Under the pieces are notes generated by a model. That model searched no databases. It saw only the letters and a program-made list of their open reading frames with translations, and was not told the origin of the DNA. Below are positions 1 to 64,000 of a stretch of DNA of 64,000 bases, in pieces. Position 1 is the first letter of the stretch. Each line of letters begins with the position of its first letter. The translations under genes were made by a program, and so were the position numbers. Origin of the DNA: Pseudomonadota bacterium (GTDB lineage: Bacteria > Pseudomonadota > Gammaproteobacteria > Burkholderiales > JABEVD01); assembly GCA_021848825.1 (NCBI GenBank), contig JAJZTQ010000002.1, forward strand, positions 5,129-69,128, read 5' to 3'.

Positions 1-2
1 CG

Positions 3-236
3 GGGCTGACAGACATCGAAATCGTTCGCAAGGATTGCGGCTACTTTCTCGATAGCAGCGAAGACTGGTGGGAACTCGTATGGAATGCGGGATTCAGGCG
101 GTATGTGGAACAGATCCCGCAAGAAAGCCTGGGGGCGTTCAGGCGGGAACATCTCGATGACATCGACAGGCTGAGAACGGAAGAAGGCATCAGGCTGAAG
201 ATAGAGGTGATTTACGCCATGGGCTTCGTGTCCTGA
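3..236 (+). CDS. C-terminal fragment of a SAM-dependent methyltransferase-like protein (5' end outside window)
   Basis: Frame 3 is open from the window edge to TGA 234-236. Translation GLTDIEIVRKDCGYFLDSSEDWWELVWNAGFRRYVEQIPQESLGAFRREHLDDIDRLRTEEGIRLKIEVIYAMGFVS has ordinary protein composition and resembles methyltransferase C-termini. Absent from the ORF track because it has no start in the window. Overlaps the convergent rlmD 3' end by 25 nt. Confidence 0.4.
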   Translation, partial: GLTDIEIVRKDCGYFLDSSEDWWELVWNAGFRRYVEQIPQESLGAFRREHLDDIDRLRTEEGIRLKIEVIYAMGFVS

Positions 237-1510
237 TTGCGTTCGAAGAGCGCGATCGATTCGACATGGGAAGTGTGGGGGAACATGTTGACCACCCCTG
301 CGGACTTGAGCATGTATCCCTTCTTATGGACGAGAATCCCGGCATCCCTTGCCAGGGTTGCTGGATCGCACGAGACATACACGATCCGCGAAGGGGCATC
401 CTCTCCCAGCGATTCGACGAGGGCATGGGCGCCCGCCCTCGGCGGATCGATCAACATCTTGTCGAATTTTCCGACTTTCCCGGGATTTTCGAAGAGATCC
501 GCTGCGATGAATTCCGCATTCCCGATTCCGTTTTTTTCCGCATTCTGTCTCGCCCTTCGAACCAGTTGAGGGCTTCCCTCCATGCCGACGACTTCACTGC
601 AATGTCTTGCCAGGGCCAGGGTGAAATTGCCCATCCCGCAGAAGAGATCGGCTATTCTTTCGTGTCTCGACGGGGCAAGAAGCGAAATCGCGCGCTTCAC
701 CAATGCCCTGTTGATCGGGAAATTGACCTGGGTGAAGTCCGATGGCCTGAAAGGCATTTCTATTCCGTATTCGGGAAGGGAATAATGGAGCGGTTCGGGC
801 TCTTTCGGATGGAAAGGATGGATGGAATCGATTCCCTTGGGCTGGAGAAAGACGCTGATCTGATTCTCCTCCGAGAATGACCTGATTCTTTCCTCGTCCT
901 GTTTCGACAAGGGATCGAGTATCCTGAAAACCATGACATCCGTTGCTTCACCTGAGGCGATCTCGATCTGGGGAAGCCTCGATCTGATGGAGAGATCCGT
1001 GATCAGTTCCTTGAGGATAGGGATCAGCCTGGAAATCCTTTCAGGCAACACTTCGCAGCCGGCCATGTCCGTGACATAGCGCGTCTTCTTCTCGTTGAAT
1101 CCGACGAGCACCTTGCCCTTCTTTTCCACATATTTGACGGAGAACCTCGCGCGTTGCCGGTATTTCCAGTAAGGGCCGTGGATTGCAGGAAGAATGATTT
1201 CAGACTTCACTCGCCCGATATGCCACAACGCGTCTTCCAGCACGCGCTGCTTCACTGCGACCTGGGCGGACGGGTCGAGATGCTGCATGCTGCATCCTCC
1301 GCATGTCCCGAAGCTTGCGCATTTCGGGTTCACCCTGAAAGGGCTTTCCTTGATCATCCTGGAGACATTTGCGAATTCCACCTTCGGCTTTTTCTTGTAG
1401 GTTGAATACGCCACGATCTCGCCTGGAAGCGCGCCTTCGACGAAGAGCGCCTTTCCTTCGACATGGACGACGCCCCTTCCTTCATGATCGAGCGATTCGA
1501 TTCTGATCAT
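212..1510 (-). CDS. rlmD: 23S rRNA (uracil-C5)-methyltransferase RlmD/RumA
   Basis: TRAM-like N-terminus, Fe-S cysteine cluster CASFGTCGGCSMQH, SAM-MTase motifs DLFCGMGNFTL and IDPPRAGA, VYVSCDPATLARD. Start trimmed to ATG 1510 (MIRIESLD), which forms an ATGA overlap with the gluQ stop. Confidence 0.9.
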   Translation of the reverse strand: MIRIESLDHEGRGVVHVEGKALFVEGALPGEIVAYSTYKKKPKVEFANVSRMIKESPFRVNPKCASFGTCGGCSMQHLDPSAQVAVKQRVLEDALWHIGRVKSEIILPAIHGPYWKYRQRARFSVKYVEKKGKVLVGFNEKKTRYVTDMAGCEVLPERISRLIPILKELITDLSIRSRLPQIEIASGEATDVMVFRILDPLSKQDEERIRSFSEENQISVFLQPKGIDSIHPFHPKEPEPLHYSLPEYGIEMPFRPSDFTQVNFPINRALVKRAISLLAPSRHERIADLFCGMGNFTLALARHCSEVVGMEGSPQLVRRARQNAEKNGIGNAEFIAADLFENPGKVGKFDKMLIDPPRAGAHALVESLGEDAPSRIVYVSCDPATLARDAGILVHKKGYMLKSAGVVNMFPHTSHVESIALFERNQDTKPMA

Positions 1511-2358
1511 CTGCAGTACCTGTCCTCTTTCGGAATGTTTTCGATTTTCCAGTTCTGAATCGCCCATTTCCAGAATTCCTGGATGCTTCCTTCCCTGAGT
1601 TCGATCGGTGGCGCCTGCCCCAGAAATTCGAGGGCGTCGAAAAGAACTTCTGTTCCCGCATCCACCGGCTCTGCGAGGTTCTGCTTGGAAAGCTTCTCGC
1701 CCTGGCTGTTCAATGCCAGTGGAAGGTGGGCGTAAATGGGCGTGTCGTAGCCGAGAAGACGCTGGAGATGAATCTGCCTGGGGGTGGAGTCGAGAAGATC
1801 AGCGCCTCTCACCACCTGGTTCACGCCCTGCTCATGGTCGTCCACCACGACGGCGAACTGGTAGGAGAAATAGCCGTCAGCCCTGAACAGCACGAAGTCT
1901 CCGGCCTCCTTCGCGAGATTCTGCGATTGCTCACCCCTTATCATGTCCTGGAACGAGAGAACCTCGTCTTCTACCCTGACCCGGATCGATCTCGCCTCCC
2001 CCGCAGCGCCCTTCCTGCATTTCCCGCTGTATATGCCGGTCACGTCGCGTCTCGAGCAGGAGCAGGGATAGGTGAAATCGTGAATGGCCTGGAGCGCATC
2101 CCGGTAAAGATGCTTCCGCCTGCTCTGGAAAACGATTTCTCCGTCCCATTCCATGCCGAGCGCCGCTATCGTTTCGATGATCGATGAAATGGCGCCGGAC
2201 TCCGTCCTTCCCTCGTCCACGTCCTCTATCCTCAGCAGCCATTTTCCGTCCTGCGACTTGGCGAAGAGATAACTCGCCGTGGCAGCGACGATGGAGCCGA
2301 AATGGAGCGGCCCCGTGGGGGAAGGGGCGAATCGTCCGACGTGATTTTCAGTAGCCAT
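1507..2358 (-). CDS. gluQ: glutamyl-Q tRNA(Asp) synthetase
   Basis: Truncated GluRS-like catalytic domain of 283 aa. GRFAPSPTGPLHFGS class I signature, LLRIEDVD, no anticodon-binding domain. Confidence 0.88.
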   Translation of the reverse strand: MATENHVGRFAPSPTGPLHFGSIVAATASYLFAKSQDGKWLLRIEDVDEGRTESGAISSIIETIAALGMEWDGEIVFQSRRKHLYRDALQAIHDFTYPCSCSRRDVTGIYSGKCRKGAAGEARSIRVRVEDEVLSFQDMIRGEQSQNLAKEAGDFVLFRADGYFSYQFAVVVDDHEQGVNQVVRGADLLDSTPRQIHLQRLLGYDTPIYAHLPLALNSQGEKLSKQNLAEPVDAGTEVLFDALEFLGQAPPIELREGSIQEFWKWAIQNWKIENIPKEDRYCR

Positions 2359-2378
2359 GCTTGTGAGGAAATTCGGCC

Positions 2379-2407
2379 TTGAATGTTACCTCGAGCTTGC
2401 CTATAAA
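2379..2407 (+). promoter_or_regulatory. putative sigma70 promoter of the dsrC/tusE-like gene
   Basis: TTGAAT (2379-2384), 17-nt spacer, TATAAA (2402-2407). AAGGAG (2425-2430) lies 6 nt before ATG 2437. Confidence 0.4.
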
Positions 2408-2436
2408 TCAAAAAGAAGTCACAGAAGGAGAGTGAA

Positions 2437-2805
2437 ATGTATGACGCCAACAAAGCCATCAGCATGACGGAAGAGGCGATGAAAATGGATCCGGAAGGCA
2501 ATCTCTACGAGCTTCCGGAATGGTCCGAGAAAATCGCGGAGAAGCTCGCTGCAGACGAGGGCATCTCGCTAACGGAAGAGCACTGGGAAGTGATCCGGCT
2601 GCTGCGGAGACATTACAGCGTGCACGGCAGGGATTTGAGCGGCCCGAGACTGCTTCGCGCGCTGGAGGAGCCTTTCGGAATGAGGGGAGGAATCAAGCAT
2701 CTCTACGAGCTTTTCCCCGGAGGCCCGATAAACCAGGGAAGCCGCATCGCCGGCCTTCCTCCTCCCCCCTACAGCCAGGATCCTTCGTTCGGAAGCGTGG
2801 CCTAG
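2437..2805 (+). CDS. DsrC/TusE-family protein, cysteine-free variant
   Basis: DPEGNLYELPEWSEKIAEKLAADEGISLTEEHWEVIRLLRRHY and KHLYELFPGGP...IAGLP match the DsrC/TusE fold signature. The C-terminus is GLPPPPYSQDPSFGSVA instead of the usual ...GLPKPxxCx, and the protein has no Cys at all. Confidence 0.75.
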   Translation: MYDANKAISMTEEAMKMDPEGNLYELPEWSEKIAEKLAADEGISLTEEHWEVIRLLRRHYSVHGRDLSGPRLLRALEEPFGMRGGIKHLYELFPGGPINQGSRIAGLPPPPYSQDPSFGSVA

Positions 2806-3113
2806 ATTCCATCGGTTTTCGGCAGTTTTTCCAGCTTCCGCCTGATCGCCATGATGGCCCTGTCCATCTGGCGGTATTTTTTTACGCCCAGCCATGCCGT
2901 GAAGAGCCCGCTCGGAAGACAGGCGAAGCCCACTGCCGAGAACCAGGCCTGATTCGAGAAATGGATGATCGAAATGCCGGCTATGAAGAGCGCGATTCCC
3001 GATCTGAGATAGGAAAGGAGCGTTCTCTCGTTGGCAAGCAGGGTGCGGTCTATGGCGAGTTCGTCCCTGAGGATGAGCTCTGCGACTTCGAATCTCGAAT
3101 AGGGGCTAGTCAT
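2802..3113 (-). CDS. DUF202 (YidH-like) small membrane protein
   Basis: RDELAIDRTLLANERTLLSYLRSGIALFIAG motif and 2-3 hydrophobic helices. Its start overlaps the tatC stop by 8 nt. Confidence 0.7.
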   Translation of the reverse strand: MTSPYSRFEVAELILRDELAIDRTLLANERTLLSYLRSGIALFIAGISIIHFSNQAWFSAVGFACLPSGLFTAWLGVKKYRQMDRAIMAIRRKLEKLPKTDGI

Positions 3114-3837
3114 GATTTTCCTTTGCTTCCCTGGGCACGAATCCGGCGAGGAATATGCCGAGTTCGTAGAGCAGCCATAAGGGCACGGCCAGCATGGTCT
3201 GCGAAACGACGTCGGGCGGGGTGAAAAGCGCGCCCAGCACGAAGGCCGTCACGATCATGTAGGGCCGCCATTCCTTCAGCTTCTTCACCTCTATCAATCC
3301 CATCCTGACGAGGATGATGACGATGATGGGCACTTCGAAGGTGATGCCGAAGGCGAGGAAAAGGGTCAGGACGAAATCGAGATATTTCCCTATGTCCGTC
3401 ATCATGGAAACGCCTTCCGGCGTCACCTTCGAGATGAAGCCGAAAACCACCGGAAAGACCAGGAAGTAGGCGAAAGCCATGCCGCAGAAGAACAGCACCG
3501 TGCTGCCGACGATGAGGGGCGCGATCAGCCTCTTTTCGTGCGAATAGAGCCCCGGCGCGATGAATGCCCAGATCTGGTAAAGGGTGTGGGGAAGGGTGAA
3601 GAGGAATGCCGCCATGATCGCGATCTTCATCGGCACCAGGAAGGGGGTGGTGACCTCGGTTGCGATCATGCTCCCGCCCTTCGGAAGGTGGGAGAGGAGG
3701 GGGTGGGCAAGGAAGGTGTAGAGATCCCTGGCCCAGGGCGCGAGGCAAAGGAATACCAGGATGATCGCTGCGAATATCCTCAAGAGGCGCGTCCTGAGTT
3801 CGAGCAGGTGGGAGATGAGGCTTTCTTGGGTGCTCAT
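3106..3837 (-). CDS. tatC: twin-arginine translocase subunit TatC
   Basis: 243 aa, six hydrophobic helices, N-terminus SHLLELRTRLLR and FTPPDVVSQ motif. Follows tatA-tatB. Confidence 0.95.
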   Translation of the reverse strand: MSTQESLISHLLELRTRLLRIFAAIILVFLCLAPWARDLYTFLAHPLLSHLPKGGSMIATEVTTPFLVPMKIAIMAAFLFTLPHTLYQIWAFIAPGLYSHEKRLIAPLIVGSTVLFFCGMAFAYFLVFPVVFGFISKVTPEGVSMMTDIGKYLDFVLTLFLAFGITFEVPIIVIILVRMGLIEVKKLKEWRPYMIVTAFVLGALFTPPDVVSQTMLAVPLWLLYELGIFLAGFVPREAKENHD

Positions 3838-4223
3838 TTTTCGCCGAAATCGATCTTGAGCTGCCTCGGGTCTTCTTCCTGGACAGCAGGTTCAGCCTTC
3901 TCCTCCAGAGGCTTCTTCACCTTCTCGACTTCGACATAAAGCGCGTCTTCCGTCTCACTGAACTTCTTCTCGTATTCGAAAGCCTTCGTCCTGAGCTCGG
4001 CTTCGAGCTTCATCGCCGATTCCCTGGCGTCTTCCTGCATTTTCTTGATTTCTTCCAGATTGGCTTCGCGCTGAAGCTCGACCTTGACGTCGTTGACGTA
4101 GCGCTGCGCGCGGCCGATGAAGAGGCCGAAAGCCCGGGCCACCTTCGGAAGCTTCTCCGGACCGATGACGACGAGCGCGACGATGCCGATCAGGAAGAGC
4201 TCGGAGAAGCTGATGTCGAACAT
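3834..4223 (-). CDS. tatB: twin-arginine translocase subunit TatB
   Basis: MFDISFSELFLIGIVALVVIGPEKLP N-terminal TM plus amphipathic helix, acidic C-tail. Confidence 0.92.
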   Translation of the reverse strand: MFDISFSELFLIGIVALVVIGPEKLPKVARAFGLFIGRAQRYVNDVKVELQREANLEEIKKMQEDARESAMKLEAELRTKAFEYEKKFSETEDALYVEVEKVKKPLEEKAEPAVQEEDPRQLKIDFGEK

Positions 4224-4227
4224 GGAA

Positions 4228-4446
4228 TCAGGATTTCGTCTTTTCCTTCACTTCGCCTTCTATGGTATGGCTGGTCTCAGCCGAGTCGATCTTCTTCTGA
4301 TCCTCGTCGGCGCCCGCCATCCCTTCCTTGAAGCCTTTCACTGCCCCGCCCAGGTCGCTTCCGATATTCTTCAGCTTTTTCGTCCCGAAAACGAGCAGGA
4401 CGATCAGAAGAACGATAAGCCAGTGCCAGATGCTCAATGAACCCAT
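4228..4446 (-). CDS. tatA: twin-arginine translocase subunit TatA
   Basis: 72 aa, [35 protein letters not shown]. Confidence 0.93.
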
Positions 4447-4461
4447 TTCAAAACTCCTTGG

Positions 4462-4815
4462 TTAAATCCGGACAAGCATGGGAGGGAGCCTGTCCTTTCC
4501 GCCTATGACATGCATGTGAAGATGCATGACTTCCTGTCCCCCGGCCCTCCCGGTGTTGATGATGGTCCTGAATCCGTCCTGCAGCCCTTCTTCTTTTGCG
4601 AGCCTGGGCGCGAGCACCATCATTTTCCCGAGCACTGCCTGGTGATCCTCTTCGGCGTGGAGAAGCGATTCGATGTGGATCTTCGGGATCAGCATGAAGT
4701 GAACAGGGGCAACGGGATGGATGTCGTGTATGGCGATGATGTCATCGTCCTCAAACAGCTTCCTGCTCGGCAGCTTTCCTGCGACGATACGGCAAAATAT
4801 GCAGTTTTCATTCAT
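4462..4815 (-). CDS. HIT-family (histidine triad) nucleotide hydrolase
   Basis: CIFCRI N-terminus and histidine triad HLHMHVIGG. Confidence 0.9.
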
Positions 4816-5123
4816 TTCCGGCTGGCCTTTTCCTCGTTGCCTGAGATGCCTTCCCTTCTTTCGAGTTCGGCATAAACGTCTTCCGGCCTCAAGCCGTGCC
4901 AGGCGAGCATGACGAGACTGTGGAACCAGAGGTCGGCCGTTTCCTTCACGACATGAATTTTATCACCGTCCTTGGATGCGAGCAGCGTTTCTCCCGCTTC
5001 TTCGGCTATTTTTTTCAGTATCGCATCCTGTCCCTTGTCGAAAAGCAGCGCGACATAGGATGATTTCGGATCCATCCCCTTGCGTGTTTCGATGGTGTCG
5101 GCAAGGCGCTCGATGATGCTCAT
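4812..5123 (-). CDS. hisE: phosphoribosyl-ATP pyrophosphatase
   Basis: [24 protein letters not shown]...ETADLWFH motif. Last gene of the his operon. Confidence 0.92.
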
Positions 5124-5515
5124 GATTTCTTTCCATAGATTTCATCGGGATTCCTGATCACTTCGTCAGTGACGACCCAGTGGCCATTCTCCAGCTTCTG
5201 ATAGAAGCAGCTTTCCCTTCCAGTATGGCAGGCGATGCCGCCTTCCTGCTCGACCTTCATCAAGATCGCGTCTCCGTCGCAATCGAGCCTCATCTCCAGT
5301 ATCTTCTGGGTGTGACCGGATTCCTCGCCCTTCCTCCAGAGCTTCTTTCTCGATCTCGACCAGTACACCGCCACGCCCGATTTGGCGCTCAGTTCGAGCG
5401 ATTCCCTGTTCATCCAGGCGACCATCAGGACGCGCCCGGACGAGGCATCCTGGGCGATGGCGGCAACCAGCCCCTCGTTCGACCAGTTGATCTTGTTGAG
5501 CCAGTTCTCGTTCAA
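5120..5515 (-). CDS. hisI: phosphoribosyl-AMP cyclohydrolase
   Basis: [12 protein letters not shown]...[20 protein letters not shown]...LDCDGDAIL...CHTG. Confidence 0.93.
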
Positions 5516-6273
5516 AGCCTCACCTCGATATGACGGGCTTTCATGTATTCCTTGGCCTCTCTCACGGTATATTCCCCATAATGGAAGATGCTCGCCGCGA
5601 GGACGGCGTCAGCATGCCCCTTCGTCACCCCTTCCGCGAGGTGCTCCAGGTTCCCCACGCCGCCGCTGGCGATGAGGGGGATGTCGAGGGCATCGGATAC
5701 GGAACGGGTGAGATCGAGATCGAATCCCATCTTGGTGCCGTCCCTGTCCATGCTGGTCAGCAGTATTTCTCCCGCACCCATCTGCTGCATCCTCACCGCC
5801 CATTCTATCGCATCCAGGCCGGTCTGTTTTCTCCCGCCGTGGGTGAATACCTCCCATTTGTTTTCAGCCGTCTTCTTCGCGTCTATCGCAACGACGATGC
5901 ACTGGGATCCGAATCGGGATGACGCTTCGCTGACCAGTTCGGGGTTGGATACCGCGGAAGTGTTCATGCTGACCTTGTCGGCGCCTGCGTTGAGCAGATT
6001 CCTGACATCCTGGACGGACCTGACTCCTCCTCCCACGGTCAACGGGATGAAAACCTGCGACGCGACATCCTCGATGATCCTGAATATCAGGCCGCGCCCA
6101 TCGGAGCTTGCCGTGATGTCCAGGAAGGTGAGTTCGTCGGCGCCCTGTTCGTCGTATCGCCTGGCGATTTCAACCGGGTCGCCGGCGTCCCTCAATCCGA
6201 CGAAATTGACTCCCTTGACGACGCGCCCTGCAGTCACATCCAGGCAGGGAATGATTCTTTTCGCGAGTCCCAT
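5512..6273 (-). CDS. hisF: imidazole glycerol phosphate synthase cyclase subunit
   Basis: [13 protein letters not shown]...[13 protein letters not shown]...ASGGVG. Start trimmed from 6333 to ATG 6273, 1 nt after the hisA stop. Confidence 0.95.
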
Positions 6274-6274
6274 T

Positions 6275-7027
6275 TCACTCGGGGAATCTGGGGGAAAGGG
6301 AATCTGCCAGCATCTGAGCCGCCTTGAAATCAAGCGTCCCTTCGTAGATGGCGCGCCCGGTGATCGCGCCCATGATCCCTTCCGATTCCAGTTCGCAGAG
6401 CGCTTTCACGTCTTCCAGGTTGGTGATGCCGCCGCTTGCGATCACGGGAACGGTGAGTTCGCGGGCGAGATTGAGGGTTGCCTCGATGTTGATGCCGGTC
6501 AGCATGCCGTCCCTGCCGATGTCGGTGTAGATCACCGCCTCCACCCCATAGTCCTGAAAGCGCCTGGCGAGATCGACCACGTCGTGCCCGGTCACTTTCG
6601 ACCAGCCGTTGACCGCCACCTTGCCGTCCTTGGCGTCCAGCCCAACCATGATGTGTCCGGGAAAGGCGTTGCATGCGTCATGCAGGAATCCTGGCGTCTT
6701 CACCGCAGCCGTGCCGATGATGATGTAGCTCACGCCGTCGTCCAGATAGCGCTCTATGGTTTCGAGATCCCTTATCCCGCCGCCAAGCTGGACGGGGATT
6801 TCATCACCGACCGCCTTGATCACGGACTTGATCGCTTCCTCGTTCTTCGGTTTCCCTGCAAAAGCGCCGTTGAGATCGACGAGATGAAGACGCCTTGCGC
6901 CCTGGTCTATCCAGTGGCGTGCCGTCGTCGCCGGATCGTCAGAGAAGACGGTCGCGGCTTCCATCAGACCCTGTTTGAGGCGAACGCATTCGCCGTCCTT
7001 CAAATCGATAGCAGGAATGATCAGCAT
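6275..7027 (-). CDS. hisA: ProFAR isomerase
   Basis: [20 protein letters not shown]...LHLVDLNGA...QLGGGIR. Start trimmed to ATG 7027, preceded by GGAG. Confidence 0.94.
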
Positions 7028-7044
7028 GTCCTGTCCTTCTCCAT

Positions 7045-7683
7045 TCAAAATCCGCCATCCCATTCGGAAAAATTCCTGAGCAGGGAAAGTCCCGCGTGCT
7101 GGCTCTTCTCCGGATGAAATTGTACGGCAAAAATATTGTCCTTCGCCACGGCCGAAACGAAGCGGAAAGGGTAGCGGCTGCAGGCCGCGATGATCCCCTG
7201 TTCTCCGGGTTCGACATAATAGCTGTGCACGAAATAGAAGCGGCTTCCCTGTTCTATGCCGTTCCAGACGGGATGCGATACGGTCTGCTCGACTTCGTTC
7301 CAGCCGATGTGGGGAACCTTGAGCTTTTCGCCCGCCTCGTTCGTCATTCTTTCGCTGGGAAAGCGCTTCACCTTTCCCTTCAGCACCCCGAGGCCCGCGA
7401 CATTGCCTTCCTCGCTGAATTCGAAAAGCATCTGCAGCCCGATGCAGATGCCGAGAAAAGGCTTCTCTTTTGCAGCCTGGAGAACCGCATCCCTGAGCCC
7501 GCGGGAATCGAGCTCCCTCATGCAGTCAGGCATCGCCCCCTGTCCCGGGAAGACGACATGGCTTGCGGAAAGGATCTCCTTGGAATCGCTCGTGATCAGT
7601 ACGGTCGAATCGGGGCAGACATGCTCTATCGCCTTCGCGACGGAGCGCAGATTCCCCATTCCGTAGTCGACGACTGCGATCAT
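7045..7683 (-). CDS. hisH: imidazole glycerol phosphate synthase glutamine amidotransferase subunit
   Basis: [15 protein letters not shown]...PGQGA...[10 protein letters not shown]...FVHSY...VQFHPEKS. Start trimmed to ATG 7683, sharing 1 nt with the hisB stop. Confidence 0.94.
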
Positions 7684-8270
7684 CAAAGGCTTCCCTTGGT
7701 CGAAGGCGTTTCTCCTTCCAGGCGAGGATCGATCTGGCATGCCATCCTGAGCGCACGTCCGAATGCCTTGAAAATGGTTTCGCACTGGTGATGCGCATTC
7801 TTTCCCTTCAGGTTGTCGATGTGCACCGTGACGAGCGCATGGTTGACGAAGCCCTGGAAGAATTCCCGGACGAGCTCCAGGTCGAATTCCCCGACCATGG
7901 CTCTCGTGAAATCGGCCTGGAGATCGAGCCCCGGCCTCCCCGAAAGATCGATCACCACCCTGGAAAGCGCTTCATCCAGCGGAACATAGGCATGCCCGTA
8001 CCTGAAGACGCCCTTCTTTTCCCCGAGCGCTTTCGAGAAAGCCTGGCCGAGCGTGATGCCGATGTCTTCGACCGTGTGGTGCCCGTCTATGTGCAGGTCG
8101 CCCGCTGCCTCGACCTCGATGTCCATCATGCCGTGCTTGGCGATCTGGTCCAGCATGTGGTCGAAAAAACCTATTCCAGTGGAGACGGCCGATTTTCCCT
8201 TTCCGTCAAGATCGATCGATGCAATGACGTTCGTCTCCAGGGTACGCCTTTCGACTTTTGCTTTTCTCAT
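7683..8270 (-). CDS. hisB: imidazoleglycerol-phosphate dehydratase
   Basis: 195 aa monofunctional form. RKTLETNV...GIGFFDHML...[11 protein letters not shown]...GKNAHHQCE. Confidence 0.95.
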
Positions 8271-9577
8271 GATTCATCCTTTTCGAAACGGAATGCAGCC
8301 GACCTCGCATGCGCATCGAGCCCTTCCCCAAGCGCAAGCACCCGGGCGATCTTCCCGAGCTTCTCCGCGCCTTTTCTTGAAACCGAAATCAGGCTGCTTC
8401 GCTTCTGGAAGTCGTATACGCCGAGCGGCGAAGAAAACCTGGCCGTTCTGGAAGTCGGAAGAACATGGTTGGGTCCTGCACAATAGTCGCCGAGCGACTC
8501 CGAGGTGTAGCGCCCCATGAATATCGCGCCTGCATGCCTGATCCGCGCCAGCATCGCTTCAGGGTCTTCCACCGAGAGTTCGAGATGCTCGGGGGCAATG
8601 CTGTTCGCGATGCTGCATGCCTCGTCCAGGCTCCTGACTTTGATCAGCGCCCCCCTGTTTTTCAGGGATTGAGCGATCACCGCTTTCCTCGGCATTTCGG
8701 CAAGCAGTCTTTCCATGCTTTTCTCGACTTCTTCGAGGAATTTCCCGTCGGGGCAGAGCAGGATGGATTGCGCGATTTCGTCGTGCTCAGCCTGCGAGAA
8801 AAGATCCATCGCGACCCAGTCGGGATTCGTCTTCCCGTCGCAGATCACCAGTATCTCGGAAGGGCCTGCGATCATGTCTATGCCGACTCTGCCGAAAACC
8901 CTGCGCTTCGCTTCGGCGACATAGGCATTTCCCGGACCGACTATCTTGTCGACGGCAGGCACGGTTTTCGTGCCGTAGGCGAGCGCTGCGACAGCCTGTG
9001 CCCCTCCCACGCAGAAAACCCTGTCCACATTGCAGATCGAAGCGGCTGCAAGAACGAGTTCGTTCTTTTCCCCGCCAGGCGTGGGGACGACCATGACGAG
9101 TTCGGACACCCCTGCGACCTTGGCGGGAATCGCGTTCATCAGCACCGAAGAGGGATAGGCGGCCTTTCCGCCGGGAACGTAAAGCCCAACCCTGTCGAGC
9201 GGCGTGATTTTCTGGCCGAGCATGGTGCCGTCCTCCTCGACATGGCGCCAGGAATGCTGCAGCTGCTTTTCGTGATAGATCTTCACCCGGTCAGCTGCGG
9301 CTTCCAGCGATTCACGCTGCGCTCCAGGAAGATTTTCAAGCGCCTTGTCAAGCCTCTCCCTGGGAAGGTCGAGCTCTTCCATCGATTTGGCATTCAGCCT
9401 GTCGAAGCGGTTGGTGTATTCGAGCAGCGCTTCGTCGCCTCTTTTCCCGACTTCATGCAGGATGGACGAGACTGTTTCCTCGAGCCCGGGGTCTCGCGCC
9501 TCTTCAAAGGCGAGCAGGTTCTTCAGACCGGCTTCGAAACCGGAATCCTGTGTATCTAGACGGGAAGTGATGGACAT
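8267..9577 (-). CDS. hisD: histidinol dehydrogenase
   Basis: 436 aa. [15 protein letters not shown]...[12 protein letters not shown]...AGPSE...QAEHD...APEHLEL. Confidence 0.96.
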
Positions 9578-9597
9578 GATTCGATTCTACACGAAAA

Positions 9598-11725
<2,128 letters not shown>

Positions 11726-11734
11726 GATTTCCTC

Positions 11735-12490
11735 TCAGTTGCGAAGTTTGTAACCGGATTTTAACAGCCAGAGGGTGATCAAGGATACTGCCGCAAGACA
11801 AATCGATACGACGAAAAGGCTGAAATAGGGCGAACTGTCCGATGCGCCGAAAAAGCCGTAGCGGAATCCGTCTATCAGGTAGAAGAAGGGGTTCAGGTTT
11901 GAAATCTGTTGCCAGAAAGGCGGGAGGGAATGGATGGAATAGAATACCCCTGAGAGGAAGGTGAGGGGAAGGATGATGAAATTCTGGAAGCTCGCCAGCT
12001 GATCGAATTTCTCCGCCCAGATGCCCGCGATGATCCCTATGGCGCCGAGTATGAAGCTGCCCGTCAGCGCGAAGATCAATGCCCATAACGGGTATTTCAG
12101 CGGGATATCGACAGCCCAGAGCGTGATCGCGAAGATGCCGCATCCGACGATGATTCCCCTGAGGCTCGACGCCAGCACATAGGCGAGGAACATCTCGGGA
12201 TAGGAGACGGGGGAGAGCAGCAGGAAGATGATGTTCCCTGTAATCTTGGACTGGATCAGGCTGGAGGAGCTGTTCGCGAATGAATTCTGCAGCAGCGCCA
12301 TCATGGCGAGCCCGGGTATCAGGAAGGAGACATAGGGAACGCCCGGGAAGGCCTCGACATGCTTCCCCAGCACATGGGAGAAGATCAGCAGATAGAGCAT
12401 CGTGCTCAAAAGCGGCGCGAGAACGGTCTGGAATCCCACTTTCCAGAAGCGCATCACTTCCTTGTGGAAAAGGGTGATGAAGCCCCTCAT
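11735..12490 (-). CDS. ABC-2 type transporter permease (YadH-like)
   Basis: 251 aa, six hydrophobic helices, N-terminal LFHKEVMRFWKV motif. ATGA overlap with the upstream ATPase. Confidence 0.8.
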   Translation of the reverse strand: MRGFITLFHKEVMRFWKVGFQTVLAPLLSTMLYLLIFSHVLGKHVEAFPGVPYVSFLIPGLAMMALLQNSFANSSSSLIQSKITGNIIFLLLSPVSYPEMFLAYVLASSLRGIIVGCGIFAITLWAVDIPLKYPLWALIFALTGSFILGAIGIIAGIWAEKFDQLASFQNFIILPLTFLSGVFYSIHSLPPFWQQISNLNPFFYLIDGFRYGFFGASDSSPYFSLFVVSICLAAVSLITLWLLKSGYKLRN

Positions 12491-13386
12491 TGCTTCCTCA
12501 TGATTTCGACGAAAACATCCTCGAGATCGGGGTGAGGGAGCACCATGTCGACAACCCTGATCCCCGCCTGCCTGATTTTTTCGAGCATCGGCTCGAGATC
12601 CGTGAATGCTTCCAGCTTCAAAACATGGTAGCCCGATTCATGCTGGAGAAGCTCGGTCTCGAGCGAATCGGGCAGGTTGTCCGGGACGAGCTGGAGCTTG
12701 ACCCTTCTTCCCGGGCAGGTCTTGAGGAGATTGCTCGTGGTGTCGAGCGACACGATCCTGCCCGATTTCAGCATCGCTATCCTGCCGCAAAGGGCTTCCG
12801 CTTCATCGAGATAATGCGTTGTGAGCACGATGGTGTGTCCCGATTGATTGAGCGATCTGACGAATGCCCAGAGCGACTGCCTGAGCTCCACATCCACCCC
12901 CGCGGTGGGTTCGTCGAGGATGATGACAGGGGGCTTGTGGACCAGCGCCTGGGCAATCAGGACCCGGCGCTTCATGCCGCCGGAGAGCGCCCTCATGTTC
13001 GTGTCGGCCTTGGCCGAAAGATCCAGGCGATCGAGGATTTCTTCTATCCAGGCTTCGTTTGCGGAAATCCCGAAATAGCCGGACTGCACTTCAAGCACTT
13101 CCCTGACCGTGAAGAAGGGATCGAATACGAGTTCCTGGGGAACGACCCCGACGGCAAGCCTGGCCTCGCGGTATTGCCTCGTCACGTCATGTCCCATGAT
13201 GGAAAGATTCCCGCTGTCGGGGCGTGTCAACCCGGAAAGCAGGTTGATCAGCGTGGTTTTTCCTGCCCCGTTCGGGCCGAGCAGACCGAAGAATTCCCCC
13301 TGCATGATTTCGAGATCGACGGAGTCGACCGCCTTCAGGCTGCCGAACTGCTTGCACGCCTGACGGATTGCTATCGCCGGCATCAT
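12487..13386 (-). CDS. ABC transporter ATP-binding protein (YadG-like)
   Basis: Walker [10 protein letters not shown], signature LSGGMKRR, Walker B ILDEPTAGVD. Start trimmed to ATG 13386 (MMPAIAIRQ), an ATGA overlap with the mlaB stop. Confidence 0.88.
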   Translation of the reverse strand: MMPAIAIRQACKQFGSLKAVDSVDLEIMQGEFFGLLGPNGAGKTTLINLLSGLTRPDSGNLSIMGHDVTRQYREARLAVGVVPQELVFDPFFTVREVLEVQSGYFGISANEAWIEEILDRLDLSAKADTNMRALSGGMKRRVLIAQALVHKPPVIILDEPTAGVDVELRQSLWAFVRSLNQSGHTIVLTTHYLDEAEALCGRIAMLKSGRIVSLDTTSNLLKTCPGRRVKLQLVPDNLPDSLETELLQHESGYHVLKLEAFTDLEPMLEKIRQAGIRVVDMVLPHPDLEDVFVEIMRKQ

Positions 13387-13667
13387 TCTTTCGGCGGAAA
13401 GATGCTGCCGAGTCCGTAAAGCCTGATCAGGCCTTCGAGTTTGGCGTTCGCGTTCCTGAAGGCAAGGGTCCTGTTGCGCCTCTTGGCCGCTCGCTGCCAT
13501 TCCAGCATCATGCTGATTGCGGAGGAATCGGCGCCATCGAGCGTGGAAAGATCGACTTCAGCTGCACCCTTTTCGATCTCGGCGAGCCCTTCGGCCAGAA
13601 CCTTCGTGACATTGCCGAAATTGACCGGGCCGCTTATGGAGATCGTGATGCCAGCCCGGCTGATCAT
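13383..13667 (-). CDS. mlaB: STAS-domain protein MlaB
   Basis: 94-aa STAS-like sequence directly after mlaC, overlapping on both sides. Confidence 0.7.
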   Translation of the reverse strand: MISRAGITISISGPVNFGNVTKVLAEGLAEIEKGAAEVDLSTLDGADSSAISMMLEWQRAAKRRNRTLAFRNANAKLEGLIRLYGLGSIFPPKE

Positions 13668-14260
13668 TTCTTCGCCTCGAGTTCTTTGTTCTTGTCGACG
13701 AGCATCTTGATGAGGCCGTCTATGCCCGCATTGCTGATTTCGGTCTGGAAAGTGCTTCGATAGTTGGTCACGAGGCTCACGCCTTCGACGGCCACATCGA
13801 ATATCATCCAGCCCTGGCTTGTCTTTTCCATCCTGTAGTCGATCGAGATCGGCTGCTTCCCGACCTGGATGATGCGGCTGTGAACCATCACCTGCTTCGA
13901 TTCGGGTGATGCTTCGAGGGGGAGCACCTCTATGGGTTCGTTGTTGTAGGATTCGATCGCGCTCGAATAGGTGTTCATCAGCAGGGTGTGGAATTCGTCC
14001 GTCAGGTTTTTCTGCTGTTGCGGCGAAGCATCGCGCCAGCCTCTTCCGACGGCGAGCTTCGTCATCCTGGCGAAATCGAAATGGGGCATGATCTTGGCAT
14101 CCACTGCCTGGGCAAGTTCCCGCTTGCTGGAATGCTTCGATTTTTCCTGCTTGATGATGGTCGTGACCTGATTCGCCAGATCCTTGATCACCGCATCGGG
14201 TGCGGCCTCCGCATGGGCGAGCAGAGGGACGAAGAAGAGCAGCGCAAAAAGTTTTCTCAT
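13664..14260 (-). CDS. mlaC: phospholipid-binding periplasmic protein MlaC (Ttg2D)
   Basis: Signal peptide MRKLFALLFFVPLLAHA, Tol-tolerance family length and context. Confidence 0.85.
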   Translation of the reverse strand: MRKLFALLFFVPLLAHAEAAPDAVIKDLANQVTTIIKQEKSKHSSKRELAQAVDAKIMPHFDFARMTKLAVGRGWRDASPQQQKNLTDEFHTLLMNTYSSAIESYNNEPIEVLPLEASPESKQVMVHSRIIQVGKQPISIDYRMEKTSQGWMIFDVAVEGVSLVTNYRSTFQTEISNAGIDGLIKMLVDKNKELEAKK

Positions 14261-14270
14261 GATGGCTTCC

Positions 14271-14729
14271 TTATTTGTGATTACCTGCCTTGCTGAAGAC
14301 GAGCTGGCCTATGAGCTTCTCGAGCACGATGGCTGACTGGGTGAGCGTGATGGTGTCGCCGTTTTTCAGCATCTCGTCGTCCGCGCCGGTGTCGAGCCCG
14401 ACATACTGCTCGCCCAGCAGGCCGGAAGTCAGGATGGAAGCCGTTGTGTCCTTGGAGAACTTGTAACGGCTGTCGATCCTCATCGCAACCCTGGCCTTGT
14501 ACTCTTTCGTGTCGAACGAGATCGAAGCGACCCGCCCCACGACCACCCCTGCGCTCTTGATCGGCGCCCTGACCTTCAGCCCGCCGATATTGTCGAAATA
14601 GGCATAGACCTCGTAGCTGTCCGAATTGTTGAAGCTGAAGTTGCCGACTTTCAGCGCGAGCACGAGTATCGCGCCGATTCCGGCGGCGATGAAGATGCCG
14701 ACCCACAAGTCCAGTGTAGTGCGTTCCAT
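14271..14729 (-). CDS. mlaD: MCE-domain protein MlaD
   Basis: N-terminal TM followed by the MCE motif YAYFDNIGGLKVRAPIKSAGVVVGRV. Confidence 0.9.
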   Translation of the reverse strand: MERTTLDLWVGIFIAAGIGAILVLALKVGNFSFNNSDSYEVYAYFDNIGGLKVRAPIKSAGVVVGRVASISFDTKEYKARVAMRIDSRYKFSKDTTASILTSGLLGEQYVGLDTGADDEMLKNGDTITLTQSAIVLEKLIGQLVFSKAGNHK

Positions 14730-14733
14730 TGAA

Positions 14734-15528
14734 TCAAGCTCCCCGAAACATGAATGAGGTCAAAATGAAATCCAGCATCAGAATGACCAGAGATGAAGTG
14801 ACGACAGTGCGCGTCGTCGCGCCGGAAACGCCTTCCGCAGTCGGCGGCGAATCGAAACCTTCGAAAACGGCGATCAGGGTCACGGCGACGCCGAAAACGC
14901 AGCTCTTGATCACGCCGTTCATGATGTCGTCCTTGAAGTCGACGCCTGCCTGCATCTGGGACCAGAAAGATCCTTCGTCCACGCCGATCAGCACGACCCC
15001 GATCAGATAGCCGCCGAATATGCCGGTCGCATTGAATATCGCCGTGAGCAGAGGAAGGGAGATCACCCCTGACCAGAATCGGGGCGCAACCACGCGCGCG
15101 ATCGGGTCGACTGCCATCATCTCCATCGCGGAGAGCTGTTCGGTCGCCTTCATCAGCCCGATTTCTGCGGTGATCGCGGAGCCTGCTCGGCTGGCGAAAA
15201 GGAGCGCGGATACGACAGGTCCGAGTTCGCGCACGAGGGCGAGCGCAACCAGCACGCCCAGCGCCGAAGAGGATCCGTAGCGCTGCAGCGTTTCATAGCC
15301 CTGAAGCGCAAGCACCATGCCCACGAAAAGGCCGGAGACGATGATGATGATGAGCGATCTGACGCCAGTATAGTAGATCTCCCTGACCACGAGATGGGGT
15401 CGTCTTGCGCTCGTTCCGGAGCTGATCAAGGTCATGAAAAAGAATTTTCCGGCGTAGCCCAGGCGCCAGACTGCATCGATGCCAGAATGGCCAAGCCTTC
15501 GCAGAAGGGTAAGGATGCGTTCAAGCAT
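14734..15528 (-). CDS. mlaE: phospholipid ABC transporter permease MlaE
   Basis: Start trimmed to ATG 15528 (MLERILTLLRRLG), 8-nt overlap with mlaF. Polytopic protein, GPVVSALLFASRAGSAITAEIG motif. Confidence 0.9.
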   Translation of the reverse strand: MLERILTLLRRLGHSGIDAVWRLGYAGKFFFMTLISSGTSARRPHLVVREIYYTGVRSLIIIIVSGLFVGMVLALQGYETLQRYGSSSALGVLVALALVRELGPVVSALLFASRAGSAITAEIGLMKATEQLSAMEMMAVDPIARVVAPRFWSGVISLPLLTAIFNATGIFGGYLIGVVLIGVDEGSFWSQMQAGVDFKDDIMNGVIKSCVFGVAVTLIAVFEGFDSPPTAEGVSGATTRTVVTSSLVILMLDFILTSFMFRGA

Positions 15529-16354
15529 GGTTGAGGCCCAATTCTTCGACATAGCTTGCGGCGGGATAATGGAATGGCACCGGGCCGTCGATTTCTCCGT
15601 GGATGAACTGGTGGACGAAAGGCTTTTTCGATGCCCTGATCTCGTCGGGGGTTCCTTCAGCGACGATGACGCCTTCGGAAACGAAGTAGACATGGTCGAC
15701 GATCTGGAGCGACTCCTGGACGTCGTGCGTGACCACGATGGAAGTCGCGCCCAGCGAGTCCGAAAGCTTCCTGATCAGGTTTCCGATGACGCCGAGAGAA
15801 ATGGGGTCGAGACCGGTGAAAGGTTCGTCGTACATGATCAGCATGGGGTCGAGCGCGATCGTCCTGGCAAGCGCCACCCGCCTTGCCATTCCGCCGGAAA
15901 GCTCGTTGGGCATCAGATTCCGTGCTCCCCTGAGGCCGACCGCATCGAGCTTCATCAGGACCAGGTCCCTGATGACGGATTCCGGGAGATCGGTATGCTC
16001 CCGCATCTGGAATGCCACGTTCTCGTATACGGAAAGGTCGGTGAAGAGGGCGCCGAACTGGAAAAGCATGCCCATCTTCCTTCTGGTCTCGTAAAGCGCG
16101 CTCCTGCCGAGTTCACCTATCACTTTTCCGTCGAATTTGACATGCCCTGCCGTGGGCTTCAGCTGCCCCCCTATCAGCCTCAGCAGTGTTGTTTTCCCGC
16201 AACCGCTGCCCCCCATGATCGCCACGACCCTGCCTTTCGGCACGGACATGTTGATCCCCTTCAGGACAGGACGCTTGTCGTAGGAGAAACTGAGGTCGCT
16301 GATTTCCAAAAAGTTTTCAGGAGGCACGGTCATTTTTCCAGTGAGGTGGTGCAC
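15521..16354 (-). CDS. mlaF: phospholipid ABC transporter ATPase MlaF
   Basis: Walker A GGSGCGKTT, signature LSGGMARRVALAR, Walker B IMYDEPFTGLD. The track start is GTG 16354; ATG 16333 is an alternative. Confidence 0.9.
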   Translation of the reverse strand: MHHLTGKMTVPPENFLEISDLSFSYDKRPVLKGINMSVPKGRVVAIMGGSGCGKTTLLRLIGGQLKPTAGHVKFDGKVIGELGRSALYETRRKMGMLFQFGALFTDLSVYENVAFQMREHTDLPESVIRDLVLMKLDAVGLRGARNLMPNELSGGMARRVALARTIALDPMLIMYDEPFTGLDPISLGVIGNLIRKLSDSLGATSIVVTHDVQESLQIVDHVYFVSEGVIVAEGTPDEIRASKKPFVHQFIHGEIDGPVPFHYPAASYVEELGLNHA

Positions 16355-16378
16355 ATTTTAAACCAGCTTCCCGGTCAA

Positions 16379-16405
16379 TGACAGGTTTTGTCTGCTGCTA
16401 TATTG
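16379..16405 (+). promoter_or_regulatory. possible sigma70 promoter for the ABC-ATPase/msh-like unit
   Basis: ATGACA (16379-16384), 15-nt spacer, TATATT (16400-16405), about 24 nt before the TTG 16429 start. The spacer is short, so the call is weak. Confidence 0.25.
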
Positions 16406-16428
16406 AAACAAATTGTAAGGGGGGCGGC

Positions 16429-17148
16429 TTGGAGAGCGTTCTGAAATTCGAGAATGTGGGAAAAAGATTCGGGCATTGCGCCGTCTTGAGCGATGTCGAT
16501 TTCACCGTGCATTCGGGCAATTCTTTCGGGCTTGCAGGGCTCAACGGGGCAGGCAAGACGACCCTGATGAAGTGCATGCTCGACTTCTGCACTGTCGATT
16601 CCGGGAAAGTCGAAATCTTCGGCCTGCCCAGTTCACAGCCCAGATCGAGACGGCGGATAGCCTATCTGCCCGAGCGCTTTCAGCCTCCACATTACCTGAA
16701 GGGATCCGAATTTCTGAACTATTCGGGCAGGCTTTACGGCTCGAAGCATGATTTGGACGCCGTGCGCATCATGATGGAGGATCTGGATCTCGAATATGAT
16801 GCATTGGCGAAGCCTGTCAGGTCCTATTCGAAGGGGATGATCCAGAAAATCGGGCTTGCAGCCTGCTTCCTGAGCGGAAAGGATCTCCTTGTCCTCGACG
16901 AACCGATGAGCGGACTGGATCCCAAGGCGAGGATGCGCCTGAAGAAAAAGCTGATCGAATCGAGGGAAGCCGGAAAAACCCTGTTCTTCACTTCCCATTC
17001 CCTCTCCGACATGGAAGAGATCTGCGACAGGCTGGTGGTGCTTCACCGGGGAAGCATGAAATTCTCCGGGGAGCCGCGATCCCTGAAAACGCTTCATGGC
17101 GAAAGCGATATCGAGCGCGCCTTCCTGAAATGCATAGGCGATGGATGA
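16429..17148 (+). CDS. ABC-2 type (NosF/GldA-like) transporter ATP-binding protein
   Basis: Walker A GLNGAGKTT, signature variant YSKGMIQKIGLA, Walker B LLVLDEPMSGLD. Start placed at TTG 16429 after AAGGGGGG (the track ORF starts at 16378). The stop overlaps the next gene as ATGA. Confidence 0.85.
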   Translation: MESVLKFENVGKRFGHCAVLSDVDFTVHSGNSFGLAGLNGAGKTTLMKCMLDFCTVDSGKVEIFGLPSSQPRSRRRIAYLPERFQPPHYLKGSEFLNYSGRLYGSKHDLDAVRIMMEDLDLEYDALAKPVRSYSKGMIQKIGLAACFLSGKDLLVLDEPMSGLDPKARMRLKKKLIESREAGKTLFFTSHSLSDMEEICDRLVVLHRGSMKFSGEPRSLKTLHGESDIERAFLKCIGDG

Positions 17149-18335
17149 TGTACCTCAGGCATTTCGGACTTTCCTCGCAGCCCTTTTCCATCACCCCTTC
17201 GACAGGCTTCTTCTTTTCGGGGGGAGGAAGAGGGGACCTGCTCTCCGCGCTCGTCTATGCGGCAACGCACGGGGACGGCATCGTCAAGGTGACGAGCGAA
17301 GTGGGCAGCGGGAAGACGATGCTCTGCAGGATGCTGCTCGATAATCTTCCCGAAAACGTCGAAACGATCTATCTGCCCAATCCTGCCATTTCAAGGGAGG
17401 AAGTGGTCTATGCGCTGGCCCTGGAGCTGGGGCTGGATTTCGGTGAAGGCCGCCCTTTCGCCGTGCTGAGGCTCGTTCAGGAAGCGCTCGTCGAAAAATT
17501 CGCAAAAGGGAAAAGGGTGATCGTCCTGATAGACGAGGCGCATGCCATGCCTTGCGAATCGCTCGAGGAGCTGAGACTCCTTTACAATCTCGAATCAAAA
17601 AACAAAAAGCTCCTTCACATCGTCCTTTTCGGTCAGACCGAGCTCGACGGAAAGCTTTCCCTCCCCAGGATGAGGCAGCTCAAGGACAGGATAGTCCATC
17701 ATTTTTCGATCGCCCCGCTTTCGCCTGAATCAACCCGTGACTATCTCGAATACAGGATGAGCCTGGCCGGCTTCGAAGGGAAGCGCGCATTCGAAAGGGG
17801 GGCTGCGCGGTCCATACACCGGCTGTCGAGAGGACTGACGAGGAGGATCAACATCCTCGCGGACAAGGCCTTGCTCGCAGCCTATGTCGAAGGCTCTAAG
17901 CAGGTTTCTTCGAGGCATGTCAGGATCGCATCCCGGGAAGAAGGGGAAACGAGCATCACGGGAAAAATCCCCATGGTTCTCCTTTTCATGCTGCTCTGCG
18001 CATGGCCTGCAAGGCTCGGGATGCTCGCGATGCCGCAGGACATCCTGGGAGAAAGGCTGGCGGCCTCGGTCGATGCGCTTTCGATGCGCCGCCCCTATAC
18101 CATACGCCTTTTCGCGGTAGGGAAGGAAGACAGGGTCTGGCTTCACCGCTTCCTGAGGGAGAGCGGGGATCCCCATTCCATCTATGTCTATCCCGTGAAA
18201 TCGGGCTACCTCGTCCTCTACGGTTCCTATCCGTCGAAAAACGAGGCGAAAAAGGCACTGGAAGCCCTGCCTGACAACTACAGGAAGGCCTATCACCCGG
18301 AAATCTCCCGTTTCCCCAGAATTGCAAATTCCTGA
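17145..18335 (+). CDS. mshM: ExeA/GspA/MshM-like AAA ATPase with TM segment and C-terminal SPOR-like domain
   Basis: MYLRHFGLSSQPFSITP N-terminus typical of ExeA/MshM, Walker A SEVGSGKT, Walker B VLIDEAH. TM at IPMVLLFMLLCAWPA. C-terminus YTIRLFAV...SGYLVLYGSYPSKNEAKKALEALP resembles SPOR repeats. Symbol assigned by context. Confidence 0.75.
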   Translation: MMYLRHFGLSSQPFSITPSTGFFFSGGGRGDLLSALVYAATHGDGIVKVTSEVGSGKTMLCRMLLDNLPENVETIYLPNPAISREEVVYALALELGLDFGEGRPFAVLRLVQEALVEKFAKGKRVIVLIDEAHAMPCESLEELRLLYNLESKNKKLLHIVLFGQTELDGKLSLPRMRQLKDRIVHHFSIAPLSPESTRDYLEYRMSLAGFEGKRAFERGAARSIHRLSRGLTRRINILADKALLAAYVEGSKQVSSRHVRIASREEGETSITGKIPMVLLFMLLCAWPARLGMLAMPQDILGERLAASVDALSMRRPYTIRLFAVGKEDRVWLHRFLRESGDPHSIYVYPVKSGYLVLYGSYPSKNEAKKALEALPDNYRKAYHPEISRFPRIANS

Positions 18336-18378
18336 GCTGATGCTACCTTGACCTTAGTGGCAACAGGAAAACTGAAAA

Positions 18379-20130
18379 ATGCTAAGAATCTTCTCGGCGG
18401 TCATGGCGCTTCTTCTGGCGGCCTGTACCATGCAGCCGCTCAAGCCGTCCGCCCAGCACATCATGGCGAAACCGGGAGGACAAGGAACCATCCCCAATCC
18501 TGTCAGGGAAAGCGTCATTCTACCCCCGCCGAAGCCGCAGGCGAAAATGGCTGTCTACAGCGTTTCCGTCTACAACGTTCCGGTGCAGGAGCTGCTCTAT
18601 GCGCTAGCCAGGGACGCCCATGTCAACATCGACGTCCATCCGGGCATTAGCGGCGTGGTGACGCTGAACGCGATCGACCAGACTCTGCCGCAGATTCTCA
18701 ACCGGATTTCGGACCAGGTCGACATGCGCTTTGAGACGCAAGGGTCGGCCATCATCGTCATGCCGGATACCCCCTATCTGCTGAGCTACAGGGTCGACTA
18801 TCTCGCCATGGAGCGAGACACCAGCGGTTCGGTTGCGATCATCACCCAGGTTGCGACCCCTGGCGCGGGGGTGATGGCAACCGGCGGGACCACCACCTCT
18901 ACCGGCGTCAACAATTCCACGACTTCGGTTTCGAATGTCGCGAAGAACCGATTCTGGGAGACGCTCGTCCAGAACATCAAGGATCTCCTCCACGAGACCG
19001 ACAAGATACTGCCTGCAGGTTCCTCTGAAACGGTCGTTCAGCAGGCTGGCCTTCAGACCACCACTGGAACAGGCGCAAATCCGCCAAAAGCGGCAAAAGG
19101 CGCGCAGTCTTCCCTTGCGACCAGCCCCAATCCCGCGACGCTTCAAAACACCGGCACCACGGTCATCAGGCGGACCACTTTCAGGGAAGCAGCTTCGGTC
19201 ATCGCCAATCCGGAAACAGGGATCATCAGCATCAGGGCGACGTCGCGCCAGCACAGGAAAATACAGGAATTCCTCGACGAAATCATGCAAAGCGCGAAGC
19301 GGCAGGTCTTGATCGAGGCGACCGTGGTGGAAGTCCAGCTGAGCGACCAGTATCAGCAGGGAATAGACTGGGCTGGGCTTGCAAGCGGCGGAAAGGGGTG
19401 GAGCATCGTCCAGTCTCCCACAGGCGCATTGCCTTCTGCCGTCAACCAGAGCCTTTTCGTGCTGAGCTACAAGAATCCCACTTCGAAAGTCGGGAATCTT
19501 TCTGCGACGGTCTCCCTGCTCGAATCGTTCGGCAAGGTGAAGGTGCTTTCCAGCCCGCAGATCAGCGTGCTCAATAACCAGACTGCCTTGCTCAAGGTGG
19601 TGGATAACAAGGTCTATTTCACGATCCAGGCCAATACCAGCCAGAACCAGACAACCACGCTCACCACCTATACCACGACAGTCAATTCCGTTCCCGTGGG
19701 ATTCGTGATGAACGTGACCCCCGAGATAAGCGAAAGCGGCACCGTGATCATCAACCTGAGGCCCACCGTTTCCAGGATTCTCGATTACGTATCGGATCCC
19801 AATCCTTCTCTTCCTGCCAACGTCAAGAACCTGATCCCCGAGATCCAGACGAGGGAAATGGAGTCGGTCATCAAGGTCACCAGCGGGCAGATTGCGGTCA
19901 TGGGCGGGCTCATGCAGGACTCGATCAACAATATCGACGATACCGTGCCCGGGCTTTCCGAGCTGAAGGGGATAGGCGACTTCTTCGCCCACAGGAACGA
20001 TACCTCGACGAAATCGGAGCTTGTCATTTTCCTGAGGCCCTTCATCATCAGGGATGCGAGCCTGGGCGGCGATTTTGCAAAGCTGAAAGACGAGCTTCCG
20101 GACAGCCATTTCTTCGATACGAAACCATGA
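18379..20130 (+). CDS. mshL: secretin, MshL-type lipoprotein
   Basis: Lipobox LLAAC at the N-terminus. Secretin C-domain VLSSPQISVLNNQTALLKV...IPEIQTREMESVIKVTSGQIAVMGGLM...SELVIFLRP. Confidence 0.85.
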   Translation: MLRIFSAVMALLLAACTMQPLKPSAQHIMAKPGGQGTIPNPVRESVILPPPKPQAKMAVYSVSVYNVPVQELLYALARDAHVNIDVHPGISGVVTLNAIDQTLPQILNRISDQVDMRFETQGSAIIVMPDTPYLLSYRVDYLAMERDTSGSVAIITQVATPGAGVMATGGTTTSTGVNNSTTSVSNVAKNRFWETLVQNIKDLLHETDKILPAGSSETVVQQAGLQTTTGTGANPPKAAKGAQSSLATSPNPATLQNTGTTVIRRTTFREAASVIANPETGIISIRATSRQHRKIQEFLDEIMQSAKRQVLIEATVVEVQLSDQYQQGIDWAGLASGGKGWSIVQSPTGALPSAVNQSLFVLSYKNPTSKVGNLSATVSLLESFGKVKVLSSPQISVLNNQTALLKVVDNKVYFTIQANTSQNQTTTLTTYTTTVNSVPVGFVMNVTPEISESGTVIINLRPTVSRILDYVSDPNPSLPANVKNLIPEIQTREMESVIKVTSGQIAVMGGLMQDSINNIDDTVPGLSELKGIGDFFAHRNDTSTKSELVIFLRPFIIRDASLGGDFAKLKDELPDSHFFDTKP

Positions 20131-21098
20131 GCACGCTGATGGATGCAATCAGGAAAGCGGAATCGGAGCCTGAATCAGGGGACATCTCGATCGAGCCCGT
20201 GCCCCCTTCCCCCCACAAGCAGGATGAAAGGCAGGCAGCCGAAAAGCTCTTCGCGGTGAAATCGTCGCGGGGAGGGCGCTACCGATTCTGGATACTGACA
20301 GGCATTGCAGTCCTTCTGGCGGTTTTCGCTGCGGTCTATTACTGGTACAGGATGCCTGAAACGCCGGTGACCCAGCCTCCTCCGGAGGTGGCCGCCATTC
20401 CCCTTCCGCCGCCCCAGCCTGAGAAGGCGTCCGAAGTCCAGGCCGTGCCGAAACAGGAGGAAGCGCCCAAGACTGAAGAGCCGAAGACTGAAGGGCGGCC
20501 CGCCGAGGCCGTCAGCGTGAAGGAGCATCCGGCTAAGGAAATGGTCAGCCCGCTCTCCGTTCGCGGCTACGAGGCGATGTCGGTCAGGAATCTGGATGCG
20601 GCGAGAAGGGATTATGCAAGGCTGCTTGCGCATGATCCCCAGAACAGGGAAGCGCTGCTCGGTCTTGCCGCGATTGCCCTGAAGCGGGGGAGAACCGAAC
20701 TCGCCGAGCGCTATTACAGGAGAGTGCTGCAGATCGATCCTGAAGACCCTGTCGCCACGGCAAGTCTGGTCGACATGCAGAATTCCCCGGAAGGGGAGAG
20801 CAGGCTGAAGACGCTGCTCAGGCAGTCTCCAAATTCGGGCTCGCTCTATTTCAGTCTGGGCAATCAGTATGCATCGAGGTCGCAATGGGCGGACGCCGAG
20901 CAGGCCTATTTCAGCGCCTTCGGGAACCAGTCTGACAATCCTGATTATGCATTCAATCTCGCCGTGAGCCTGGATCACCTGAATCAGCAAGCCCTCGCGC
21001 TGAAGTATTACAGGGTGGCGCTTTCGCTTTCCGGAAAGGGTTTTCCAGGATTCGATCAGAAGGCGCTGGAAGCCAGGATAAGGGAACTCGAAAAATGA
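20127..21098 (+). CDS. mshN: TPR-repeat pilus biogenesis protein (MshN-like)
   Basis: MSTLMDAIRKAE N-terminus, one TM, Pro/Glu-rich linker, C-terminal TPR repeats. Position between secretin and ATPase as in msh loci. Confidence 0.6.
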   Translation: MSTLMDAIRKAESEPESGDISIEPVPPSPHKQDERQAAEKLFAVKSSRGGRYRFWILTGIAVLLAVFAAVYYWYRMPETPVTQPPPEVAAIPLPPPQPEKASEVQAVPKQEEAPKTEEPKTEGRPAEAVSVKEHPAKEMVSPLSVRGYEAMSVRNLDAARRDYARLLAHDPQNREALLGLAAIALKRGRTELAERYYRRVLQIDPEDPVATASLVDMQNSPEGESRLKTLLRQSPNSGSLYFSLGNQYASRSQWADAEQAYFSAFGNQSDNPDYAFNLAVSLDHLNQQALALKYYRVALSLSGKGFPGFDQKALEARIRELEK

Positions 21099-22792
21099 GC
21101 GAGCGGGACGAACCTGACCCCAAGCTGCTTGGCCAGATGCTGATCGAGAAGGGCGTGATCAGCGAGGATCAGCTGAGGATCGCGCTCGTCGAACAGGGAA
21201 AGCATCATCTGAGGCTGGGCAAGCTGATGGTCGGGCTTGGTTTCCTGACAGAGGGGGCCATGCGCGACGTGCTCTCCGAAAGCATGGGTCAGGAGACCGT
21301 CGATCTTTCCAGGGTGGTGGTCGATGCCGCGGCGGTCAAGCTGATTCCGCAGGAAGTCGCGAGACGCCATCAGGTTCTTCCCGTCTCGCTGGACAGGAAC
21401 AGCCGCATCCTCTCTCTCGCCATTTCCAATCCGGAGAACATCATCGCGCTCGATCAGGTCAAGGCGCTGCTCGGCGAGGACTACGAATTGCATCTTCTTC
21501 TCGCTGCGGAATCCGAGATCATGCATGCGATCGACCAGCATTACGGATTCGAGCTCTCCATCGAAGGCATACTCCAGGAAATCGAGCCGGGCGAAATCGA
21601 CTATCCTGCGCTGCAGGTCGGCGTGACCGAGTTTTCCCAGCCCGTCGTTCGGCTCATCGATGCGCTCCTTTCGGATGCCGTGCAGAGGGGAGCATCCGAT
21701 ATCCATTTCGAGCCGGAACACAGTTTCTTGCGCATCAGGTGCAGGATAGACGGCGTCTTGCGCCAGCAGAGAAGCCTGCACAAGTCATACTGGTCTCCCA
21801 TGGCGGTGAGGCTGAAGGTCATGAGCGGCATGAACATCGCCGAGAACAGGGCGCCCCAGGACGGGCATTTCTCGCTTCGCCTCTCAGGGAGGCAGATCGA
21901 CTTCAGGGTTTCGGCCGAACCGACCACGCATGGCGAGAACATCGTGCTTCGAATCCTGGACAGGCAGAAAGGGATTGTTCCGCTCGAGGATCTCGGGATG
22001 GGCGACAAGGAACTCGGACTGCTCGAGGAGATGATTTCGAAGACGGAAGGCATCATCCTGGTCACGGGACCGACGGGCTGCGGAAAGACGACGACGCTTT
22101 ATTCCATATTGAGCAGGATCAATACGGAGGCGGTCAACATCATGACGCTCGAGGACCCTGTCGAGTATCCGATGCCGATGATCAGGCAGGCTTCCGTCAA
22201 TGAAATGGCCAAGCTCGATTTCGCGAGCGGCATCAGGTCGATGCTGAGGCAGGATCCGGACATCATCCTGGTCGGCGAGGTCAGGGATCAGCCCACTGCC
22301 GTGATGGCGTTCAGGGCCGCGATGACAGGACATCAGGTCTACACGACGCTCCACACGAATTCCGCTATAGGCGCGATTCCAAGGCTGTTCGATCTCGGCA
22401 TCCATCCCGAAATCATGGCCGGGAACATCATCGGCGTGATCGCGCAGAGGCTTGCCAGGAGGCTTTGCCTGAACTGCAGGATGGAGGCGGATGCAGGCGA
22501 ACAGGAAATCAGGATTCTCGGCGGAAATTCGCGGATCTATCGGGGAAAAGGATGCGAAGCCTGCGATTTCCAGGGCTATTCCGGCCGTTTCGCGATCATG
22601 GAGATCATCAGGCTCGACGAGGATTTCGACGACCTGATCGTGCGCGGAGGGACATTGCGCGAAATGAGGAATCTGGCGCGCGAGAAGGAATTCAGGACGC
22701 TTGCGCAAAATGCCGTCCAGTCCGTGCGCTCAGGCATGACTTCGCTGGAAGAGATCCTGCGGGTGGTCGATCTGACCGGAAGGTCGGCATGA
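21095..22792 (+). CDS. mshE: type IV filament extension ATPase, MshE/GspE family with MshEN-type N-domain
   Basis: N-terminal tandem 24-aa motifs LLGQMLIEKGVISEDQLRIALVEQ / RLGKLMVGLGFLTEGAMRDVLSES. Walker A GPTGCGKTTT, DPDIILVGEVRD, GHQVYTTLHTN, Cys motifs CLNC...CEAC. Confidence 0.88.
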   Translation: MSERDEPDPKLLGQMLIEKGVISEDQLRIALVEQGKHHLRLGKLMVGLGFLTEGAMRDVLSESMGQETVDLSRVVVDAAAVKLIPQEVARRHQVLPVSLDRNSRILSLAISNPENIIALDQVKALLGEDYELHLLLAAESEIMHAIDQHYGFELSIEGILQEIEPGEIDYPALQVGVTEFSQPVVRLIDALLSDAVQRGASDIHFEPEHSFLRIRCRIDGVLRQQRSLHKSYWSPMAVRLKVMSGMNIAENRAPQDGHFSLRLSGRQIDFRVSAEPTTHGENIVLRILDRQKGIVPLEDLGMGDKELGLLEEMISKTEGIILVTGPTGCGKTTTLYSILSRINTEAVNIMTLEDPVEYPMPMIRQASVNEMAKLDFASGIRSMLRQDPDIILVGEVRDQPTAVMAFRAAMTGHQVYTTLHTNSAIGAIPRLFDLGIHPEIMAGNIIGVIAQRLARRLCLNCRMEADAGEQEIRILGGNSRIYRGKGCEACDFQGYSGRFAIMEIIRLDEDFDDLIVRGGTLREMRNLAREKEFRTLAQNAVQSVRSGMTSLEEILRVVDLTGRSA

Positions 22793-23982
22793 CCCTCTAC
22801 GCCTACAGGGCCTTGAACCAGCAGGGAGAGGTGAGAAAAGGCGTGCTCGATGCCTTGAGCGAATCGGATCTCGAAGAGCGGCTGGAACGAATCGGCATGG
22901 AGCTCATATCGTACAGGCCGGCGCTGAAGAAGAGTTTCGGGAAAAGGGTCGGGCGGCGCGATCTGATCACCTTCTTTTTCAATCTCGAGCTGCTGACGAG
23001 GGCCGGCGTGTCCCTCGTCGAAAGCCTGACCGATATCAGGGATACCATGGATATTCCCTATTTCAGGGAAATCATCACTGAAATGATCGAAAACATAGAG
23101 GGAGGCATGCAGTTTTCCCATGCCATGTCCTTTTATCCCAGGATATTCGACACCGTCATGGTCAACCTTGTCAGGGCGGGCGAGGAGAGCGCGAAGCTGC
23201 CCGAAATATTCAGGCACCTGACGGATTCGCTCAAATGGCACGACGAAATCAGTTCCCAGACCAGGCAGATCCTGCTTTATCCGGCATTCGTCGGAACAGT
23301 CGTGATCGGCATCACTTTCTTCCTGATGACCTATCTCGTTCCGCAATTGGGCATCTTCTTCAGGAACTTCGGGCAGACCCTTCCTCCCCAGACCCGGGCG
23401 CTGATCGCGGTTTCGAATTTTTTCATTCATTACAAGTACTGGATTCTCCTGGCTCCCTTCCTGCTCTACTTCTTCCTGAAATCGGCGGGCATGCTGAGCG
23501 AGCGGGCAAGGTACTGGCTGGACAGCCTGAAAATCAGGATATGGATCATCGGTCCCATCCTGCTGAAGGTCATCCTGGCGAGATTCGCCAATACGTTCGC
23601 CATCATGTACGAATCGGGCGTGAGCATACTCGACTGCATCGCCATTTCTTCCGGCATCACCGGCAATCTGGTGATATCGAGAAAGCTTGTGCAGGCGAGG
23701 CGGGAGATAGAGGCCGGCAAGACGCTGCTGCAGAGCTTCCAGGGTTCGAACGTCTTTCCTGCCCTCGTGCTCAGGATGATCAAGGTGGGCGAGGCGACAG
23801 GAAGGGTGGACGATGCGCTCTATAACGTCAGCTATTTCTACGAAAGGGACACCCGGGAAGCCATCAGAAGAGTCCAGGTCATGATCGAGCCGGTACTGAC
23901 CGTCGTCCTGGGCTCATTGCTCGGCTGGATCATGCTTTCGGCGATCACCCCGATATACGACATGCTCGGAAAAATCAGATGA
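22789..23982 (+). CDS. mshG: type IV filament platform protein (GspF/PilC/MshG family)
   Basis: Start trimmed to ATG 22789 (MTLYAYRALNQQGE), an ATGA overlap with mshE. Duplicated GspF domain with three TM blocks. Confidence 0.85.
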   Translation: MTLYAYRALNQQGEVRKGVLDALSESDLEERLERIGMELISYRPALKKSFGKRVGRRDLITFFFNLELLTRAGVSLVESLTDIRDTMDIPYFREIITEMIENIEGGMQFSHAMSFYPRIFDTVMVNLVRAGEESAKLPEIFRHLTDSLKWHDEISSQTRQILLYPAFVGTVVIGITFFLMTYLVPQLGIFFRNFGQTLPPQTRALIAVSNFFIHYKYWILLAPFLLYFFLKSAGMLSERARYWLDSLKIRIWIIGPILLKVILARFANTFAIMYESGVSILDCIAISSGITGNLVISRKLVQARREIEAGKTLLQSFQGSNVFPALVLRMIKVGEATGRVDDALYNVSYFYERDTREAIRRVQVMIEPVLTVVLGSLLGWIMLSAITPIYDMLGKIR

Positions 23983-25433
23983 AGACGCTGAAGCTTTTCA
24001 TCGGAGACAAGGCATGCCTGGTCATGGAATGGAAAAACGGCCTGCCGGCCTGGCGGGCGGCTTTTCAGAATTCCGCAACGGGCGTGGGGCAATTCGAAGC
24101 TTATCTCGAAGGCAGGAAGCATTCGACGGCGAGCATCCTTGTCGATCTCGTCGAGGAGGATTATCGTCAGGAAAGCATTCCCCATCTCGGTCTTCTGGAC
24201 AGGAAGCATTATCTCGCGAAAAAGCTGGTCCAGTACTATCGCCATACGCCTTTCAACAGCGCCGTTTTCCAGGGCAAAGAGGGAAAAAACGACAGGGTTC
24301 TTTTTTCGGCGATGACGAGCCCGAATCTCATCCTGCCATGGGTGGAATTGCTTGCGAAAAAGCGGATTCCGTTGACGGGGATCTGTTCAGTCGCGCTGCT
24401 GAGCGAAAAGCTGATCGGCAGCATCCATGCAACCCACCTGATGCTGCTTTCCTTCCAGGAGGGAACGGGCCTGAGGCAGAGCTTCTTCCTGAACGGCCGT
24501 CTGAATTTCTCGAGGCTGACCCTGATTCGCCCCGAAGAAGATCCTCTTGCCGTTCTCCGCGTCGAGTCAGCCCGCGCCTACAATTATCTCCACGCGCTCA
24601 ATCTGCTTCCGGAAACAGGGGTGATTCCTGTTCTCGTCCTTTGTGACGAAAACGACAGCAGGAAGCTGGGCGAGATGATAGAAGACACGCCTTCGGTTCG
24701 GCATGTCTTCATCGATCCTCATGAGGCGGCGAGAAGGACGGGTTTCAGGGGGGGCATGGCGGGCTCGGATGCGCTGCCGATTTTCCTTCACCTTCAGGGG
24801 GCTGCCAACCATTACGGAAACGGGGCGCACAGGCACCTCAACGATCTGCGTCAGCTGCGCGTTGCAGCCCATTTTCTTTCCGCTTCCCTTGTCGCTGCAG
24901 GGCTGATACTTGCAGCAATAGACGCATCGATGGCGATCAGGCTTCATCGCAAAGCGGGTATTCTCGAAGCGAGGAGCGATGCGGCGATGCTTCAGTACAG
25001 GAAGCTCGTTCCTCCCGAGAGAGGGGCGGAGTCGCCGCAGAAGATGAAGGCTGCCGTCATGCTTGCCCAAATTCTTGCCGCTGCCTATCCGAAACCGGAA
25101 AACCTGCTTTCCCTGGTGAGCCGCGCGCTCGAGCCCTTTCCTACGGTTCGGATGAACAGGATCTCTTGGCAGACATCCAGGGGAAAATCGTTTGTTTCGA
25201 ATCCGGGGGAAGTGGTGATAGACATCGAAGGCGAGATCTTTCCTTTCGATGGAAACTTCAGGGCTGCCAATGAGAGCGTGGAAAATTTCTGTTCCGAACT
25301 CGGAAAAACGGGCATGACGGTACAGAAGATCAAGCTTCCCCTGAACCTGAGCCCTGGCGCCAGTCTCGTCGGAAAGACAGGGCGGGAAAAGGCGGATTTT
25401 GCCGTCAGGGCATTCTGGAAGAGGGTATCGTGA
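23979..25433 (+). CDS. GspL / PilM-PilN (MshI)-like bitopic assembly protein
   Basis: 484 aa: about 290-aa cytoplasmic domain, single TM (VAAHFLSASLVAAGLILAAI), about 170-aa periplasmic domain. Architecture and position fit. No sequence motif recognised with certainty. Confidence 0.5.
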   Translation: MKTLKLFIGDKACLVMEWKNGLPAWRAAFQNSATGVGQFEAYLEGRKHSTASILVDLVEEDYRQESIPHLGLLDRKHYLAKKLVQYYRHTPFNSAVFQGKEGKNDRVLFSAMTSPNLILPWVELLAKKRIPLTGICSVALLSEKLIGSIHATHLMLLSFQEGTGLRQSFFLNGRLNFSRLTLIRPEEDPLAVLRVESARAYNYLHALNLLPETGVIPVLVLCDENDSRKLGEMIEDTPSVRHVFIDPHEAARRTGFRGGMAGSDALPIFLHLQGAANHYGNGAHRHLNDLRQLRVAAHFLSASLVAAGLILAAIDASMAIRLHRKAGILEARSDAAMLQYRKLVPPERGAESPQKMKAAVMLAQILAAAYPKPENLLSLVSRALEPFPTVRMNRISWQTSRGKSFVSNPGEVVIDIEGEIFPFDGNFRAANESVENFCSELGKTGMTVQKIKLPLNLSPGASLVGKTGREKADFAVRAFWKRVS

Positions 25434-26008
25434 TCCTGAAGCGTGAGGATTTTCCGAGTATTGCCTTTTCGCTCGCCCTCCTGCTTTCCGCCGTATCCGC
25501 TTCATTCGCCCTTCCGTTCATCAGTCAGCGTTTCCTTCAGAGGATGGTTCTCGAAGAAGCCCGTTCCGAAAAGGCGCTGCTCGACGCGAACGAAAAAATC
25601 AGGGAAGCGGCAAGGGAGCGGGAGAGCATTTCGATTTTCAAGGCAGCCTACGGGCGGCTCGTCACGCGCGGGGTGATCGGGAATTTCGAAAGACTCGATC
25701 TCGTCGAGCATCTGGACGAAGCGGGATCGAGCGTCTTCAGCATGCAGTATTCGGTTTCTCCCCAGGAAAAAATACCCGAACCCGGTTTCTATTCCATTGA
25801 CGTCAATCGCGCGACAGTCAATCTGGATGTCCTCCACGAAGGGAAACTCCTGGATTTCCTGGATGCGCTGGAGGCGAAGTCGAGGGGACTCTTCCTTGTC
25901 GAAGGATGCGCCATGGAAAGGATCGAAGGAGAGTCGGCCATTTCTTTCGCGCCCCATCTGAAGGCAGGATGCAGCCTGATGTGGGTGACGCTGGAAGCAG
26001 TGAAATGA
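25430..26008 (+). CDS. GspM/PilO (MshJ)-like bitopic protein
   Basis: GTG start in a GTGA overlap. N-terminal TM, coiled-coil segment (EEARSEKALLDANEKIREAARERE), then a periplasmic domain. Confidence 0.45.
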   Translation: MILKREDFPSIAFSLALLLSAVSASFALPFISQRFLQRMVLEEARSEKALLDANEKIREAARERESISIFKAAYGRLVTRGVIGNFERLDLVEHLDEAGSSVFSMQYSVSPQEKIPEPGFYSIDVNRATVNLDVLHEGKLLDFLDALEAKSRGLFLVEGCAMERIEGESAISFAPHLKAGCSLMWVTLEAVK

Positions 26009-26244
26009 AGAAGCTGATCTTCCTGATGCTTTTCCTTGTTCAATCCCAATCCTTCGCCGATACGCTGGGGCGGCTTTTCTTCACGAAGCAGGAAAGGGAG
26101 GCGATGGACAGACGGAGCAGGAATCCTGGAAAGGCGACCGAAGCGAATCCGGAGGCGAGCGGAACCGTCCAGAGGAAAGACGGCGGAGAGACAGTCTGGA
26201 TCAATGGCGTTCCCCATCATGTGGAACGGGACAAGAAAAAATGA
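26005..26244 (+). CDS. small secreted protein of unknown function
   Basis: 79 aa from the internal ATG 26005 of the track ORF (ATGA overlap on both sides). Signal peptide MKKLIFLMLFLVQSQSFA, then LGRLFFTKQEREAMD. Confidence 0.5.
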   Translation: MKKLIFLMLFLVQSQSFADTLGRLFFTKQEREAMDRRSRNPGKATEANPEASGTVQRKDGGETVWINGVPHHVERDKKK

Positions 26245-27434
26245 GGGAAAAAGGAGCGGTGATCCTGCTTTTGATGACGGTCTTCCTGGCTGCAGGGACC
26301 TACCTTTTCGTCAGTTCCGTCGACATTTCGAAAAACACGGTGGAGCGCGAAAAGATAACAGCACGGGCGCTTGCTCAGGCGAAGGATGCGCTGATCGGTT
26401 TTGCGATCACCTATGCCGAAAAGCATCATGGCAATCCGGTTAACGGCTATCTGCCCTGCCCGGACATGTCCGCAACGGGCATAGGCAAAGAAGGGTCCGC
26501 TGAGGGGAGCTGCGGAGGGAAAAATGTCAGCGCGATCGGAAAACTGCCGTGGAAGACGCTCGATCTTCCGCCTCTCAGGGACGGCAGAGGGGAGTGTCTC
26601 TGGTATGCAGTTTCAGGAACATACAAGAACAATCCGGATTCCGACTTCATGGACTGGGACAATATGGGGCTCTTCCAGGTCATGGCTTCAGACGGGGTAA
26701 CCGTTCTCGCCAGTCAGGCAGTCGCCGTCGTTATTTCCCCGGGATTCGCCATGGGAAGCCAGAATCATTTGCCGGCAGTGGGTACCGCAATCTGCGGGGG
26801 AAATTACACCCCATCCAATTATCTCGACAATGATACGGTTCACAACATAAACAATGCCCTTGTTTCGCCCATAGCGAATGCAGTGACGAAGTTCATTCAG
26901 GGGGATGTCGGTAACCCGATGGTGAACGACAGGCTGATCGTGGTCACGAGGGAAGACATCTTCAATGCCCTGAAAAAGCGCAGCGATTTTTCTTCATTCG
27001 TGGAAAATTCACTGCTGAACGCCGCATCGACATGCCTTTCTACGACTTTGCCTCTGCCGATTGCAATCAATTTCGATGCCATGACCGAAACGGCAGGTTC
27101 GAGCGTCGGGGATCTGGTCACGGGGCGAGTCCCCTACTCTTCATGTACCGACATTGCGATCAGGAAATGGCGCGACAACCTGCTCTATGCGACATGTTCA
27201 TCGGGAACCGCCTGTCTGAAGGTGAACAGTTCGGCTTGCAGGGGGATCCTGATCTTCGCAGGAGAAAGGACGGCTTTGCAAAGCAGAGCGACCAATGCCC
27301 AGAAGAACGACTGGAGAAATTATCTGGAAGGAGACGTTTACACCGCTTTTTCTGCCGGATCCGATACGTTCAACGGTGCTTCAGCCTATTCCAACGTTTC
27401 GCCTTCCACCGACATATTGGCATGCGTACCATGA
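26241..27434 (+). CDS. large pilin-like/PilX-like protein lacking a canonical prepilin cleavage motif
   Basis: N-terminal MREKGAVILLLMTVFLAAG hydrophobic segment. Shares the KDALIGFA...LPCPD...GSC...LPWKTL...YAVS region with the downstream prepilin. Confidence 0.55.
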   Translation: MREKGAVILLLMTVFLAAGTYLFVSSVDISKNTVEREKITARALAQAKDALIGFAITYAEKHHGNPVNGYLPCPDMSATGIGKEGSAEGSCGGKNVSAIGKLPWKTLDLPPLRDGRGECLWYAVSGTYKNNPDSDFMDWDNMGLFQVMASDGVTVLASQAVAVVISPGFAMGSQNHLPAVGTAICGGNYTPSNYLDNDTVHNINNALVSPIANAVTKFIQGDVGNPMVNDRLIVVTREDIFNALKKRSDFSSFVENSLLNAASTCLSTTLPLPIAINFDAMTETAGSSVGDLVTGRVPYSSCTDIAIRKWRDNLLYATCSSGTACLKVNSSACRGILIFAGERTALQSRATNAQKNDWRNYLEGDVYTAFSAGSDTFNGASAYSNVSPSTDILACVP

Positions 27435-28120
27435 AAAAAGGATTCACGCTGGTCGAAATCGCAGTCGTTCTGGCAATAATTGCCCTTCTCGTCGGCGGCA
27501 TGCTGATCCCGATTTCCGCCCAGATAGAAGAGCAGAAGATCATGGATACGCAGGATTCCATCGATCTGGTCAAGGAGGCGTTGATCGGATATGCGGTCGT
27601 CAACAAGCATCTTCCCTGCCCCGACAAGACTGTGCCAACAGGCGCCGGTACTGCGAACGACGGTCTCGAGGATGCGGCAGCAAGCGGTTCCTGCGTAAGT
27701 CAGGAGGGCAATATTCCCTGGGTCACTTTGGGCGTCTCGGGGCTGGATGCATGGGGTAACCGCATCCATTACAGCGTGACACCCGCTTTTTCGAATTCTC
27801 TCGCCAAATTCACGCTCCACTCGACCGGTACATTGCGGATATGTCAGACGTCGACCTGCGCAAACGTAGTGGCCAATGAAATTCCCGCCGTCGTCCTTTC
27901 CTATGGAAAGAATGGCTTCGGCGCGATCAACAGTGCCGGGCACGCCAATGTTTTACCGACGAGCGCAGACGAATTGGCCAATACCGACGGGAACCTCGAT
28001 TTTGTAAGCCGTACCGGCACTCCTTCCGCAGCCGCTTCGGGGCAGTTCGACGACATCGTCGACTGGGTCTCCCCCTATGTGCTCTTCGATCGAATGGTTT
28101 CGGCAGGGGTCTTGCCTTGA
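27431..28120 (+). CDS. prepilin-type minor pilin/pseudopilin
   Basis: MKKG/FTLVEIAVVLAIIALLVGG N-methylation motif. Start trimmed to ATG 27431 (ATGA overlap). Confidence 0.8.
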   Translation: MKKGFTLVEIAVVLAIIALLVGGMLIPISAQIEEQKIMDTQDSIDLVKEALIGYAVVNKHLPCPDKTVPTGAGTANDGLEDAAASGSCVSQEGNIPWVTLGVSGLDAWGNRIHYSVTPAFSNSLAKFTLHSTGTLRICQTSTCANVVANEIPAVVLSYGKNGFGAINSAGHANVLPTSADELANTDGNLDFVSRTGTPSAAASGQFDDIVDWVSPYVLFDRMVSAGVLP

Positions 28121-28872
28121 AGACGATCGCAAGATATACGCTGCTCGAAGCGCTCAGGAACAAAATGCTCTGGCTGATTCTGCCGATTCTTCTCCTCGGC
28201 CTTTCCTTTTCGCATTTTCTTCAGCGGACAGCCATCACCGAGAGCAGCGAGATCCAGGCGGGCTCCCTTGCCTTGATGGAGAGGACAGGGGCGGTGTTCG
28301 TCATGGTTTCCTTTGTCGTGGGGGGCATCTCAAGGGAGTACCAGGAAAAGGGGATGGAATTCTTCCTCGCCTTGCCGATGGGCAGGACCAGCTATCTTTT
28401 CGGCAAGCTTCTGGGATATGCATGCTGTTCGCTCCTGCTTGCCATTCTTTTCACCTTGCCGTTCTTCCTGAGCAACTCGCCTGTCTCGGCTTCGATCTGG
28501 GGCATTTCGCTCTTTCTCGAACTCGCTTTGATGAGTTGTGTGAGCCTCTTTTTCTCGATATCGCTGACCCAGATGCCCCTGGCGCTCGCGGCGGTTTCAG
28601 GCTTCTACCTGCTTTCACGCTCGATGGGGGCGATCATGCTGATCATGAAGGGCCCTCTCGCGGTTCACGGATTCTTGGAGGATATCGCCGACAGGGCGAT
28701 TTCGCTTGTCTCCTTCGTTCTCCCTTCGCTCGACGATTTCACCAGGACCGGATGGATCCTCTATCAGGAAACCAAATGGCAGGTTCTCCTGCCTGTTCTC
28801 GTCCAGACTGCGATTTACCTCTTGCTGATCTCCGCTGCAGCGCTCTTCGACTTCGAGAGGAGGGAAATCTGA
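28117..28872 (+). CDS. ABC-2 family (NosY/GldF-like) permease
   Basis: TTG start in a TTGA overlap with the pilin stop. IARYTLLEALRNKMLW and REYQEKGMEFFLALPMGRTSYLFGKLLG motifs typical of ABC-2 permeases. Six hydrophobic helices. Confidence 0.65.
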   Translation: MKTIARYTLLEALRNKMLWLILPILLLGLSFSHFLQRTAITESSEIQAGSLALMERTGAVFVMVSFVVGGISREYQEKGMEFFLALPMGRTSYLFGKLLGYACCSLLLAILFTLPFFLSNSPVSASIWGISLFLELALMSCVSLFFSISLTQMPLALAAVSGFYLLSRSMGAIMLIMKGPLAVHGFLEDIADRAISLVSFVLPSLDDFTRTGWILYQETKWQVLLPVLVQTAIYLLLISAAALFDFERREI

Positions 28873-28886
28873 ACGCGTCATGGCAG

Positions 28887-29567
28887 GTGAAATGGGTCTT
28901 GATGATTTCGCTGATTCTTCAGATTGTCTGGCACGCCTTTCGGTCAGACGAAAGTCCTGCTGCGCAAAAGCTTCATGATCCGCCTTCGCCCACGGATCTG
29001 AGGCTCGCGTCTTTCGGCGAATCCGAGATGGCCTCGAGATTCATGATGCTCTATCTGCAGTCATTCGACAGCCAGCCCGGAATCGTCATCCCTTACCGGG
29101 ATCTGGACTATCGGCGGGTCAAGAAATGGCTGAAGACGAGCCTGATCCTCGATGAAAGGGATCAATATCCGCTCTTTGCCGCAGCCGGCCTCTATCTCGG
29201 CGTGGAAGACGACAGCAGGAAAAGGATCATGCTCGATTTCATCTACAGGGCATTCGTGAAAAACCCGGAAGAAAGATGGCAATGGCTGGCAAGGGGGATA
29301 TGGGTTGCAAAATACCAGCTTCACGATCTTCCCCTTGCCCTTCGATATGCGGAGGCGCTCGCCGGACGCAGGACCTCGAAGATGCCCGACTGGGTGAGCG
29401 AAATGCAGGTTTTCATCCTGAATGACATGAACAAAATCGATAGTGAAAGGATATTGATTGGCGCCCTTCTTGCCAATGGCAAGATACTAGACCAGAACGA
29501 GAAGTATCTTCTCGAGAGGGAGCTCGCCAGGATAGGGAGGCAAAAAAAATCCGGCGTGCTATGGTGA
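28887..29567 (+). CDS. membrane-anchored hypothetical protein
   Basis: 3' half of the 496-aa track ORF. Start placed at GTG 28887 (ATG 28902 is an alternative), giving an N-terminal anchor KWVLMISLILQIVW. No family recognised. Confidence 0.45.
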   Translation: MKWVLMISLILQIVWHAFRSDESPAAQKLHDPPSPTDLRLASFGESEMASRFMMLYLQSFDSQPGIVIPYRDLDYRRVKKWLKTSLILDERDQYPLFAAAGLYLGVEDDSRKRIMLDFIYRAFVKNPEERWQWLARGIWVAKYQLHDLPLALRYAEALAGRRTSKMPDWVSEMQVFILNDMNKIDSERILIGALLANGKILDQNEKYLLERELARIGRQKKSGVLW

Positions 29568-29596
29568 ATCAAACAAACCTTTTGGAGCGGCAAATC

Positions 29597-30244
29597 ATGG
29601 AAAAAGAAACCGGTTTCACATTGGTCGAGATAGCCATCGTGCTGGTCATCATAGGGCTGATTCTTGCTGCGGTATTGAAGGGGCAGGAAATGATCACCCA
29701 GGGCAAGATCAAGGGCATCATCAACGATTTCAACGCAGTCTTGACCGCCTACAATGGCTACCAGGACAGGTACAAGGCGATTCCGGGGGATGATCCCAAT
29801 TCGGGGGCGAGGTGGACCACGCTGGGGGTAAGCGGAAACGGCAATGGCACGGTCGACGGAGAATACAACGACGCAACTGGCGGAACTTCGGAAGCGACCT
29901 ATTTCTGGGCAGATCTGAAATTCGCCAATTTCTTTCCGGGATTGACCGACACTGCAGCCCACGCCGAGGCCCAGCCTTCGAATTCAGTCGGAGGGATCAT
30001 AGGGGTTCAGAACAATGCGCTGGGGATGTCGGGGCTCTCGATCTGCATGTCGGCGGTGGTATACAAGATTGCGCAATCCGTGGACACGCAGATCGACGAC
30101 GGCAATGCGATGACAGGTTCGGTTCGCGCAACCGTTCAGACCGCTGGCGCCACGCTCGCCCAGTTGCCTGACCTGACGGGAGGGGCTCCGGCAGCCAATT
30201 ACGTTGACGGCAGCACCTACGTCATATGCCGCTCCATTCCCTGA
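29597..30244 (+). CDS. type IV pilin (candidate major subunit, copy 1)
   Basis: MEKETG/FTLVEIAIVLVIIGLILAAVLKGQEMITQGKIK prepilin motif. C-terminal Cys pair (SICMS...VICRS). Start trimmed to ATG 29597. Confidence 0.85.
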   Translation: MEKETGFTLVEIAIVLVIIGLILAAVLKGQEMITQGKIKGIINDFNAVLTAYNGYQDRYKAIPGDDPNSGARWTTLGVSGNGNGTVDGEYNDATGGTSEATYFWADLKFANFFPGLTDTAAHAEAQPSNSVGGIIGVQNNALGMSGLSICMSAVVYKIAQSVDTQIDDGNAMTGSVRATVQTAGATLAQLPDLTGGAPAANYVDGSTYVICRSIP

Positions 30245-30254
30245 GGAAATTGGC

Positions 30255-30950
30255 GTGAAAGGGGGGCAGTCGGGCTTCACGCTGGTCGAGATCGCGATCG
30301 TTCTCGTGATCATCGGCCTTCTGATAGGCGGCGTGCTCAAGGGCCAGGAAATGATCACCCAGGGCAGGATCAAGAGCGCGATCATCGATTTTTCCGGCAT
30401 CAGTGCCGCCTATTACGCCTACATAGACCGATACAAGGCGCTGCCCGGAGACGACAGCCAGGCCACAGCCAGATGGGGCGCGGCAATTCTTCCCAACAAT
30501 GCAGTCGGCAACGGCGACGGCGTGATCAGCGGACCCTACTATCAGACGGCGGTAGGCACCGGCGCTACAAACGAGACGGCAGACTTCTGGTCCCACCTCA
30601 GGGCGGCAGGGCTCGTGACCGGAAACAGTCTCGCCAATCCGGTCACGCTTCCCATCAATTCTTCCGGCGGCATCATCGGGGTGCAGACCGGCAATGGCGC
30701 TGCGGCACCCGGGGAGGTGCTGCTGACAGCCGGCGCAGGCACGGGACTCATCGGTTTCATGATCTGCTCGACCCGGCTTCCGGACAGGGTCGCAGCGGCA
30801 GTGGATGTACAGCTGGACAACGGCAGTCCGAATTCAGGCAGCATCCGCGCCTGGCAATCAGGGGGCGCCCAGGATCCTGTTCCTGCGGCGCCCGCAGGTC
30901 CGCCCTATTCCGACAACGGCACCGCAATGTCGATATGCAGGGCGCTCTAG
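30255..30950 (+). CDS. type IV pilin (copy 2, tandem paralog)
   Basis: GTG 30255 after GAGGAA. VKGGQSG/FTLVEIAIVLVIIGLLIGGVLKGQEMITQGRIK. C-terminal Cys pair (MICST...SICRA). Confidence 0.85.
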   Translation: MKGGQSGFTLVEIAIVLVIIGLLIGGVLKGQEMITQGRIKSAIIDFSGISAAYYAYIDRYKALPGDDSQATARWGAAILPNNAVGNGDGVISGPYYQTAVGTGATNETADFWSHLRAAGLVTGNSLANPVTLPINSSGGIIGVQTGNGAAAPGEVLLTAGAGTGLIGFMICSTRLPDRVAAAVDVQLDNGSPNSGSIRAWQSGGAQDPVPAAPAGPPYSDNGTAMSICRAL

Positions 30951-31005
30951 TCTGCTGACCATTGGAGATTCAGGAAGCACGTATTCAATCAAGAGGAGGT
31001 CGTCC

Positions 31006-32571
31006 ATGTTTCGAAAATTGCATGTTTTCGCAGCCCTGTTCGCCGTTTTCTCAACCGCCGCCAATGCCGCGGCCTTTGCCCCGATCGTGCCGGTCAACCC
31101 GGACAACACCTTCCAGGTGGTCGATGTCCAGGCTATCGTCAAGGCGCTTCCCCCGGGGCAGCGCTGGATCACCCATGTCAAGGAAGACCTGCTGAAATTC
31201 TGGGGCATGCCGACTGCGCTTGGCAATCCGCTGGGCGACTTTCCCACCTACCGCTGCGACGACGGAAGCCTCTACGACAAGTCCCATCCCTGTCCGGAGC
31301 TCGAGCATGCCGATCCGGGCATCGTCAAGCTGGACCGCGACTACACCCGCGCAAAGAGCCGCCAGGTCTATGGCTACGGCGTCGCCTACCAGCTGACGGG
31401 CGAAGAGAAGTATCTGCGCTATGCCGTGGCCGGCGCAGACTGGCTGATGAAGCACGCCCTCGACGCCAACGGGGCGGCGAGTTGGTTCAAGGACGGCAAG
31501 CCGCAGCCGCCCGACCTGCAGCGCACCAGCCAGGACATGGCCTATGCGGTCTCGGGCATCGCCTTCCTTTACTACCTCACCCATGACGAACGCTATCTGA
31601 ATGCAGTGATCGCGCTCAAGAGCCACATCTTCAACACCTACTTCGACCCCCAGTGGGGCCTGCTGCGCTGGGTGATGGCGCCGGATCAGGACGGCGACAA
31701 GCCCGATCAGAAAGAGCTGGTTTCCCAGCTCGACCAGGTTTACGGCTACCTCCTCTGGACCACCATGGCGCTGCCCAAGGGAAAGCTCAAGCGTCAATGG
31801 ACGAAGGATCTGCATCATCTCGCGGCAGCCATGCGAGACCAGTTCTTCGGCGAAACATACGGCCTCTACTGGGGGGCGATCACGGACATGGAGCACCGCA
31901 ATCTCGCCAACTACAAGGGAGAGGAAAGTCCGCATACCGACTTCGGTCACTCCATCAAGACCCTGTGGCTCACCTATCGCATCGGCATGCTGACCGATGA
32001 CATGTCCCTGGTCAACTTTGCGCGCCCGAACATGTACACTATCCTCGACCGCGCCTACATTCCGAAGACGGGCTCCTGGGCTCGGGGCTTCAAGCCTGTC
32101 GGAGACGGGAGCGGGCGCTGGACGCTGGATCCAGACAAGGAATGGTGGAGCCTGGCGGAGCTCGACCAGGCCGCCGCTACGCTGGCACTGGTGGACCCGG
32201 TCTTCGCCCGGGTTCTTCCGCACACCTATGACTACTGGTTCAGGTACATGGTGGACCACAAGCACGGCGATGTATGGCACATGGTGCGCGCAAAGGACAA
32301 CAAGCCCGATCTCTCCTTTCCCAAGCAGCATTCCTGGAAGAACGCCTTCCACGTTTTCGAGCATGCCCTGGTCGGCTATGTCACGGCCCAGCAGCTTCAC
32401 GACCAGCCGATCACCCTGCATTACGCCTTCAAGGGCAGCGTGGCGGATGACACCATCCATCCCTACCTCTATTTCGGCGAGGTCGTGAAGCGACAGACGC
32501 TTGGGCATTTCAGCGATCCCGCGCTGAAAAACTATACCCCTAGCGAAGTCACCTTCAATTCTCTTCACTGA
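31006..32571 (+). CDS. secreted (alpha/alpha)6-barrel protein, N-acylglucosamine 2-epimerase (AGE)/glycoside-hydrolase-like superfamily
   Basis: Start trimmed to ATG 31006 after AAGAGGAGG. Signal peptide MFRKLHVFAALFAVFSTAANA. YGYGVAYQLTGEEKYLRYAVAGADWL, QDMAYAVSGIAFLYYLT, QLDQVYGYLLW and WNAFHVFEHALV resemble AGE-family repeats. Confidence 0.5.
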   Translation: MFRKLHVFAALFAVFSTAANAAAFAPIVPVNPDNTFQVVDVQAIVKALPPGQRWITHVKEDLLKFWGMPTALGNPLGDFPTYRCDDGSLYDKSHPCPELEHADPGIVKLDRDYTRAKSRQVYGYGVAYQLTGEEKYLRYAVAGADWLMKHALDANGAASWFKDGKPQPPDLQRTSQDMAYAVSGIAFLYYLTHDERYLNAVIALKSHIFNTYFDPQWGLLRWVMAPDQDGDKPDQKELVSQLDQVYGYLLWTTMALPKGKLKRQWTKDLHHLAAAMRDQFFGETYGLYWGAITDMEHRNLANYKGEESPHTDFGHSIKTLWLTYRIGMLTDDMSLVNFARPNMYTILDRAYIPKTGSWARGFKPVGDGSGRWTLDPDKEWWSLAELDQAAATLALVDPVFARVLPHTYDYWFRYMVDHKHGDVWHMVRAKDNKPDLSFPKQHSWKNAFHVFEHALVGYVTAQQLHDQPITLHYAFKGSVADDTIHPYLYFGEVVKRQTLGHFSDPALKNYTPSEVTFNSLH

Positions 32572-32583
32572 AGAGCACAGATC

Positions 32584-33966
32584 GTGAAAAAATTGTTCCT
32601 GACCTTTCTGCTGCTCTTCCTGAGTGCCCCTGCCTGGGGGCAGCCGCTTGAGCGCCCTGCGGCCATGGCCCCGCTGGTTGTCAGCGACTGGTCTTCCTTC
32701 GAGGACCTGCTTCGTCATGCGAAGTCTGTCGGCATCACAGCGATCAGCACCGATGTCTGGTGGGGCAAGGTGGAGGGGGCAGGGGAGCAGAAATTCGACT
32801 GGCGCTACTACGACGAGGTGAGCCGCGCCATCATGAATGCTGGGCTGAAATGGGTGCCGATCATGTCATTCCACCAGTGCGGCGGCAATGTCGGCGACGA
32901 TTGCGACATCCCCATTCCCGCCTGGATCTGGTGCCGGCTCGACTGCAAGGATCCGGACAGGCTGAAGTACAGGAGCGAAAACGGAAACGAGTCGAGCGAG
33001 GTGATCGCGCTCTGGGCGGACGATCTGGCGCGCAAAGAGTATATGGAATTCATCACCGCTTTTCGCGACCACTTCCGAAATCTGGCGGGAGAGATCGCGG
33101 AAATCAATATCGGCACAGGCCCGAGCGGGGAGCTGCGCTATCCTTCCTACAACAACCATGACCACTGGACCTACCCGGGCCGCGGTTTCCTCCAGGCATA
33201 CAGCGAACCGGCAAAGGATGATTTCCGCCGCTTCGTGCGCGACAAATACCAGACGCTGGAGCGGGTCAACCAGGCATGGCACACGAGTCTTACGGACTGG
33301 AGCGAGGTGCTTCCTCCCTCCAATGCCGACGGATTTTTCAGCAGGCAGGATGATCTGAAAATCCAGTACGGCAAGGACTTCACCGACTGGTACAACGGCG
33401 CGCTGGTGAAGCATGGCCGCTTCATGATCAATCTCGCCCGGGAGGCTCTCGGAGACGCTTTCAAGGGCGTCCCGATCGGCATCAAGATTCCGGGCGTACA
33501 CTGGCAGATGAATTCCCCTGCCATGCCCCGCGCTGCCGAAGTGACCGCTGGCCTCATCCCCACAAGCATCGATATCGCGAGCGAAGAAACGGCGCACGGC
33601 TACGCCCCCATCCTCGACATGGTGAAGCAGGCATCGAGCCATGGTCACCCGCTTGTCCTGCATTTCACCTGCCTCGAGATGGACGACCAGCCGAATGCGC
33701 CGGACTATTCCCTGGCGAAGGACCTGGTTTTCTGGATAGCAAAGGGCGCACAGCGGACAGGCGTCACGGTCATGGGTGAAAACGCCCTGAGCAGCGGGGT
33801 CACAAGCGACCATGGCTGGGACAACATCGACAACGCCATCCGCTGGAGCAGCTACGTCGGCTTCACCGCCTTGCGCCTGAAGGATCTCACTGCCAACGAT
33901 GACCTCGGCTTCCAGCGCTACAGGCGCCTGATCGACGAATTCAAACCGCAAGGAGCAATGCCATGA
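32584..33966 (+). CDS. beta-amylase, glycoside hydrolase family 14, catalytic domain only
   Basis: Signal peptide MKKLFLTFLLLFLSAPAWG. GH14 signatures DVWWGKVE, MSFHQCGGNVGDDCDIPIPAW, catalytic-Glu contexts GPSGELRYPSY and VMGENAL. Confidence 0.85.
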   Translation: MKKLFLTFLLLFLSAPAWGQPLERPAAMAPLVVSDWSSFEDLLRHAKSVGITAISTDVWWGKVEGAGEQKFDWRYYDEVSRAIMNAGLKWVPIMSFHQCGGNVGDDCDIPIPAWIWCRLDCKDPDRLKYRSENGNESSEVIALWADDLARKEYMEFITAFRDHFRNLAGEIAEINIGTGPSGELRYPSYNNHDHWTYPGRGFLQAYSEPAKDDFRRFVRDKYQTLERVNQAWHTSLTDWSEVLPPSNADGFFSRQDDLKIQYGKDFTDWYNGALVKHGRFMINLAREALGDAFKGVPIGIKIPGVHWQMNSPAMPRAAEVTAGLIPTSIDIASEETAHGYAPILDMVKQASSHGHPLVLHFTCLEMDDQPNAPDYSLAKDLVFWIAKGAQRTGVTVMGENALSSGVTSDHGWDNIDNAIRWSSYVGFTALRLKDLTANDDLGFQRYRRLIDEFKPQGAMP

Positions 33967-34598
33967 ACCAATCGTTGAAGGGAAAAAGGGTCGCCCTGCT
34001 GCTCGAGACCGAATACATCTTCGATGAGCTGCTCTATTACAGGCAGCAGGTGGAGATGATGGGCGGCGAGCTGGATCTGCTCACCTGCCTCTGGGGCGAG
34101 CCGAGCAAGATCTTCGTCAACGACTGCGACGCCTGGGACCGGCCGATTACCAGCATGCATGCCATCACTGTAGACAAGTGCGTCACCCAGGTGCGTGCCG
34201 ACGAGTACGACATCGTGCTCTGCGCCGCCAACTATGTCGCCGTGCGCCTGCGGGAGATCCCGCCCATGGGGAGCTTGGGGTCGCCCTCCGAGGTCAACGC
34301 AGCGCCAGCGGTGAAGTTCTTCGCCGATGCCATGAGGAATCCGGGCATCGTCAAGGGCGCGCTCTGCCACGCCCTCTGGATCCTCACCCCCAACCCCCAT
34401 CTGCTCAAGGGGCGCCGCGTCATCTGCCACACCGTGGTGCTGGCCGACGTCATCAATGCAGGCGCCGTCTTCGTCCCGGCAGAAAGCCATGTGGTGGTCG
34501 ACCGGGACCTGGTCACCGGCCGGTCTTTTGCCGACGTCGAGGCCTACTGGAAGGCGATCGTGGAGACGGCTGCAAGGATAAACGGGAGTTCGGCGTGA
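33963..34598 (+). CDS. DJ-1/PfpI family (class I glutamine amidotransferase-like) protein
   Basis: ATGA overlap with the beta-amylase stop. KRVALLL N-terminus, nucleophile-elbow-like GALCHALWIL, VVDRDLVTG. Confidence 0.6.
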   Translation: MNQSLKGKRVALLLETEYIFDELLYYRQQVEMMGGELDLLTCLWGEPSKIFVNDCDAWDRPITSMHAITVDKCVTQVRADEYDIVLCAANYVAVRLREIPPMGSLGSPSEVNAAPAVKFFADAMRNPGIVKGALCHALWILTPNPHLLKGRRVICHTVVLADVINAGAVFVPAESHVVVDRDLVTGRSFADVEAYWKAIVETAARINGSSA

Positions 34599-34603
34599 CG
34601 AGG

Positions 34604-35485
34604 CTAAAGCTGACGCGCCTGATCGACAAAAGCCTTCAGGTAATCGACATCGACGTCCGCTACGCGCGCCCCCAGGAAGATCTGCTTGGCGATACCGCAT
34701 CGTCCCAGACGAACCGGAACGACATCCATTTTGCCTAGATATTCTTCGGCCAGCCAGCGAGGCAAGGCGGCGACCCCTCTTCCGCTGGCCACCATTTGCA
34801 GCATGATTTCGGTCGTTTCGATGACCTTGTGGCGCCTCGGGCTGATGCCTGCAGGCATCAGGAACCGATTGTAGATATCGAGGCGTTCAATCTCGACCGG
34901 ATAGGTGATCAGCACTTCTTCGGCGAGCTGTTCAGGTTCCACATAAGGGGCTTGAGCCAATGGATGCTCGCGAGAGGTCACCAGGACCTGCTCGTAGTCG
35001 AACACCGGCTCGAAGTGCAAACCGGGCTTGTACAGGGGGTCCGGCGTCACCAGAAGATCGATCTCGTAGGCGAACAGCGCACCTATGCCCCCGAACTGGA
35101 ATTTCTGCTTGACGTCGACATCCACGTCGGGCCAGCGGGCAAGGTAAGGCGAAACCACCTTGAGCAGCCACTGGTAGCAGGGATGGCATTCCATGCCGAT
35201 GCAGAGCGTGCCGCGCTCCCCTTTCGCATACTGCTTCAGGCGTTCTTCGGCCCTTTCCATCTGGGGCAGCAGCCGCTCGGCGAGCGCAAGCAGGTATTTT
35301 CCTGCCTGGGTCAATCTGAGCCTTCTCCCTTCGCGCAGCCAGATATCCGTGCCCATCTTCTGCTCGAGCTTTCTCATCGCATGGCTCAAGGCAGACTGCG
35401 TGAGGCACAGGACATCGGCTGCTGCAGTCAGCGAGCCCTGTTTTTCGACTTCCCTGACAATGGAAAGATGGATCTTCTCGAGCAT
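34604..35485 (-). CDS. metR: LysR-family transcriptional activator MetR
   Basis: HTH SLTAAADVLCLTQSALSHAMRKLE. Divergent from metE, with TGAA-N5-TTCA boxes in the shared intergenic region. Confidence 0.85.
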   Translation of the reverse strand: MLEKIHLSIVREVEKQGSLTAAADVLCLTQSALSHAMRKLEQKMGTDIWLREGRRLRLTQAGKYLLALAERLLPQMERAEERLKQYAKGERGTLCIGMECHPCYQWLLKVVSPYLARWPDVDVDVKQKFQFGGIGALFAYEIDLLVTPDPLYKPGLHFEPVFDYEQVLVTSREHPLAQAPYVEPEQLAEEVLITYPVEIERLDIYNRFLMPAGISPRRHKVIETTEIMLQMVASGRGVAALPRWLAEEYLGKMDVVPVRLGRCGIAKQIFLGARVADVDVDYLKAFVDQARQL

Positions 35486-35493
35486 GAGATAAA

Positions 35494-35506
35494 TGAAAAA
35501 TATTCA
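35494..35506. promoter_or_regulatory. MetR-box-like site TGAAAAATATTCA
   Basis: Matches the TGAA-N5-TTCA form in the 103-bp metR/metE divergent region. Confidence 0.55.
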
Positions 35507-35531
35507 TTGAACATTGAAATAATACCATTTT

Positions 35532-35543
35532 ATTTCATGAAAT
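35532..35543. promoter_or_regulatory. 12-bp perfect palindrome ATTTCATGAAAT
   Basis: Read directly. Lies 46 nt upstream of the metE ATG and contains abutted TTCA/TGAA half-sites. Confidence 0.4.
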
Positions 35544-35588
35544 AAAAAGCCTACCATGGCTGCATATATCAGGAAACAAGGAAAAAAC

Positions 35589-37901
35589 ATGGTTACAACG
35601 CACAACCTCGGCTTTCCGCGCATGGGCGCGATGCGCGAACTGAAGTTCGCCCTGGAATCCTACTGGAAAGGCCGGTCGTCAAGAGACGAACTGAACGCGC
35701 TCGGGGCGCAGCTTCGCAGCCAGCACTGGCAGGCGCAATCCGGGCTGGATTGGGCGCCAGTTGGCGACTTTGCGTTCTACGACCAGGTGCTGGACATGAG
35801 CTTCACCCTGGGCAACCTGCCCAAGCGCGCCCGCGGCTACCTGGGCGATCCGCTCGACAACAGCTTTCGAGTGGCGCGCGGCCGTTCCGTTCAGGATGGA
35901 GAAGGGCACGGGGCCTGTTGCGGCGGCATGACCGCGGGCGAGATGACGAAGTGGTTCGACACCAACTACCACTACATCGTCCCTGAATTCGAGGCCGATA
36001 CCGAATTCAATCTCGATCCCTCGCGCCTTCTCGATCAGCTCGCCGAAGCCAAGGCTCAGGGTGTGAAGCCCAAGCCCGTCATCATCGGCCCGCTCACCTA
36101 TCTCTGGCTGGGAAAATCGAAGGATGGCAAGGACAGGATCAGTCTGCTCGAGCGTCTGCTTCCCGTCTACTCGGCACTTTTGGAGAAATTGGCCCAGGAG
36201 GGCGTCGAATGGGTGCAGATGGACGAGCCTGTGCTTGTCACCGAGCTCGAACCCGAATGGCGACATGCCTTCAACCTGGCTTATCATCATCTCAAGAGCA
36301 GCAGGATCAAGCTTCTTCTTTCGACCTATTTCGGCGCCCTGCAGGAAAACCTTTATCTTGCCTGCAATCTGCCTGTTGCCGGCATTCATCTCGATGCAAT
36401 CAATGCGGGCGAAGAAATCGGGATGCTGATCGACCTGCTGCCTGCTCACAAGGTGGTCTCTCTGGGCGTCATCAACGGGCGCAACATCTGGAAGAGCGAT
36501 CTCAACGCCACGCTCGACTGGCTCGAGCCGCTCGCGGAGCGGCTGGGGAGTCGGCTCTGGATTGCGCCGTCCTGCTCCCTGCTGCATGTTCCGGTCGATC
36601 TCGAAAGCGAACAGCAACTCGATGCCGAGATCAGATCCTGGCTCGCCTTCGCCGTGCAGAAACTCGAAGAGCTGAACATCCTCGCAACCGCATTGAATCA
36701 TGGCCGGGCGGCGGTTGCCCGGGATTTGGCGGCGAACCAGGCTGCTATCGCAAGCCGCCTTGCTTCGCCGCGAGTCACCAATCCTTTCGTCAAGGCGGCG
36801 ATCGCCGCCATCACGCCTGAACTCGGGCTGCGCAAGAGCCCCTATCCGGTTCGTGCAGACAAGCAGGCCGCCCTGCTCAAGTTGCCGCTCTTTCCGACCA
36901 CCACCATCGGTTCCTTTCCGCAGACTATCGAAATAAGGCAGGCGCGCAGCAGGTTCAAGGCGGGGGAAATCGACGATGCAGCCTATATCGCCGCCATGAA
37001 GGGCGAGATCGAGCGCAGCGTGCGGGAGCAGGAGGCGCTTGGGCTGGACGTCCTGGTTCACGGGGAGGCGGAGCGCAACGACATGGTCGAGTATTTCGGC
37101 GAGCAGCTCGATGGCTACGCCTTCAGCCAGTTCGGCTGGGTGCAGTCCTACGGCTCGCGCTGCGTCAAGCCGCCCATCCTGTATGGCGACATCAGCCGCC
37201 CTGGTGCGATGACGGTCGAATGGATCAGGTATGCCCAGTCGCTGACCGAGAAGCCGATGAAAGGCATGCTGACAGGGCCGGTGACCATCCTCAACTGGTC
37301 TTTCGTGCGCGACGATCAGCCCAGATCGGTTTCCTGCTTTCAGCTAGCACTGGCGATCCGCGAGGAAGTGCGGGATCTGGAGAAGGCGGGCATACGCCTG
37401 ATCCAGATTGACGAGGCTGCATTGCGCGAAGGCCTGCCGCTGCGCAAGTCGCAATGGAAAGCCTATCTCGACTGGGCGGTGGAATCCTTCCGGATCGCCG
37501 CAAACGGCGTGAAGGATGAAACGCAGATCCACACCCACATGTGCTATTCGGAATTCAACGACATTCTCCCGGCCATCGCCGCCATGGATGCCGATGTCAT
37601 CACCATAGAGACTTCGCGTTCCGACATGGAGCTGCTCGACGCCTTCGACGACTTCAGGTATCCGAACGAGATCGGCCCTGGCGTCTACGACATCCACTCG
37701 CCAAACATTCCTACAGAGGAACATATTGTCCACTTGATGAAGAAGGCCGCAGAGCGAATTCCTGCGGAACGTCTTTGGGTGAATCCCGACTGCGGCCTGA
37801 AGACCCGCCAGTGGGCCGAGGTCGTCCCGGCGCTGACCAACATGGTCGCTGCGGCCAAAGCATTGCGTTGCAAATCCGCAGCCCTGACTTCGGCAGATTG
37901 A
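35589..37901 (+). CDS. metE: cobalamin-independent methionine synthase
   Basis: Start trimmed to ATG 35589 ([13 protein letters not shown]). 770 aa. C-terminal Zn-site region HTHMCYSEF...NPDCGLKTR. Confidence 0.96.
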
Positions 37902-38069
37902 CGGGCAGCCTTTCGACGCGGCTTGGCCATGGGCTCTTCTCCTTCGAATGCCGGGGATGCCCTGTATCGGACGGGAACACTTTGTTTCAAACTGAAACAC
38001 GGGAAACATCGAGTGGTTACGAATCGGGCATAGATTTCAATGTACCTGTTTTCATCATGGAGGTGCCAC

Positions 38070-38624
38070 TTGAAATCATTCACCAGACTTGCCTTTTCGA
38101 CGGTTCTTTTTGCCTGTTCAGCGCTGGCTGCAGAAAACGCGATGGCGGATAACGCCGGCGTTCCGCCTCCGCCCGAACACTACCGGGCTTTCGACAGGGT
38201 TCAAATGACCCGGGGCCGCCTCGAGGATCTGAAGGCGAAGCTGAATCTCGGCGAATCCCAGATGCCCGCATGGAATGCATGGTCGGCCGAGGTCGTTTCG
38301 GATGTGAAGGAGCTAGACAAGGAAGCGAACGGCATGCATCGTGACTGGCGGGAAGGACGCCAAAAGGATCTGACCATTCCCGAAAGGATGGAAAGGCAGG
38401 AAGCGCATCTTCGCAGCAGAATCGGCTGGATGCAGAAGCGCCTGGATCTGCTGGAGGCCGGGAGGAAGAATACGGAAACCTTCTACGCAGCGCTCACCAG
38501 AGATCAGAGAACCATATTCGATCTCTTCTGGGAGAAAAACTTCCGCCGCCGTCACGCCATGAGGGATTTCGGCTCGAAACGAAGGGAAATGCCTGAAGAC
38601 AGGGGCCCAGGGGGAAAATCATGA
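38070..38624 (+). CDS. periplasmic Spy/CpxP-like (LTXXQ-motif) protein
   Basis: Start placed at TTG 38070 after GGAGGTG, giving signal peptide KSFTRLAFSTVLFACSALAA. ALTRDQRTIFDLF LTXXQ-type motif, helical and charged composition. Confidence 0.5.
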   Translation: MKSFTRLAFSTVLFACSALAAENAMADNAGVPPPPEHYRAFDRVQMTRGRLEDLKAKLNLGESQMPAWNAWSAEVVSDVKELDKEANGMHRDWREGRQKDLTIPERMERQEAHLRSRIGWMQKRLDLLEAGRKNTETFYAALTRDQRTIFDLFWEKNFRRRHAMRDFGSKRREMPEDRGPGGKS

Positions 38625-38633
38625 GGGGACGCA

Positions 38634-40598
38634 TCAGCCCTGAAGCAGCCTGATCTCGGCGGCAGCGAGCCCCGTCGGGTTTCCTCTCAGCACGACGACA
38701 TCGCCTTCCTGGAGGACGGTTTCAGGAGAAGGGGAGAGTCCCCTGATGTTCCTTCTCCTGACCGCGGTGATGTCGACTGAGAATCGCCCGAGATCCATCT
38801 CGGCAAGGGATTTCCCTATCGCAGCCGCCCCTTCGGGGATCATGATGCTTCGGAGCCTGAGCTGCAGTGCCTCGCTCTGCTCCTGGTCGGTGATGCCCCT
38901 GAAATAGCCCCTGAATCCGCTGTAGCGCTCTTCGCGCGTGTCCCTGATGCGCTTCAATACCCTGTTCAAAGGCACGCCGAGAAGCAGCAGCGCATGGGAG
39001 GCGAGCATCATGCTGCCTTCCATGATTTCGGCGACCACTTCGGCAGCGCCCGCCTCCCTCAGCGTGTCCATCTCGGAATCGTCGACGGTCCTGACGACGA
39101 CCGGAAGGTCCGGGCGGAGTTCACGCACATGGCTCAGGATGAGAAGGGCCGAGCGCGCATCGGAATAGGCGACGACGAGCGCCTTCACGGTCAGGAGCCC
39201 CGCCGCGAGCAACACTTCCCTCCTGCTCGCGTCGCCAAAGACCACGTTTTCCCCCGCAGCCGAGGCCTCCCGGACGCGCTGGGGATCATGGTCGAGCGCA
39301 ATGAAGGGGATCGATTCCTGTTCGAGAAAGCGCGCCAGCGTCTGGCCGCTTCGCCCGTAGCCGCAGATGATGATCTGGGTATGGATCGCCATGGTCTGGA
39401 CGGCGATGGTGTGGAGCTGCAGTGCCCGGTGCATCCACTCCCCCGCGGAATAGCGCCTCACCACCTGGTCCGATCGGTCGATCAGGAAAGGGGCTGCGAG
39501 CATGGAAATCAGCATGGCTGCGAGCACGATCTGCAAGACCGACTGGTCGACGAGTTGCAGTCCGGATGCCTGGGCAAGCAGGACGAAGCCGAATTCGCCT
39601 GCCTGGGCGAGATGGAGGCCGGTGCGCAATGCCACGCCCCAGTCCCGGTCGAAAAGATAGCTGAGCCCAGACACGAGGGCGAGCTTGATCGAGAAGAGCG
39701 CAGCGAGAACGAGCAGGATCCATGGAAGTTCGGCCCAGACCAGCCTCAGATCGAGCAGCATACCTATCGTGATGAAGAAGAGGCCGAGCAGGACATCCCT
39801 GAACGGCTTGATGTCGTCCTCGACCTGGTAGCGGTATTCCGTCTCCGAAATCAGCATGCCTGCAAGGAAGGCGCCCAGCGCGAGGGAAAGTCCTGCGGTA
39901 TTGGTGAGAAAGGAAAGGCCGAGCGTGATGAGAAGCATGTTGAGCATGAAGAGCTCGGAGGATTTCTGCCTGGCGACGAGATGGAACCAGGGGCGCATCA
40001 GCTTCTGTCCGACAAAGAGCAGGATGCCGAGGACGAGCGCCGCCTTCAGCAATGCCTTGCCCAACTCCAGCGTAAGGCTGCCTGAGGGATGGGATAGCGC
40101 CGGGATGATGATGAGCAGTGGCACCACGGCGAGATCCTGGAAGAGCAGGATGCCGAATACTTTCCTGCCGTGGGCAGAGTGGAGTTCCTGCCGCTCCGCC
40201 ATCAGCTTGCTGACGATCGCGGTGGAGGACATCGACAATGCGCCGCCGAGCGCAAGACCGATGCGCCAGTCCATGCCGAGAAACAGGCAGAAGGCGAGGG
40301 TGATTAGGATGGCGAGGATGACCTGGGCCGAACCCAGGCCGAAGACGGTGCTCCTCATCGTCAGGAGCTTGGGCAGGCTGAATTCGAGGCCGATGCTGAA
40401 CATCAGGAAAACGATGCCGAATTCCGCAAGATAGCGGGTTTCTTCGGTGTCGGGGATCAGTCCCAGCGCATGCGGGCCCGCCAGAATCCCGACCAGCAGA
40501 TAGGCCAGCATCTGCGGAAGACGAAGGATGCGGAAAATCGCCACGACCAGCACGGAGGACGCGAGCAGGACGATGATCAGAGAAAGGGTGTCGTGCAT
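38634..40598 (-). CDS. CPA2-family monovalent cation:proton antiporter (KefB/YbaL-like) with RCK N and C domains
   Basis: Start trimmed to ATG 40598 (MHDTLSLIIVLL) after AGGAGA. 12-13 TM Na_H exchanger core, TrkA-N IIICGYGRSGQ, C-terminal RCK_C (VVVLRGNPTG). The remaining 5' part of the 1143-aa track ORF is antisense to kdsD/kdsC. Confidence 0.88.
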   Translation of the reverse strand: MHDTLSLIIVLLASSVLVVAIFRILRLPQMLAYLLVGILAGPHALGLIPDTEETRYLAEFGIVFLMFSIGLEFSLPKLLTMRSTVFGLGSAQVILAILITLAFCLFLGMDWRIGLALGGALSMSSTAIVSKLMAERQELHSAHGRKVFGILLFQDLAVVPLLIIIPALSHPSGSLTLELGKALLKAALVLGILLFVGQKLMRPWFHLVARQKSSELFMLNMLLITLGLSFLTNTAGLSLALGAFLAGMLISETEYRYQVEDDIKPFRDVLLGLFFITIGMLLDLRLVWAELPWILLVLAALFSIKLALVSGLSYLFDRDWGVALRTGLHLAQAGEFGFVLLAQASGLQLVDQSVLQIVLAAMLISMLAAPFLIDRSDQVVRRYSAGEWMHRALQLHTIAVQTMAIHTQIIICGYGRSGQTLARFLEQESIPFIALDHDPQRVREASAAGENVVFGDASRREVLLAAGLLTVKALVVAYSDARSALLILSHVRELRPDLPVVVRTVDDSEMDTLREAGAAEVVAEIMEGSMMLASHALLLLGVPLNRVLKRIRDTREERYSGFRGYFRGITDQEQSEALQLRLRSIMIPEGAAAIGKSLAEMDLGRFSVDITAVRRRNIRGLSPSPETVLQEGDVVVLRGNPTGLAAAEIRLLQG

Positions 40599-40646
40599 AA
40601 AATCTCCTATACCGAATGATGGCGGATAGGCTGCAAAAAATACAGG

Positions 40647-40655
40647 TGGTATAAT
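40647..40655 (+). promoter_or_regulatory. extended -10 element TGgTATAAT immediately upstream of kdsD
   Basis: A perfect TATAAT (40650-40655) with an upstream TG, ending 6 nt before the kdsD ATG 40662. Confidence 0.35.
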
Positions 40656-40661
40656 TCCTGC

Positions 40662-41648
40662 ATGATACCTCAAACAGACAGATCTGCTTCCGTGCTCGGG
40701 ATTGCCGCGGAAGTCCTCGAAATAGAATCCAATGCCGTGAAGCGCCTTGTGGAGAGGCTGGATGGCGATTTCGTTCGCGCAGTCGACATGATTCTGGCAT
40801 GCCGCGGACGGGTGGTGGTGAGCGGTATGGGGAAGTCCGGGCATGTCGCGAGGAAGATCGCCTCGACCCTTGCCAGCACGGGAACCCCGGCCTTTTTCGT
40901 GCATCCGGGGGAGGCCAGCCACGGCGACCTGGGTATGATCACGAAGGAGGATGTCTTCGTCGCCCTTTCCAATTCCGGGGAAAGCGCGGAACTGCTCGCC
41001 ATCGTTCCGCTCGTCAAAAGGCAGGGCGCGAAGCTGATTTCGATGACTGGAAATCCTTCCTCTTCGCTCGGCCTGGAATCGGATGTGCATCTCGACACGG
41101 GCGTCGACAAGGAAGCCTGTCCGCTGGGGCTTGCCCCGACTGCCAGCACCACTGCGACGCTGGCCATGGGCGATGCGCTGGCCGTCACGCTGCTTGTCGA
41201 AAGGGGGTTCAGCGCGGAGGATTTCGCATTTTCCCATCCGGGCGGCTCGCTCGGGATCAGGCTGCTCACCCATGTTTCGGACATCATGCGCAGAGATGAA
41301 GCCGTGCCGTTTGTCTCCGAAAATGGATTTTTGATCGACGCCCTTCTCGAGATGTCGAGGAAGGGGATGGGCATGACCGCGATCGTCGACGATGAAAGAA
41401 GGGTGACTGGGATCTATACGGACGGCGATTTGAGAAGGACGCTCGAGGAGGCTGTCGATTTCAGGAAGACCCCTGTTTCGTCGGTGATGACGAGAAATCC
41501 CAAGACGATCGCCCCGAACAGGCTCGCTGCAGAAGCGGTTCAGGTCATGGAACAGTTCAGGATCACCCAGATCCTCGTCGTCGACGAGGAAGAAAGGCTG
41601 ATCGGCGCGCTCAACATGCACGATCTGCTCAGAGCCAAGGTGATCTGA
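40662..41648 (+). CDS. kdsD: arabinose-5-phosphate isomerase
   Basis: SIS domain VVVSGMGKSGHVARKIASTLASTGTPAFFVHPGEASHGDLG plus tandem CBS domains. Confidence 0.94.
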   Translation: MIPQTDRSASVLGIAAEVLEIESNAVKRLVERLDGDFVRAVDMILACRGRVVVSGMGKSGHVARKIASTLASTGTPAFFVHPGEASHGDLGMITKEDVFVALSNSGESAELLAIVPLVKRQGAKLISMTGNPSSSLGLESDVHLDTGVDKEACPLGLAPTASTTATLAMGDALAVTLLVERGFSAEDFAFSHPGGSLGIRLLTHVSDIMRRDEAVPFVSENGFLIDALLEMSRKGMGMTAIVDDERRVTGIYTDGDLRRTLEEAVDFRKTPVSSVMTRNPKTIAPNRLAAEAVQVMEQFRITQILVVDEEERLIGALNMHDLLRAKVI

Positions 41649-42170
41649 TTGGGAGACTTGCTCGAGCGGGCGAAGCGTATTCGCCTCCTGATATTCGATG
41701 TCGACGGCGTGCTGACTGACGGCAGCCTCTACCTTTCCGATTCCGGGGAGGAAATGAAGGCATTCAATACCCAGGACGGTCAGGGCATGAAGATGCTGCA
41801 GGAAAGCGGCGTGAGGCTCGCCATCATCACGGGGAGAAGTTCCCGCTGCGTGGCGCTGCGTGCCGAGAATCTTCGCATCTCGCTGGTATGCCAGGGCGCA
41901 TCCGACAAGCTCGCGGTCTATCGGGAACTGATTTCGTCTTTGGGGCTGGAGCCCGAACAGACAGCCTACATGGGGGATGACGTTGTCGATCTTCCGGTCA
42001 TGAAAAAATGCGGGCTCGCGCTTGCCGTGCCCGATTCCCCCGAAGTCGTCAGGCAGCATGCGCATTACGTGACGAGGCGGCAGGGCGGGCGGGGCGCGGC
42101 AAGAGAGGCTTGCGAATTCTTGATGAGGATGCAGGGAACGTACGACGAACAGATTGCAAGGTACCTTTGA
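41649..42170 (+). CDS. kdsC: KDO 8-phosphate phosphatase
   Basis: HAD motif IFDVDGVLTDG, GDDVVDLPVM. TTG start directly after the kdsD stop. Confidence 0.9.
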   Translation: MGDLLERAKRIRLLIFDVDGVLTDGSLYLSDSGEEMKAFNTQDGQGMKMLQESGVRLAIITGRSSRCVALRAENLRISLVCQGASDKLAVYRELISSLGLEPEQTAYMGDDVVDLPVMKKCGLALAVPDSPEVVRQHAHYVTRRQGGRGAAREACEFLMRMQGTYDEQIARYL

Positions 42171-42733
42171 TGCCTGAAGGCGTGAGAAAATGGTTTCCTT
42201 TGCTTTTTCTTCTGCTCCTTGCGCTGCTTTCGTACTGGCTGGAAAACAAGGTCAAATTGTCGGCGATTTCCGAGATGGAAAACGCCGGAAACAGCCCCGA
42301 CGTCATCGTGCAGAATCTGGAAATGACGAAGTTCGGCGTGGAAGGCGAACCGAGGGAATCGCTTGATGCGAAGGAATTGCTGCATTACCCTGACAACAGC
42401 ACGAAGCTCACGACGCCCAGGCTGCTGCTCGTTTCACCCGGGCAGGCCGACGTCCATGTCAGCTCGGACTGGGCGATGCTTTCGGAAAACGGCAAGGACA
42501 TCTATCTGCACCAGAACGTGCTGGTGAGAAGGGATGCCTATGCAGGGCGCAGCAGTATGGACCTGACGACCGAGATGCTTCATCTCAATCCGGACGAGCA
42601 TGTTGGCGACACGAACATGCCGGTCAGGCTGAAGGATGCGAAAATGGATGTTCATGCAGTGGGCATGACTTTCAACGACCAAACGAGAGTGGTGAACCTG
42701 CTTTCCCACGTACATGCTGATTATGAAAAATAA
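42170..42733 (+). CDS. lptC: LPS export protein LptC
   Basis: Start trimmed to ATG 42170 (shares 1 nt with the kdsC stop). N-terminal TM WFPLLFLLLLALLSYW. Position between kdsC and lptA. Confidence 0.85.
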   Translation: MPEGVRKWFPLLFLLLLALLSYWLENKVKLSAISEMENAGNSPDVIVQNLEMTKFGVEGEPRESLDAKELLHYPDNSTKLTTPRLLLVSPGQADVHVSSDWAMLSENGKDIYLHQNVLVRRDAYAGRSSMDLTTEMLHLNPDEHVGDTNMPVRLKDAKMDVHAVGMTFNDQTRVVNLLSHVHADYEK

Positions 42734-43277
42734 ATGGCTGCTTGCATGCTTCCTGCTTTTCTCCCTTTCAGCCCATGCGGAAAAGGCGGACAGGGATCAG
42801 CCCATCCATATCGACGCGGACAGGATAGAGGTCGACGATGCGAAGAAGGTCAGCACCTTTCTGGGCAATGTAATCCTGACTCAGGGCACCTTGACGATCA
42901 CGGCGGATCGCGTGGTCGTGACCCAGGACAGTGCCGGAAACAGGCATGCGACAGCCTATTCGGAGACGCATCCGGTCCGTTTCAAACAAAAGCGCGAGGG
43001 CTACGACGAATATGTGGAAGGCCAGGGGGATAGGGCGGAATATGACAGCAAAACGGATATCGTCGAGCTTTTCGGCAATGCCTATGTCAAGCGCGGCCAG
43101 GATGTCGTGAGGGGGAATTACATTTCCTACAATTCCAACACCGAATTCTTCCAGAGTTCAGGCGGTTCGAAGACGCCCGAGGGCAGGGTTCATGCCGTGA
43201 TCCAGCCGAAGAAGAAGGAAGCGCCGAAAGCGCCTCCCCTGACGATCAAGCCGTCGCAGACACTGGATGCCAAATGA
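42723..43277 (+). CDS. lptA: LPS transport periplasmic protein LptA
   Basis: Signal peptide [19 protein letters not shown]. OstA-like motifs [23 protein letters not shown]. Confidence 0.9.
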
Positions 43278-43996
43278 GCGTACTGAGAGCGGAAAACCTG
43301 AGAAAGCGCTACAAGTCGAGGACCGTGCTTCAGGATGTTTCGCTCGAAGTGAACAGCGGCGAAGTCGTGGGGCTTCTGGGCCCCAATGGCGCGGGCAAGA
43401 CCACCTGCTTCTACATGATGGTGGGCCTGGTCGCCCTGGACGGCGGCGAAATTCATCTCGACGGCGAGAATCTGAGCAGGATGCCCATCCATCTGAGGGC
43501 GAGGCTCGGGCTTTCCTATCTCCCGCAGGAAGCGTCCATTTTCAGGAAGCTCAATGTCGAACAGAACATCCAGGCCGTGCTCGAACTGCAGCGGCATCCG
43601 AGGGAGGAGATCCCTGTCCTGCTCGAGAATCTGCTGGAGGACCTGAATATCGCCCATCTCAGGCACAGCCCTGCGGTCAGCCTTTCGGGCGGCGAGAGAA
43701 GAAGGGTTGAGATCGCGCGCGCCCTTGCCACGAAGCCCCGCTTCATCCTGCTAGACGAGCCTTTTGCGGGGGTTGATCCGATCGCGGTGCTCGACATCCA
43801 GAAGATCATCCATTTCCTGAAGGAAAAGGGGATAGGCATCCTGATCACGGACCACAACGTCAGGGAAATGCTCGGCATCTGCGACAGGGCCTACATCATC
43901 AACGAAGGCATCGTGCTCGCCTACGGAAAACCGGATGAAATCATTTATAATGAAAACGTCAGGAGAGTCTATCTTGGCGAGCATTTCCGCATGTGA
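43274..43996 (+). CDS. lptB: LPS export ABC ATPase LptB
   Basis: [39 protein letters not shown]. Confidence 0.95.
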
Positions 43997-44015
43997 CGGA
44001 AAGAAAATCTGATTG

Positions 44016-45410
44016 ATGAAACCGACGCTACAGCTCAAGTTATCACAGCAGCTGACCCTGACGCCGCAGCTGCAGCAGGCGATCAAGCTTCTGCAGCTCT
44101 CCACGCTCGAAATGAATCAGGAGGTGGAGCGTTTTCTGCTGGAAAATCCGCTTCTCGAGCGTGAGGAAGCGGAGGAGTCGGGGGGGACATTCCAGGCGGC
44201 CGAGCCCGTTGCCGAGAAGATCGAGGCCCCCGCCCAGCAGGAGACGGACTGGTTCGACAACGATGTCCCTTCCTATTCTTCCGATTCTTCTTCCGACGAC
44301 GATGTCCAGGATTTTCATCCTGCGCAGAGCACCAGCCTGAGGGAACACCTCATCTGGCAGCTCGGCCTGACCCAGCTCACCGAAAGGGACAAGAAGATCG
44401 TCACATTGCTGATCGACGCCCTCGACGACAACGGCTATCTGACGCAGGAGATCGAAGAACTGGCCGAAATGCTGCCCTCAGAGCTTGAAATCGATCTCGA
44501 GGAGCTGACCATTGCGCTGCAGCACCTGCAGCACATGGATCCTGCCGGCATAGGCGCAAGGAATCTTTCGGAATGCCTGGCATTGCAGCTGAAGGCGATG
44601 CCGGAAGACACGCCTTTCAGAAAGGAGGCGCTGGCTGTCGTGAACCAGCACCTGTCCAGCCTTGCCGCCCACGATTTCGCCAAGCTGAAAAGGACGCTGA
44701 ACTGCACGGACGAGGGATTGCGCATGGTGACGCAGCTCATCAGGCAGCTCAATCCGAAACCGGGGGCGGATTATTCCAGCGCGGTGGCGCGTTACATCAT
44801 TCCGGATGTGGTCGTCGAAAAGGTCAAGGGTTACTGGGCTGTCGCGCTGAATCCGGAGGCGATGCCCAGATTGCGCGTCAACAAGCTCTATGCCGACATC
44901 CTGAGCCGTGGGCAGGAGTCGAGCCAGCAGCAGATCGGCCAGCAGCTCCAGGAAGCGAAATGGCTGATCAAGAACGTTCAGCAGCGCTTCGAGACCATAC
45001 TCAAGGTATCTCAGGCGATCGTCGCCAAGCAGCACAATTTCCTGGAGCACGGCGAAGTGGCGATGAGACCGCTCGTCCTCAGGGAAATCGCAGACGAGAC
45101 AGGGCTGCATGAATCCACCGTCTCCCGCGTCACGACGCAGAAATTCATGTTCACCCCGCGCGGGATTTTCGAACTGAAATACTTCTTCGGCAGCCATGTT
45201 TCGACGGAAGCGGGCGGCGCCTGTTCCTCGACTGCGATCAGGGCGCTGATAAAACAGCTGGTCGGTGCGGAGGATGCCAGGAATCCGCTGAGCGACAGCC
45301 AGATTTCTGAAATACTGGGGAAGCAGGGTATTGTGGTTGCCCGCAGAACCATAGCAAAATACCGGGAGTCCCTGAAAATACCCCCCGTGAATCTTCGTAA
45401 GGCGTTATAA
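44016..45410 (+). CDS. rpoN: RNA polymerase sigma-54 factor
   Basis: MKPTLQLKLSQQLTLTPQLQQAIKLLQLS region I, C-terminal RpoN box ARRTIAKYRE. Confidence 0.96.
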   Translation: MKPTLQLKLSQQLTLTPQLQQAIKLLQLSTLEMNQEVERFLLENPLLEREEAEESGGTFQAAEPVAEKIEAPAQQETDWFDNDVPSYSSDSSSDDDVQDFHPAQSTSLREHLIWQLGLTQLTERDKKIVTLLIDALDDNGYLTQEIEELAEMLPSELEIDLEELTIALQHLQHMDPAGIGARNLSECLALQLKAMPEDTPFRKEALAVVNQHLSSLAAHDFAKLKRTLNCTDEGLRMVTQLIRQLNPKPGADYSSAVARYIIPDVVVEKVKGYWAVALNPEAMPRLRVNKLYADILSRGQESSQQQIGQQLQEAKWLIKNVQQRFETILKVSQAIVAKQHNFLEHGEVAMRPLVLREIADETGLHESTVSRVTTQKFMFTPRGIFELKYFFGSHVSTEAGGACSSTAIRALIKQLVGAEDARNPLSDSQISEILGKQGIVVARRTIAKYRESLKIPPVNLRKAL

Positions 45411-45428
45411 ACAAAAAGGAGTTCTTCG

Positions 45429-45755
45429 ATGAATATCAATGTCAGCGGTCACCATGTCGAAATCACGCCCGCAATCCGTGATTATGTGAAAGCCAAGCTG
45501 GGGCGCGTTGCCAATCATTTCGATCACGTGATCGACATCAATGCCATCCTTTCGGTCGAAAAGCTCAAGCAGAAGATAGAGGCGACGGTTCACATGCCCG
45601 GGCGGGATTTCTTCGCCGAATGCAGCGACGCGAACATGTATGCCGCGATCGACAACCTTGCCGACAAGCTCGACCGCCAGATCATGAAGCACAAGGAAAA
45701 GGCGATCGAGCGCCGCCTGGACGGCGAAGACCTGAAAATCCAGACCGCCGAATAA
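45429..45755 (+). CDS. hpf: ribosome hibernation promoting factor (short form)
   Basis: MNINVSGHHVEITPAIRDYV, 108 aa, directly after rpoN. Confidence 0.92.
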   Translation: MNINVSGHHVEITPAIRDYVKAKLGRVANHFDHVIDINAILSVEKLKQKIEATVHMPGRDFFAECSDANMYAAIDNLADKLDRQIMKHKEKAIERRLDGEDLKIQTAE

Positions 45756-45759
45756 GCTG

Positions 45760-46227
45760 ATGAATCTGATTGCCAGGCTGCTCTCTCCCGAATATGTCCT
45801 GATGGATCTGGAAGCCGGGAGCAAGAAGCGGGTTTTCGAACAGGTCGGGCTATTGTTCGAGAACGGTCTTGGCATTGCAAGAAGCGAGGTTTTCGACAGC
45901 CTTTTCGGCAGGGAAAGGCTGGGTTCAACCGGACTCGGGCAGGGGGTGGCGATCCCGCATGGCAGGATAAAGGGGCTGAGGGAGGCGGCTGGGGCTTTCG
46001 TCAAGCTGTCCACCCCGATTCCCTTCGATGCCCCCGACTCGAAGCCCGTCTGCCTGATATTCGTGCTGCTCGTTCCCGAGCGTGCAACCGACCTGCATCT
46101 GCAGATCCTCGGGGAGCTCGCGCAGATGTTCAGCGACAAGCATTTCAGGGAAAGCCTGATGAATGCATCGAGACCCGCCGAAGTCGTCGGCCTGATCGCC
46201 GAATGGAAACCCCATGCCGCAGATTAG
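45760..46227 (+). CDS. ptsN: nitrogen-PTS enzyme IIA (EIIA-Ntr)
   Basis: GLGQGVAIPHGR active-site His region, 155 aa. Confidence 0.9.
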   Translation: MNLIARLLSPEYVLMDLEAGSKKRVFEQVGLLFENGLGIARSEVFDSLFGRERLGSTGLGQGVAIPHGRIKGLREAAGAFVKLSTPIPFDAPDSKPVCLIFVLLVPERATDLHLQILGELAQMFSDKHFRESLMNASRPAEVVGLIAEWKPHAAD

Positions 46228-47146
46228 CATCGATGACCTGTTCCAGGAACAGAAGGAAAAGCTGGAGCTCGAATGGGTTTCCGGGGGGAACGAGCGGATT
46301 CTGGACGGGAGCAGAATCGAGAATTCGCCCCAGGGGTTGATCGGACACCTGAACTTCATCCATCCGAACTGGGTTCAGGTCGTGAGCCGGGTGGAGAACG
46401 AGTATCTGAACGCATTCGACGGCGACATGCAGAGGAAGATGCTCGAGCCTGTCTTTCGGGGCGACATCGCCTGCATGATCGTCGCGGAGAACGAGTCTGT
46501 CTCTTCGGTTCTTTCAGAGATGGCGAATGTTTTCGGCGTTCCGCTGCTTCGTTCTCCCCAGCAGAGCGTCCATCTGATGTGGCAGCTTCGCCATCAGCTG
46601 ACGAGGCGCCTGGCGAAATCGACTTCGTTGCACGGCGTTTTCCTCGATGTGCTCGGGCTCGGCGTGCTGATCACGGGCGGGAGCGGGGTAGGGAAGAGCG
46701 AACTCGCGCTTGAACTCATCAGCAGGGGAAGCGGGCTTATCGCGGACGATTCCGTTGAATTCTACAGGATTGCCCCCGAGACGCTCGAAGGCAGGTGCCC
46801 GCCGATGCTGCTCGATTTCCTGGAAGTGAGGGGAATCGGGCTGCTCAACATCAGGACGATCTTCGGAGAAAATGCGATGAGGCCGAGGAAGAATCTGAAG
46901 CTGATCGTCAATCTGAAGCGATCCTCCGAATCCGACCTGTCCGAGATCGATCGTCTTCCGCTCGATCGGAGAAAGCGTGAAATCCTCGGCGTCGAAATCA
47001 GCGAGGTGACGCTTCCCGTTGCGGTGGGACGAAACCTCGCGGTTCTGGTCGAAGTCGCAGTGCGCAACCATATCCTGCTGCTTCGCGGCAAAGACAGCAC
47101 AAGGGAATTCATAGACAGGCAGAGACTGCACATGGAAGGCGCCTGA
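46214..47146 (+). CDS. hprK: HPr kinase/phosphorylase
   Basis: [35 protein letters not shown]-loop, LEVRGIG. Confidence 0.92.
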
Positions 47147-47147
47147 G

Positions 47148-47981
47148 ATGCAGATCATATTGATCAGCGGCCTTTCAGGTTCGGGAAAAAGCATCGCCCT
47201 CAATGTGCTGGAGGATGCGGGTTATTATTGCGTCGACAATCTACCTGTCAGGTTGCTCACCGATCTGACGAGGATTTTGCTCCAGTCGGGTACGGAGCGC
47301 ATCGCGGTGAGCGTCGATGTCAGGAGCATCGGCTCGCTTTCCCAGTTGCCCCAGCATATCCAGGCATTGAGAGTGAGGGGAATGGACGTTCGCCTGCTTT
47401 TCCTCGAAGCCAAGACGGACACGCTCGTCAAGCGTTTTTCCGAGACAAGGAGGAAGCACCCCTTGTCCGACGACAGGCTGACCCTGCCTGAATGCATAGA
47501 AAGCGAAAGAGAAATGCTCGCCGATATCAGGGAGCTCGCCCACAAGATCGACACTTCGGATTTGAGTCCGAGCGTGCTGAGAAGATGGATAGAGGAATTC
47601 ATCCATATCGACAGGTCCAAACTCACGCTTCTTTTCCAGTCTTTCGGCTTCAAGCATGGATTGCCGCTCGATTCCGACATGGTTTTCGACGTTCGCTGCC
47701 TGCCCAATCCATTCTACGATCTGAGGCTCAGGCCGCAGACGGGCAAGGACAGGGAAGTGGTCGAATTCCTGGAGAGCGAGGAAAGCGTCGGGCGCATGTA
47801 CCAGGACATCCAGAACTTCATCGAAACCTGGATCCCGAGCTTCATCAGGGACAACAGGAGCTATCTCTCGGTTTCGATAGGCTGCACGGGCGGGCAGCAC
47901 CGTTCGGTTTACGTGGTGGAAAAGCTTGCAGCCCATTTCGCTTCCCTTCAGGTACTGGTCAGGCACAGGGAACTGAAGTGA
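47148..47981 (+). CDS. rapZ: RNase adapter protein RapZ
   Basis: [24 protein letters not shown]-terminal [10 protein letters not shown]. Confidence 0.93.
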
Positions 47982-48346
47982 TTCGATCAATCAAGCCGGG
48001 CGACTGGCTCGTGATCCTCGCATCCGTTTTTTTCGTGGGGTTTCTTTTCGGCAGGATCTGGCATGCGGACAAGGCGCAGAAGGTGCTGATCAGGAAGGGC
48101 GGGGAAGTGTTCGAGGAAGTGAGCCTCGATCGGAACAGGAAGGTCGCTGTACCGGGTCCCCTCGGCGTGAGCCTCGTGGTCATCTCGAACGGGAAGGCGA
48201 GAGTGGAGAAGGATCCCGGGCCGCATCAGTATTGCGTGAGGCAGGGCTGGCTCGAGAATGCGGGAGATGCCGCGATCTGCCTGCCGAACCAGGTGAGCGT
48301 CGAGCTTTTGGGAGGAAGGAAGCGCTATGATTCGCTCAACTATTGA
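47978..48346 (+). CDS. NusG domain II-containing protein (DUF1312)
   Basis: GTG 47978 in a GTGA overlap with the rapZ stop. N-terminal [30 protein letters not shown] matches the NusG_II motif. Confidence 0.7.
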
Positions 48347-48872
48347 AATTTCTTCGACCAGCGAAGACCATCATGTCGCAAGGTGTGCGGCCGCGGCGAT
48401 CGGACTTTCCCTGGTGGATGCGGCGATCCCCACGCCGATTCCCGGCATCAAGCCGGGTTTTGCCAACATCGTGATATTGATCGTGCTCGAAAGATACGGC
48501 TTCAGGACTGCGGCATGGGTCTCGCTTCTCCGCGTCTTCGCAGCGAGCCTTCTTTTCGGTTCCTTCCTTTCCCCAGGCTTCTTCCTCGCGCTCTGCGGCG
48601 CGCTCTCCAGCCTCTTTTCGCTTTTCCTTTCAGGCATCTTGCCCAAGCGTTTCTTCGGCCAGGTGAGCAGAAGCGTCATCGCGGCCTTCGCCCACATATC
48701 GGGTCAGATGGCATTGGCCTATTTCTGGCTGATCCCTCATGCAGGGCTTTTTTCGCTTGCCCCCTTCTTCGCTCTGGCTGCGCTCGTTTTCGGCATCGTC
48801 AACGGGCTCGCCGCTTCGTACTTTTCGGAAAGCGAAAAAGTTGAGGGACTTCATCAAGTTCCAATACAATGA
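48327..48872 (+). CDS. Gx transporter family membrane protein (heptaprenyl diphosphate synthase component I-like)
   Basis: LVDAAIPTPIPGIKPGFANIVILIVL motif and polytopic profile. A usual partner of the NusG_II protein. Confidence 0.7.
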   Translation: MIRSTIEISSTSEDHHVARCAAAAIGLSLVDAAIPTPIPGIKPGFANIVILIVLERYGFRTAAWVSLLRVFAASLLFGSFLSPGFFLALCGALSSLFSLFLSGILPKRFFGQVSRSVIAAFAHISGQMALAYFWLIPHAGLFSLAPFFALAALVFGIVNGLAASYFSESEKVEGLHQVPIQ

Positions 48873-48876
48873 AGAA

Positions 48877-49494
48877 ATGAAATCAGAAAAGACCATCGCG
48901 CTTGCGCTGACCGGCGCATCAGGCATGCCCTATTCTCTCAGGCTGATGGAAAAGATTCTGGAAAGCGGATCCAGGCTCTATCTCATCTATTCGGCCGTTG
49001 CCCAGATCGTCATCAAGCAGGAGATGGGGCTGTCATTGCCTTCCCGGGCAAGCGACGCCGAAGCGTACTTCATCGAAAGGTTCAAGCCTGGAAAGGGCAA
49101 GCTCAGGGTGTTCGGGCGCGAGGAATGGTTCTCTCCAGTGACTTCAGGCTCCAATCCTCCGGATGCCATGGTGGTCTGTCCCTGCACCATGGGGAGCCTC
49201 GCGGCGTTCGCTGCCGGCATGAGCCAGAATGTCATCGAGCGCGCGGTGGACGTCGTGCTGAAGGAGAGGAAGAAGCTCATCATCGTGCCGAGGGAAACGC
49301 CGTTTTCGACCATCCATCTCGAGAACATGCTGAAGCTCTCTAAAGCAGGTGCAGTCATCCTTCCGGCAAATCCAGGTTTCTATCACCATCCCGAAACGGT
49401 GGCGGATCTCGTCGACTATATCGTCGCCCGGATACTGGATCATCTGGACATTCCGCAGGACATTTCCCCCAGATGGGGAGAAGGAGAAGAATGA
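48877..49494 (+). CDS. ubiX: flavin prenyltransferase UbiX
   Basis: Start trimmed to ATG 48877. [35 protein letters not shown]. Confidence 0.92.
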
Positions 49495-50657
49495 AGGTAC
49501 ATGAATACCAGGCGAAAGCCATATTGAGCCAGTACGGCGTTCCGACGCCTGAAGGATTCCCTGCATTCAGCGTGAAAGAGGCGCTCGATGCTGCGAAGAA
49601 GCTGGCCGGGAATGCCTGGGTGGTGAAGGCCCAGATCCATGCCGGAGGGCGCGGCAAGGGGGGCGGGGTGAAGCTTGCGAAATCGATGCAGGAAGTCGAG
49701 CAAATTGCCGACTCGATGCTCGGGATGAAGCTCGTCACGCCCCAGACAGGCGGCGAGGGAAGAATCGTCAAGCGCCTTCTGGTCGAGGAAGGGGCCGACA
49801 TCAGGGCGGAATATTACGCAGGCCTCGTCGTCGACAGGGTCAGCCAGCGGGTCGTCCTGATCGGCAGCAGCGAAGGCGGTACCGAGATAGAGGAAGTGGC
49901 GAAGGATGCACCGGAAAGGATAAACAGGGTTACGATCGACCCCGGATGCGGGTTGACCGAGCGGGATGCGCTGGATCTTGCAGAAAAGATGGGCATTCCC
50001 GGGCATGCTCGGAAACCGGCATCAGACATATTCATGTCGCTTTATCGCGCATTCGTCGAGAAGGACGCCATGCTGCTCGAAGTCAATCCGCTGATACTGG
50101 ACGGAAAGGGAAGGCTTCTTGCGCTCGATGCCAAGTTTAATTTCGACGACAACGCGCTCTTCAGGCATCCCGAGATCACTGCATTGCGCGATCTGGACGA
50201 GGAAGATCCGGCGGAAATAGAGGCTTCCCGTTTCGGGCTTTCCTATATCTCGCTCGACGGGGACATAGGCTGCCTTGTCAACGGGGCGGGGCTCGCCATG
50301 GCGACGATGGACATCGTCAAGCTTTACGGCGCTTCCCCTGCGAACTTCCTCGATGTCGGAGGAGGGGCTTCAGTCGAGAAAGTGACGGAAGCATTCAAGC
50401 TGATGCTCGCCAATCCTAAGGTGAAAGTGATCCTCGTCAACATCTTCGGCGGCATCATGAAATGCGATGTGATCGCTGAAGGCGTCGTCGCGGCGGCAAG
50501 GCAGGTGTCGCTCAACGTGCCGCTCGTGGTCAGGCTCGAAGGAACCAATGTCGAGCTGGGAAAGAAAATACTAGCCGAATCCGGGCTTCCCATCATTTCG
50601 GCGAACACCATGATGGATGCTGCGAGACGGGCAGTAGAAGCTTCGAGGGGATGCTGA
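49491..50657 (+). CDS. sucC: succinyl-CoA synthetase beta subunit
   Basis: [12 protein letters not shown] (ATG 49491, ATGA overlap with ubiX), [27 protein letters not shown]. Confidence 0.96.
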
Positions 50658-51532
50658 TGTCTATACTCGTAGACAGGAATACCAGGGTGATGACCCAGGG
50701 CATGACCGGGAAAACGGGCATGTTCCATACCATCCAGTGCAAGCACTACGCGAACGGGAAGGAATGCTTCGTCGCCGGTGTGACGCCCGGCAAGGGCGGG
50801 CAGCATTTCGAAGGCATACCGGTTTACGACACGGTGAAGGAGGCGAAGGAAAAGACAGGGGCGAATGTTTCCGTCATCTATGTTCCCCCTCCCTTCGCGG
50901 CGGCCGCCATCCTGGAGGCGGTGGATGCCGAGCTCGATCTCGTGATATGCATCACGGAGGGGATTCCCGTGCACGACATGATCAACGTGCGCTACAGGAT
51001 GAAGGAAAAGAAAACGCTGCTCATCGGTCCGAACTGTCCGGGCATCATCACCCCCGATGAAGTCAAGATAGGCATCATGCCCGGACACATCCACAAGAAG
51101 GGCAAGATAGGCGTCGTTTCCCGTTCAGGCACCCTGACTTACGAGGCGGTGGGGCAGCTGATGGAAGTTGGGCTGGGCCAGTCGACCTGCGTGGGCATCG
51201 GAGGCGACCCGGTGAACGGCATGAAGCATGTCGACGTGATGAAGCTTTTCAACGAGGATCCTGAAACGGAGGCGGTGATCATGGTCGGAGAAATCGGCGG
51301 AAACGACGAGGAAATCTGCTCGAGATGGATCAGGGAAAACATGAAGAAGCCGGTGGTCGGATTCATTGCAGGACTCACGGCGCCTCCCGGCAAGCGCATG
51401 GGCCATGCGGGCGCGATCATTTCGGGCGGCGAGGGAGGGGCGGAAGAAAAGCTTGCCGTGATGGAGGAATGCGGCATCAAAGTGACGCGCAATCCTTCTG
51501 AAATCGGGAGGCTGCTCAAGTCGGTATTATGA
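50657..51532 (+). CDS. sucD: succinyl-CoA synthetase alpha subunit
   Basis: [30 protein letters not shown], catalytic His region [10 protein letters not shown]. Confidence 0.96.
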
Positions 51533-52215
51533 TCGACTGGTCGGGACTCTTCCAGATCATCGCCATAGACATCCTGCTCGGAGGGGACAATGCGGTGGTG
51601 ATCGCCCTTGCATGCAGGGATCTTCCGGAAGAAAAGAAGAAAAAGGCGATGATCTGGGGCATGGCGGGCGCGGTCGGCATCCGGGTCCTGCTGCTGTTCT
51701 TTGCCCTCGCCCTGCTCAAATTGCCCTATCTCAAGATGATCGCCGCGCTCTTCCTCTTCTGGATAGGCATCAATCTGCTCGGGGGAGAGGGGCGAGAGGG
51801 ACAGGCTGAAACAAGGGATGGCCTCTTCTCGGCTGTCAGGACCATCGTTCTTGCCGACGCGGTGATGAGCATCGACAACGTCATCGGCGTCGCCGGGGCG
51901 GCAAAGGACAGCATGCTGCTGATCATCATCGGGATTTCGGTGAGCATTCCGGTGATATTGTGGGGAAGCAGGTTCATCCTGAAAGTGATGGACAGGTTTC
52001 CCTTCGTTATCCTTCTTGGCGCAGGTCTGATAGGATGGGTAGCGGGGGAGATGTTCGCGTCCGATGCCGCCTTGCCGGCAAAGCTTCATGCGCTTTCCAC
52101 GGCAGTGGCTGCCGCTTCGGCGGTGCTCACCGCGCTGATCGGAAAATGGCGCCAGTCGAGAAGGAAGGAAACACCGCGTGAATTCGCGAAGGATTATGGA
52201 GGGGATTCGTCGTGA
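51529..52215 (+). CDS. TerC/YjbE-family integral membrane protein
   Basis: [18 protein letters not shown] and [17 protein letters not shown] repeats. Confidence 0.85.
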
Positions 52216-52631
52216 AAATGCTTATTCCTTTGGACGGCTCGGATGCTGCGCTTCATGCGGTGGATCATGTCATCGAGACGGCGAAGTTTTATCAGGGCGG
52301 AGTGGAAGTGCATCTGCTCAATGTCCAGTTTCCCATCCTCTCCGGCAATGTACGGACATTCGTAAGCGCCGACAAGATAGAGGAATATTACAGGGAAGAG
52401 GGCATGAAGGCCCTGAAGGACGCAAGGCAGAGGCTGGATGCGGCATGCATTGCCTTTCATGTCCATATCGGCGTCGGGAGTGTCGCCGAAACCATTCTGC
52501 GTTATGCGAAGGAGACGGGATGCGACCAGATCTGCATGGCGAGGCACGGCATCGGAAAGGTTGCACTGCTCGGCTCGGTTGCCGGGAAACTGTTGCATGC
52601 TTCTGAAATCCCTGTGCTCTTCGTCAGATAG
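52212..52631 (+). CDS. universal stress protein (UspA family)
   Basis: 139 aa, ILRYAKETGCDQICMARHG...GSVAGKLLHASEIPVLFV. Confidence 0.85.
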   Translation: MKMLIPLDGSDAALHAVDHVIETAKFYQGGVEVHLLNVQFPILSGNVRTFVSADKIEEYYREEGMKALKDARQRLDAACIAFHVHIGVGSVAETILRYAKETGCDQICMARHGIGKVALLGSVAGKLLHASEIPVLFVR

Positions 52632-52697
52632 GATTACCATATATTGCGGCAGATGGTGCATAATTGTCCCGATTGTCCGTATGATTCGAAATATGAC

Positions 52698-53507
52698 ATG
52701 GATTCAAGCCGTGTACTGGAAATTGCCAGCAAATCCGATGCAGGTCTTGTGCGTTCGCACAACGAGGACAGCATCGGTTCGGATGCTTCAATCGGGCTTG
52801 CAGTCCTGGCTGATGGCATGGGCGGATACAATGCCGGGGAGGTGGCGAGCGGCATCGCCGTTTCCATGATCACATCCGGCATGAAGGCCGCGCTTTCCGG
52901 CCGGGGACAACCGGATGAGGCCAGCGGGGAAAGCATGTTGCGCGAACAGGTTGCGGCTGCAAACAGCGCGATATTCAATGCCGCAAGGCAGAGAAAGGAA
53001 TGCGAAGGCATGGGGACGACCCTCGTCGCCGCGCTTTTCTTCGATGGGAAGGTGAGCGTCGCCCATCTCGGGGACTCCCGCATGTACAGACTGCGCGGCG
53101 GGAAGCTGGAGATCATGACGCACGACCATTCCCTGCTGCAGGAGCAGCTTGACAGCGGCATGCTGACAAAGGAAGAGGCCAGGTTCTCCCAGTACAGGAA
53201 CATCGTGACGAGGGCGCTGGGAATCGAACAGGATGTGGAGATAGAGATCAGGAGCTTCGATGTGCAGCCCGACGACCTCTACCTGCTTTGTTCAGACGGG
53301 CTGAATGACATGCTCGAAGACGAGGAAATAGGGCTTGTCCTGGATACGCTGAGATCGAATCTGAAGCTGGCGGCCGAGAAGCTCGTGGCTCTCGCAAATG
53401 AAAATGGCGGGCGCGACAACATTTCGGTTATCCTCGTGAAAGTGAAGCAGGGAATCGGGGTCCAGCGCGGACTGATGTCGAGGCTCATGTCATCATTCAG
53501 GAAATAA
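52698..53507 (+). CDS. PP2C-family Ser/Thr protein phosphatase
   Basis: KSDAGLVRSHNEDS, LADGMGGYNAGEVAS, HLGDSRMYR, LCSDGLNDML, NGGRDNISVILV. Start set at ATG 52698; the upstream ATG 52644 cannot be excluded. Confidence 0.85.
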   Translation: MDSSRVLEIASKSDAGLVRSHNEDSIGSDASIGLAVLADGMGGYNAGEVASGIAVSMITSGMKAALSGRGQPDEASGESMLREQVAAANSAIFNAARQRKECEGMGTTLVAALFFDGKVSVAHLGDSRMYRLRGGKLEIMTHDHSLLQEQLDSGMLTKEEARFSQYRNIVTRALGIEQDVEIEIRSFDVQPDDLYLLCSDGLNDMLEDEEIGLVLDTLRSNLKLAAEKLVALANENGGRDNISVILVKVKQGIGVQRGLMSRLMSSFRK

Positions 53508-53521
53508 AGGGGCAGTTTATC

Positions 53522-54235
53522 ATGTCGAAATTGATTCTCAGCCTTGACGGGAAGGAGCTCAAGGAAGTCCCGCTCGACAAGGAGCGCATCCTGATAGGGA
53601 GAAAATCGCAGAACGACATCCAGATCGACGATGTCGCCGTGAGCGGCGAGCACGCAGTCGTCATCACGATTCTCAACGATTCCTTCCTTGAGGACATGGG
53701 GAGCACGAACGGCACCAGAGTCAATGGCACCAGCGTCAAGAAATACTTCCTGCAGAACCATGATGTGATAGGGATAGGGAAATACAAGCTCACCTACATC
53801 CACGAGGCGGTCCCGCGTCCCGCCATTCACGAGCCGGCCCAGCGCGCTGTGCCTGACCTCGAGAAGACGGTCATGCTGCGCCCCTCCAGCGTATCGGCGA
53901 TGCTGCCTTCCTCCGTTTCCGCGCCGGTGGAAAAGTCGGAGGAGAAGGCGCCCCCTCCTCCGCCCAAGCCATCGTCAGGCGCTGCGGTGCAGCTTCTCAC
54001 CGGACCCAGTGCCGGACGGGAGCTCGATCTCGTCAAGAACCTGACCACATTGGGCAAGCCCGGCGTACAGGTTGCGGTCATCACGAGAAGGCCGCAGGGC
54101 TTCTTCATCACGCATGTCGACGGGGAAAAATCGCCTGTGCTCAATGGCAAGCCGATAGGATTGCAGCCCCATCCCCTCAAGGACCATGATATCGTCGAGC
54201 TGCTCGGCATCAAGATGGAATTTTTTCTGAAATAG
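53522..54235 (+). CDS. FHA-domain protein (canonical N-terminal FHA, Pro-rich linker, degenerate C-terminal FHA-like domain)
   Basis: N-domain IGRKSQNDIQIDDVAVSGEHAVV...GSTNGTRVNG. Linker EKAPPPPPKPS. C-domain TTLGKPGVQVAVI...VLNGKPIG...HDIVELLGIKMEF lacks the R/SxxH phosphothreonine-contact residues. Confidence 0.8.
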   Translation: MSKLILSLDGKELKEVPLDKERILIGRKSQNDIQIDDVAVSGEHAVVITILNDSFLEDMGSTNGTRVNGTSVKKYFLQNHDVIGIGKYKLTYIHEAVPRPAIHEPAQRAVPDLEKTVMLRPSSVSAMLPSSVSAPVEKSEEKAPPPPPKPSSGAAVQLLTGPSAGRELDLVKNLTTLGKPGVQVAVITRRPQGFFITHVDGEKSPVLNGKPIGLQPHPLKDHDIVELLGIKMEFFLK

Positions 54236-54243
54236 GCAAAACA

Positions 54244-55008
54244 GTGAAGCTCAGGGTTCTCGGGTGCAGCGGCGGGATAGGAGGAGAATTGCAGACCACT
54301 TCCTTTCTTCTGGATGATGACATACTGATCGATGCGGGAACCGGGACCGGAAGGCTGTCCCTGGAAGCGATGCGCAACATAGATCATATCTTCCTCACCC
54401 ACTCCCATCTCGATCATGTCGCATTCATTCCGCTGCTTGTCGACAGCGTGGGCTATCTCAGGCAGAAGCCGATAACGGTCCATGCGATTCCTGAAACCAT
54501 AGCGGCATTGAAGCAGCATCTTTTCAACTGGGTGATATGGCCCGATTTCAGCGTGATCCCGAACACGGAATCTCCCTATCTGGTTTTCGAGGAGATTTCG
54601 GTGGGGGAAACGGTCAGGCTGGGGGATCGGAAAATCACGGCCTTGCCTGCAGTCCATACCGTACCTGCAGTCGGCTATCATCTGGAAAGCGGAAAGGGAA
54701 GTCTCGTTTTCAGCGGCGATACCACCACCAACGATGCATTCTGGGAACGGGTGAATGAAATCGACGATCTCAGATACCTGATCATCGAGACCGCCTTTTC
54801 AAACGGCGAAAGGGAAATCGCGATCCTTTCGAAGCATCTTTGTCCCAGCCTTTTGGGCGAAGAACTGGCTAAACTTGAAAAGGATGTGCCTGTCTACATC
54901 ACGCATCTCAAGCCTGGGGAATTGTCGCTGATCATGGCGGAGATCGGCGAGGGCATATCGGGGGTCAGAACAGAAATGCTTGTAAACGAACAGATATTCG
55001 AAATATGA
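54244..55008 (+). CDS. class II-like 3',5'-cyclic-nucleotide phosphodiesterase (MBL fold)
   Basis: MKLRVLGCSGGIGG...TSFLLDDDILIDAGTG...IFLTHSHLDHVAFIPLL matches the HxHLDH class II PDE signature region. GTG start. Confidence 0.7.
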   Translation: MKLRVLGCSGGIGGELQTTSFLLDDDILIDAGTGTGRLSLEAMRNIDHIFLTHSHLDHVAFIPLLVDSVGYLRQKPITVHAIPETIAALKQHLFNWVIWPDFSVIPNTESPYLVFEEISVGETVRLGDRKITALPAVHTVPAVGYHLESGKGSLVFSGDTTTNDAFWERVNEIDDLRYLIIETAFSNGEREIAILSKHLCPSLLGEELAKLEKDVPVYITHLKPGELSLIMAEIGEGISGVRTEMLVNEQIFEI

Positions 55009-55009
55009 C

Positions 55010-57388
55010 ATGTCCAAACTGACAGACATATCGAGCGGCAGCATCCCTGTGCCGGGGGAAAGCCTTGCCGATGTCAGCATCAAGCTGAATTTCACCAAGG
55101 CCCTCCAGTCCCTGACCAACAGGATTCATGCCACGGGAAATTTCGACGAGATCATCTTCGATCTCGGCAAGGACATCTGCACCCTTTTCAACGCGGACAG
55201 GATCACGATCTACGTCGTGAGCGAAGACAAGACATCCATCGTCTCGAAAATCAAGACAGGGCTTTCCTCGTTCAAGGACTTGAAGCTGCCGATTTCCGAT
55301 CAAAGCATCGCGGGCTATGTCGCGAGGCACAAGAAGATGGTGAACGTCAAGGATGTGTACGACGAAAAGGAGCTGCAGTCCTACAGTCCCCAGCTTCACT
55401 TCATGAGGGAGGTGGACAAGCGCACGGGCTACCGGACCAAGCAGATGCTCGTCGCGCCGATAGTCGATGCGGAAAACGAGCTCGTGGGCGTGCTTCAGAT
55501 CATCAACAACAAGTTCGGCCTGCCATTTCAGCCGATGACGGAAGAGGGGGTGGTCGAACTCGCCAAGACCCTCGCCATCGCATTCAAGCAGAGACAGCGT
55601 CCCCATCAGCTCGTCAGGACGCGTTTCGACGTGCTGATAGCGGAAGGCGCGATTTCTGCAGTCGAGTTCGATCTTGCGTCCAGGTCCGCGAGAAGGCGGG
55701 ACGTGCCGCTGGAAGACGTGCTGCTGGACGAATTCCAGGTGAAGCCGGCTGCATTGGGCAAGTCGCTTGCTCACTTCTTCGACGTGGAATACGAGCCTTT
55801 CAGGTCTGACAGGACAAGACCCGCCGATCTCTTGAAGAACATCAAGCGGGATTATGTCGAAGCGAATCAATGGCTGCCTGTCGAGGAGGCCAAGGAAGGC
55901 ATCGTCATCATCAGCCCGGACCCGGAGAGGGCGCAGGGTTCCCGCATTCCCCACAATGTCTTTCCGAAGAGAAAGCTCGTTTTCAGGGTCTGTTCCCATC
56001 GGGAATTCGCGCAGACGGTCAACCTTTTTTATGCCGAAGAAGGCGGTTCTTCCATAGGAGATCTGCTTTCTTCCATGGATGACGAATCGGAGAGCGAGGA
56101 CATTTCCGACGAGCTTTCTGCTGCAGCGGACAACGAACTCGTCAAGCTCGTCAACAAGATCATCACGGATGCGCACAGGATGGGGGCATCCGACATCCAT
56201 ATCGAACCTTCTCCTGGAAAGGGAAAGACGCTGGTCAGGTTCCGCAAGGACGGAACGCTGCTGCCTTATGTCGAAGTCCCCGCCTCCTACAGAAACGCCA
56301 TCGTTGCCCGCGTCAAGATCATGTGCGATCTGGATATCTCCGAAAAGAGAAGGCCGCAGGACGGCAAGATCCTTTTCAGGAAATTCGCGCCGCTCAACAT
56401 CGAATTGCGTGTCGCGACCATCCCCTCGGCGGGAGGGGTGGAAGACATCGTGATGAGGATTCTGGCATCGGGCGACCCCATTCCCCTTGAAAAGATAGGC
56501 TTCTCTCAAAAGGCGTTCGATACGCTGAAATCGATCGTCACGAAGCCTTACGGCCTTTTCCTGGTCTGCGGACCGACAGGTTCGGGAAAGACGACGACGC
56601 TCCACTCGGTGCTCGGATACATCAATACCCCGCAGACCAAGATATGGACTGCCGAGGATCCGGTCGAGATCACCCAGAAGGGGTTGCGGCAGGTTCAGAT
56701 GAATCCCAAGGCCGGCCTCACTTTCGCGACGGCGATGCGCGCCTTTCTCCGCGCCGATCCGGATGTGATCATGGTGGGCGAAATGCGCGACAAGGAGACC
56801 ACATCGGTAGGCATCGAGGCGTCCCTCACCGGGCACCTCGTGATGTCGACGCTTCACACCAACAGCGCACCCGAGAGCATCGTCAGGCTGCTCGACATGG
56901 GCATGGATCCTTTCAATTTCTCCGATGCCATTCTCGGCATACTGGCGCAGAGGCTGATCAAGCGATTGTGCAGGCATTGCAGGAAAGCCTCGGTTGCAAC
57001 GGAACGGGAAATCAGGCAGCTCCTTGCCGAATACTGCGAGGAGCTGAAGCATACTTCGGCCTGGAAGCAGGATTCAGAAGCGGTTCTGAAGAAGATCTAC
57101 GAAGAATGGGCTGGAAGCTACGCGAATGAAAAAGGCGAATTCGTCCTTCATCATCCTGTCGGCTGCCCCGAATGCAGCGGCACGGGATACAGCGGCCGTC
57201 AGGGCATATTCGAACTGCTCAAGGGCACGGACGAGATCAAGCGGCATATCCAGGAAAGGGCGCAGGTTTCAACGCTTTTTGCGACCGCGCTTGACGAAGG
57301 CATGCGCACCCTGAAGCAGGACGGTATAGAAAAGGTGCTTCAGGGCATCACCGACATGCATCAGGTGAGAACGGCCTGCGTCAAATAA
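55010..57388 (+). CDS. GspE/PilB-family secretion ATPase with N-terminal GAF domain
   Basis: 792 aa. GAF-like region approx aa 30-195 (ADRITIYVV...LVAPIVDAENELVGVLQIINN), T2SSE_N-like region, Walker A GPTGSGKTTT, DPDVIMVGEMRD, GHLVMSTLHTN, Zn motif CRHC...CPEC. Confidence 0.85.
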   Translation: MSKLTDISSGSIPVPGESLADVSIKLNFTKALQSLTNRIHATGNFDEIIFDLGKDICTLFNADRITIYVVSEDKTSIVSKIKTGLSSFKDLKLPISDQSIAGYVARHKKMVNVKDVYDEKELQSYSPQLHFMREVDKRTGYRTKQMLVAPIVDAENELVGVLQIINNKFGLPFQPMTEEGVVELAKTLAIAFKQRQRPHQLVRTRFDVLIAEGAISAVEFDLASRSARRRDVPLEDVLLDEFQVKPAALGKSLAHFFDVEYEPFRSDRTRPADLLKNIKRDYVEANQWLPVEEAKEGIVIISPDPERAQGSRIPHNVFPKRKLVFRVCSHREFAQTVNLFYAEEGGSSIGDLLSSMDDESESEDISDELSAAADNELVKLVNKIITDAHRMGASDIHIEPSPGKGKTLVRFRKDGTLLPYVEVPASYRNAIVARVKIMCDLDISEKRRPQDGKILFRKFAPLNIELRVATIPSAGGVEDIVMRILASGDPIPLEKIGFSQKAFDTLKSIVTKPYGLFLVCGPTGSGKTTTLHSVLGYINTPQTKIWTAEDPVEITQKGLRQVQMNPKAGLTFATAMRAFLRADPDVIMVGEMRDKETTSVGIEASLTGHLVMSTLHTNSAPESIVRLLDMGMDPFNFSDAILGILAQRLIKRLCRHCRKASVATEREIRQLLAEYCEELKHTSAWKQDSEAVLKKIYEEWAGSYANEKGEFVLHHPVGCPECSGTGYSGRQGIFELLKGTDEIKRHIQERAQVSTLFATALDEGMRTLKQDGIEKVLQGITDMHQVRTACVK

Positions 57389-57389
57389 T

Positions 57390-59519
57390 TCAGTCCTTCA
57401 TCTCCCTTTTCTTGCGGTAGCTCGACAGCAGCTTGTACGCGATCAGTCCGAGCATGATCAGTATCAGTGCCAGGATGCCGTAGAAAACATAGGGATGGGC
57501 ATAGAGAAAGGAGGATGCGAAAGAGATGTCCCCCTTCTCCCCGGTGGTGTATTTTTTCCCGACGGAGATCGACACCACGTCATAGTTCGGCACATTGAGC
57601 TTGATCAGCGAAACGCCGCCTTTCATCCTCGCCAGTATGTCCGGCTGCAGTAGGGCATCGCCGAGCTTGGCAACGTCGCCGTCGTCCTGCGCCGTCATGA
57701 GCACAACGGACCTGCCTTTCTTGTATGGCGATTCGAATTCCATGACAAGTCCGGTGCCGTTTCCGAGTCCGCTCAGCTGCTTGCTGAATGAAATCGTTGT
57801 TTCGCTGTCCCAGCCCCTGCTGACGGGATAGGGTATGGTGGCGATGCCGTGCAGTTGTACGGGCGCGCGCGCCATGATCGACTCTGGAATGGAGGAGGAT
57901 TTCCCGATGACCAGTATTTCTCCTTCCCAGTTCTTCGGCTCGCTGAAGGAGATTCGGGTTTCGAAGAGGGGGAAACCGTTCTTCTGGGTGATCATTCCTA
58001 TCATGTCGAGCGCCGCGTCGATCGAGGCGTCATCGGGTTTGGGCAGATAGACGATGGTCTTGAACCCGTCAGGCCACCTCGTGAAGGGAAAGCCGTTGAG
58101 CGAGAAGAGTTCGAGCTTGGGCAATTCGACGAAATGCGGCATGGGCGGAAAGAAAAGCGTCGAATTTCCGAAAATCGTCACGAAAAGCCCATCCGTTATG
58201 TCGACATCGCATACCTGGTGCTGGGTATTGAGATAGGGCTTGAATGAAATCGTGTTGGTTCCCGGCTTGAACAGGTAGGTCGGGATATCCATCCTGTAGT
58301 CCTTGATGTAATTGCCATCAGGATTGTTGAGGTGGATATCGCGAAACTCCTTGCCATTCACGTTAATGCTGAGCGAGGAATCCTGGCGCAAGCCTGAACC
58401 GTAGGAAAGGTTCAATATCAGTTTTGCATACTGGTTCTGCCTGATCAGAAAGTCGGGCGGGAGCCTGAAGGTGAGGATAGATGCGGCATCGACAAAACCG
58501 TGGAAGCTGTGGGAATCCATCCCCAGCGTCTTGAAATCATAGACCTTGTCTGAAGAAAGCACTTCTCTTCCGCCATACATCGAAATGTCGGGCATGGTGA
58601 AGCTGTAGGCGCGCAATTCATCCGTTCCCGGATAAGGGAGGGACATGTTGGTGAAGGTTTCGGCAGCGATCTTGATCGCCTTGGCCGTGTCGCCGGACAC
58701 CACAATCAGGGCGTGCTGATCGTCCTCTGCTCCGGCTTCGGGCAAATGGAGAATCTTGATGTAGCCGCCCTGTCCCTCGGGAAGGGTCTTGCCGTATCTG
58801 GCGAGCACCCCGTCTGCAAACCGGGTCGTTCCGATCAACACATTGTCCATCCCCGGCTTGATATCGAGAGAATGCGAGAACTTTACCTGGCGATAATCGA
58901 AATGCCTCGCGATGCCGGATGCGACGATTCCGGCCAGCGTCGTGATTTCGGGGGAAGTGGCATCCATGACCAGGTTGATCGAGGCCTCGGGAACCTGTTT
59001 CGGGTCGAGAATCAGACCGATTGCTTCGGCCAGATGCAGCGGCAGCGGCTTCAGGCTGTAATCGAGCTGGATGGTGGAATCGGTCAGGCTGATGTTTGTC
59101 CAGAGATCCGGGGAACAGATCTGTTCGCACTGGCCGGAGAGATAATGCTGGACGACCTGGAAAGAAACGGTGTTGTATCCTGCCTTCAGGTGGTCAGGGG
59201 GAAGCGGCACATCCACCACGCCTTCCGGCGACTGGGTATTGAGCTTGAATTGCGAGACGGACATGCCATTGAGCTGCACCGCCATCTGGGAGCTGCTTGC
59301 AATCATGTTGTTCGAAGCCATGTAGTGCAGCTTCAGGGTGGCGCCGTGCACATCCCATCTTTCAGGAATGGGAATGGACAAATTCTGAACCGAGCGGATG
59401 CATTTCAGTTCGAGGGTGGGAACCGGCGAGAACTTCTGCAGCGGCAGGGTGAGTGTATCGGCAAATGCTGTCGTGCTCAGGAACAGCATGGCAAGGATCA
59501 GGCTGAATGATTTTGTCAT
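57390..59519 (-). CDS. bcsB: BcsB-like periplasmic subunit of a cellulose-synthase-type complex
   Basis: 709 aa. Signal peptide MTKSFSLILAMLFLSTTAFA, large periplasmic body, single C-terminal TM anchor (FYGILALILIMLGLIAYKLL), directly downstream of bcsA. Family call rests on architecture and context. Confidence 0.7.
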   Translation of the reverse strand: MTKSFSLILAMLFLSTTAFADTLTLPLQKFSPVPTLELKCIRSVQNLSIPIPERWDVHGATLKLHYMASNNMIASSSQMAVQLNGMSVSQFKLNTQSPEGVVDVPLPPDHLKAGYNTVSFQVVQHYLSGQCEQICSPDLWTNISLTDSTIQLDYSLKPLPLHLAEAIGLILDPKQVPEASINLVMDATSPEITTLAGIVASGIARHFDYRQVKFSHSLDIKPGMDNVLIGTTRFADGVLARYGKTLPEGQGGYIKILHLPEAGAEDDQHALIVVSGDTAKAIKIAAETFTNMSLPYPGTDELRAYSFTMPDISMYGGREVLSSDKVYDFKTLGMDSHSFHGFVDAASILTFRLPPDFLIRQNQYAKLILNLSYGSGLRQDSSLSINVNGKEFRDIHLNNPDGNYIKDYRMDIPTYLFKPGTNTISFKPYLNTQHQVCDVDITDGLFVTIFGNSTLFFPPMPHFVELPKLELFSLNGFPFTRWPDGFKTIVYLPKPDDASIDAALDMIGMITQKNGFPLFETRISFSEPKNWEGEILVIGKSSSIPESIMARAPVQLHGIATIPYPVSRGWDSETTISFSKQLSGLGNGTGLVMEFESPYKKGRSVVLMTAQDDGDVAKLGDALLQPDILARMKGGVSLIKLNVPNYDVVSISVGKKYTTGEKGDISFASSFLYAHPYVFYGILALILIMLGLIAYKLLSSYRKKREMKD

Positions 59520-59536
59520 TTTATGGATATTTCTTG

Positions 59537-62224
59537 CTAGATATTGTTTTCGCGTGGTTTGGCAGGTCTTCTGAAAAATATGGGTGATGAGCGTATCAGC
59601 TGCAGGCTGCTTCCGTATACGTATTTGACGATTCTGGGATAAGTCGACGTGTCCGGAATGAATTCAGTGCCGCAAAGAAGCTTGTTGCCGCGCTTCACCG
59701 CCCTTCTTATCCTGCAGTCGAACTGATATTGGGCACCCTCTTTGGTCGTGATGTCGAGCGTCACAGGCTCGCCCCCATGCAATGGCAGGGGCAATTCAAT
59801 CAATATCCCGATGCCGGAGAGCGATATATCCATGATATTGCCTTGGACGCTCGCATTCAGGCTGGGGAAGTAAACCATGGCCCGTCCTTTGCCTTCGATG
59901 CGCTGAAACTTGCGAACTGGCCTCTTTTTCACCAGTTCAAAAATCCTGGCCTGCCCCTGGTAAAAATAATAAACAGTTCTGCTCAGGGTCATCAACAACA
60001 TGTCAAGCAGCAAAGACGAGGTAAGGCACTGTATCAAGAGCCTCCAGAGGAATTTCATGGAGTCTGAAAAGAAAGCGAATCCGCTTACCCAGATTGCCTT
60101 GACGCCCATTTTCGAAAAATGCCAGAGCATGTGGAATGTATCGCGTTTCCTCGCCTTCGCGTTCCAGATTTCCTGCCATCTTTGGCTGTCGCCGAAGACG
60201 TAGCTGATGATTTCTGCAGCAGGCGCGGCCAGGAATTCGCTCCCGCAGACATACCTGCCGCTCATCTTTTCGATGTGCCTGATATTGTTTTCGAAGCGAT
60301 ATTCACGGCCATAGCTGTCCCTGACTTCCAGAATGATCCTGTCCTGCTCCATTGGTAAAATGGACGAATCGATTTCGAAACCTATCCCTGTCCTCGAGAC
60401 GTCGCGGACTTTGCCGACGACCGATTTTCCCAGGCGCTGGAAGCGGACGATCACGTCACCGCTGGACGCTATCCGGTGAAATTGCCGCTCCTGCTTTCTC
60501 TCCCACAGCGCGCCCAGTGAAACCAGGACGATGGAAAGGTTATAAAGCGACCATGCGCCCGTCACTGCGATAACGTCGCGCATGATCGGTGTGGCAAACC
60601 ATTTTATGACTGAAAGAATCAGGGCGGCGACGTTGAAGGCGATGAGCAGGAAAAAAGGCGTTGCAATCGGACTCAGGTATTCCCTTGTGTTGAGTTTTCC
60701 CTTCGGGGTAACCTTGAATGTCGGTTTCCAGGGGTTGGCCACCGCGGAGAGGATGGCCGGAATCAGGAAAAGAGACTGGATCGTCTCGTAGATCTCCGAG
60801 AAGAAAGGGTTCCTCGAGCCGGAATAGAAAAAGTCCATGATCACCGAAATGCTCAGCACGTACGGAAGCGTGAACGAAATGATCTGAAGCCACGAGGCGT
60901 TATAGATGTTGAATCCGAGAATGAGGTAGGCGGCGGGGGCGATGAGGTAGATCACGCGCGCAAAACCGAACAGCCAGAAAAAACTGAAGTTGAAGTAATT
61001 CAGCCTTTGCCAGAAAGAAAGTCCCTTCATCTTCAGCGGGTTGTTGAACTGGGCGAGCTGTATCATGCCTTGCGCCCAGCGCGAGCGCTGGATCACATAG
61101 TCGTCATAGGTTTCCGGAGACAAGCCGCAGACCATCGGCTTGTTGACATAAATGCTCCTGTAGCCGCGCCTGTGCAGATGGAAGGCGGTTTCGACATCTT
61201 CCGTGATGGTGTTGCCGTAGAGTCCGCCTTCCTGTTCGAGATGCTTGCGCCTCAACAGCGCCGCAGATCCGCAAAAGTAGCTGGAATTCCAGAAATCCAT
61301 GGCGGGGTGAAGTTTGCGATAGAACAGGTCGCTTTCGGCATAGGGATTGGCGATGCCTGTCAGGCCCTTTTCGACTGGAGACGGGTTGATGAAAAAATGC
61401 GGCGTCTGAACGAGGAATACTTTCGGATCGACGATGAAATGCCCTACGGTATTCTTCAGGATATCCTTTGTCGGCACATGATCGCAGTCGAGAATCAGCA
61501 CAAGATCGCCCGAAGTGTGCTTCAGCGCATGGTTGATATTGCCGGCCTTCGCTTTCTGATTCGTTTCGCGCGTGATGTATCCGACGCCGAGTTCAGCTGC
61601 GACCTGCCTCAGGCTGCGATGCCTTTCCCATGCGTCCGTTCCGGATTCAGCATGGCTGCGCTTGTTCCGGGTGCTGCCGTCATCCAGGATATAGACATTC
61701 AGCTTGTCTTTCGGATAATCGATCTGGGCTGCCGCAGTGGCGGTAATGCGAACGATTTCTTCGGGTTCGTCATAAGTCGGGATGAGGACATCCACAGTGG
61801 GCAGCAATGCAGCATCTTCAGGCAAGGGAATGATGGGGCGATCGAGAGGCCAGACATTGATGAACATGCCGAGCAGGAGCATGACGAAACCGTATATTTC
61901 GGCAAGGTAGACGAGCATCATCGCTGCGAAATCCAGTGGGCCGGTATAGAAAAGGGTGCCGAATGTCCGCCACTGGATGTAGCGCAACCCCATGAATGTC
62001 ACCAGCAGGATCATGAGCAGGCGCCAGGGCTGCTCCCTTGATTTTTTCCAGAGGTACATCATGAAAATCAGGGCGAAGCCGCCCCATCCGAGCACCATCT
62101 GCCTGGAAAGGTCATAATATTCGTAGGTGAACTGAAGCAGATAGACAAGGGCGGCGATCAATATCGCACCGGTGGCCGCAAGCTGCAAATTGCTGTACTG
62201 TGCACGCACGCCTGTTCGGGTCAT
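59537..62224 (-). CDS. bcsA: BcsA-like processive GT2 beta-glycan synthase with two PilZ modules
   Basis: GT2 motifs DDGS (181-184), DCDH (246-249), TED (341-343), QRSRW (379-383). PilZ 1 RQFHR (580-584) plus DVSRTG (608-613). PilZ 2 RKFQR (771-775) plus DISLSG (799-804). Confidence 0.88.
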   Translation of the reverse strand: MTRTGVRAQYSNLQLAATGAILIAALVYLLQFTYEYYDLSRQMVLGWGGFALIFMMYLWKKSREQPWRLLMILLVTFMGLRYIQWRTFGTLFYTGPLDFAAMMLVYLAEIYGFVMLLLGMFINVWPLDRPIIPLPEDAALLPTVDVLIPTYDEPEEIVRITATAAAQIDYPKDKLNVYILDDGSTRNKRSHAESGTDAWERHRSLRQVAAELGVGYITRETNQKAKAGNINHALKHTSGDLVLILDCDHVPTKDILKNTVGHFIVDPKVFLVQTPHFFINPSPVEKGLTGIANPYAESDLFYRKLHPAMDFWNSSYFCGSAALLRRKHLEQEGGLYGNTITEDVETAFHLHRRGYRSIYVNKPMVCGLSPETYDDYVIQRSRWAQGMIQLAQFNNPLKMKGLSFWQRLNYFNFSFFWLFGFARVIYLIAPAAYLILGFNIYNASWLQIISFTLPYVLSISVIMDFFYSGSRNPFFSEIYETIQSLFLIPAILSAVANPWKPTFKVTPKGKLNTREYLSPIATPFFLLIAFNVAALILSVIKWFATPIMRDVIAVTGAWSLYNLSIVLVSLGALWERKQERQFHRIASSGDVIVRFQRLGKSVVGKVRDVSRTGIGFEIDSSILPMEQDRIILEVRDSYGREYRFENNIRHIEKMSGRYVCGSEFLAAPAAEIISYVFGDSQRWQEIWNAKARKRDTFHMLWHFSKMGVKAIWVSGFAFFSDSMKFLWRLLIQCLTSSLLLDMLLMTLSRTVYYFYQGQARIFELVKKRPVRKFQRIEGKGRAMVYFPSLNASVQGNIMDISLSGIGILIELPLPLHGGEPVTLDITTKEGAQYQFDCRIRRAVKRGNKLLCGTEFIPDTSTYPRIVKYVYGSSLQLIRSSPIFFRRPAKPRENNI

Positions 62225-62225
62225 A

Positions 62226-63032
62226 TCACCTTGCGGATTGTGCAGGGCTGATAGAATCGCTTACGGAGCGCCGGCTGTCCCTCGTCTGTTCCTTGCCGAC
62301 CAAAGCCATGACTGCCGCCGCGATGCCTATGAGCAGCACGGCCATCAGGAAGAATTTCATGCCGAATGATCTTGCAGGGGGAGAACTCTGGGCAGGCTTG
62401 TCGTCCAGGCTCCTGCCCTGCTTGTCGAGCTCTATTTCCTTCGGATTCCAGAATACCTTGTATGCGTTGAACGCATCCTTCTTGCCTTTGAGCGTGATCT
62501 GCTTGATGAACCGGCAATAGTTTTCGCTCTTGTCTGAAAGGCTGTTGTAGGTTTCTTCGGAGATATAGATTTCTCCTGCCGTGGCGGAAGATTCGAAGCG
62601 CGATGCGGTGTTGACGACGTCTCCTGCAATGTCGTTCTTTTCGATGATGCATTTTCCGGTATGCATGCCGATCCGCATCAATACGGGCGTCTTGTATTTT
62701 TTCGACATGTTGAGTCCGTCCATGCCTTGCTGGATGCGCACAGCCGCACGGACCGCATCCTGGGCATTTTCGAAATAGGAGAGCGTGCCGTCCCCGATGG
62801 ACTTGATGAACACCCCGTTGTTTTCCTTGATCGCCGGCAACACGATCTGGTTCTGGTCCTTGATCAGCGTGCGGCTGACCAGGTCACCTTCGGTCTCTGC
62901 TATGGTGGTCGAGCCCTTGAGATCGGTGAATACGACCGTCAGTACCTTGGTGAACTTGTCGTTGAAAACTGCTTCCAGCTTTTCGCGCTCTTCTAGATAC
63001 TTGTCCAGTTCATCCTGTTTAGATTCGTCCAC
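62226..63032 (-). CDS. class III nucleotidyl cyclase (adenylate-type residues) with C-terminal membrane tail
   Basis: GTG start 63032. VVFTDLKGST, IKSIGDGTL, NDIAGDVVNTASRFES. C-terminal TM FFLMAVLLIGIAAAVMALVG. Stop lies 1 nt from the bcsA ATG. Confidence 0.85.
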   Translation of the reverse strand: MDESKQDELDKYLEEREKLEAVFNDKFTKVLTVVFTDLKGSTTIAETEGDLVSRTLIKDQNQIVLPAIKENNGVFIKSIGDGTLSYFENAQDAVRAAVRIQQGMDGLNMSKKYKTPVLMRIGMHTGKCIIEKNDIAGDVVNTASRFESSATAGEIYISEETYNSLSDKSENYCRFIKQITLKGKKDAFNAYKVFWNPKEIELDKQGRSLDDKPAQSSPPARSFGMKFFLMAVLLIGIAAAVMALVGKEQTRDSRRSVSDSISPAQSAR

Positions 63033-63191
63033 GCATTCCCCTATGGCTCACAAAAATGTTCAGCTGCAATTTCTCCTTATTGCAGAACATGCTGTATGAT
63101 CCATTTAACTTGATAAGTCTGCTGGACAGTCTACACAATATGATTTTCGAATTCCATAAGATTAGTTAATGGGATTTCATGGAAACAAAAC

Positions 63192-63217
63192 AATTTGTTA
63201 AAGTAATTTAACAAATT
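63192..63217. promoter_or_regulatory. perfect 11-bp inverted repeat AATTTGTTAAA-gtaa-TTTAACAAATT (candidate operator)
   Basis: Read directly. Sits in the AT-rich 272-bp divergent region between the cyclase-bcsAB operon and the ORF starting at 63305. Confidence 0.45.
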
Positions 63218-63304
63218 CGTCATCTAACATATGGAATCCTTTCTGGAATCTATTCAGCTTGCGTCGGGGTTCACTTTGTAGTGGTGAAACAGATATTAAC
63301 GATA

Positions 63305-64000
63305 ATGAAAAACGATTTTGTCGTTAAATTAAACAATGGGGAAAATCGGCGGGCCGGCTCATGGCGCGTCGCGGCGGCGATGCTTGCCGGATGCCTTTGC
63401 GCACCCCTCTGGCTTCACGCCGAAACCCCTCATGCCGCTCCCTCCGCGGCGCCGGACGAAAGACCGTTGTGGCGTCTGTTGAACGACAAAAAGTACCGGG
63501 AACTCGAGAAAGAAATCGGCAGCATGAAATCGGCTCATCCTGGATGGAAGCCGCCTGGGGTGTTGGTCAGCCTTCTGAAGCAGAACCTGCTCCGAATCGA
63601 AATCGAGGATGCAATCGCGAAAAGGGATGCGGGGAAAATAGCGGAACTGGGGAAAACCGATCCGGAATATTTTTCCTGCGATCATGTCGACTGGGCATGG
63701 GCGCTCGCCGATGCGCGCGCCCTGCTCAAGGAGGCTTCGCTGCTTCAGGGTCTGTACCGGCTCATTCCGGAGTGCAGGGAAGCAGATCGCCTTGCAACGC
63801 TTTACAAGGCCAGGAAATGGCTGAACGATGCTGACTACGGATTGCTGCTCGAGCGGGAGGCAAAAGCGAAGCGGTCGGGGCGGGATGAGGCGGAATTCGA
63901 GCGGCTGCGCTATGAATTTTCAATGGCGCAGCTCAAGACTTCCAATCGGGACTTCAAGACGGAGCTCTCCCGATTGTCGGGCGATATGGCCCGGTATCGG
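63305..64000 (+). CDS. secreted helical-repeat hypothetical protein (3' end outside window)
   Basis: The frame beginning at ATG 63305 is open for all 232 codons to the window end (not in the track, as there is no stop). MKNDFVVKLNNGENRRAGSWRVAAAMLAGCLCAPLWLHA looks like a signal peptide. The rest is Lys/Glu/Leu/Ala-rich and helical (PLWRLLNDKKYRELEKEI...). The track ORF 63361-63834 in another frame is Arg/Gly/Cys-rich and rejected. Confidence 0.5.
   Translation, partial: MKNDFVVKLNNGENRRAGSWRVAAAMLAGCLCAPLWLHAETPHAAPSAAPDERPLWRLLNDKKYRELEKEIGSMKSAHPGWKPPGVLVSLLKQNLLRIEIEDAIAKRDAGKIAELGKTDPEYFSCDHVDWAWALADARALLKEASLLQGLYRLIPECREADRLATLYKARKWLNDADYGLLLEREAKAKRSGRDEAEFERLRYEFSMAQLKTSNRDFKTELSRLSGDMARYR

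Follow-up and report, generated by a model that had tools for sequence, protein, structure and literature searches.

Bacterial cellulose synthesis is a textbook c-di-GMP-controlled process, and the accessory subunits of the synthase have been catalogued for years. In the scheme that Roemling and Galperin reportedly set out in 2015, bcs operons of type I carry bcsD, those of type II carry bcsE and bcsG, and those of type III carry bcsK without bcsD, bcsE or bcsG; to our knowledge, no described bcs operon type includes a PF00211 gene. In BcsE, c-di-GMP is bound by a degenerate GGDEF/GIL domain, and the protein depends on a second one, BcsF.

The DNA analysed here is a stretch of 64,000 nucleotides from a Pseudomonadota bacterium (GCA_021848825.1, JAJZTQ010000002.1:5129-69128), called the window, and positions are counted from its first letter (Table 1). 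It carries a class III cyclase gene directly followed by bcsA and bcsB. With a probability of roughly 0.6, we read the cyclase as a competent, membrane-tethered adenylate cyclase that serves as a bcs accessory and provides cAMP as a second layer of control. The arrangement resembles the E. coli-type (type II) BcsE-BcsF-BcsG system, as a regulator with a cyclase fold would be anchored beside BcsA through one TM element. Unlike BcsE, however, the cyclase is a catalytically intact PF00211 protein with its own predicted TM helix. No BcsD, BcsE or BcsF was found in the Pfam gene lists of loci L001 and L085-L087, and the relatives show BcsC/BcsS, BcsZ and BcsG.

A second comparison is with E. coli DgcC and PdeK, which form with BcsA and BcsB a local c-di-GMP module at the cellulose synthase (Richter et al. 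2020, PMC7397504). The common idea is a local signal, given by a second-messenger enzyme that sits at the synthase. The E. coli module uses c-di-GMP and GGDEF/EAL proteins encoded elsewhere, whereas here a class III cyclase, presumably making cAMP, is encoded inside the bcs cluster. With the class IIIc enzymes Ma1120 (M. avium) and Rv1900c (M. tuberculosis), the cyclase has in common a short dimerisation arm, the Lys/Asp pair and a single catalytic domain that would have to homodimerise. It is only 25-29% identical to them, and its family differs in having a conserved N-terminal helix, a C-terminal anchor, the canonical Asn in VNTASR and the bcs setting. The GAF domains of two neighbouring proteins, an ATPase and an HD-GYP protein, match best those of Anabaena CyaB1/CyaB2 and of the GAF-HD-GYP protein PmGH (4MCW); we know of no description that connects cAMP with c-di-GMP hydrolysis for CyaB1/CyaB2-type GAF proteins or for PmGH.

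The first-pass annotation had not recognised the arrangement among the described bcs operon types. Likewise, no description of it was found in the text of one systematic bcs-operon survey or in the searchable literature, which covers few subscription journals, and an earlier description is possible. The literature matches on 'adenylate cyclase' were bacterial two-hybrid uses only.

Table 1. Features of the cyclase-bcs locus and its flanks in the window
Feature	Position	Strand	Remarks
PP2C phosphatase	52644-53507	plus	Heads the convergent operon
FHA-domain protein	53522-54235	plus	After the PP2C gene
MBL-fold hydrolase, class II cAMP phosphodiesterase/Apyc1-like	54244-55008	plus	Public call starts 54289
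GAF-MshEN-T2SSE (PilB/GspE-type) ATPase	55010-57388	plus	Converges on bcsB, with 1 nt between the two stops
BcsB, periplasmic cellulose synthase subunit, 709 aa	57390-59519	minus	PF03170 E=2e-106, signal peptide, C-terminal TM anchor
BcsA, UDP-forming cellulose synthase catalytic subunit, 895 aa	59537-62224	minus	TIGR03030, GT2 families, PilZ
BcsA PilZ2 motifs	59813-59914	minus	In the C-terminal extension
BcsA PilZ1 motifs	60386-60499	minus
Cyclase/bcsA junction	62222-62232	minus	AAGGTG 62232-62227, TGA 62228-62226, T 62225, ATG 62224-62222
Cyclase, tail-anchored class III (Ma1120/Rv1900c-like) putative adenylate cyclase, 268 aa	62226-63032	minus	GTG start; PF00211, motifs, Foldseek
Cyclase N-terminal helix	aa 3-26
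Cyclase catalytic domain	aa 29-194 = 62451-62948	minus	Followed by a linker
Cyclase predicted TM helix	aa 224-245 = 62298-62363	minus	Followed by a short conserved RSxSxS tail
Divergent intergenic region between cyclase-bcsAB and the bcsC-like gene	63033-63304		AT-rich; presumed shared promoter region
bcsC-like outer-membrane/TPR gene, 5' part (full 791 aa)	63305-64000, runs off the window	plus	Divergent from the cyclase

The cyclase and its junction with bcsA

The three minus-strand genes listed in the first-pass annotation, for the cyclase, BcsA and BcsB, were all found as ORFs where it had placed them, and public assemblies contain an identical gene call for the 268-aa cyclase. The profile searches that it had proposed (PF00211, PilZ and PF03170) all gave matches. 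For the cyclase, the Pfam search assigned Guanylate_cyc (PF00211) with 68.1 bits against a cut-off of 21.9 (E=1e-18). The two metal-binding Asp residues (D37 and D81) and the transition-state Asn and Arg (N141 and R145) are all intact. K77 and D134 align with the Lys and Asp of Ma1120; in characterised class III cyclases such a Lys/Asp pair is the ATP-type combination, while Glu/Cys-type residues go with GTP. These six positions are without variation in an alignment of 21 homologues, and the catalytic motifs are retained by nearly all of 80 cyclase orthologues, the best from 407 genomes with a relative. Both the motifs and the ATP-type pair pointed out earlier are thus present, and the substituted catalytic residues that had been named as possible counter-evidence were not found. 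The nearest solved relatives by sequence and structure are the adenylyl cyclases Ma1120, Rv1900c and CyaB. Foldseek superposed the cyclase model on Ma1120 with a TM score of 0.91 and a probability of 1.00, and the AF2 pLDDT is above 90 across the catalytic domain.

The C-terminal membrane tail that had been remarked on is also borne out. Residues 227-245 have a Kyte-Doolittle value of 2.88, indicating a C-terminal membrane helix, AF2 places the C-terminal helix at 224-244, and the helix is kept throughout the family, both in the 21 homologues and in the 80 orthologues. Another conserved helix is at aa 197-204. Taken from sequence and model, the protein is probably an active class III adenylate cyclase that works as a homodimer and is fixed to the inner membrane through its C-terminal helix, and cAMP would be its product.

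On the minus strand the junction reads ...GCA AGG TGA T ATG ACC..., which confirms a gap of 1 nt between the cyclase stop and the bcsA ATG. The AAGGTG inside the cyclase ORF, from which co-expression had been argued, is present and overlaps the cyclase stop, with a spacing of only 2-4 nt to the bcsA ATG. Because this spacing is short, co-translation is better argued from termination-reinitiation coupling. The junction is likely a translational coupling site, and cyclase, bcsA and bcsB would be co-transcribed in this genome. In about 21 of 30 same-strand loci, the junction measures between -4 and +28 nt, and some Elusimicrobia have an ATGA overlap there. A separate promoter or terminator between cyclase and bcsA, which would speak against an operon, gave no signal: in 56800-64000, promoter- and terminator-like sites were not above shuffled controls in number and none lay at the cyclase/bcsA junction, a scan that is uninformative either way.

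The divergent intergenic region contains a perfect palindrome, AATTTGTTAAA-N4-TTTAACAAATT, at 63192-63217, which is unique within the window and shows no conservation in other, more distant loci. CRP sites (TGTGA-N6-TCACA with at most 2 mismatches) were fewer than in shuffles and none was located in 63033-63304, so the idea of a simple cAMP-CRP autoregulation finds no support there.

BcsA, c-di-GMP control and the flanking genes

BcsA scores 790 bits against TIGR03030 (CelA; NCBIfam cut-off 699), and its core (aa 64-700) matches R. sphaeroides BcsA (4HG6/4P00) with E=5e-130. The GT2 motifs DCDH, TITED, QRSRW and YFCGS are present in the translation, and Pfam assigns GT2 families and two PilZ stretches, the second of which shares a C-terminal extension of about 195 aa with a hydrophobic segment (aa 729-747). 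The PilZ motifs RxxxR and DxSxxG are intact in both stretches (RQFHR...DVSRTG and RKFQR...DISLSG), and PilZ motifs are retained in 59 of the 64 cyclase-linked BcsAs. The two-PilZ BcsA accompanying the cyclase is a further unexplored synthase variant. In BcsB, the TM anchor is at aa 677-695.

Motif scan and Pfam lists agree with the earlier statement that no GGDEF or EAL domain is encoded in the window. One SGDEF match was discarded as spurious, as it is read antisense to a glycosidase gene, and an 'EAL' gene listed for locus L083 was set aside, as that contig stretch differs from the window, which has metE there. A GAF-HD-GYP phosphodiesterase gene with intact HD-GYP motifs lies at 1097-2743 of L001, about 7 kb past the window end. 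Given this gene and the two intact PilZ domains, c-di-GMP does not appear to be bypassed in spite of the lack of GGDEF/EAL domains in the window; judging by its motifs, BcsA is still under c-di-GMP control, which is retained and not replaced.

The full bcsC-like protein, taken from locus record L001, matches BCSC_C with E=9e-49. In the convergent operon, the GAF domain of the ATPase, encoded at 55010-55660, is of the cyclic-nucleotide-binding type, and its best PDB match is the cAMP-bound CyaB2 GAF 1YKD (E=1e-27). The hydrolase scores 54 bits against PDEase_II (cut-off 23.7) with partial coverage, is below the NCBIfam cut-off and matches yeast PDE1 (4OJV) with E=1e-7; we tentatively regard it as a cAMP-degrading partner. 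In tblastn, the PP2C, FHA, phosphodiesterase and GAF-ATPase proteins were not conserved in the other loci, and the operon is lineage-specific. An ORF at 5588-7114 was rejected as not being a real gene call.

Conservation of the cyclase-bcs linkage

Cyclase relatives are encoded in 407 species genomes, and synteny was surveyed in 81 different-species loci, that is, the best 80 of the 407 plus the window locus. In 72 of the 81, bcsA or bcsB lies within 10 kb of the cyclase, and in 59 it is directly adjacent. The bcs-linked loci span Betaproteobacteria, Nitrospinota, Nitrospirota and Elusimicrobia, and the carriers include nitrifiers and iron oxidisers. The linkage is far beyond chance, and adjacency to bcsA, for which a survey of relatives had been suggested, is conserved across at least four phyla. 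The bcs genes were absent from 3-4 loci with full flanks (L056, L068, L076 and the Kuenenia-type L071), where the flank of L076 is about 4 kb on one side and L071 has a weak edge hit only.

The adjacent loci have two arrangements, cyclase>bcsA>bcsB in 30 and a cyclase convergent with bcsB in 29; Nitrosospira/Nitrosovibrio isolates have the second. The claim that the cyclase heads a bcsA-bcsB operon holds for this genome and the first arrangement but not for the second, and co-transcription is therefore one solution rather than the defining feature. Alongside the cyclase, tblastn found BcsZ in 51 of the 81 loci, BcsC-like proteins in 32 and BcsG in 26. A raw-ORF 'cluster 2' was an antisense shadow of bcsZ.

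In a mirror-tree comparison, the distances of the cyclase and of BcsA are correlated with r=0.83 (Mantel p of about 0.001), which equals the value for BcsA and BcsB. The mean distance is 0.36 for the catalytic domain, smaller than that of the BcsA core (0.39), which in turn is smaller than that of BcsB (0.51). In one family of bcs clusters, the cyclase is probably a conserved accessory. The proposal of a cAMP producer wired directly to the synthase stands as far as gene order and co-divergence go, with c-di-GMP control kept as well. 'Wired directly' is meant at these two levels only; physical proximity to BcsAB we infer.

Action of the cAMP signal and alternative readings

In the preferred reading, the cyclase would be made together with the synthase and would supply cAMP at the membrane beside BcsAB. 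The PilZ domains of BcsA would still make cellulose synthesis dependent on c-di-GMP, and cAMP, as the second layer, would preferably be read by receptors with cNMP-type GAF or cNMP-binding domains, for which the neighbourhood offers candidates. The main one is the GAF-HD-GYP protein, by which cAMP might cause a local change of c-di-GMP and hence of BcsA activity. Further candidates are the GAF-PilB-type ATPase and two cNMP-binding proteins encoded at this genome's locus, a cNMP-SpoIIE-HATPase/STAS partner switch and a BrkB-cNMP protein. The signal would be switched off again by the class-II-PDE-like hydrolase. The cyclase itself probably takes input from Ser/Thr phosphorylation, since many orthologues have a Ser/Thr kinase fused to the N-terminus and the PP2C and FHA genes are close neighbours in this genome; the fusions would amount to a third signalling layer.

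GAF-HD-GYP genes adjoin bcsA in Nitrosospira-type loci and occur immediately before the cyclase in one Elusimicrobia locus, and HD-GYP proteins with varied sensor domains are found in about 13 of the 81 loci. With jackhmmer, no conserved cNMP-binding receptor was detected near the cyclase, such domains being present in 4 of the 81 loci only, and no receptor type is conserved across all of them.

The link between cyclase and bcs genes suggests that cellulose biofilm production has a second-messenger input or output which seems not to have been described. With an intact adenylate cyclase whose co-divergence with BcsA is as tight as that of BcsB, the cellulose system would gain a second messenger, and would give a concrete case of cAMP/c-di-GMP cross-talk and of local bacterial cAMP signalling. 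The carriers drive biofilms in groundwater, sediments and wastewater, and the module may matter for aggregation there. A more specific version, which we put forward tentatively and consider rather doubtful as a whole, makes the cyclase a physical BcsAB subunit with Ser/Thr-kinase input, whose local cAMP pool acts through cAMP-sensing GAF-HD-GYP phosphodiesterases, or through some site within the Bcs machinery, on c-di-GMP-gated secretion and which is widespread in environmental bacteria. If true, a dedicated cAMP-to-c-di-GMP relay would be built into an exopolysaccharide secretion system.

The signal may also flow in reverse, which we regard as unlikely. The cyclase would then be an output device that senses synthase activity, periplasmic polymer or surface contact through its TM helix and short periplasmic tail or through contact with BcsA/BcsB, and cAMP would go to global regulators of pili, partner-switching and transcription instead of governing cellulose synthesis. 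This would suit the conserved membrane anchor and RSxSxS tail, the lack of a conserved bcs-specific cAMP receptor in the loci, the nature of the nearby cNMP/GAF proteins, one a pilus-type ATPase, the other a partner switch and neither a Bcs part, and the pilus/T2SS cluster within the window. However, the tail beyond the TM helix has about 20 residues and is poorly modelled by AF2, the N-terminal kinase fusions suggest input from the cytoplasmic N-terminus, through which class III cyclases usually take their regulatory input, and the recurrent HD-GYP neighbours fit a feedback onto c-di-GMP.

A cyclase making cGMP, or both cGMP and cAMP, with the neighbouring GAF domains as cGMP sensors, is improbable. 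The GAF domain of the HD-GYP protein matches PDE5 GAF-A and CyaB2 best in PDB and is closest to the cGMP-specific PDE5 GAF-A, ligand specificity not being readable from best PDB hits, and Ma1120 has been crystallised with GTP as well as ATP according to the entry titles. On the other hand, the ATP-type Lys77/Asp134 pair is invariant, the GAF domain of the ATPase is closest to cAMP-bound CyaB2 and the hydrolase encoded nearby is similar to class II cAMP phosphodiesterases.

We give very little weight to a non-catalytic, nucleotide-binding or scaffolding Bcs subunit, comparable with the degenerate GGDEF protein BcsE tethered by BcsF. The membrane tether, the tight coupling to bcsA and the co-divergence with BcsA suggest a stoichiometric partner, and 26 loci have BcsG, a protein dependent on BcsE/BcsF in E. 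coli; but catalytic residues invariant across phyla are unexpected in a pseudo-enzyme, and scaffolding and catalysis could coexist. Finally, a cyclase unrelated to cellulose, either a chance neighbour or part of a Pycsar-like anti-phage system (a PycC cyclase with an adjacent effector, producing cCMP/cUMP), is effectively refuted by the 72 of 81 bcs-linked loci and the r of 0.83, since the weak PycC model matches in PADLOC (E=1e-11) and the weak Apyc1-like Pfam label on the nearby hydrolase are set against PycC matches weaker than generic PF00211, bcs genes as neighbours with no effector gene, and specificity residues of the purine type.

Two minor observations concern the surroundings of the cyclase. 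The PP2C and FHA genes have a thematic link to the Ser/Thr-kinase fusions of the cyclase orthologues, and CyaB1-like GAF-GAF-PAS cyclases are encoded in three related loci.

Linkage of the cyclase with the cellulose synthase genes

What is new here is that a tail-anchored adenylate cyclase, often kinase-fused, is a conserved part of bcs clusters. Taken singly, the components are ordinary: the catalytic domain is a typical class III one, and BcsA and BcsB are typical subunits of cellulose synthase. The three same-strand ORFs claimed by the first-pass annotation were re-found on the minus strand, and the profile HMM searches it had proposed matched PF00211 on the cyclase (E=1e-18), GT2 families and two PilZ stretches on BcsA, and PF03170 on BcsB (E=2e-106). 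BcsA scores 790 bits against the NCBIfam equivalog-domain cut-off of 699 for the UDP-forming cellulose synthase, and its residues 64-700 align to R. sphaeroides BcsA (E=5e-130). An identical 268-aa cyclase product is annotated in public assemblies.

The junction reads ...GCA AGG TGA T ATG ACC... on the minus strand, which confirms the 1-nt spacing reported between cyclase and bcsA. The AAGGTG that had been taken as a ribosome site, and as an argument for co-expression, is present and overlaps the cyclase stop codon, but its distance to the bcsA ATG is short, so we weight termination-reinitiation coupling above the Shine-Dalgarno match. In a consensus scan, promoter-like and terminator-like sites showed no excess over shuffled sequence, and none lay at the cyclase/bcsA junction, where a separate promoter and terminator had been named as evidence against the operon. 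At the other end of the unit, bcsB converges with the gene of a GAF-MshEN-T2SSE ATPase; the 1-nt gap leaves no space for intergenic terminators, and therefore the two transcripts should overlap.

In an alignment of 21 homologues (57-79% identity), D37, K77, D81, D134, N141 and R145 are invariant. These six residues are the two metal Asp, the Lys/Asp substrate pair and the Asn/Arg transition-state pair already recognised in the first reading. The nearest solved structures by profile search are 3MR7, the M. avium adenylyl cyclase Ma1120 and P. aeruginosa CyaB, and K77 and D134 align with the Lys and Asp of Ma1120. In the AlphaFold2 model (mean pLDDT 78.7, above 90 in the catalytic domain), residues 3-26 form an N-terminal helix, and a disordered linker joins the cyclase domain (29-194) to a helix at 224-244. 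The model's Foldseek matches are Ma1120 (TM 0.91), Rv1900c and CyaB. For the C-terminal membrane tail noted earlier, strong hydrophobicity (Kyte-Doolittle 2.88 at 227-245), the predicted helix and retention of the segment throughout the family agree. The cyclase is a tail-anchored, catalytically complete, ATP-type class III enzyme, for which we infer activity and product.

Coordinates of the features discussed (window positions unless a locus is named; L numbers denote cyclase-bearing loci, L001 running past the window end)
Feature	Position	Strand	Remarks
Cyclase ORF	62226-63032	minus	GTG start, 268 aa
BcsA-like ORF	59537-62224	minus	895 aa
BcsB-like ORF	57390-59519	minus	709 aa
Cyclase stop; bcsA start	62228-62226; 62224-62222	minus	one base between
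AAGGTG	62232-62227	minus
BcsA C-terminal extension	59537-60140	minus	aa ~700-895; one clear hydrophobic segment (aa 729-747) and second PilZ
Stops of bcsB and ATPase gene	57386-57392	minus; plus	1 nt apart
Four-gene operon	52644-57388		PP2C, FHA, MBL hydrolase, GAF-MshEN-PilB/GspE-type ATPase
PP2C and FHA genes	52644-54235
Palindrome	63192-63217		11+11 nt
bcsC-like gene	starts 63305		upstream of and divergent from cyclase; extends past window
Genes past window end	L001 1097-9728		bcsC-like, two STAS, HATPase_c_2-cNMP_binding-SpoIIE, BrkB/YihY-cNMP_binding, GAF-HD-GYP
Kinase-fused cyclases	L008 8010-9797; L014 9038-10795; L033 6724-8688; L038 8804-10861; L061 8885-10771; L077 1354-3081
CyaB1-like genes	L003 1685-4000; L004 1621-3990; L008 16584-18899		GAF-GAF-PAS-cyclase, 771-789 aa
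bcsB genes of L086	3888-6191; 13717-15789		Paucimonas-like MAG
321-aa ORF	L029, L036, L037, L046, L050, L053, L055, L062, L064, L079; L056		bcsA-bcsB gap in all listed before L056
Pilus cluster	~17130-30000		AAA ATPase, secretin, TPR protein, second MshEN-T2SSE ATPase, T2SSF, unannotated ORFs, N-methyl pseudopilins
GH14-like glycosidase	32584-33966		after pilus cluster

Distribution of the family and kinase fusions

We found 450 proteins of the cyclase family, the best 120 of which are all at least 58% identical, and a scan with one genome per species gave relatives in 407 genomes. The best 80 of these belong to Gallionellaceae, Nitrosomonadaceae, other Betaproteobacteria, Gammaproteobacteria and Deltaproteobacteria, and to Nitrospinota, Nitrospirota, Elusimicrobiota and Planctomycetota. 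Their loci, with the window locus added (81 in total), were classified by tblastn of the window-locus proteins. The order cyclase>bcsA>bcsB on one strand occurs in 30 loci, with a cyclase-bcsA gap of -4 to +28 nt in about 21 of them and ATGA overlaps in Elusimicrobia. In another 29 the cyclase is convergent with bcsB, the stops typically 0-6 nt apart; bcsA/B lie elsewhere within 10 kb in 13, and 9 have no bcsA/B, the contig ending next to the cyclase in 5-6 of these. Accompanying genes are BcsZ (51 loci), BcsC-like (32), BcsG (26) and BcsS-like (21). Between cyclase domain and BcsA core, pairwise distances are correlated (r=0.83, 59 loci, Mantel p ~0.001), at the same value as between BcsA and BcsB; of the three, conservation is highest in the cyclase domain. 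The adjacency, whose absence from related genomes would have spoken against the proposed operon, is thus clearly present, and a chance neighbour is excluded by this synteny.

About 18 of the 80 orthologues have lengths of roughly 575-690 aa, and in all six tested a complete Hanks-type Ser/Thr kinase domain precedes the cyclase on its N-terminal side; such fusions occur in Gallionellaceae, Nitrospinota, Betaproteobacteria and Usitatibacter. This domain-fusion evidence suggests that the cyclase works together with Ser/Thr phosphorylation. The window cyclase has no kinase domain; given the fusions, the presence of PP2C and FHA genes beside bcsB is less likely to be coincidental.

Several other genes were observed in these loci. 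In Elusimicrobia/Nitrospirae-type loci, a 321-aa ORF between bcsA and bcsB has a weak DHHA1 match (E=6e-4, below cut-off) and may be a phosphoesterase. An unannotated, repeat-containing, outer-membrane-like ORF of 269 aa occurs in 14 loci. In three betaproteobacterial loci a CyaB1-like gene lies no more than 10 kb from the tail-anchored cyclase and bcs, so that two different class III cyclases are encoded there. L086 has one bcsB in a cyclase-bcsA-bcsB unit and another with bcsZ-bcsC on the opposite strand, with a PAS-GAF-GGDEF-EAL protein close by.

Second-messenger control and a possible role of the cyclase

No GGDEF or EAL domain was found within the window, as first reported. The canonical PilZ of BcsA (RQFHR...DVSRTG) aligns to the R. 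sphaeroides motifs, and a second one (RKFQR...DISLSG, RxxxR/DxSxxG intact) lies inside the ~195-aa C-terminal extension; with a single TM it would be periplasmic. Two-PilZ BcsAs occur only in Gallionellaceae/Nitrosomonadales-like loci of the cyclase>bcsA type. Among cyclase-linked BcsAs, RxxxR is kept in 65/65 and D/NxSxxG in 59/64. The contig also encodes, ~7 kb past the window end, a GAF-HD-GYP protein in which the HD and HHExxDGxGYP motifs are intact. Its orthologue adjoins bcsA in Nitrosospira-type loci; in one Elusimicrobia locus a homologue lies immediately before the cyclase, on the same strand; and about 13 loci encode HD-GYP proteins whose sensor domains differ. The PilZ pair, the motif conservation and this neighbour together show that c-di-GMP control is retained, not bypassed.

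The cyclic-nucleotide neighbours of the window cyclase are lineage-specific. Its four-gene operon convergent with bcsB is absent from the 80 other loci, and cNMP-binding proteins occur in only 4/81, the BrkB-cNMP fusion recurring beside cyclase-bcs in two Nitrospinales loci (L041 and L043). The MBL hydrolase of the operon resembles class II cAMP phosphodiesterases (PF02112, 54 bits with partial coverage; yeast PDE1, E=1e-7), but its NCBIfam match is below the cut-off. For both GAF domains the best matches are cyclic-nucleotide-binding GAFs: cAMP-bound CyaB2 (1YKD, E=1e-27) for that of the ATPase, and PDE5 GAF-A (E=1e-23), then CyaB2, for that of the HD-GYP protein. The HATPase_c_2-cNMP_binding-SpoIIE fusion is a predicted partner-switching module that carries a cyclic-nucleotide sensor. 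The intergenic region from which cyclase and bcsC diverge holds a perfect palindrome, AATTTGTTAAA-N4-TTTAACAAATT, unique within the window (0 expected in shuffles) and not found in more distant loci, which is a candidate operator.

We propose that the cyclase would dimerise at the inner membrane, made together with BcsA-BcsB and, in this genome, translationally coupled to them; in other lineages it would be a separately transcribed convergent gene within the cluster. It would make cAMP beside the synthase, its input probably arriving via the N-terminal helix or kinase and via Ser/Thr phosphorylation. BcsA would stay c-di-GMP-gated, with cAMP as a second layer acting through cNMP-type GAF or cNMP-binding receptors. 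Of these, we find the GAF-HD-GYP phosphodiesterase the most attractive, since through it cAMP would be translated into local c-di-GMP turnover. Rival readings are that information flows in reverse, the cyclase being a reporter of secretion; that the product is not cAMP but cGMP; and that the cyclase is mainly structural. A function unrelated to cellulose, or in defence, fares worst, since synteny rules out a chance neighbour and PADLOC gave only generic matches to PycC.

Two known systems come nearest in concept: at the E. coli synthase, DgcC/PdeK form a local c-di-GMP module (PMC7397504), and BcsE/BcsF is a membrane-tethered regulator with a cyclase fold. Both systems involve c-di-GMP and different protein families. 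In the searchable literature, which falls short of most subscription journals so that a prior description is possible, adenylate cyclase appeared in a bcs context only in two-hybrid uses, and a text search of a systematic EPS-operon survey found neither the word cyclase nor cAMP.

Elsewhere in the window, an MSHA/type II secretion-like pilus cluster was observed, followed by a GH14-like glycosidase.

Follow-up and report, generated by a model that had tools for sequence, protein, structure and literature searches.

A BcsA-type cellulose synthase with two PilZ modules in uncultured betaproteobacteria

The discovery of c-di-GMP signaling and of the PilZ domain goes back to BcsA, whose gating by a single PilZ is the textbook case. 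The 64,000-nucleotide stretch of DNA analyzed here (the window) carries a bcsA gene whose product has two PilZ modules, which raises the questions of whether the second module is real, where it came from, and what it might do for the synthase. Two intact receptors in one BcsA offer a ready-made system for relating ligand stoichiometry to activation threshold, and bear on whether a synthase can maintain a local pool of c-di-GMP for itself and on how PilZ domains are re-used after duplication.

Identity and distribution of the dual-PilZ synthase

The gene for the UDP-forming cellulose synthase catalytic subunit BcsA (59537..62224, minus strand; identified by ORF, TIGR03030, Pfam, AlphaFold2 (AF2), and Foldseek) is an unbroken reading frame of 895 aa. 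TIGR03030 (CelA) matched aa 16-711 with 790 bits against a cut-off of 699.1, and Pfam assigned GT2 families and two PilZ stretches (PF07238) to the whole protein. We compared it with a homolog set of 93 dual-PilZ clusters at 90% identity, all with module 2 in frame. The Pfam-defined region comprising the GT2 catalytic core, interface helix, and TM5/6 (aa 142-460; 60845..61801, minus strand) contained D246, D248, the TED motif (D343), E371, and Q379xxR382W383, and the FxVTxK gating loop was present as F503, V505, T506, and K508; all of these residues were invariant in 93/93 homologs. The AF2 model (mean pLDDT 91.4, pTM 0.88) had 4p00_A as its best Foldseek match (E 2.6e-53, target-normalized TM-score 0.88, 725 aligned columns), with the core of the model overlaying the whole of chain A of this c-di-GMP-bound BcsA. 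The bcsB gene (57390..59519, minus strand; 709 aa; Pfam BcsB 357 bits, NCBIfam BcsB models) followed 17 nt downstream. The family score, the GT2 signature with its gating loop, the fold, a PilZ after the last TM helix, and the bcsB partner all place the protein in BcsA. Canonical BcsA from R. sphaeroides (4HG6/4P00) and E. coli (7LBY/9FMV/9B8V) shares the GT2 D,D,D and QxxRW residues, TM bundle, FxVTxK loop, R580/E371 pair, PilZ after TM8, C-terminal interface helix, and downstream bcsB (phmmer E 4e-130). The protein in the window differs in having ~160 extra residues past the interface helix, comprising a copy of TM8 and a second canonical PilZ, and its operon is headed by a class III cyclase gene.

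The identical protein was found on six independently assembled contigs in NCBI, ENA, and Logan assemblies, which rules out a frameshift or assembly artifact as its source. A scan of a genome collection recovered the dual-PilZ extension in at least 14 species, a lower bound since the scan used a 6-sequence alignment of the extension and only two peptide patterns. Carriers were uncultured Gallionellaceae, Nitrosomonadales, and Burkholderiales from groundwater-type metagenomes, and one bcs cluster held two dual-PilZ paralogs. The architecture is restricted to a single clade of uncultured betaproteobacteria. Our comparison of homologs, structures, and literature upheld the statement of a first-pass annotation of this DNA that characterized and solved BcsA proteins carry one PilZ only. 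That annotation had also allowed that the dual form might already have been characterized; our literature searches for two, second, or tandem PilZ domains in BcsA or cellulose synthase returned nothing relevant, and we found no paper describing or characterizing it. The dual-PilZ BcsA is thus a real, lineage-restricted, and uncharacterized variant of a known enzyme. Extracellular polysaccharide fibers matter to the iron biomineral structures of the organisms that carry it.

Two PilZ modules from one duplication

Module 1 (aa 576-690; 60155..60499, minus strand; Pfam, AF2, alignment) consists of an RxxxR linker, a beta-barrel, and hinge helices, and aligned with the PilZ domains of BcsA from R. 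sphaeroides and E. coli. Module 2 (aa 767-879; 59588..59926, minus strand; Pfam, AF2, module tree) has an RxxxR linker, a beta-barrel, and two short helices. The expectation of two independent PilZ hits was borne out, as each region scanned in isolation exceeded the PF07238 gathering score of 22.5, module 1 with 31.2 bits (E 2.8e-7) and module 2 with 42.3 bits (E 1e-10, profile positions 2-91 of 102); the segment between them had no Pfam match. The first-pass nucleotide ranges were correct (aa 576-680 at 60185-60499 and aa 768-875 at 59600-59923), and so were its residue numbers for the motifs RQFHR (580-584; 60473..60487), DVSRTG (608-613; 60386..60403), RKFQR (771-775; 59900..59914), and DISLSG (799-804; 59813..59830), all on the minus strand. 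AF2 predicted the strands of module 1 within aa 590-664 and its helices at aa 669-690. For module 2, it predicted strands at aa 781-786, 791-800, 804-809, 820-826, 832-845, and 848-855 followed by helices at aa 862-870 and 873-879, with pLDDT mostly 89-96 across the block. The predicted second barrel has a PilZ-like strand order and, as in module 1, is preceded by an extended RxxxR linker; six predicted strands and then a C-terminal helix correspond to the canonical PilZ fold.

PilZ domains contact c-di-GMP through the motifs RxxxR and D/NxSxxG. Module 2 carries RxxxR in its N-terminal linker and, ~28 residues away on the barrel, [D/N]xSxxG; both arginines (R771, R775) together with D799, S801, and G804 were invariant (93/93). 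In module 1, R580 and R584 were likewise invariant, and the second motif had D608 in 91/93 sequences (N in two) with S610 and G613 in all 93, so that the ligand motifs of module 2 are at least as strictly kept as those of module 1. Judged from these family alignments, purifying selection acts on the ligand motifs of both modules. The invariance of both motifs in module 2 argues for c-di-GMP as its probable ligand, and the module is most likely a second c-di-GMP site. Module 1 retains the canonical gate (R580, E371, and FxVTxK, all 93/93), which suggests that it would be the on/off switch; R580 and E371 correspond to the autoinhibitory salt-bridge residues of R. sphaeroides BcsA (PMC8892547).

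The internal duplication proposed in the first-pass annotation was confirmed and extended. BLASTP aligned the two modules over 110 residues at 31% identity (E 7e-19), and a profile-profile comparison of the family (hhalign) aligned aa 539-682 with aa 730-875 over 144 columns (probability 100%, E 4.4e-52), a resemblance at the sequence level far exceeding chance. As delimited by these alignments, the duplicated unit is TM8 (aa 546-572; 60509..60589, minus strand; AF2, hhalign), the RxxxR linker, the PilZ barrel, and the hinge helix. All 93 module-2 units formed a single clade in the module tree, therefore one duplication is common to all 93 homologs with the extension. Module 2 evolved somewhat faster, with a mean pairwise identity of 50% vs 60% for module 1, and some dual-PilZ homologs had only one PilZ stretch by Pfam at E ≤ 0.001.

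Tandem PilZ duplications also occur in stand-alone PilZ-PilZ proteins (B. diazoefficiens Bll4394/Blr5568, S. meliloti SMc00999, and M. xanthus PixB) and in the xPilZ-PilZ proteins YcgR and MrkH. The c-di-GMP motifs are often kept in both copies of the PilZ-PilZ class (10.1101/814665; PMC10118264). Both types are small soluble proteins with adjacent domains, and the N-terminal copy in YcgR and MrkH lacks the motifs. In the YcgR-like class this copy is also without the C-terminal helix, and ligand is bound at the linker joining the two domains. In the BcsA studied here, both copies are canonical and keep their following helices, 70 helix residues in two long helices lie between them, the pair is fused to a membrane synthase, and the duplicated unit includes a TM helix. 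It therefore falls outside the YcgR-like xPilZ-PilZ group and is only loosely analogous to YcgR, as a product of PilZ duplication.

The helices between the modules

The first-pass annotation had described the region between the modules as an extra hydrophobic insert. The hydrophobic stretch does exist, but it is not a single inserted element: it comprises helix H1 (aa 696-735; 60020..60139, minus strand; AF2, alignment, insertion energy), which corresponds to the interface helix at the C-terminus of canonical BcsA (IF-CT), and helix H2 (aa 737-766; 59927..60016, minus strand; AF2, hhalign, insertion energy), a TM8 paralog with which the duplicated unit begins. The alignment with E. coli BcsA reached query aa 730, within H1, and the single-PilZ relatives had their C-terminus exactly at the end of H1. 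H1 is amphipathic, with a family median insertion energy (dGapp) of 6.3-8.9 kcal/mol, compared with 5.5 for interface helix IF3 and 0.3 for TM7. The family median for H2 was 2.9, comparable to TM3, TM5, and TM6 of this protein (3.3-4.5), with H2 of the query itself at 6.7. H2 alone is new in the hydrophobic region, and it came in with the duplicated PilZ.

These helices bear on which side of the membrane holds module 2. A Kyte-Doolittle profile gave a single TM-level peak between the modules (aa 729-748, score 1.84), and a single TM helix there would make module 2 periplasmic. We rejected this candidate, as the peak straddles the AF2 break between the helices at aa 696-735 and 737-766 and does not recur elsewhere in the family (median dGapp 9.1). 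Five K/R residues follow H2, as likewise after TM8, and together with the interface-like character of H1 this fits zero or two membrane crossings, which would put module 2 inside the cell. The odd number of crossings on which a periplasmic module 2 would depend is thus not supported, and module 2 is probably cytoplasmic.

The cyclase partner and the role of module 2

The gene directly upstream of bcsA (62226..63032, minus strand) encodes a class III nucleotidyl cyclase of the adenylate type, 268 aa long with a C-terminal TM anchor (Pfam Guanylate_cyc, PF00211, 68.1 bits vs 21.9), and its stop codon lies 1 nt ahead of the bcsA ATG. Its closest solved relatives were 3MR7 and the class IIIc-like mycobacterial Ma1120 (4WP9), which share its catalytic domain; the metal-binding Asp, the Lys/Asp pair, and Asn/Arg were all aligned, as were the motifs FTD, KSIGDG, and DIAGDVVNTASR. 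In class III cyclases the Lys/Asp pair confers adenylate specificity, and by this residue pair the enzyme is a putative adenylate cyclase. The catalytic residues were kept in 17/18 aligned sequences; the exception, L012, lost the specificity Lys and Asp and had the catalytic Arg replaced by Lys, with the gene retained. Unlike Ma1120 and 3MR7, the Bcs-linked cyclases add an N-terminal coiled-coil-like segment (with an N-terminal Ser/Thr kinase domain in some genomes), the TM anchor at the C-terminus, and a tail conserved as E[ES][RK]RSIxxS.

A cyclase was present in every related bcs cluster inspected. In 16/16 dual-PilZ loci it lay directly upstream of bcsA and co-oriented, with a gap of 1-91 nt, whereas in 5/5 single-PilZ relatives it stood behind bcsB in convergent orientation. 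This bcsAB clade has the cyclase as a conserved partner, and in this part the first-pass idea that nearby cAMP-type enzymes are relevant held up: the gene is not a chance neighbor. Since the cyclase is equally conserved beside single-PilZ BcsA, the partnership is older than module 2 and independent of it. The cyclase-first gene order hints at unexplored c-di-GMP/cAMP cross-talk, and a search of the literature on cyclase-bcs linkage found nothing relevant. The cyclase moved to the operon head exactly where the second PilZ appears, which suggests that it is a new component of Bcs and that c-di-GMP and cAMP are directly linked.

The explanation we favor, and hold to be somewhat probable, is that duplication of TM8-PilZ appended a second c-di-GMP receptor that tunes the synthase, with module 1 as the switch. 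For R. sphaeroides and E. coli, the gating mechanism and the idea of further c-di-GMP sites close to the synthase have been established (PMC8892547). The gene product would be a working BcsA-type cellulose synthase in which one ancient duplication appended a TM8-linker-PilZ-hinge unit behind the normal C-terminal interface helix. Module 1 would turn the active site on and off, and module 2 would serve as a second cytoplasmic receptor for intercalated c-di-GMP, kept near the inner face of the membrane by the H1-H2 helical hairpin. Its most likely role would be to tune activation. It could hold a second c-di-GMP dimer beside the gate, giving a steeper or lower-threshold response or handing ligand off during processive synthesis, and the two modules may gate the enzyme cooperatively. 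Such tuning would be a cis-acting analog of the additional sites provided by BcsE and BcsRQ in E. coli, where a vestibule of intercalated c-di-GMP sites beside the BcsA PilZ has been suggested to retain the activator and recycle it (PMC8892547). The BcsE/BcsRQ sites act in trans and have unrelated folds (I-sites on degenerate REC/GGDEF domains), and no bcsE, bcsQ, or bcsR was seen in the bcs clusters inspected. Module 2 might also couple the synthase to the membrane-anchored cyclase of the operon. Because the single-PilZ sisters function with the same cyclase partner, the second PilZ would be an add-on and not a necessity.

A larger part for the cyclase is conceivable. The main function of module 2 could be to dock or regulate the co-encoded enzyme in a c-di-GMP-dependent manner, making the operon a physical cross-talk device in which ligand-bound module 2 switches cAMP synthesis on or off, or in which the cyclase holds module 2 and thereby the synthase. 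The change in gene order between dual-PilZ (16/16) and single-PilZ (5/5) loci fits such a device, and in most of the same loci the catalytic domain of the cyclase is more conserved than the BcsA core (70-85% vs 59-68% identity). The TM anchor and conserved tail of the cyclase suggest membership in a membrane complex, the degenerate cyclase kept in L012 hints at a non-catalytic role, and PilZ domains are known to act as adaptors between proteins (bioRxiv 10.1101/814665). However, the equal conservation of the cyclase beside single-PilZ BcsA, the lack of BcsA-cyclase fusions among the 120 + 120 proteins listed, and a second dual-PilZ paralog in L018 with no adjoining cyclase gene speak against docking as the main function, which we regard as unlikely. 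We are similarly doubtful of a single membrane complex made up of the cyclase, BcsB, and BcsA, the last joined through module 2 and its H1-H2 hairpin, where c-di-GMP bound to module 2 would control cAMP synthesis, or the state of the cyclase would control the synthase. If such a complex exists, the cyclase would be a new, unnamed Bcs subunit and two second-messenger systems would be hard-wired at a polysaccharide synthase.

The alginate co-polymerase Alg44 also controls a GT2 polysaccharide synthase through a PilZ with an intercalated c-di-GMP dimer, although in a separate protein with an N-terminal dimerizing PilZ and no duplication; the Alg44 PilZ dimerizes and that of canonical BcsA does not (PMC8892547). 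A free second PilZ could supply dimerization. Module 2 might in this way drive c-di-GMP-dependent self-association of synthases, as an Alg44-like dimer or ligand-bridged pair, and arrange the enzymes for a bundled product. The bcsABCZ-like genes proposed for 'dread' filaments in related Gallionellaceae (PMC4643136) and the cluster with two dual-PilZ paralogs agree with this, but the case is circumstantial and the sequence does not separate self-association from tuning; we give it a low probability. Lower still is that of module 2 being re-tuned to cAMP or another cyclase product for dual-ligand gating, as the first-pass annotation had suggested. The conserved partner cyclase and the cNMP-related genes around the operon (MBL/PDEase_II-like, and cNMP-binding proteins beyond the window) would suit it, yet the c-di-GMP contact motifs are invariant in 93/93 module-2 sequences, the PilZ reviews consulted name c-di-GMP only, and we know of no PilZ domain that binds a cyclic mononucleotide. 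The faster divergence of module 2 and the homologs with a single Pfam PilZ stretch might point to a decaying, functionless relic or an assembly or annotation artifact. Against this stand the six independently assembled contigs, the 93 clusters that keep the module in frame with five invariant ligand residues, and the confident AF2 fold; the conservation data effectively refute this reading already, and we assign it almost no weight.

CRP boxes (TGTGA-N6-TCACA, ≤2 mismatches) numbered 10 vs 19 expected, with none in the cyclase/bcsC intergenic region, and scans for promoters and terminators did not rise above chance. Rfam identified no RNA family within the window and therefore no c-di-GMP riboswitch. 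A bcsC-like gene (63305..64000, plus strand; gene call in the identical contig L001) is divergent from the cyclase-bcsA-bcsB operon and runs off the window, which holds its 5' part; the full-length product (791 aa, TPR and BCSC_C) matched BCSC_C with 167 bits. An MBL/PDEase_II-like gene lies near the operon, and cNMP-binding proteins are encoded just outside the window on the identical contig.

Anatomy and topology of the duplication

BcsA (895 aa; 59537..62224, minus strand) carried two PilZ domains, confirming the dual-PilZ observation of the first-pass annotation, whose interpretation was supported in part. All four motifs that it had read were where it placed them: RQFHR (580-584) and DVSRTG (608-613) in module 1, and RKFQR (771-775) and DISLSG (799-804) in module 2. 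Pfam gave two PilZ stretches in the full-length protein, and each module scanned alone exceeded the gathering score of 22.5 bits, as had been expected (31.2 bits for module 1, 42.3 for module 2), with no Pfam match in the segment between them. The protein had every testable feature of a BcsA, and module 2 every testable feature of a PilZ domain. The proposed internal duplication held both by BLASTP (31% identity between modules, E 7e-19) and by profile-profile comparison of family sub-alignments, which matched aa 539-682 to aa 730-875 (probability 100%, E 4.4e-52) across the TM7 end, TM8, the RxxxR linker, the barrel, and the first hinge helix.

An AlphaFold2 model built from a 119-sequence alignment (mean pLDDT 91.4, pTM 0.88) placed TM8 at aa 546-572, followed by an extended linker, barrel 1 (590-664), hinge helices (669-690), helix H1 (696-735), a one-residue break, helix H2 (737-766), another extended linker, barrel 2 (781-855), and two short helices (862-879). 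In Foldseek, the model overlaid the entire 728-residue chain of 4p00_A, the c-di-GMP-bound R. sphaeroides BcsA, with a target-normalised TM-score of 0.88. E. coli BcsA aligned as far as query residue 730 (phmmer), and single-PilZ relatives stopped exactly where H1 ends. H1 is therefore the ordinary BcsA C-terminal interface helix (IF-CT), which rests on the inner leaflet (Krasteva-lab review, PMC8892547), and the profile match identifies H2 as a copy of TM8. Only H2 and the second PilZ domain (PilZ2), ~160 residues that we call the extension, were extra relative to an ordinary BcsA. The "extra hydrophobic insert" of the first-pass annotation thus comprises two helices, H1, which was already there, and H2, which the duplication added.

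Helix insertion was scored for 89 family members on the Hessa biological scale (values are median dGapp in kcal/mol). H1 (6.3-8.9) resembled an interface helix (IF3, 5.5) and not TM7 (0.3), and H2 (2.9) was within the range of BcsA's own weaker TM helices (TM3, TM5, and TM6, 3.3-4.5), with a value of 6.7 in the window protein itself. The hydropathy peak at aa 729-748, inside the stretch previously described as hydrophobic, scored 9.1, spanned the H1/H2 break, and lacked conservation in the family. About five K/R residues followed H2, as after TM8. Since a tight turn joins H1 and H2, they would cross the membrane either zero times or twice, and PilZ2 is predicted to be cytoplasmic in both cases, rather than periplasmic, the location regarded earlier as contrary to the proposal. 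We favour a flat, interface-bound hairpin; a marginal two-pass hairpin is the alternative reading.

Conservation and distribution

Of the 120 best homologues, 93 (clusters at 90% identity) had the extension and were 46-62% identical to the window BcsA; those with a source name were MAGs of Gallionella, Gallionellaceae, Nitrosomonadales, or Paucimonas. When GTDB species representatives were scanned with a sequence pattern, 14 loci emerged, all from MAGs (Gallionella, Gallionellaceae, Nitrosomonadales, Ca. Nitrotoga, Rhodoferax, and Burkholderiales), 13 with the extension; the exception, L017, was a single-PilZ relative. With the extension as query, an exhaustive HMMER search of 1.84 billion 50%-identity representatives returned no more than 5 proteins at E <= 1e-30, rising to 21 at E <= 1e-10. 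In a module tree all 93 module-2 units, even those of the outlying homologues P0096 and P0120, formed one clade apart from all module 1 and therefore go back to a single ancient duplication. R771, R775, D799, S801, and G804 were invariant in 93/93 module-2 sequences; module 1 ligand residues were as strict, barring D608N in 2/93, and E371, QxxRW, and FxVTxK were likewise invariant. Six contigs, drawn from three independent sources and including NCBI MAG GCA_027331305.1, encoded an identical BcsA protein, so the long ORF is not an assembly artefact. Dual-PilZ BcsA is genuine, maintained, and lineage-restricted, and we excluded module 2 as a relic or artefact.

BcsA with two PilZ domains is not mentioned in two broad PilZ surveys (one of them 10.1101/814665) or in the Bcs review (PMC8892547). 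The closest evolutionary parallel is with soluble PilZ-PilZ proteins (10.1101/814665). Unlike YcgR-type xPilZ-PilZ proteins, this BcsA has two canonical PilZ domains with helices between them. The most divergent dual-PilZ members, P0120 and P0134, showed only one Pfam PilZ stretch at E <= 0.001, and domain-architecture databases probably under-count the arrangement.

Many dual-PilZ homologues had a further 40-130-residue tail beyond PilZ2 (P0037, P0039, and P0063, ~1009-1029 aa), absent from the window BcsA; in the L026 BcsA (7948-10914) it held two amphipathic repeats, KIITRMAKLLGKGVSYLFL and RVVKVLGKALTYIFL. Gallionellaceae locus L018 had two dual-PilZ bcsA paralogues in one cluster (10001-12808 and 20640-22808; P0044 and P0078). 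The 966-aa single-PilZ BcsA of L025 (10075-12975, minus strand) ended in five NRR[KR]IPRI[GV][RP] repeats, RxxxR-like peptides without a barrel that might serve as additional motifs for c-di-GMP binding or docking.

A class III cyclase partner and a proposed role for module 2

A 268-aa class III cyclase gene (62226..63032), bcsA, and bcsB (709 aa, 57390..59519) formed a tight trio on the minus strand, with one base between the cyclase stop codon and the bcsA ATG; a divergent bcsC-like gene ran from 63305 past the window edge. The cyclase was directly upstream on the same strand (gap 1-91 nt) in all 16 dual-PilZ loci with upstream DNA (window, L004-L010, L012, L013, L016, L018, L019, L020, L024, and L026), in L018 as a cyclase-kinase gene before the first paralogue only. 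In the five closest single-PilZ relatives (L017, L021, L022, L023, and L025) it was instead convergent, behind bcsB. Cyclase homologues chosen regardless of BcsA lay in bcs clusters in 3/3 cases, 24 further BcsA clusters were linked to listed cyclase clusters by contigs of identical length, and ~440 clusters matched the Bcs-linked cyclase at E <= 1e-20. The catalytic domain was 70-85% identical across most loci, compared with 59-68% for the BcsA core. Alignment with Ma1120 and 3mr7 showed that the metal-binding Asp, the adenylate-type Lys/Asp specificity pair, and Asn/Arg were kept, and the family shared a C-terminal TM helix and conserved tail, E[ES][RK]RSIxxS. This bcsAB clade has a ~270-aa putative adenylate-type class III cyclase as a conserved component. 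We found no literature on linkage of a class III cyclase to bcs genes. The importance of the dual-PilZ BcsA lies mainly in its two intact ligand sites and this unreported, tightly conserved partner.

In R. sphaeroides BcsA, a salt bridge between R580 of RxxxR and E371 keeps the gating loop closed, and the loop is released once an intercalated c-di-GMP dimer sequesters R580 (PMC8892547). The dual-PilZ family retains R580, E371, and the gating-loop residues without exception, which makes module 1 the gate. Module 2 most probably also binds c-di-GMP, since it has the ligand motifs of module 1 and they are at least as tightly constrained, which makes the earlier suggestion that it senses a different nucleotide unlikely. 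We prefer module 2 as a second synthase-proximal c-di-GMP site that would sharpen or lower the activation threshold, or feed the gate. The same kind of role has been proposed for the E. coli BcsE/BcsRQ sites (PMC8892547), whereas the extra site here would act in cis, within BcsA. PilZ2 may also communicate with the neighbouring cyclase: upstream co-oriented placement tracks architecture exactly, 16:0 in dual-PilZ against 0:5 in single-PilZ loci, but the cyclase partnership is older than PilZ2, so gene order is no proof.

Variation and surroundings of the trio

Several Bcs-linked cyclases bore an N-terminal Ser/Thr protein kinase domain (L008, L009, L010, L017, L018 at 8237-9994, and L020 at 8453-9994); the window instead had FHA (53522-54235, plus strand) and PP2C (52644-53507, plus strand) genes a few kb away. 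The L012 cyclase (~5144-5644; 52.7% identity) had lost the specificity Lys and Asp, with the catalytic Arg replaced by Lys, and was still directly upstream of a dual-PilZ bcsA; its retention hints at a non-catalytic role.

Convergent with bcsB were genes for a GAF-MshEN-T2SSE ATPase (55010-57388, plus strand; MshEN 32.5 bits) and an MBL-fold protein (54244-55008, plus strand) matching class II cAMP phosphodiesterase at 54 bits. MshEN domains are known to act as c-di-GMP receptors, and L020 had a stand-alone MshEN protein after bcsC. On L001, the identical contig that continues past window position 64000, the region 289-6398 is a dense cyclic-nucleotide and partner-switching neighbourhood. It encodes BrkB-cNMP and SpoIIE/HATPase_c_2-cNMP proteins, both cNMP-binding, along with two STAS proteins and one of GAF-HD-GYP type.
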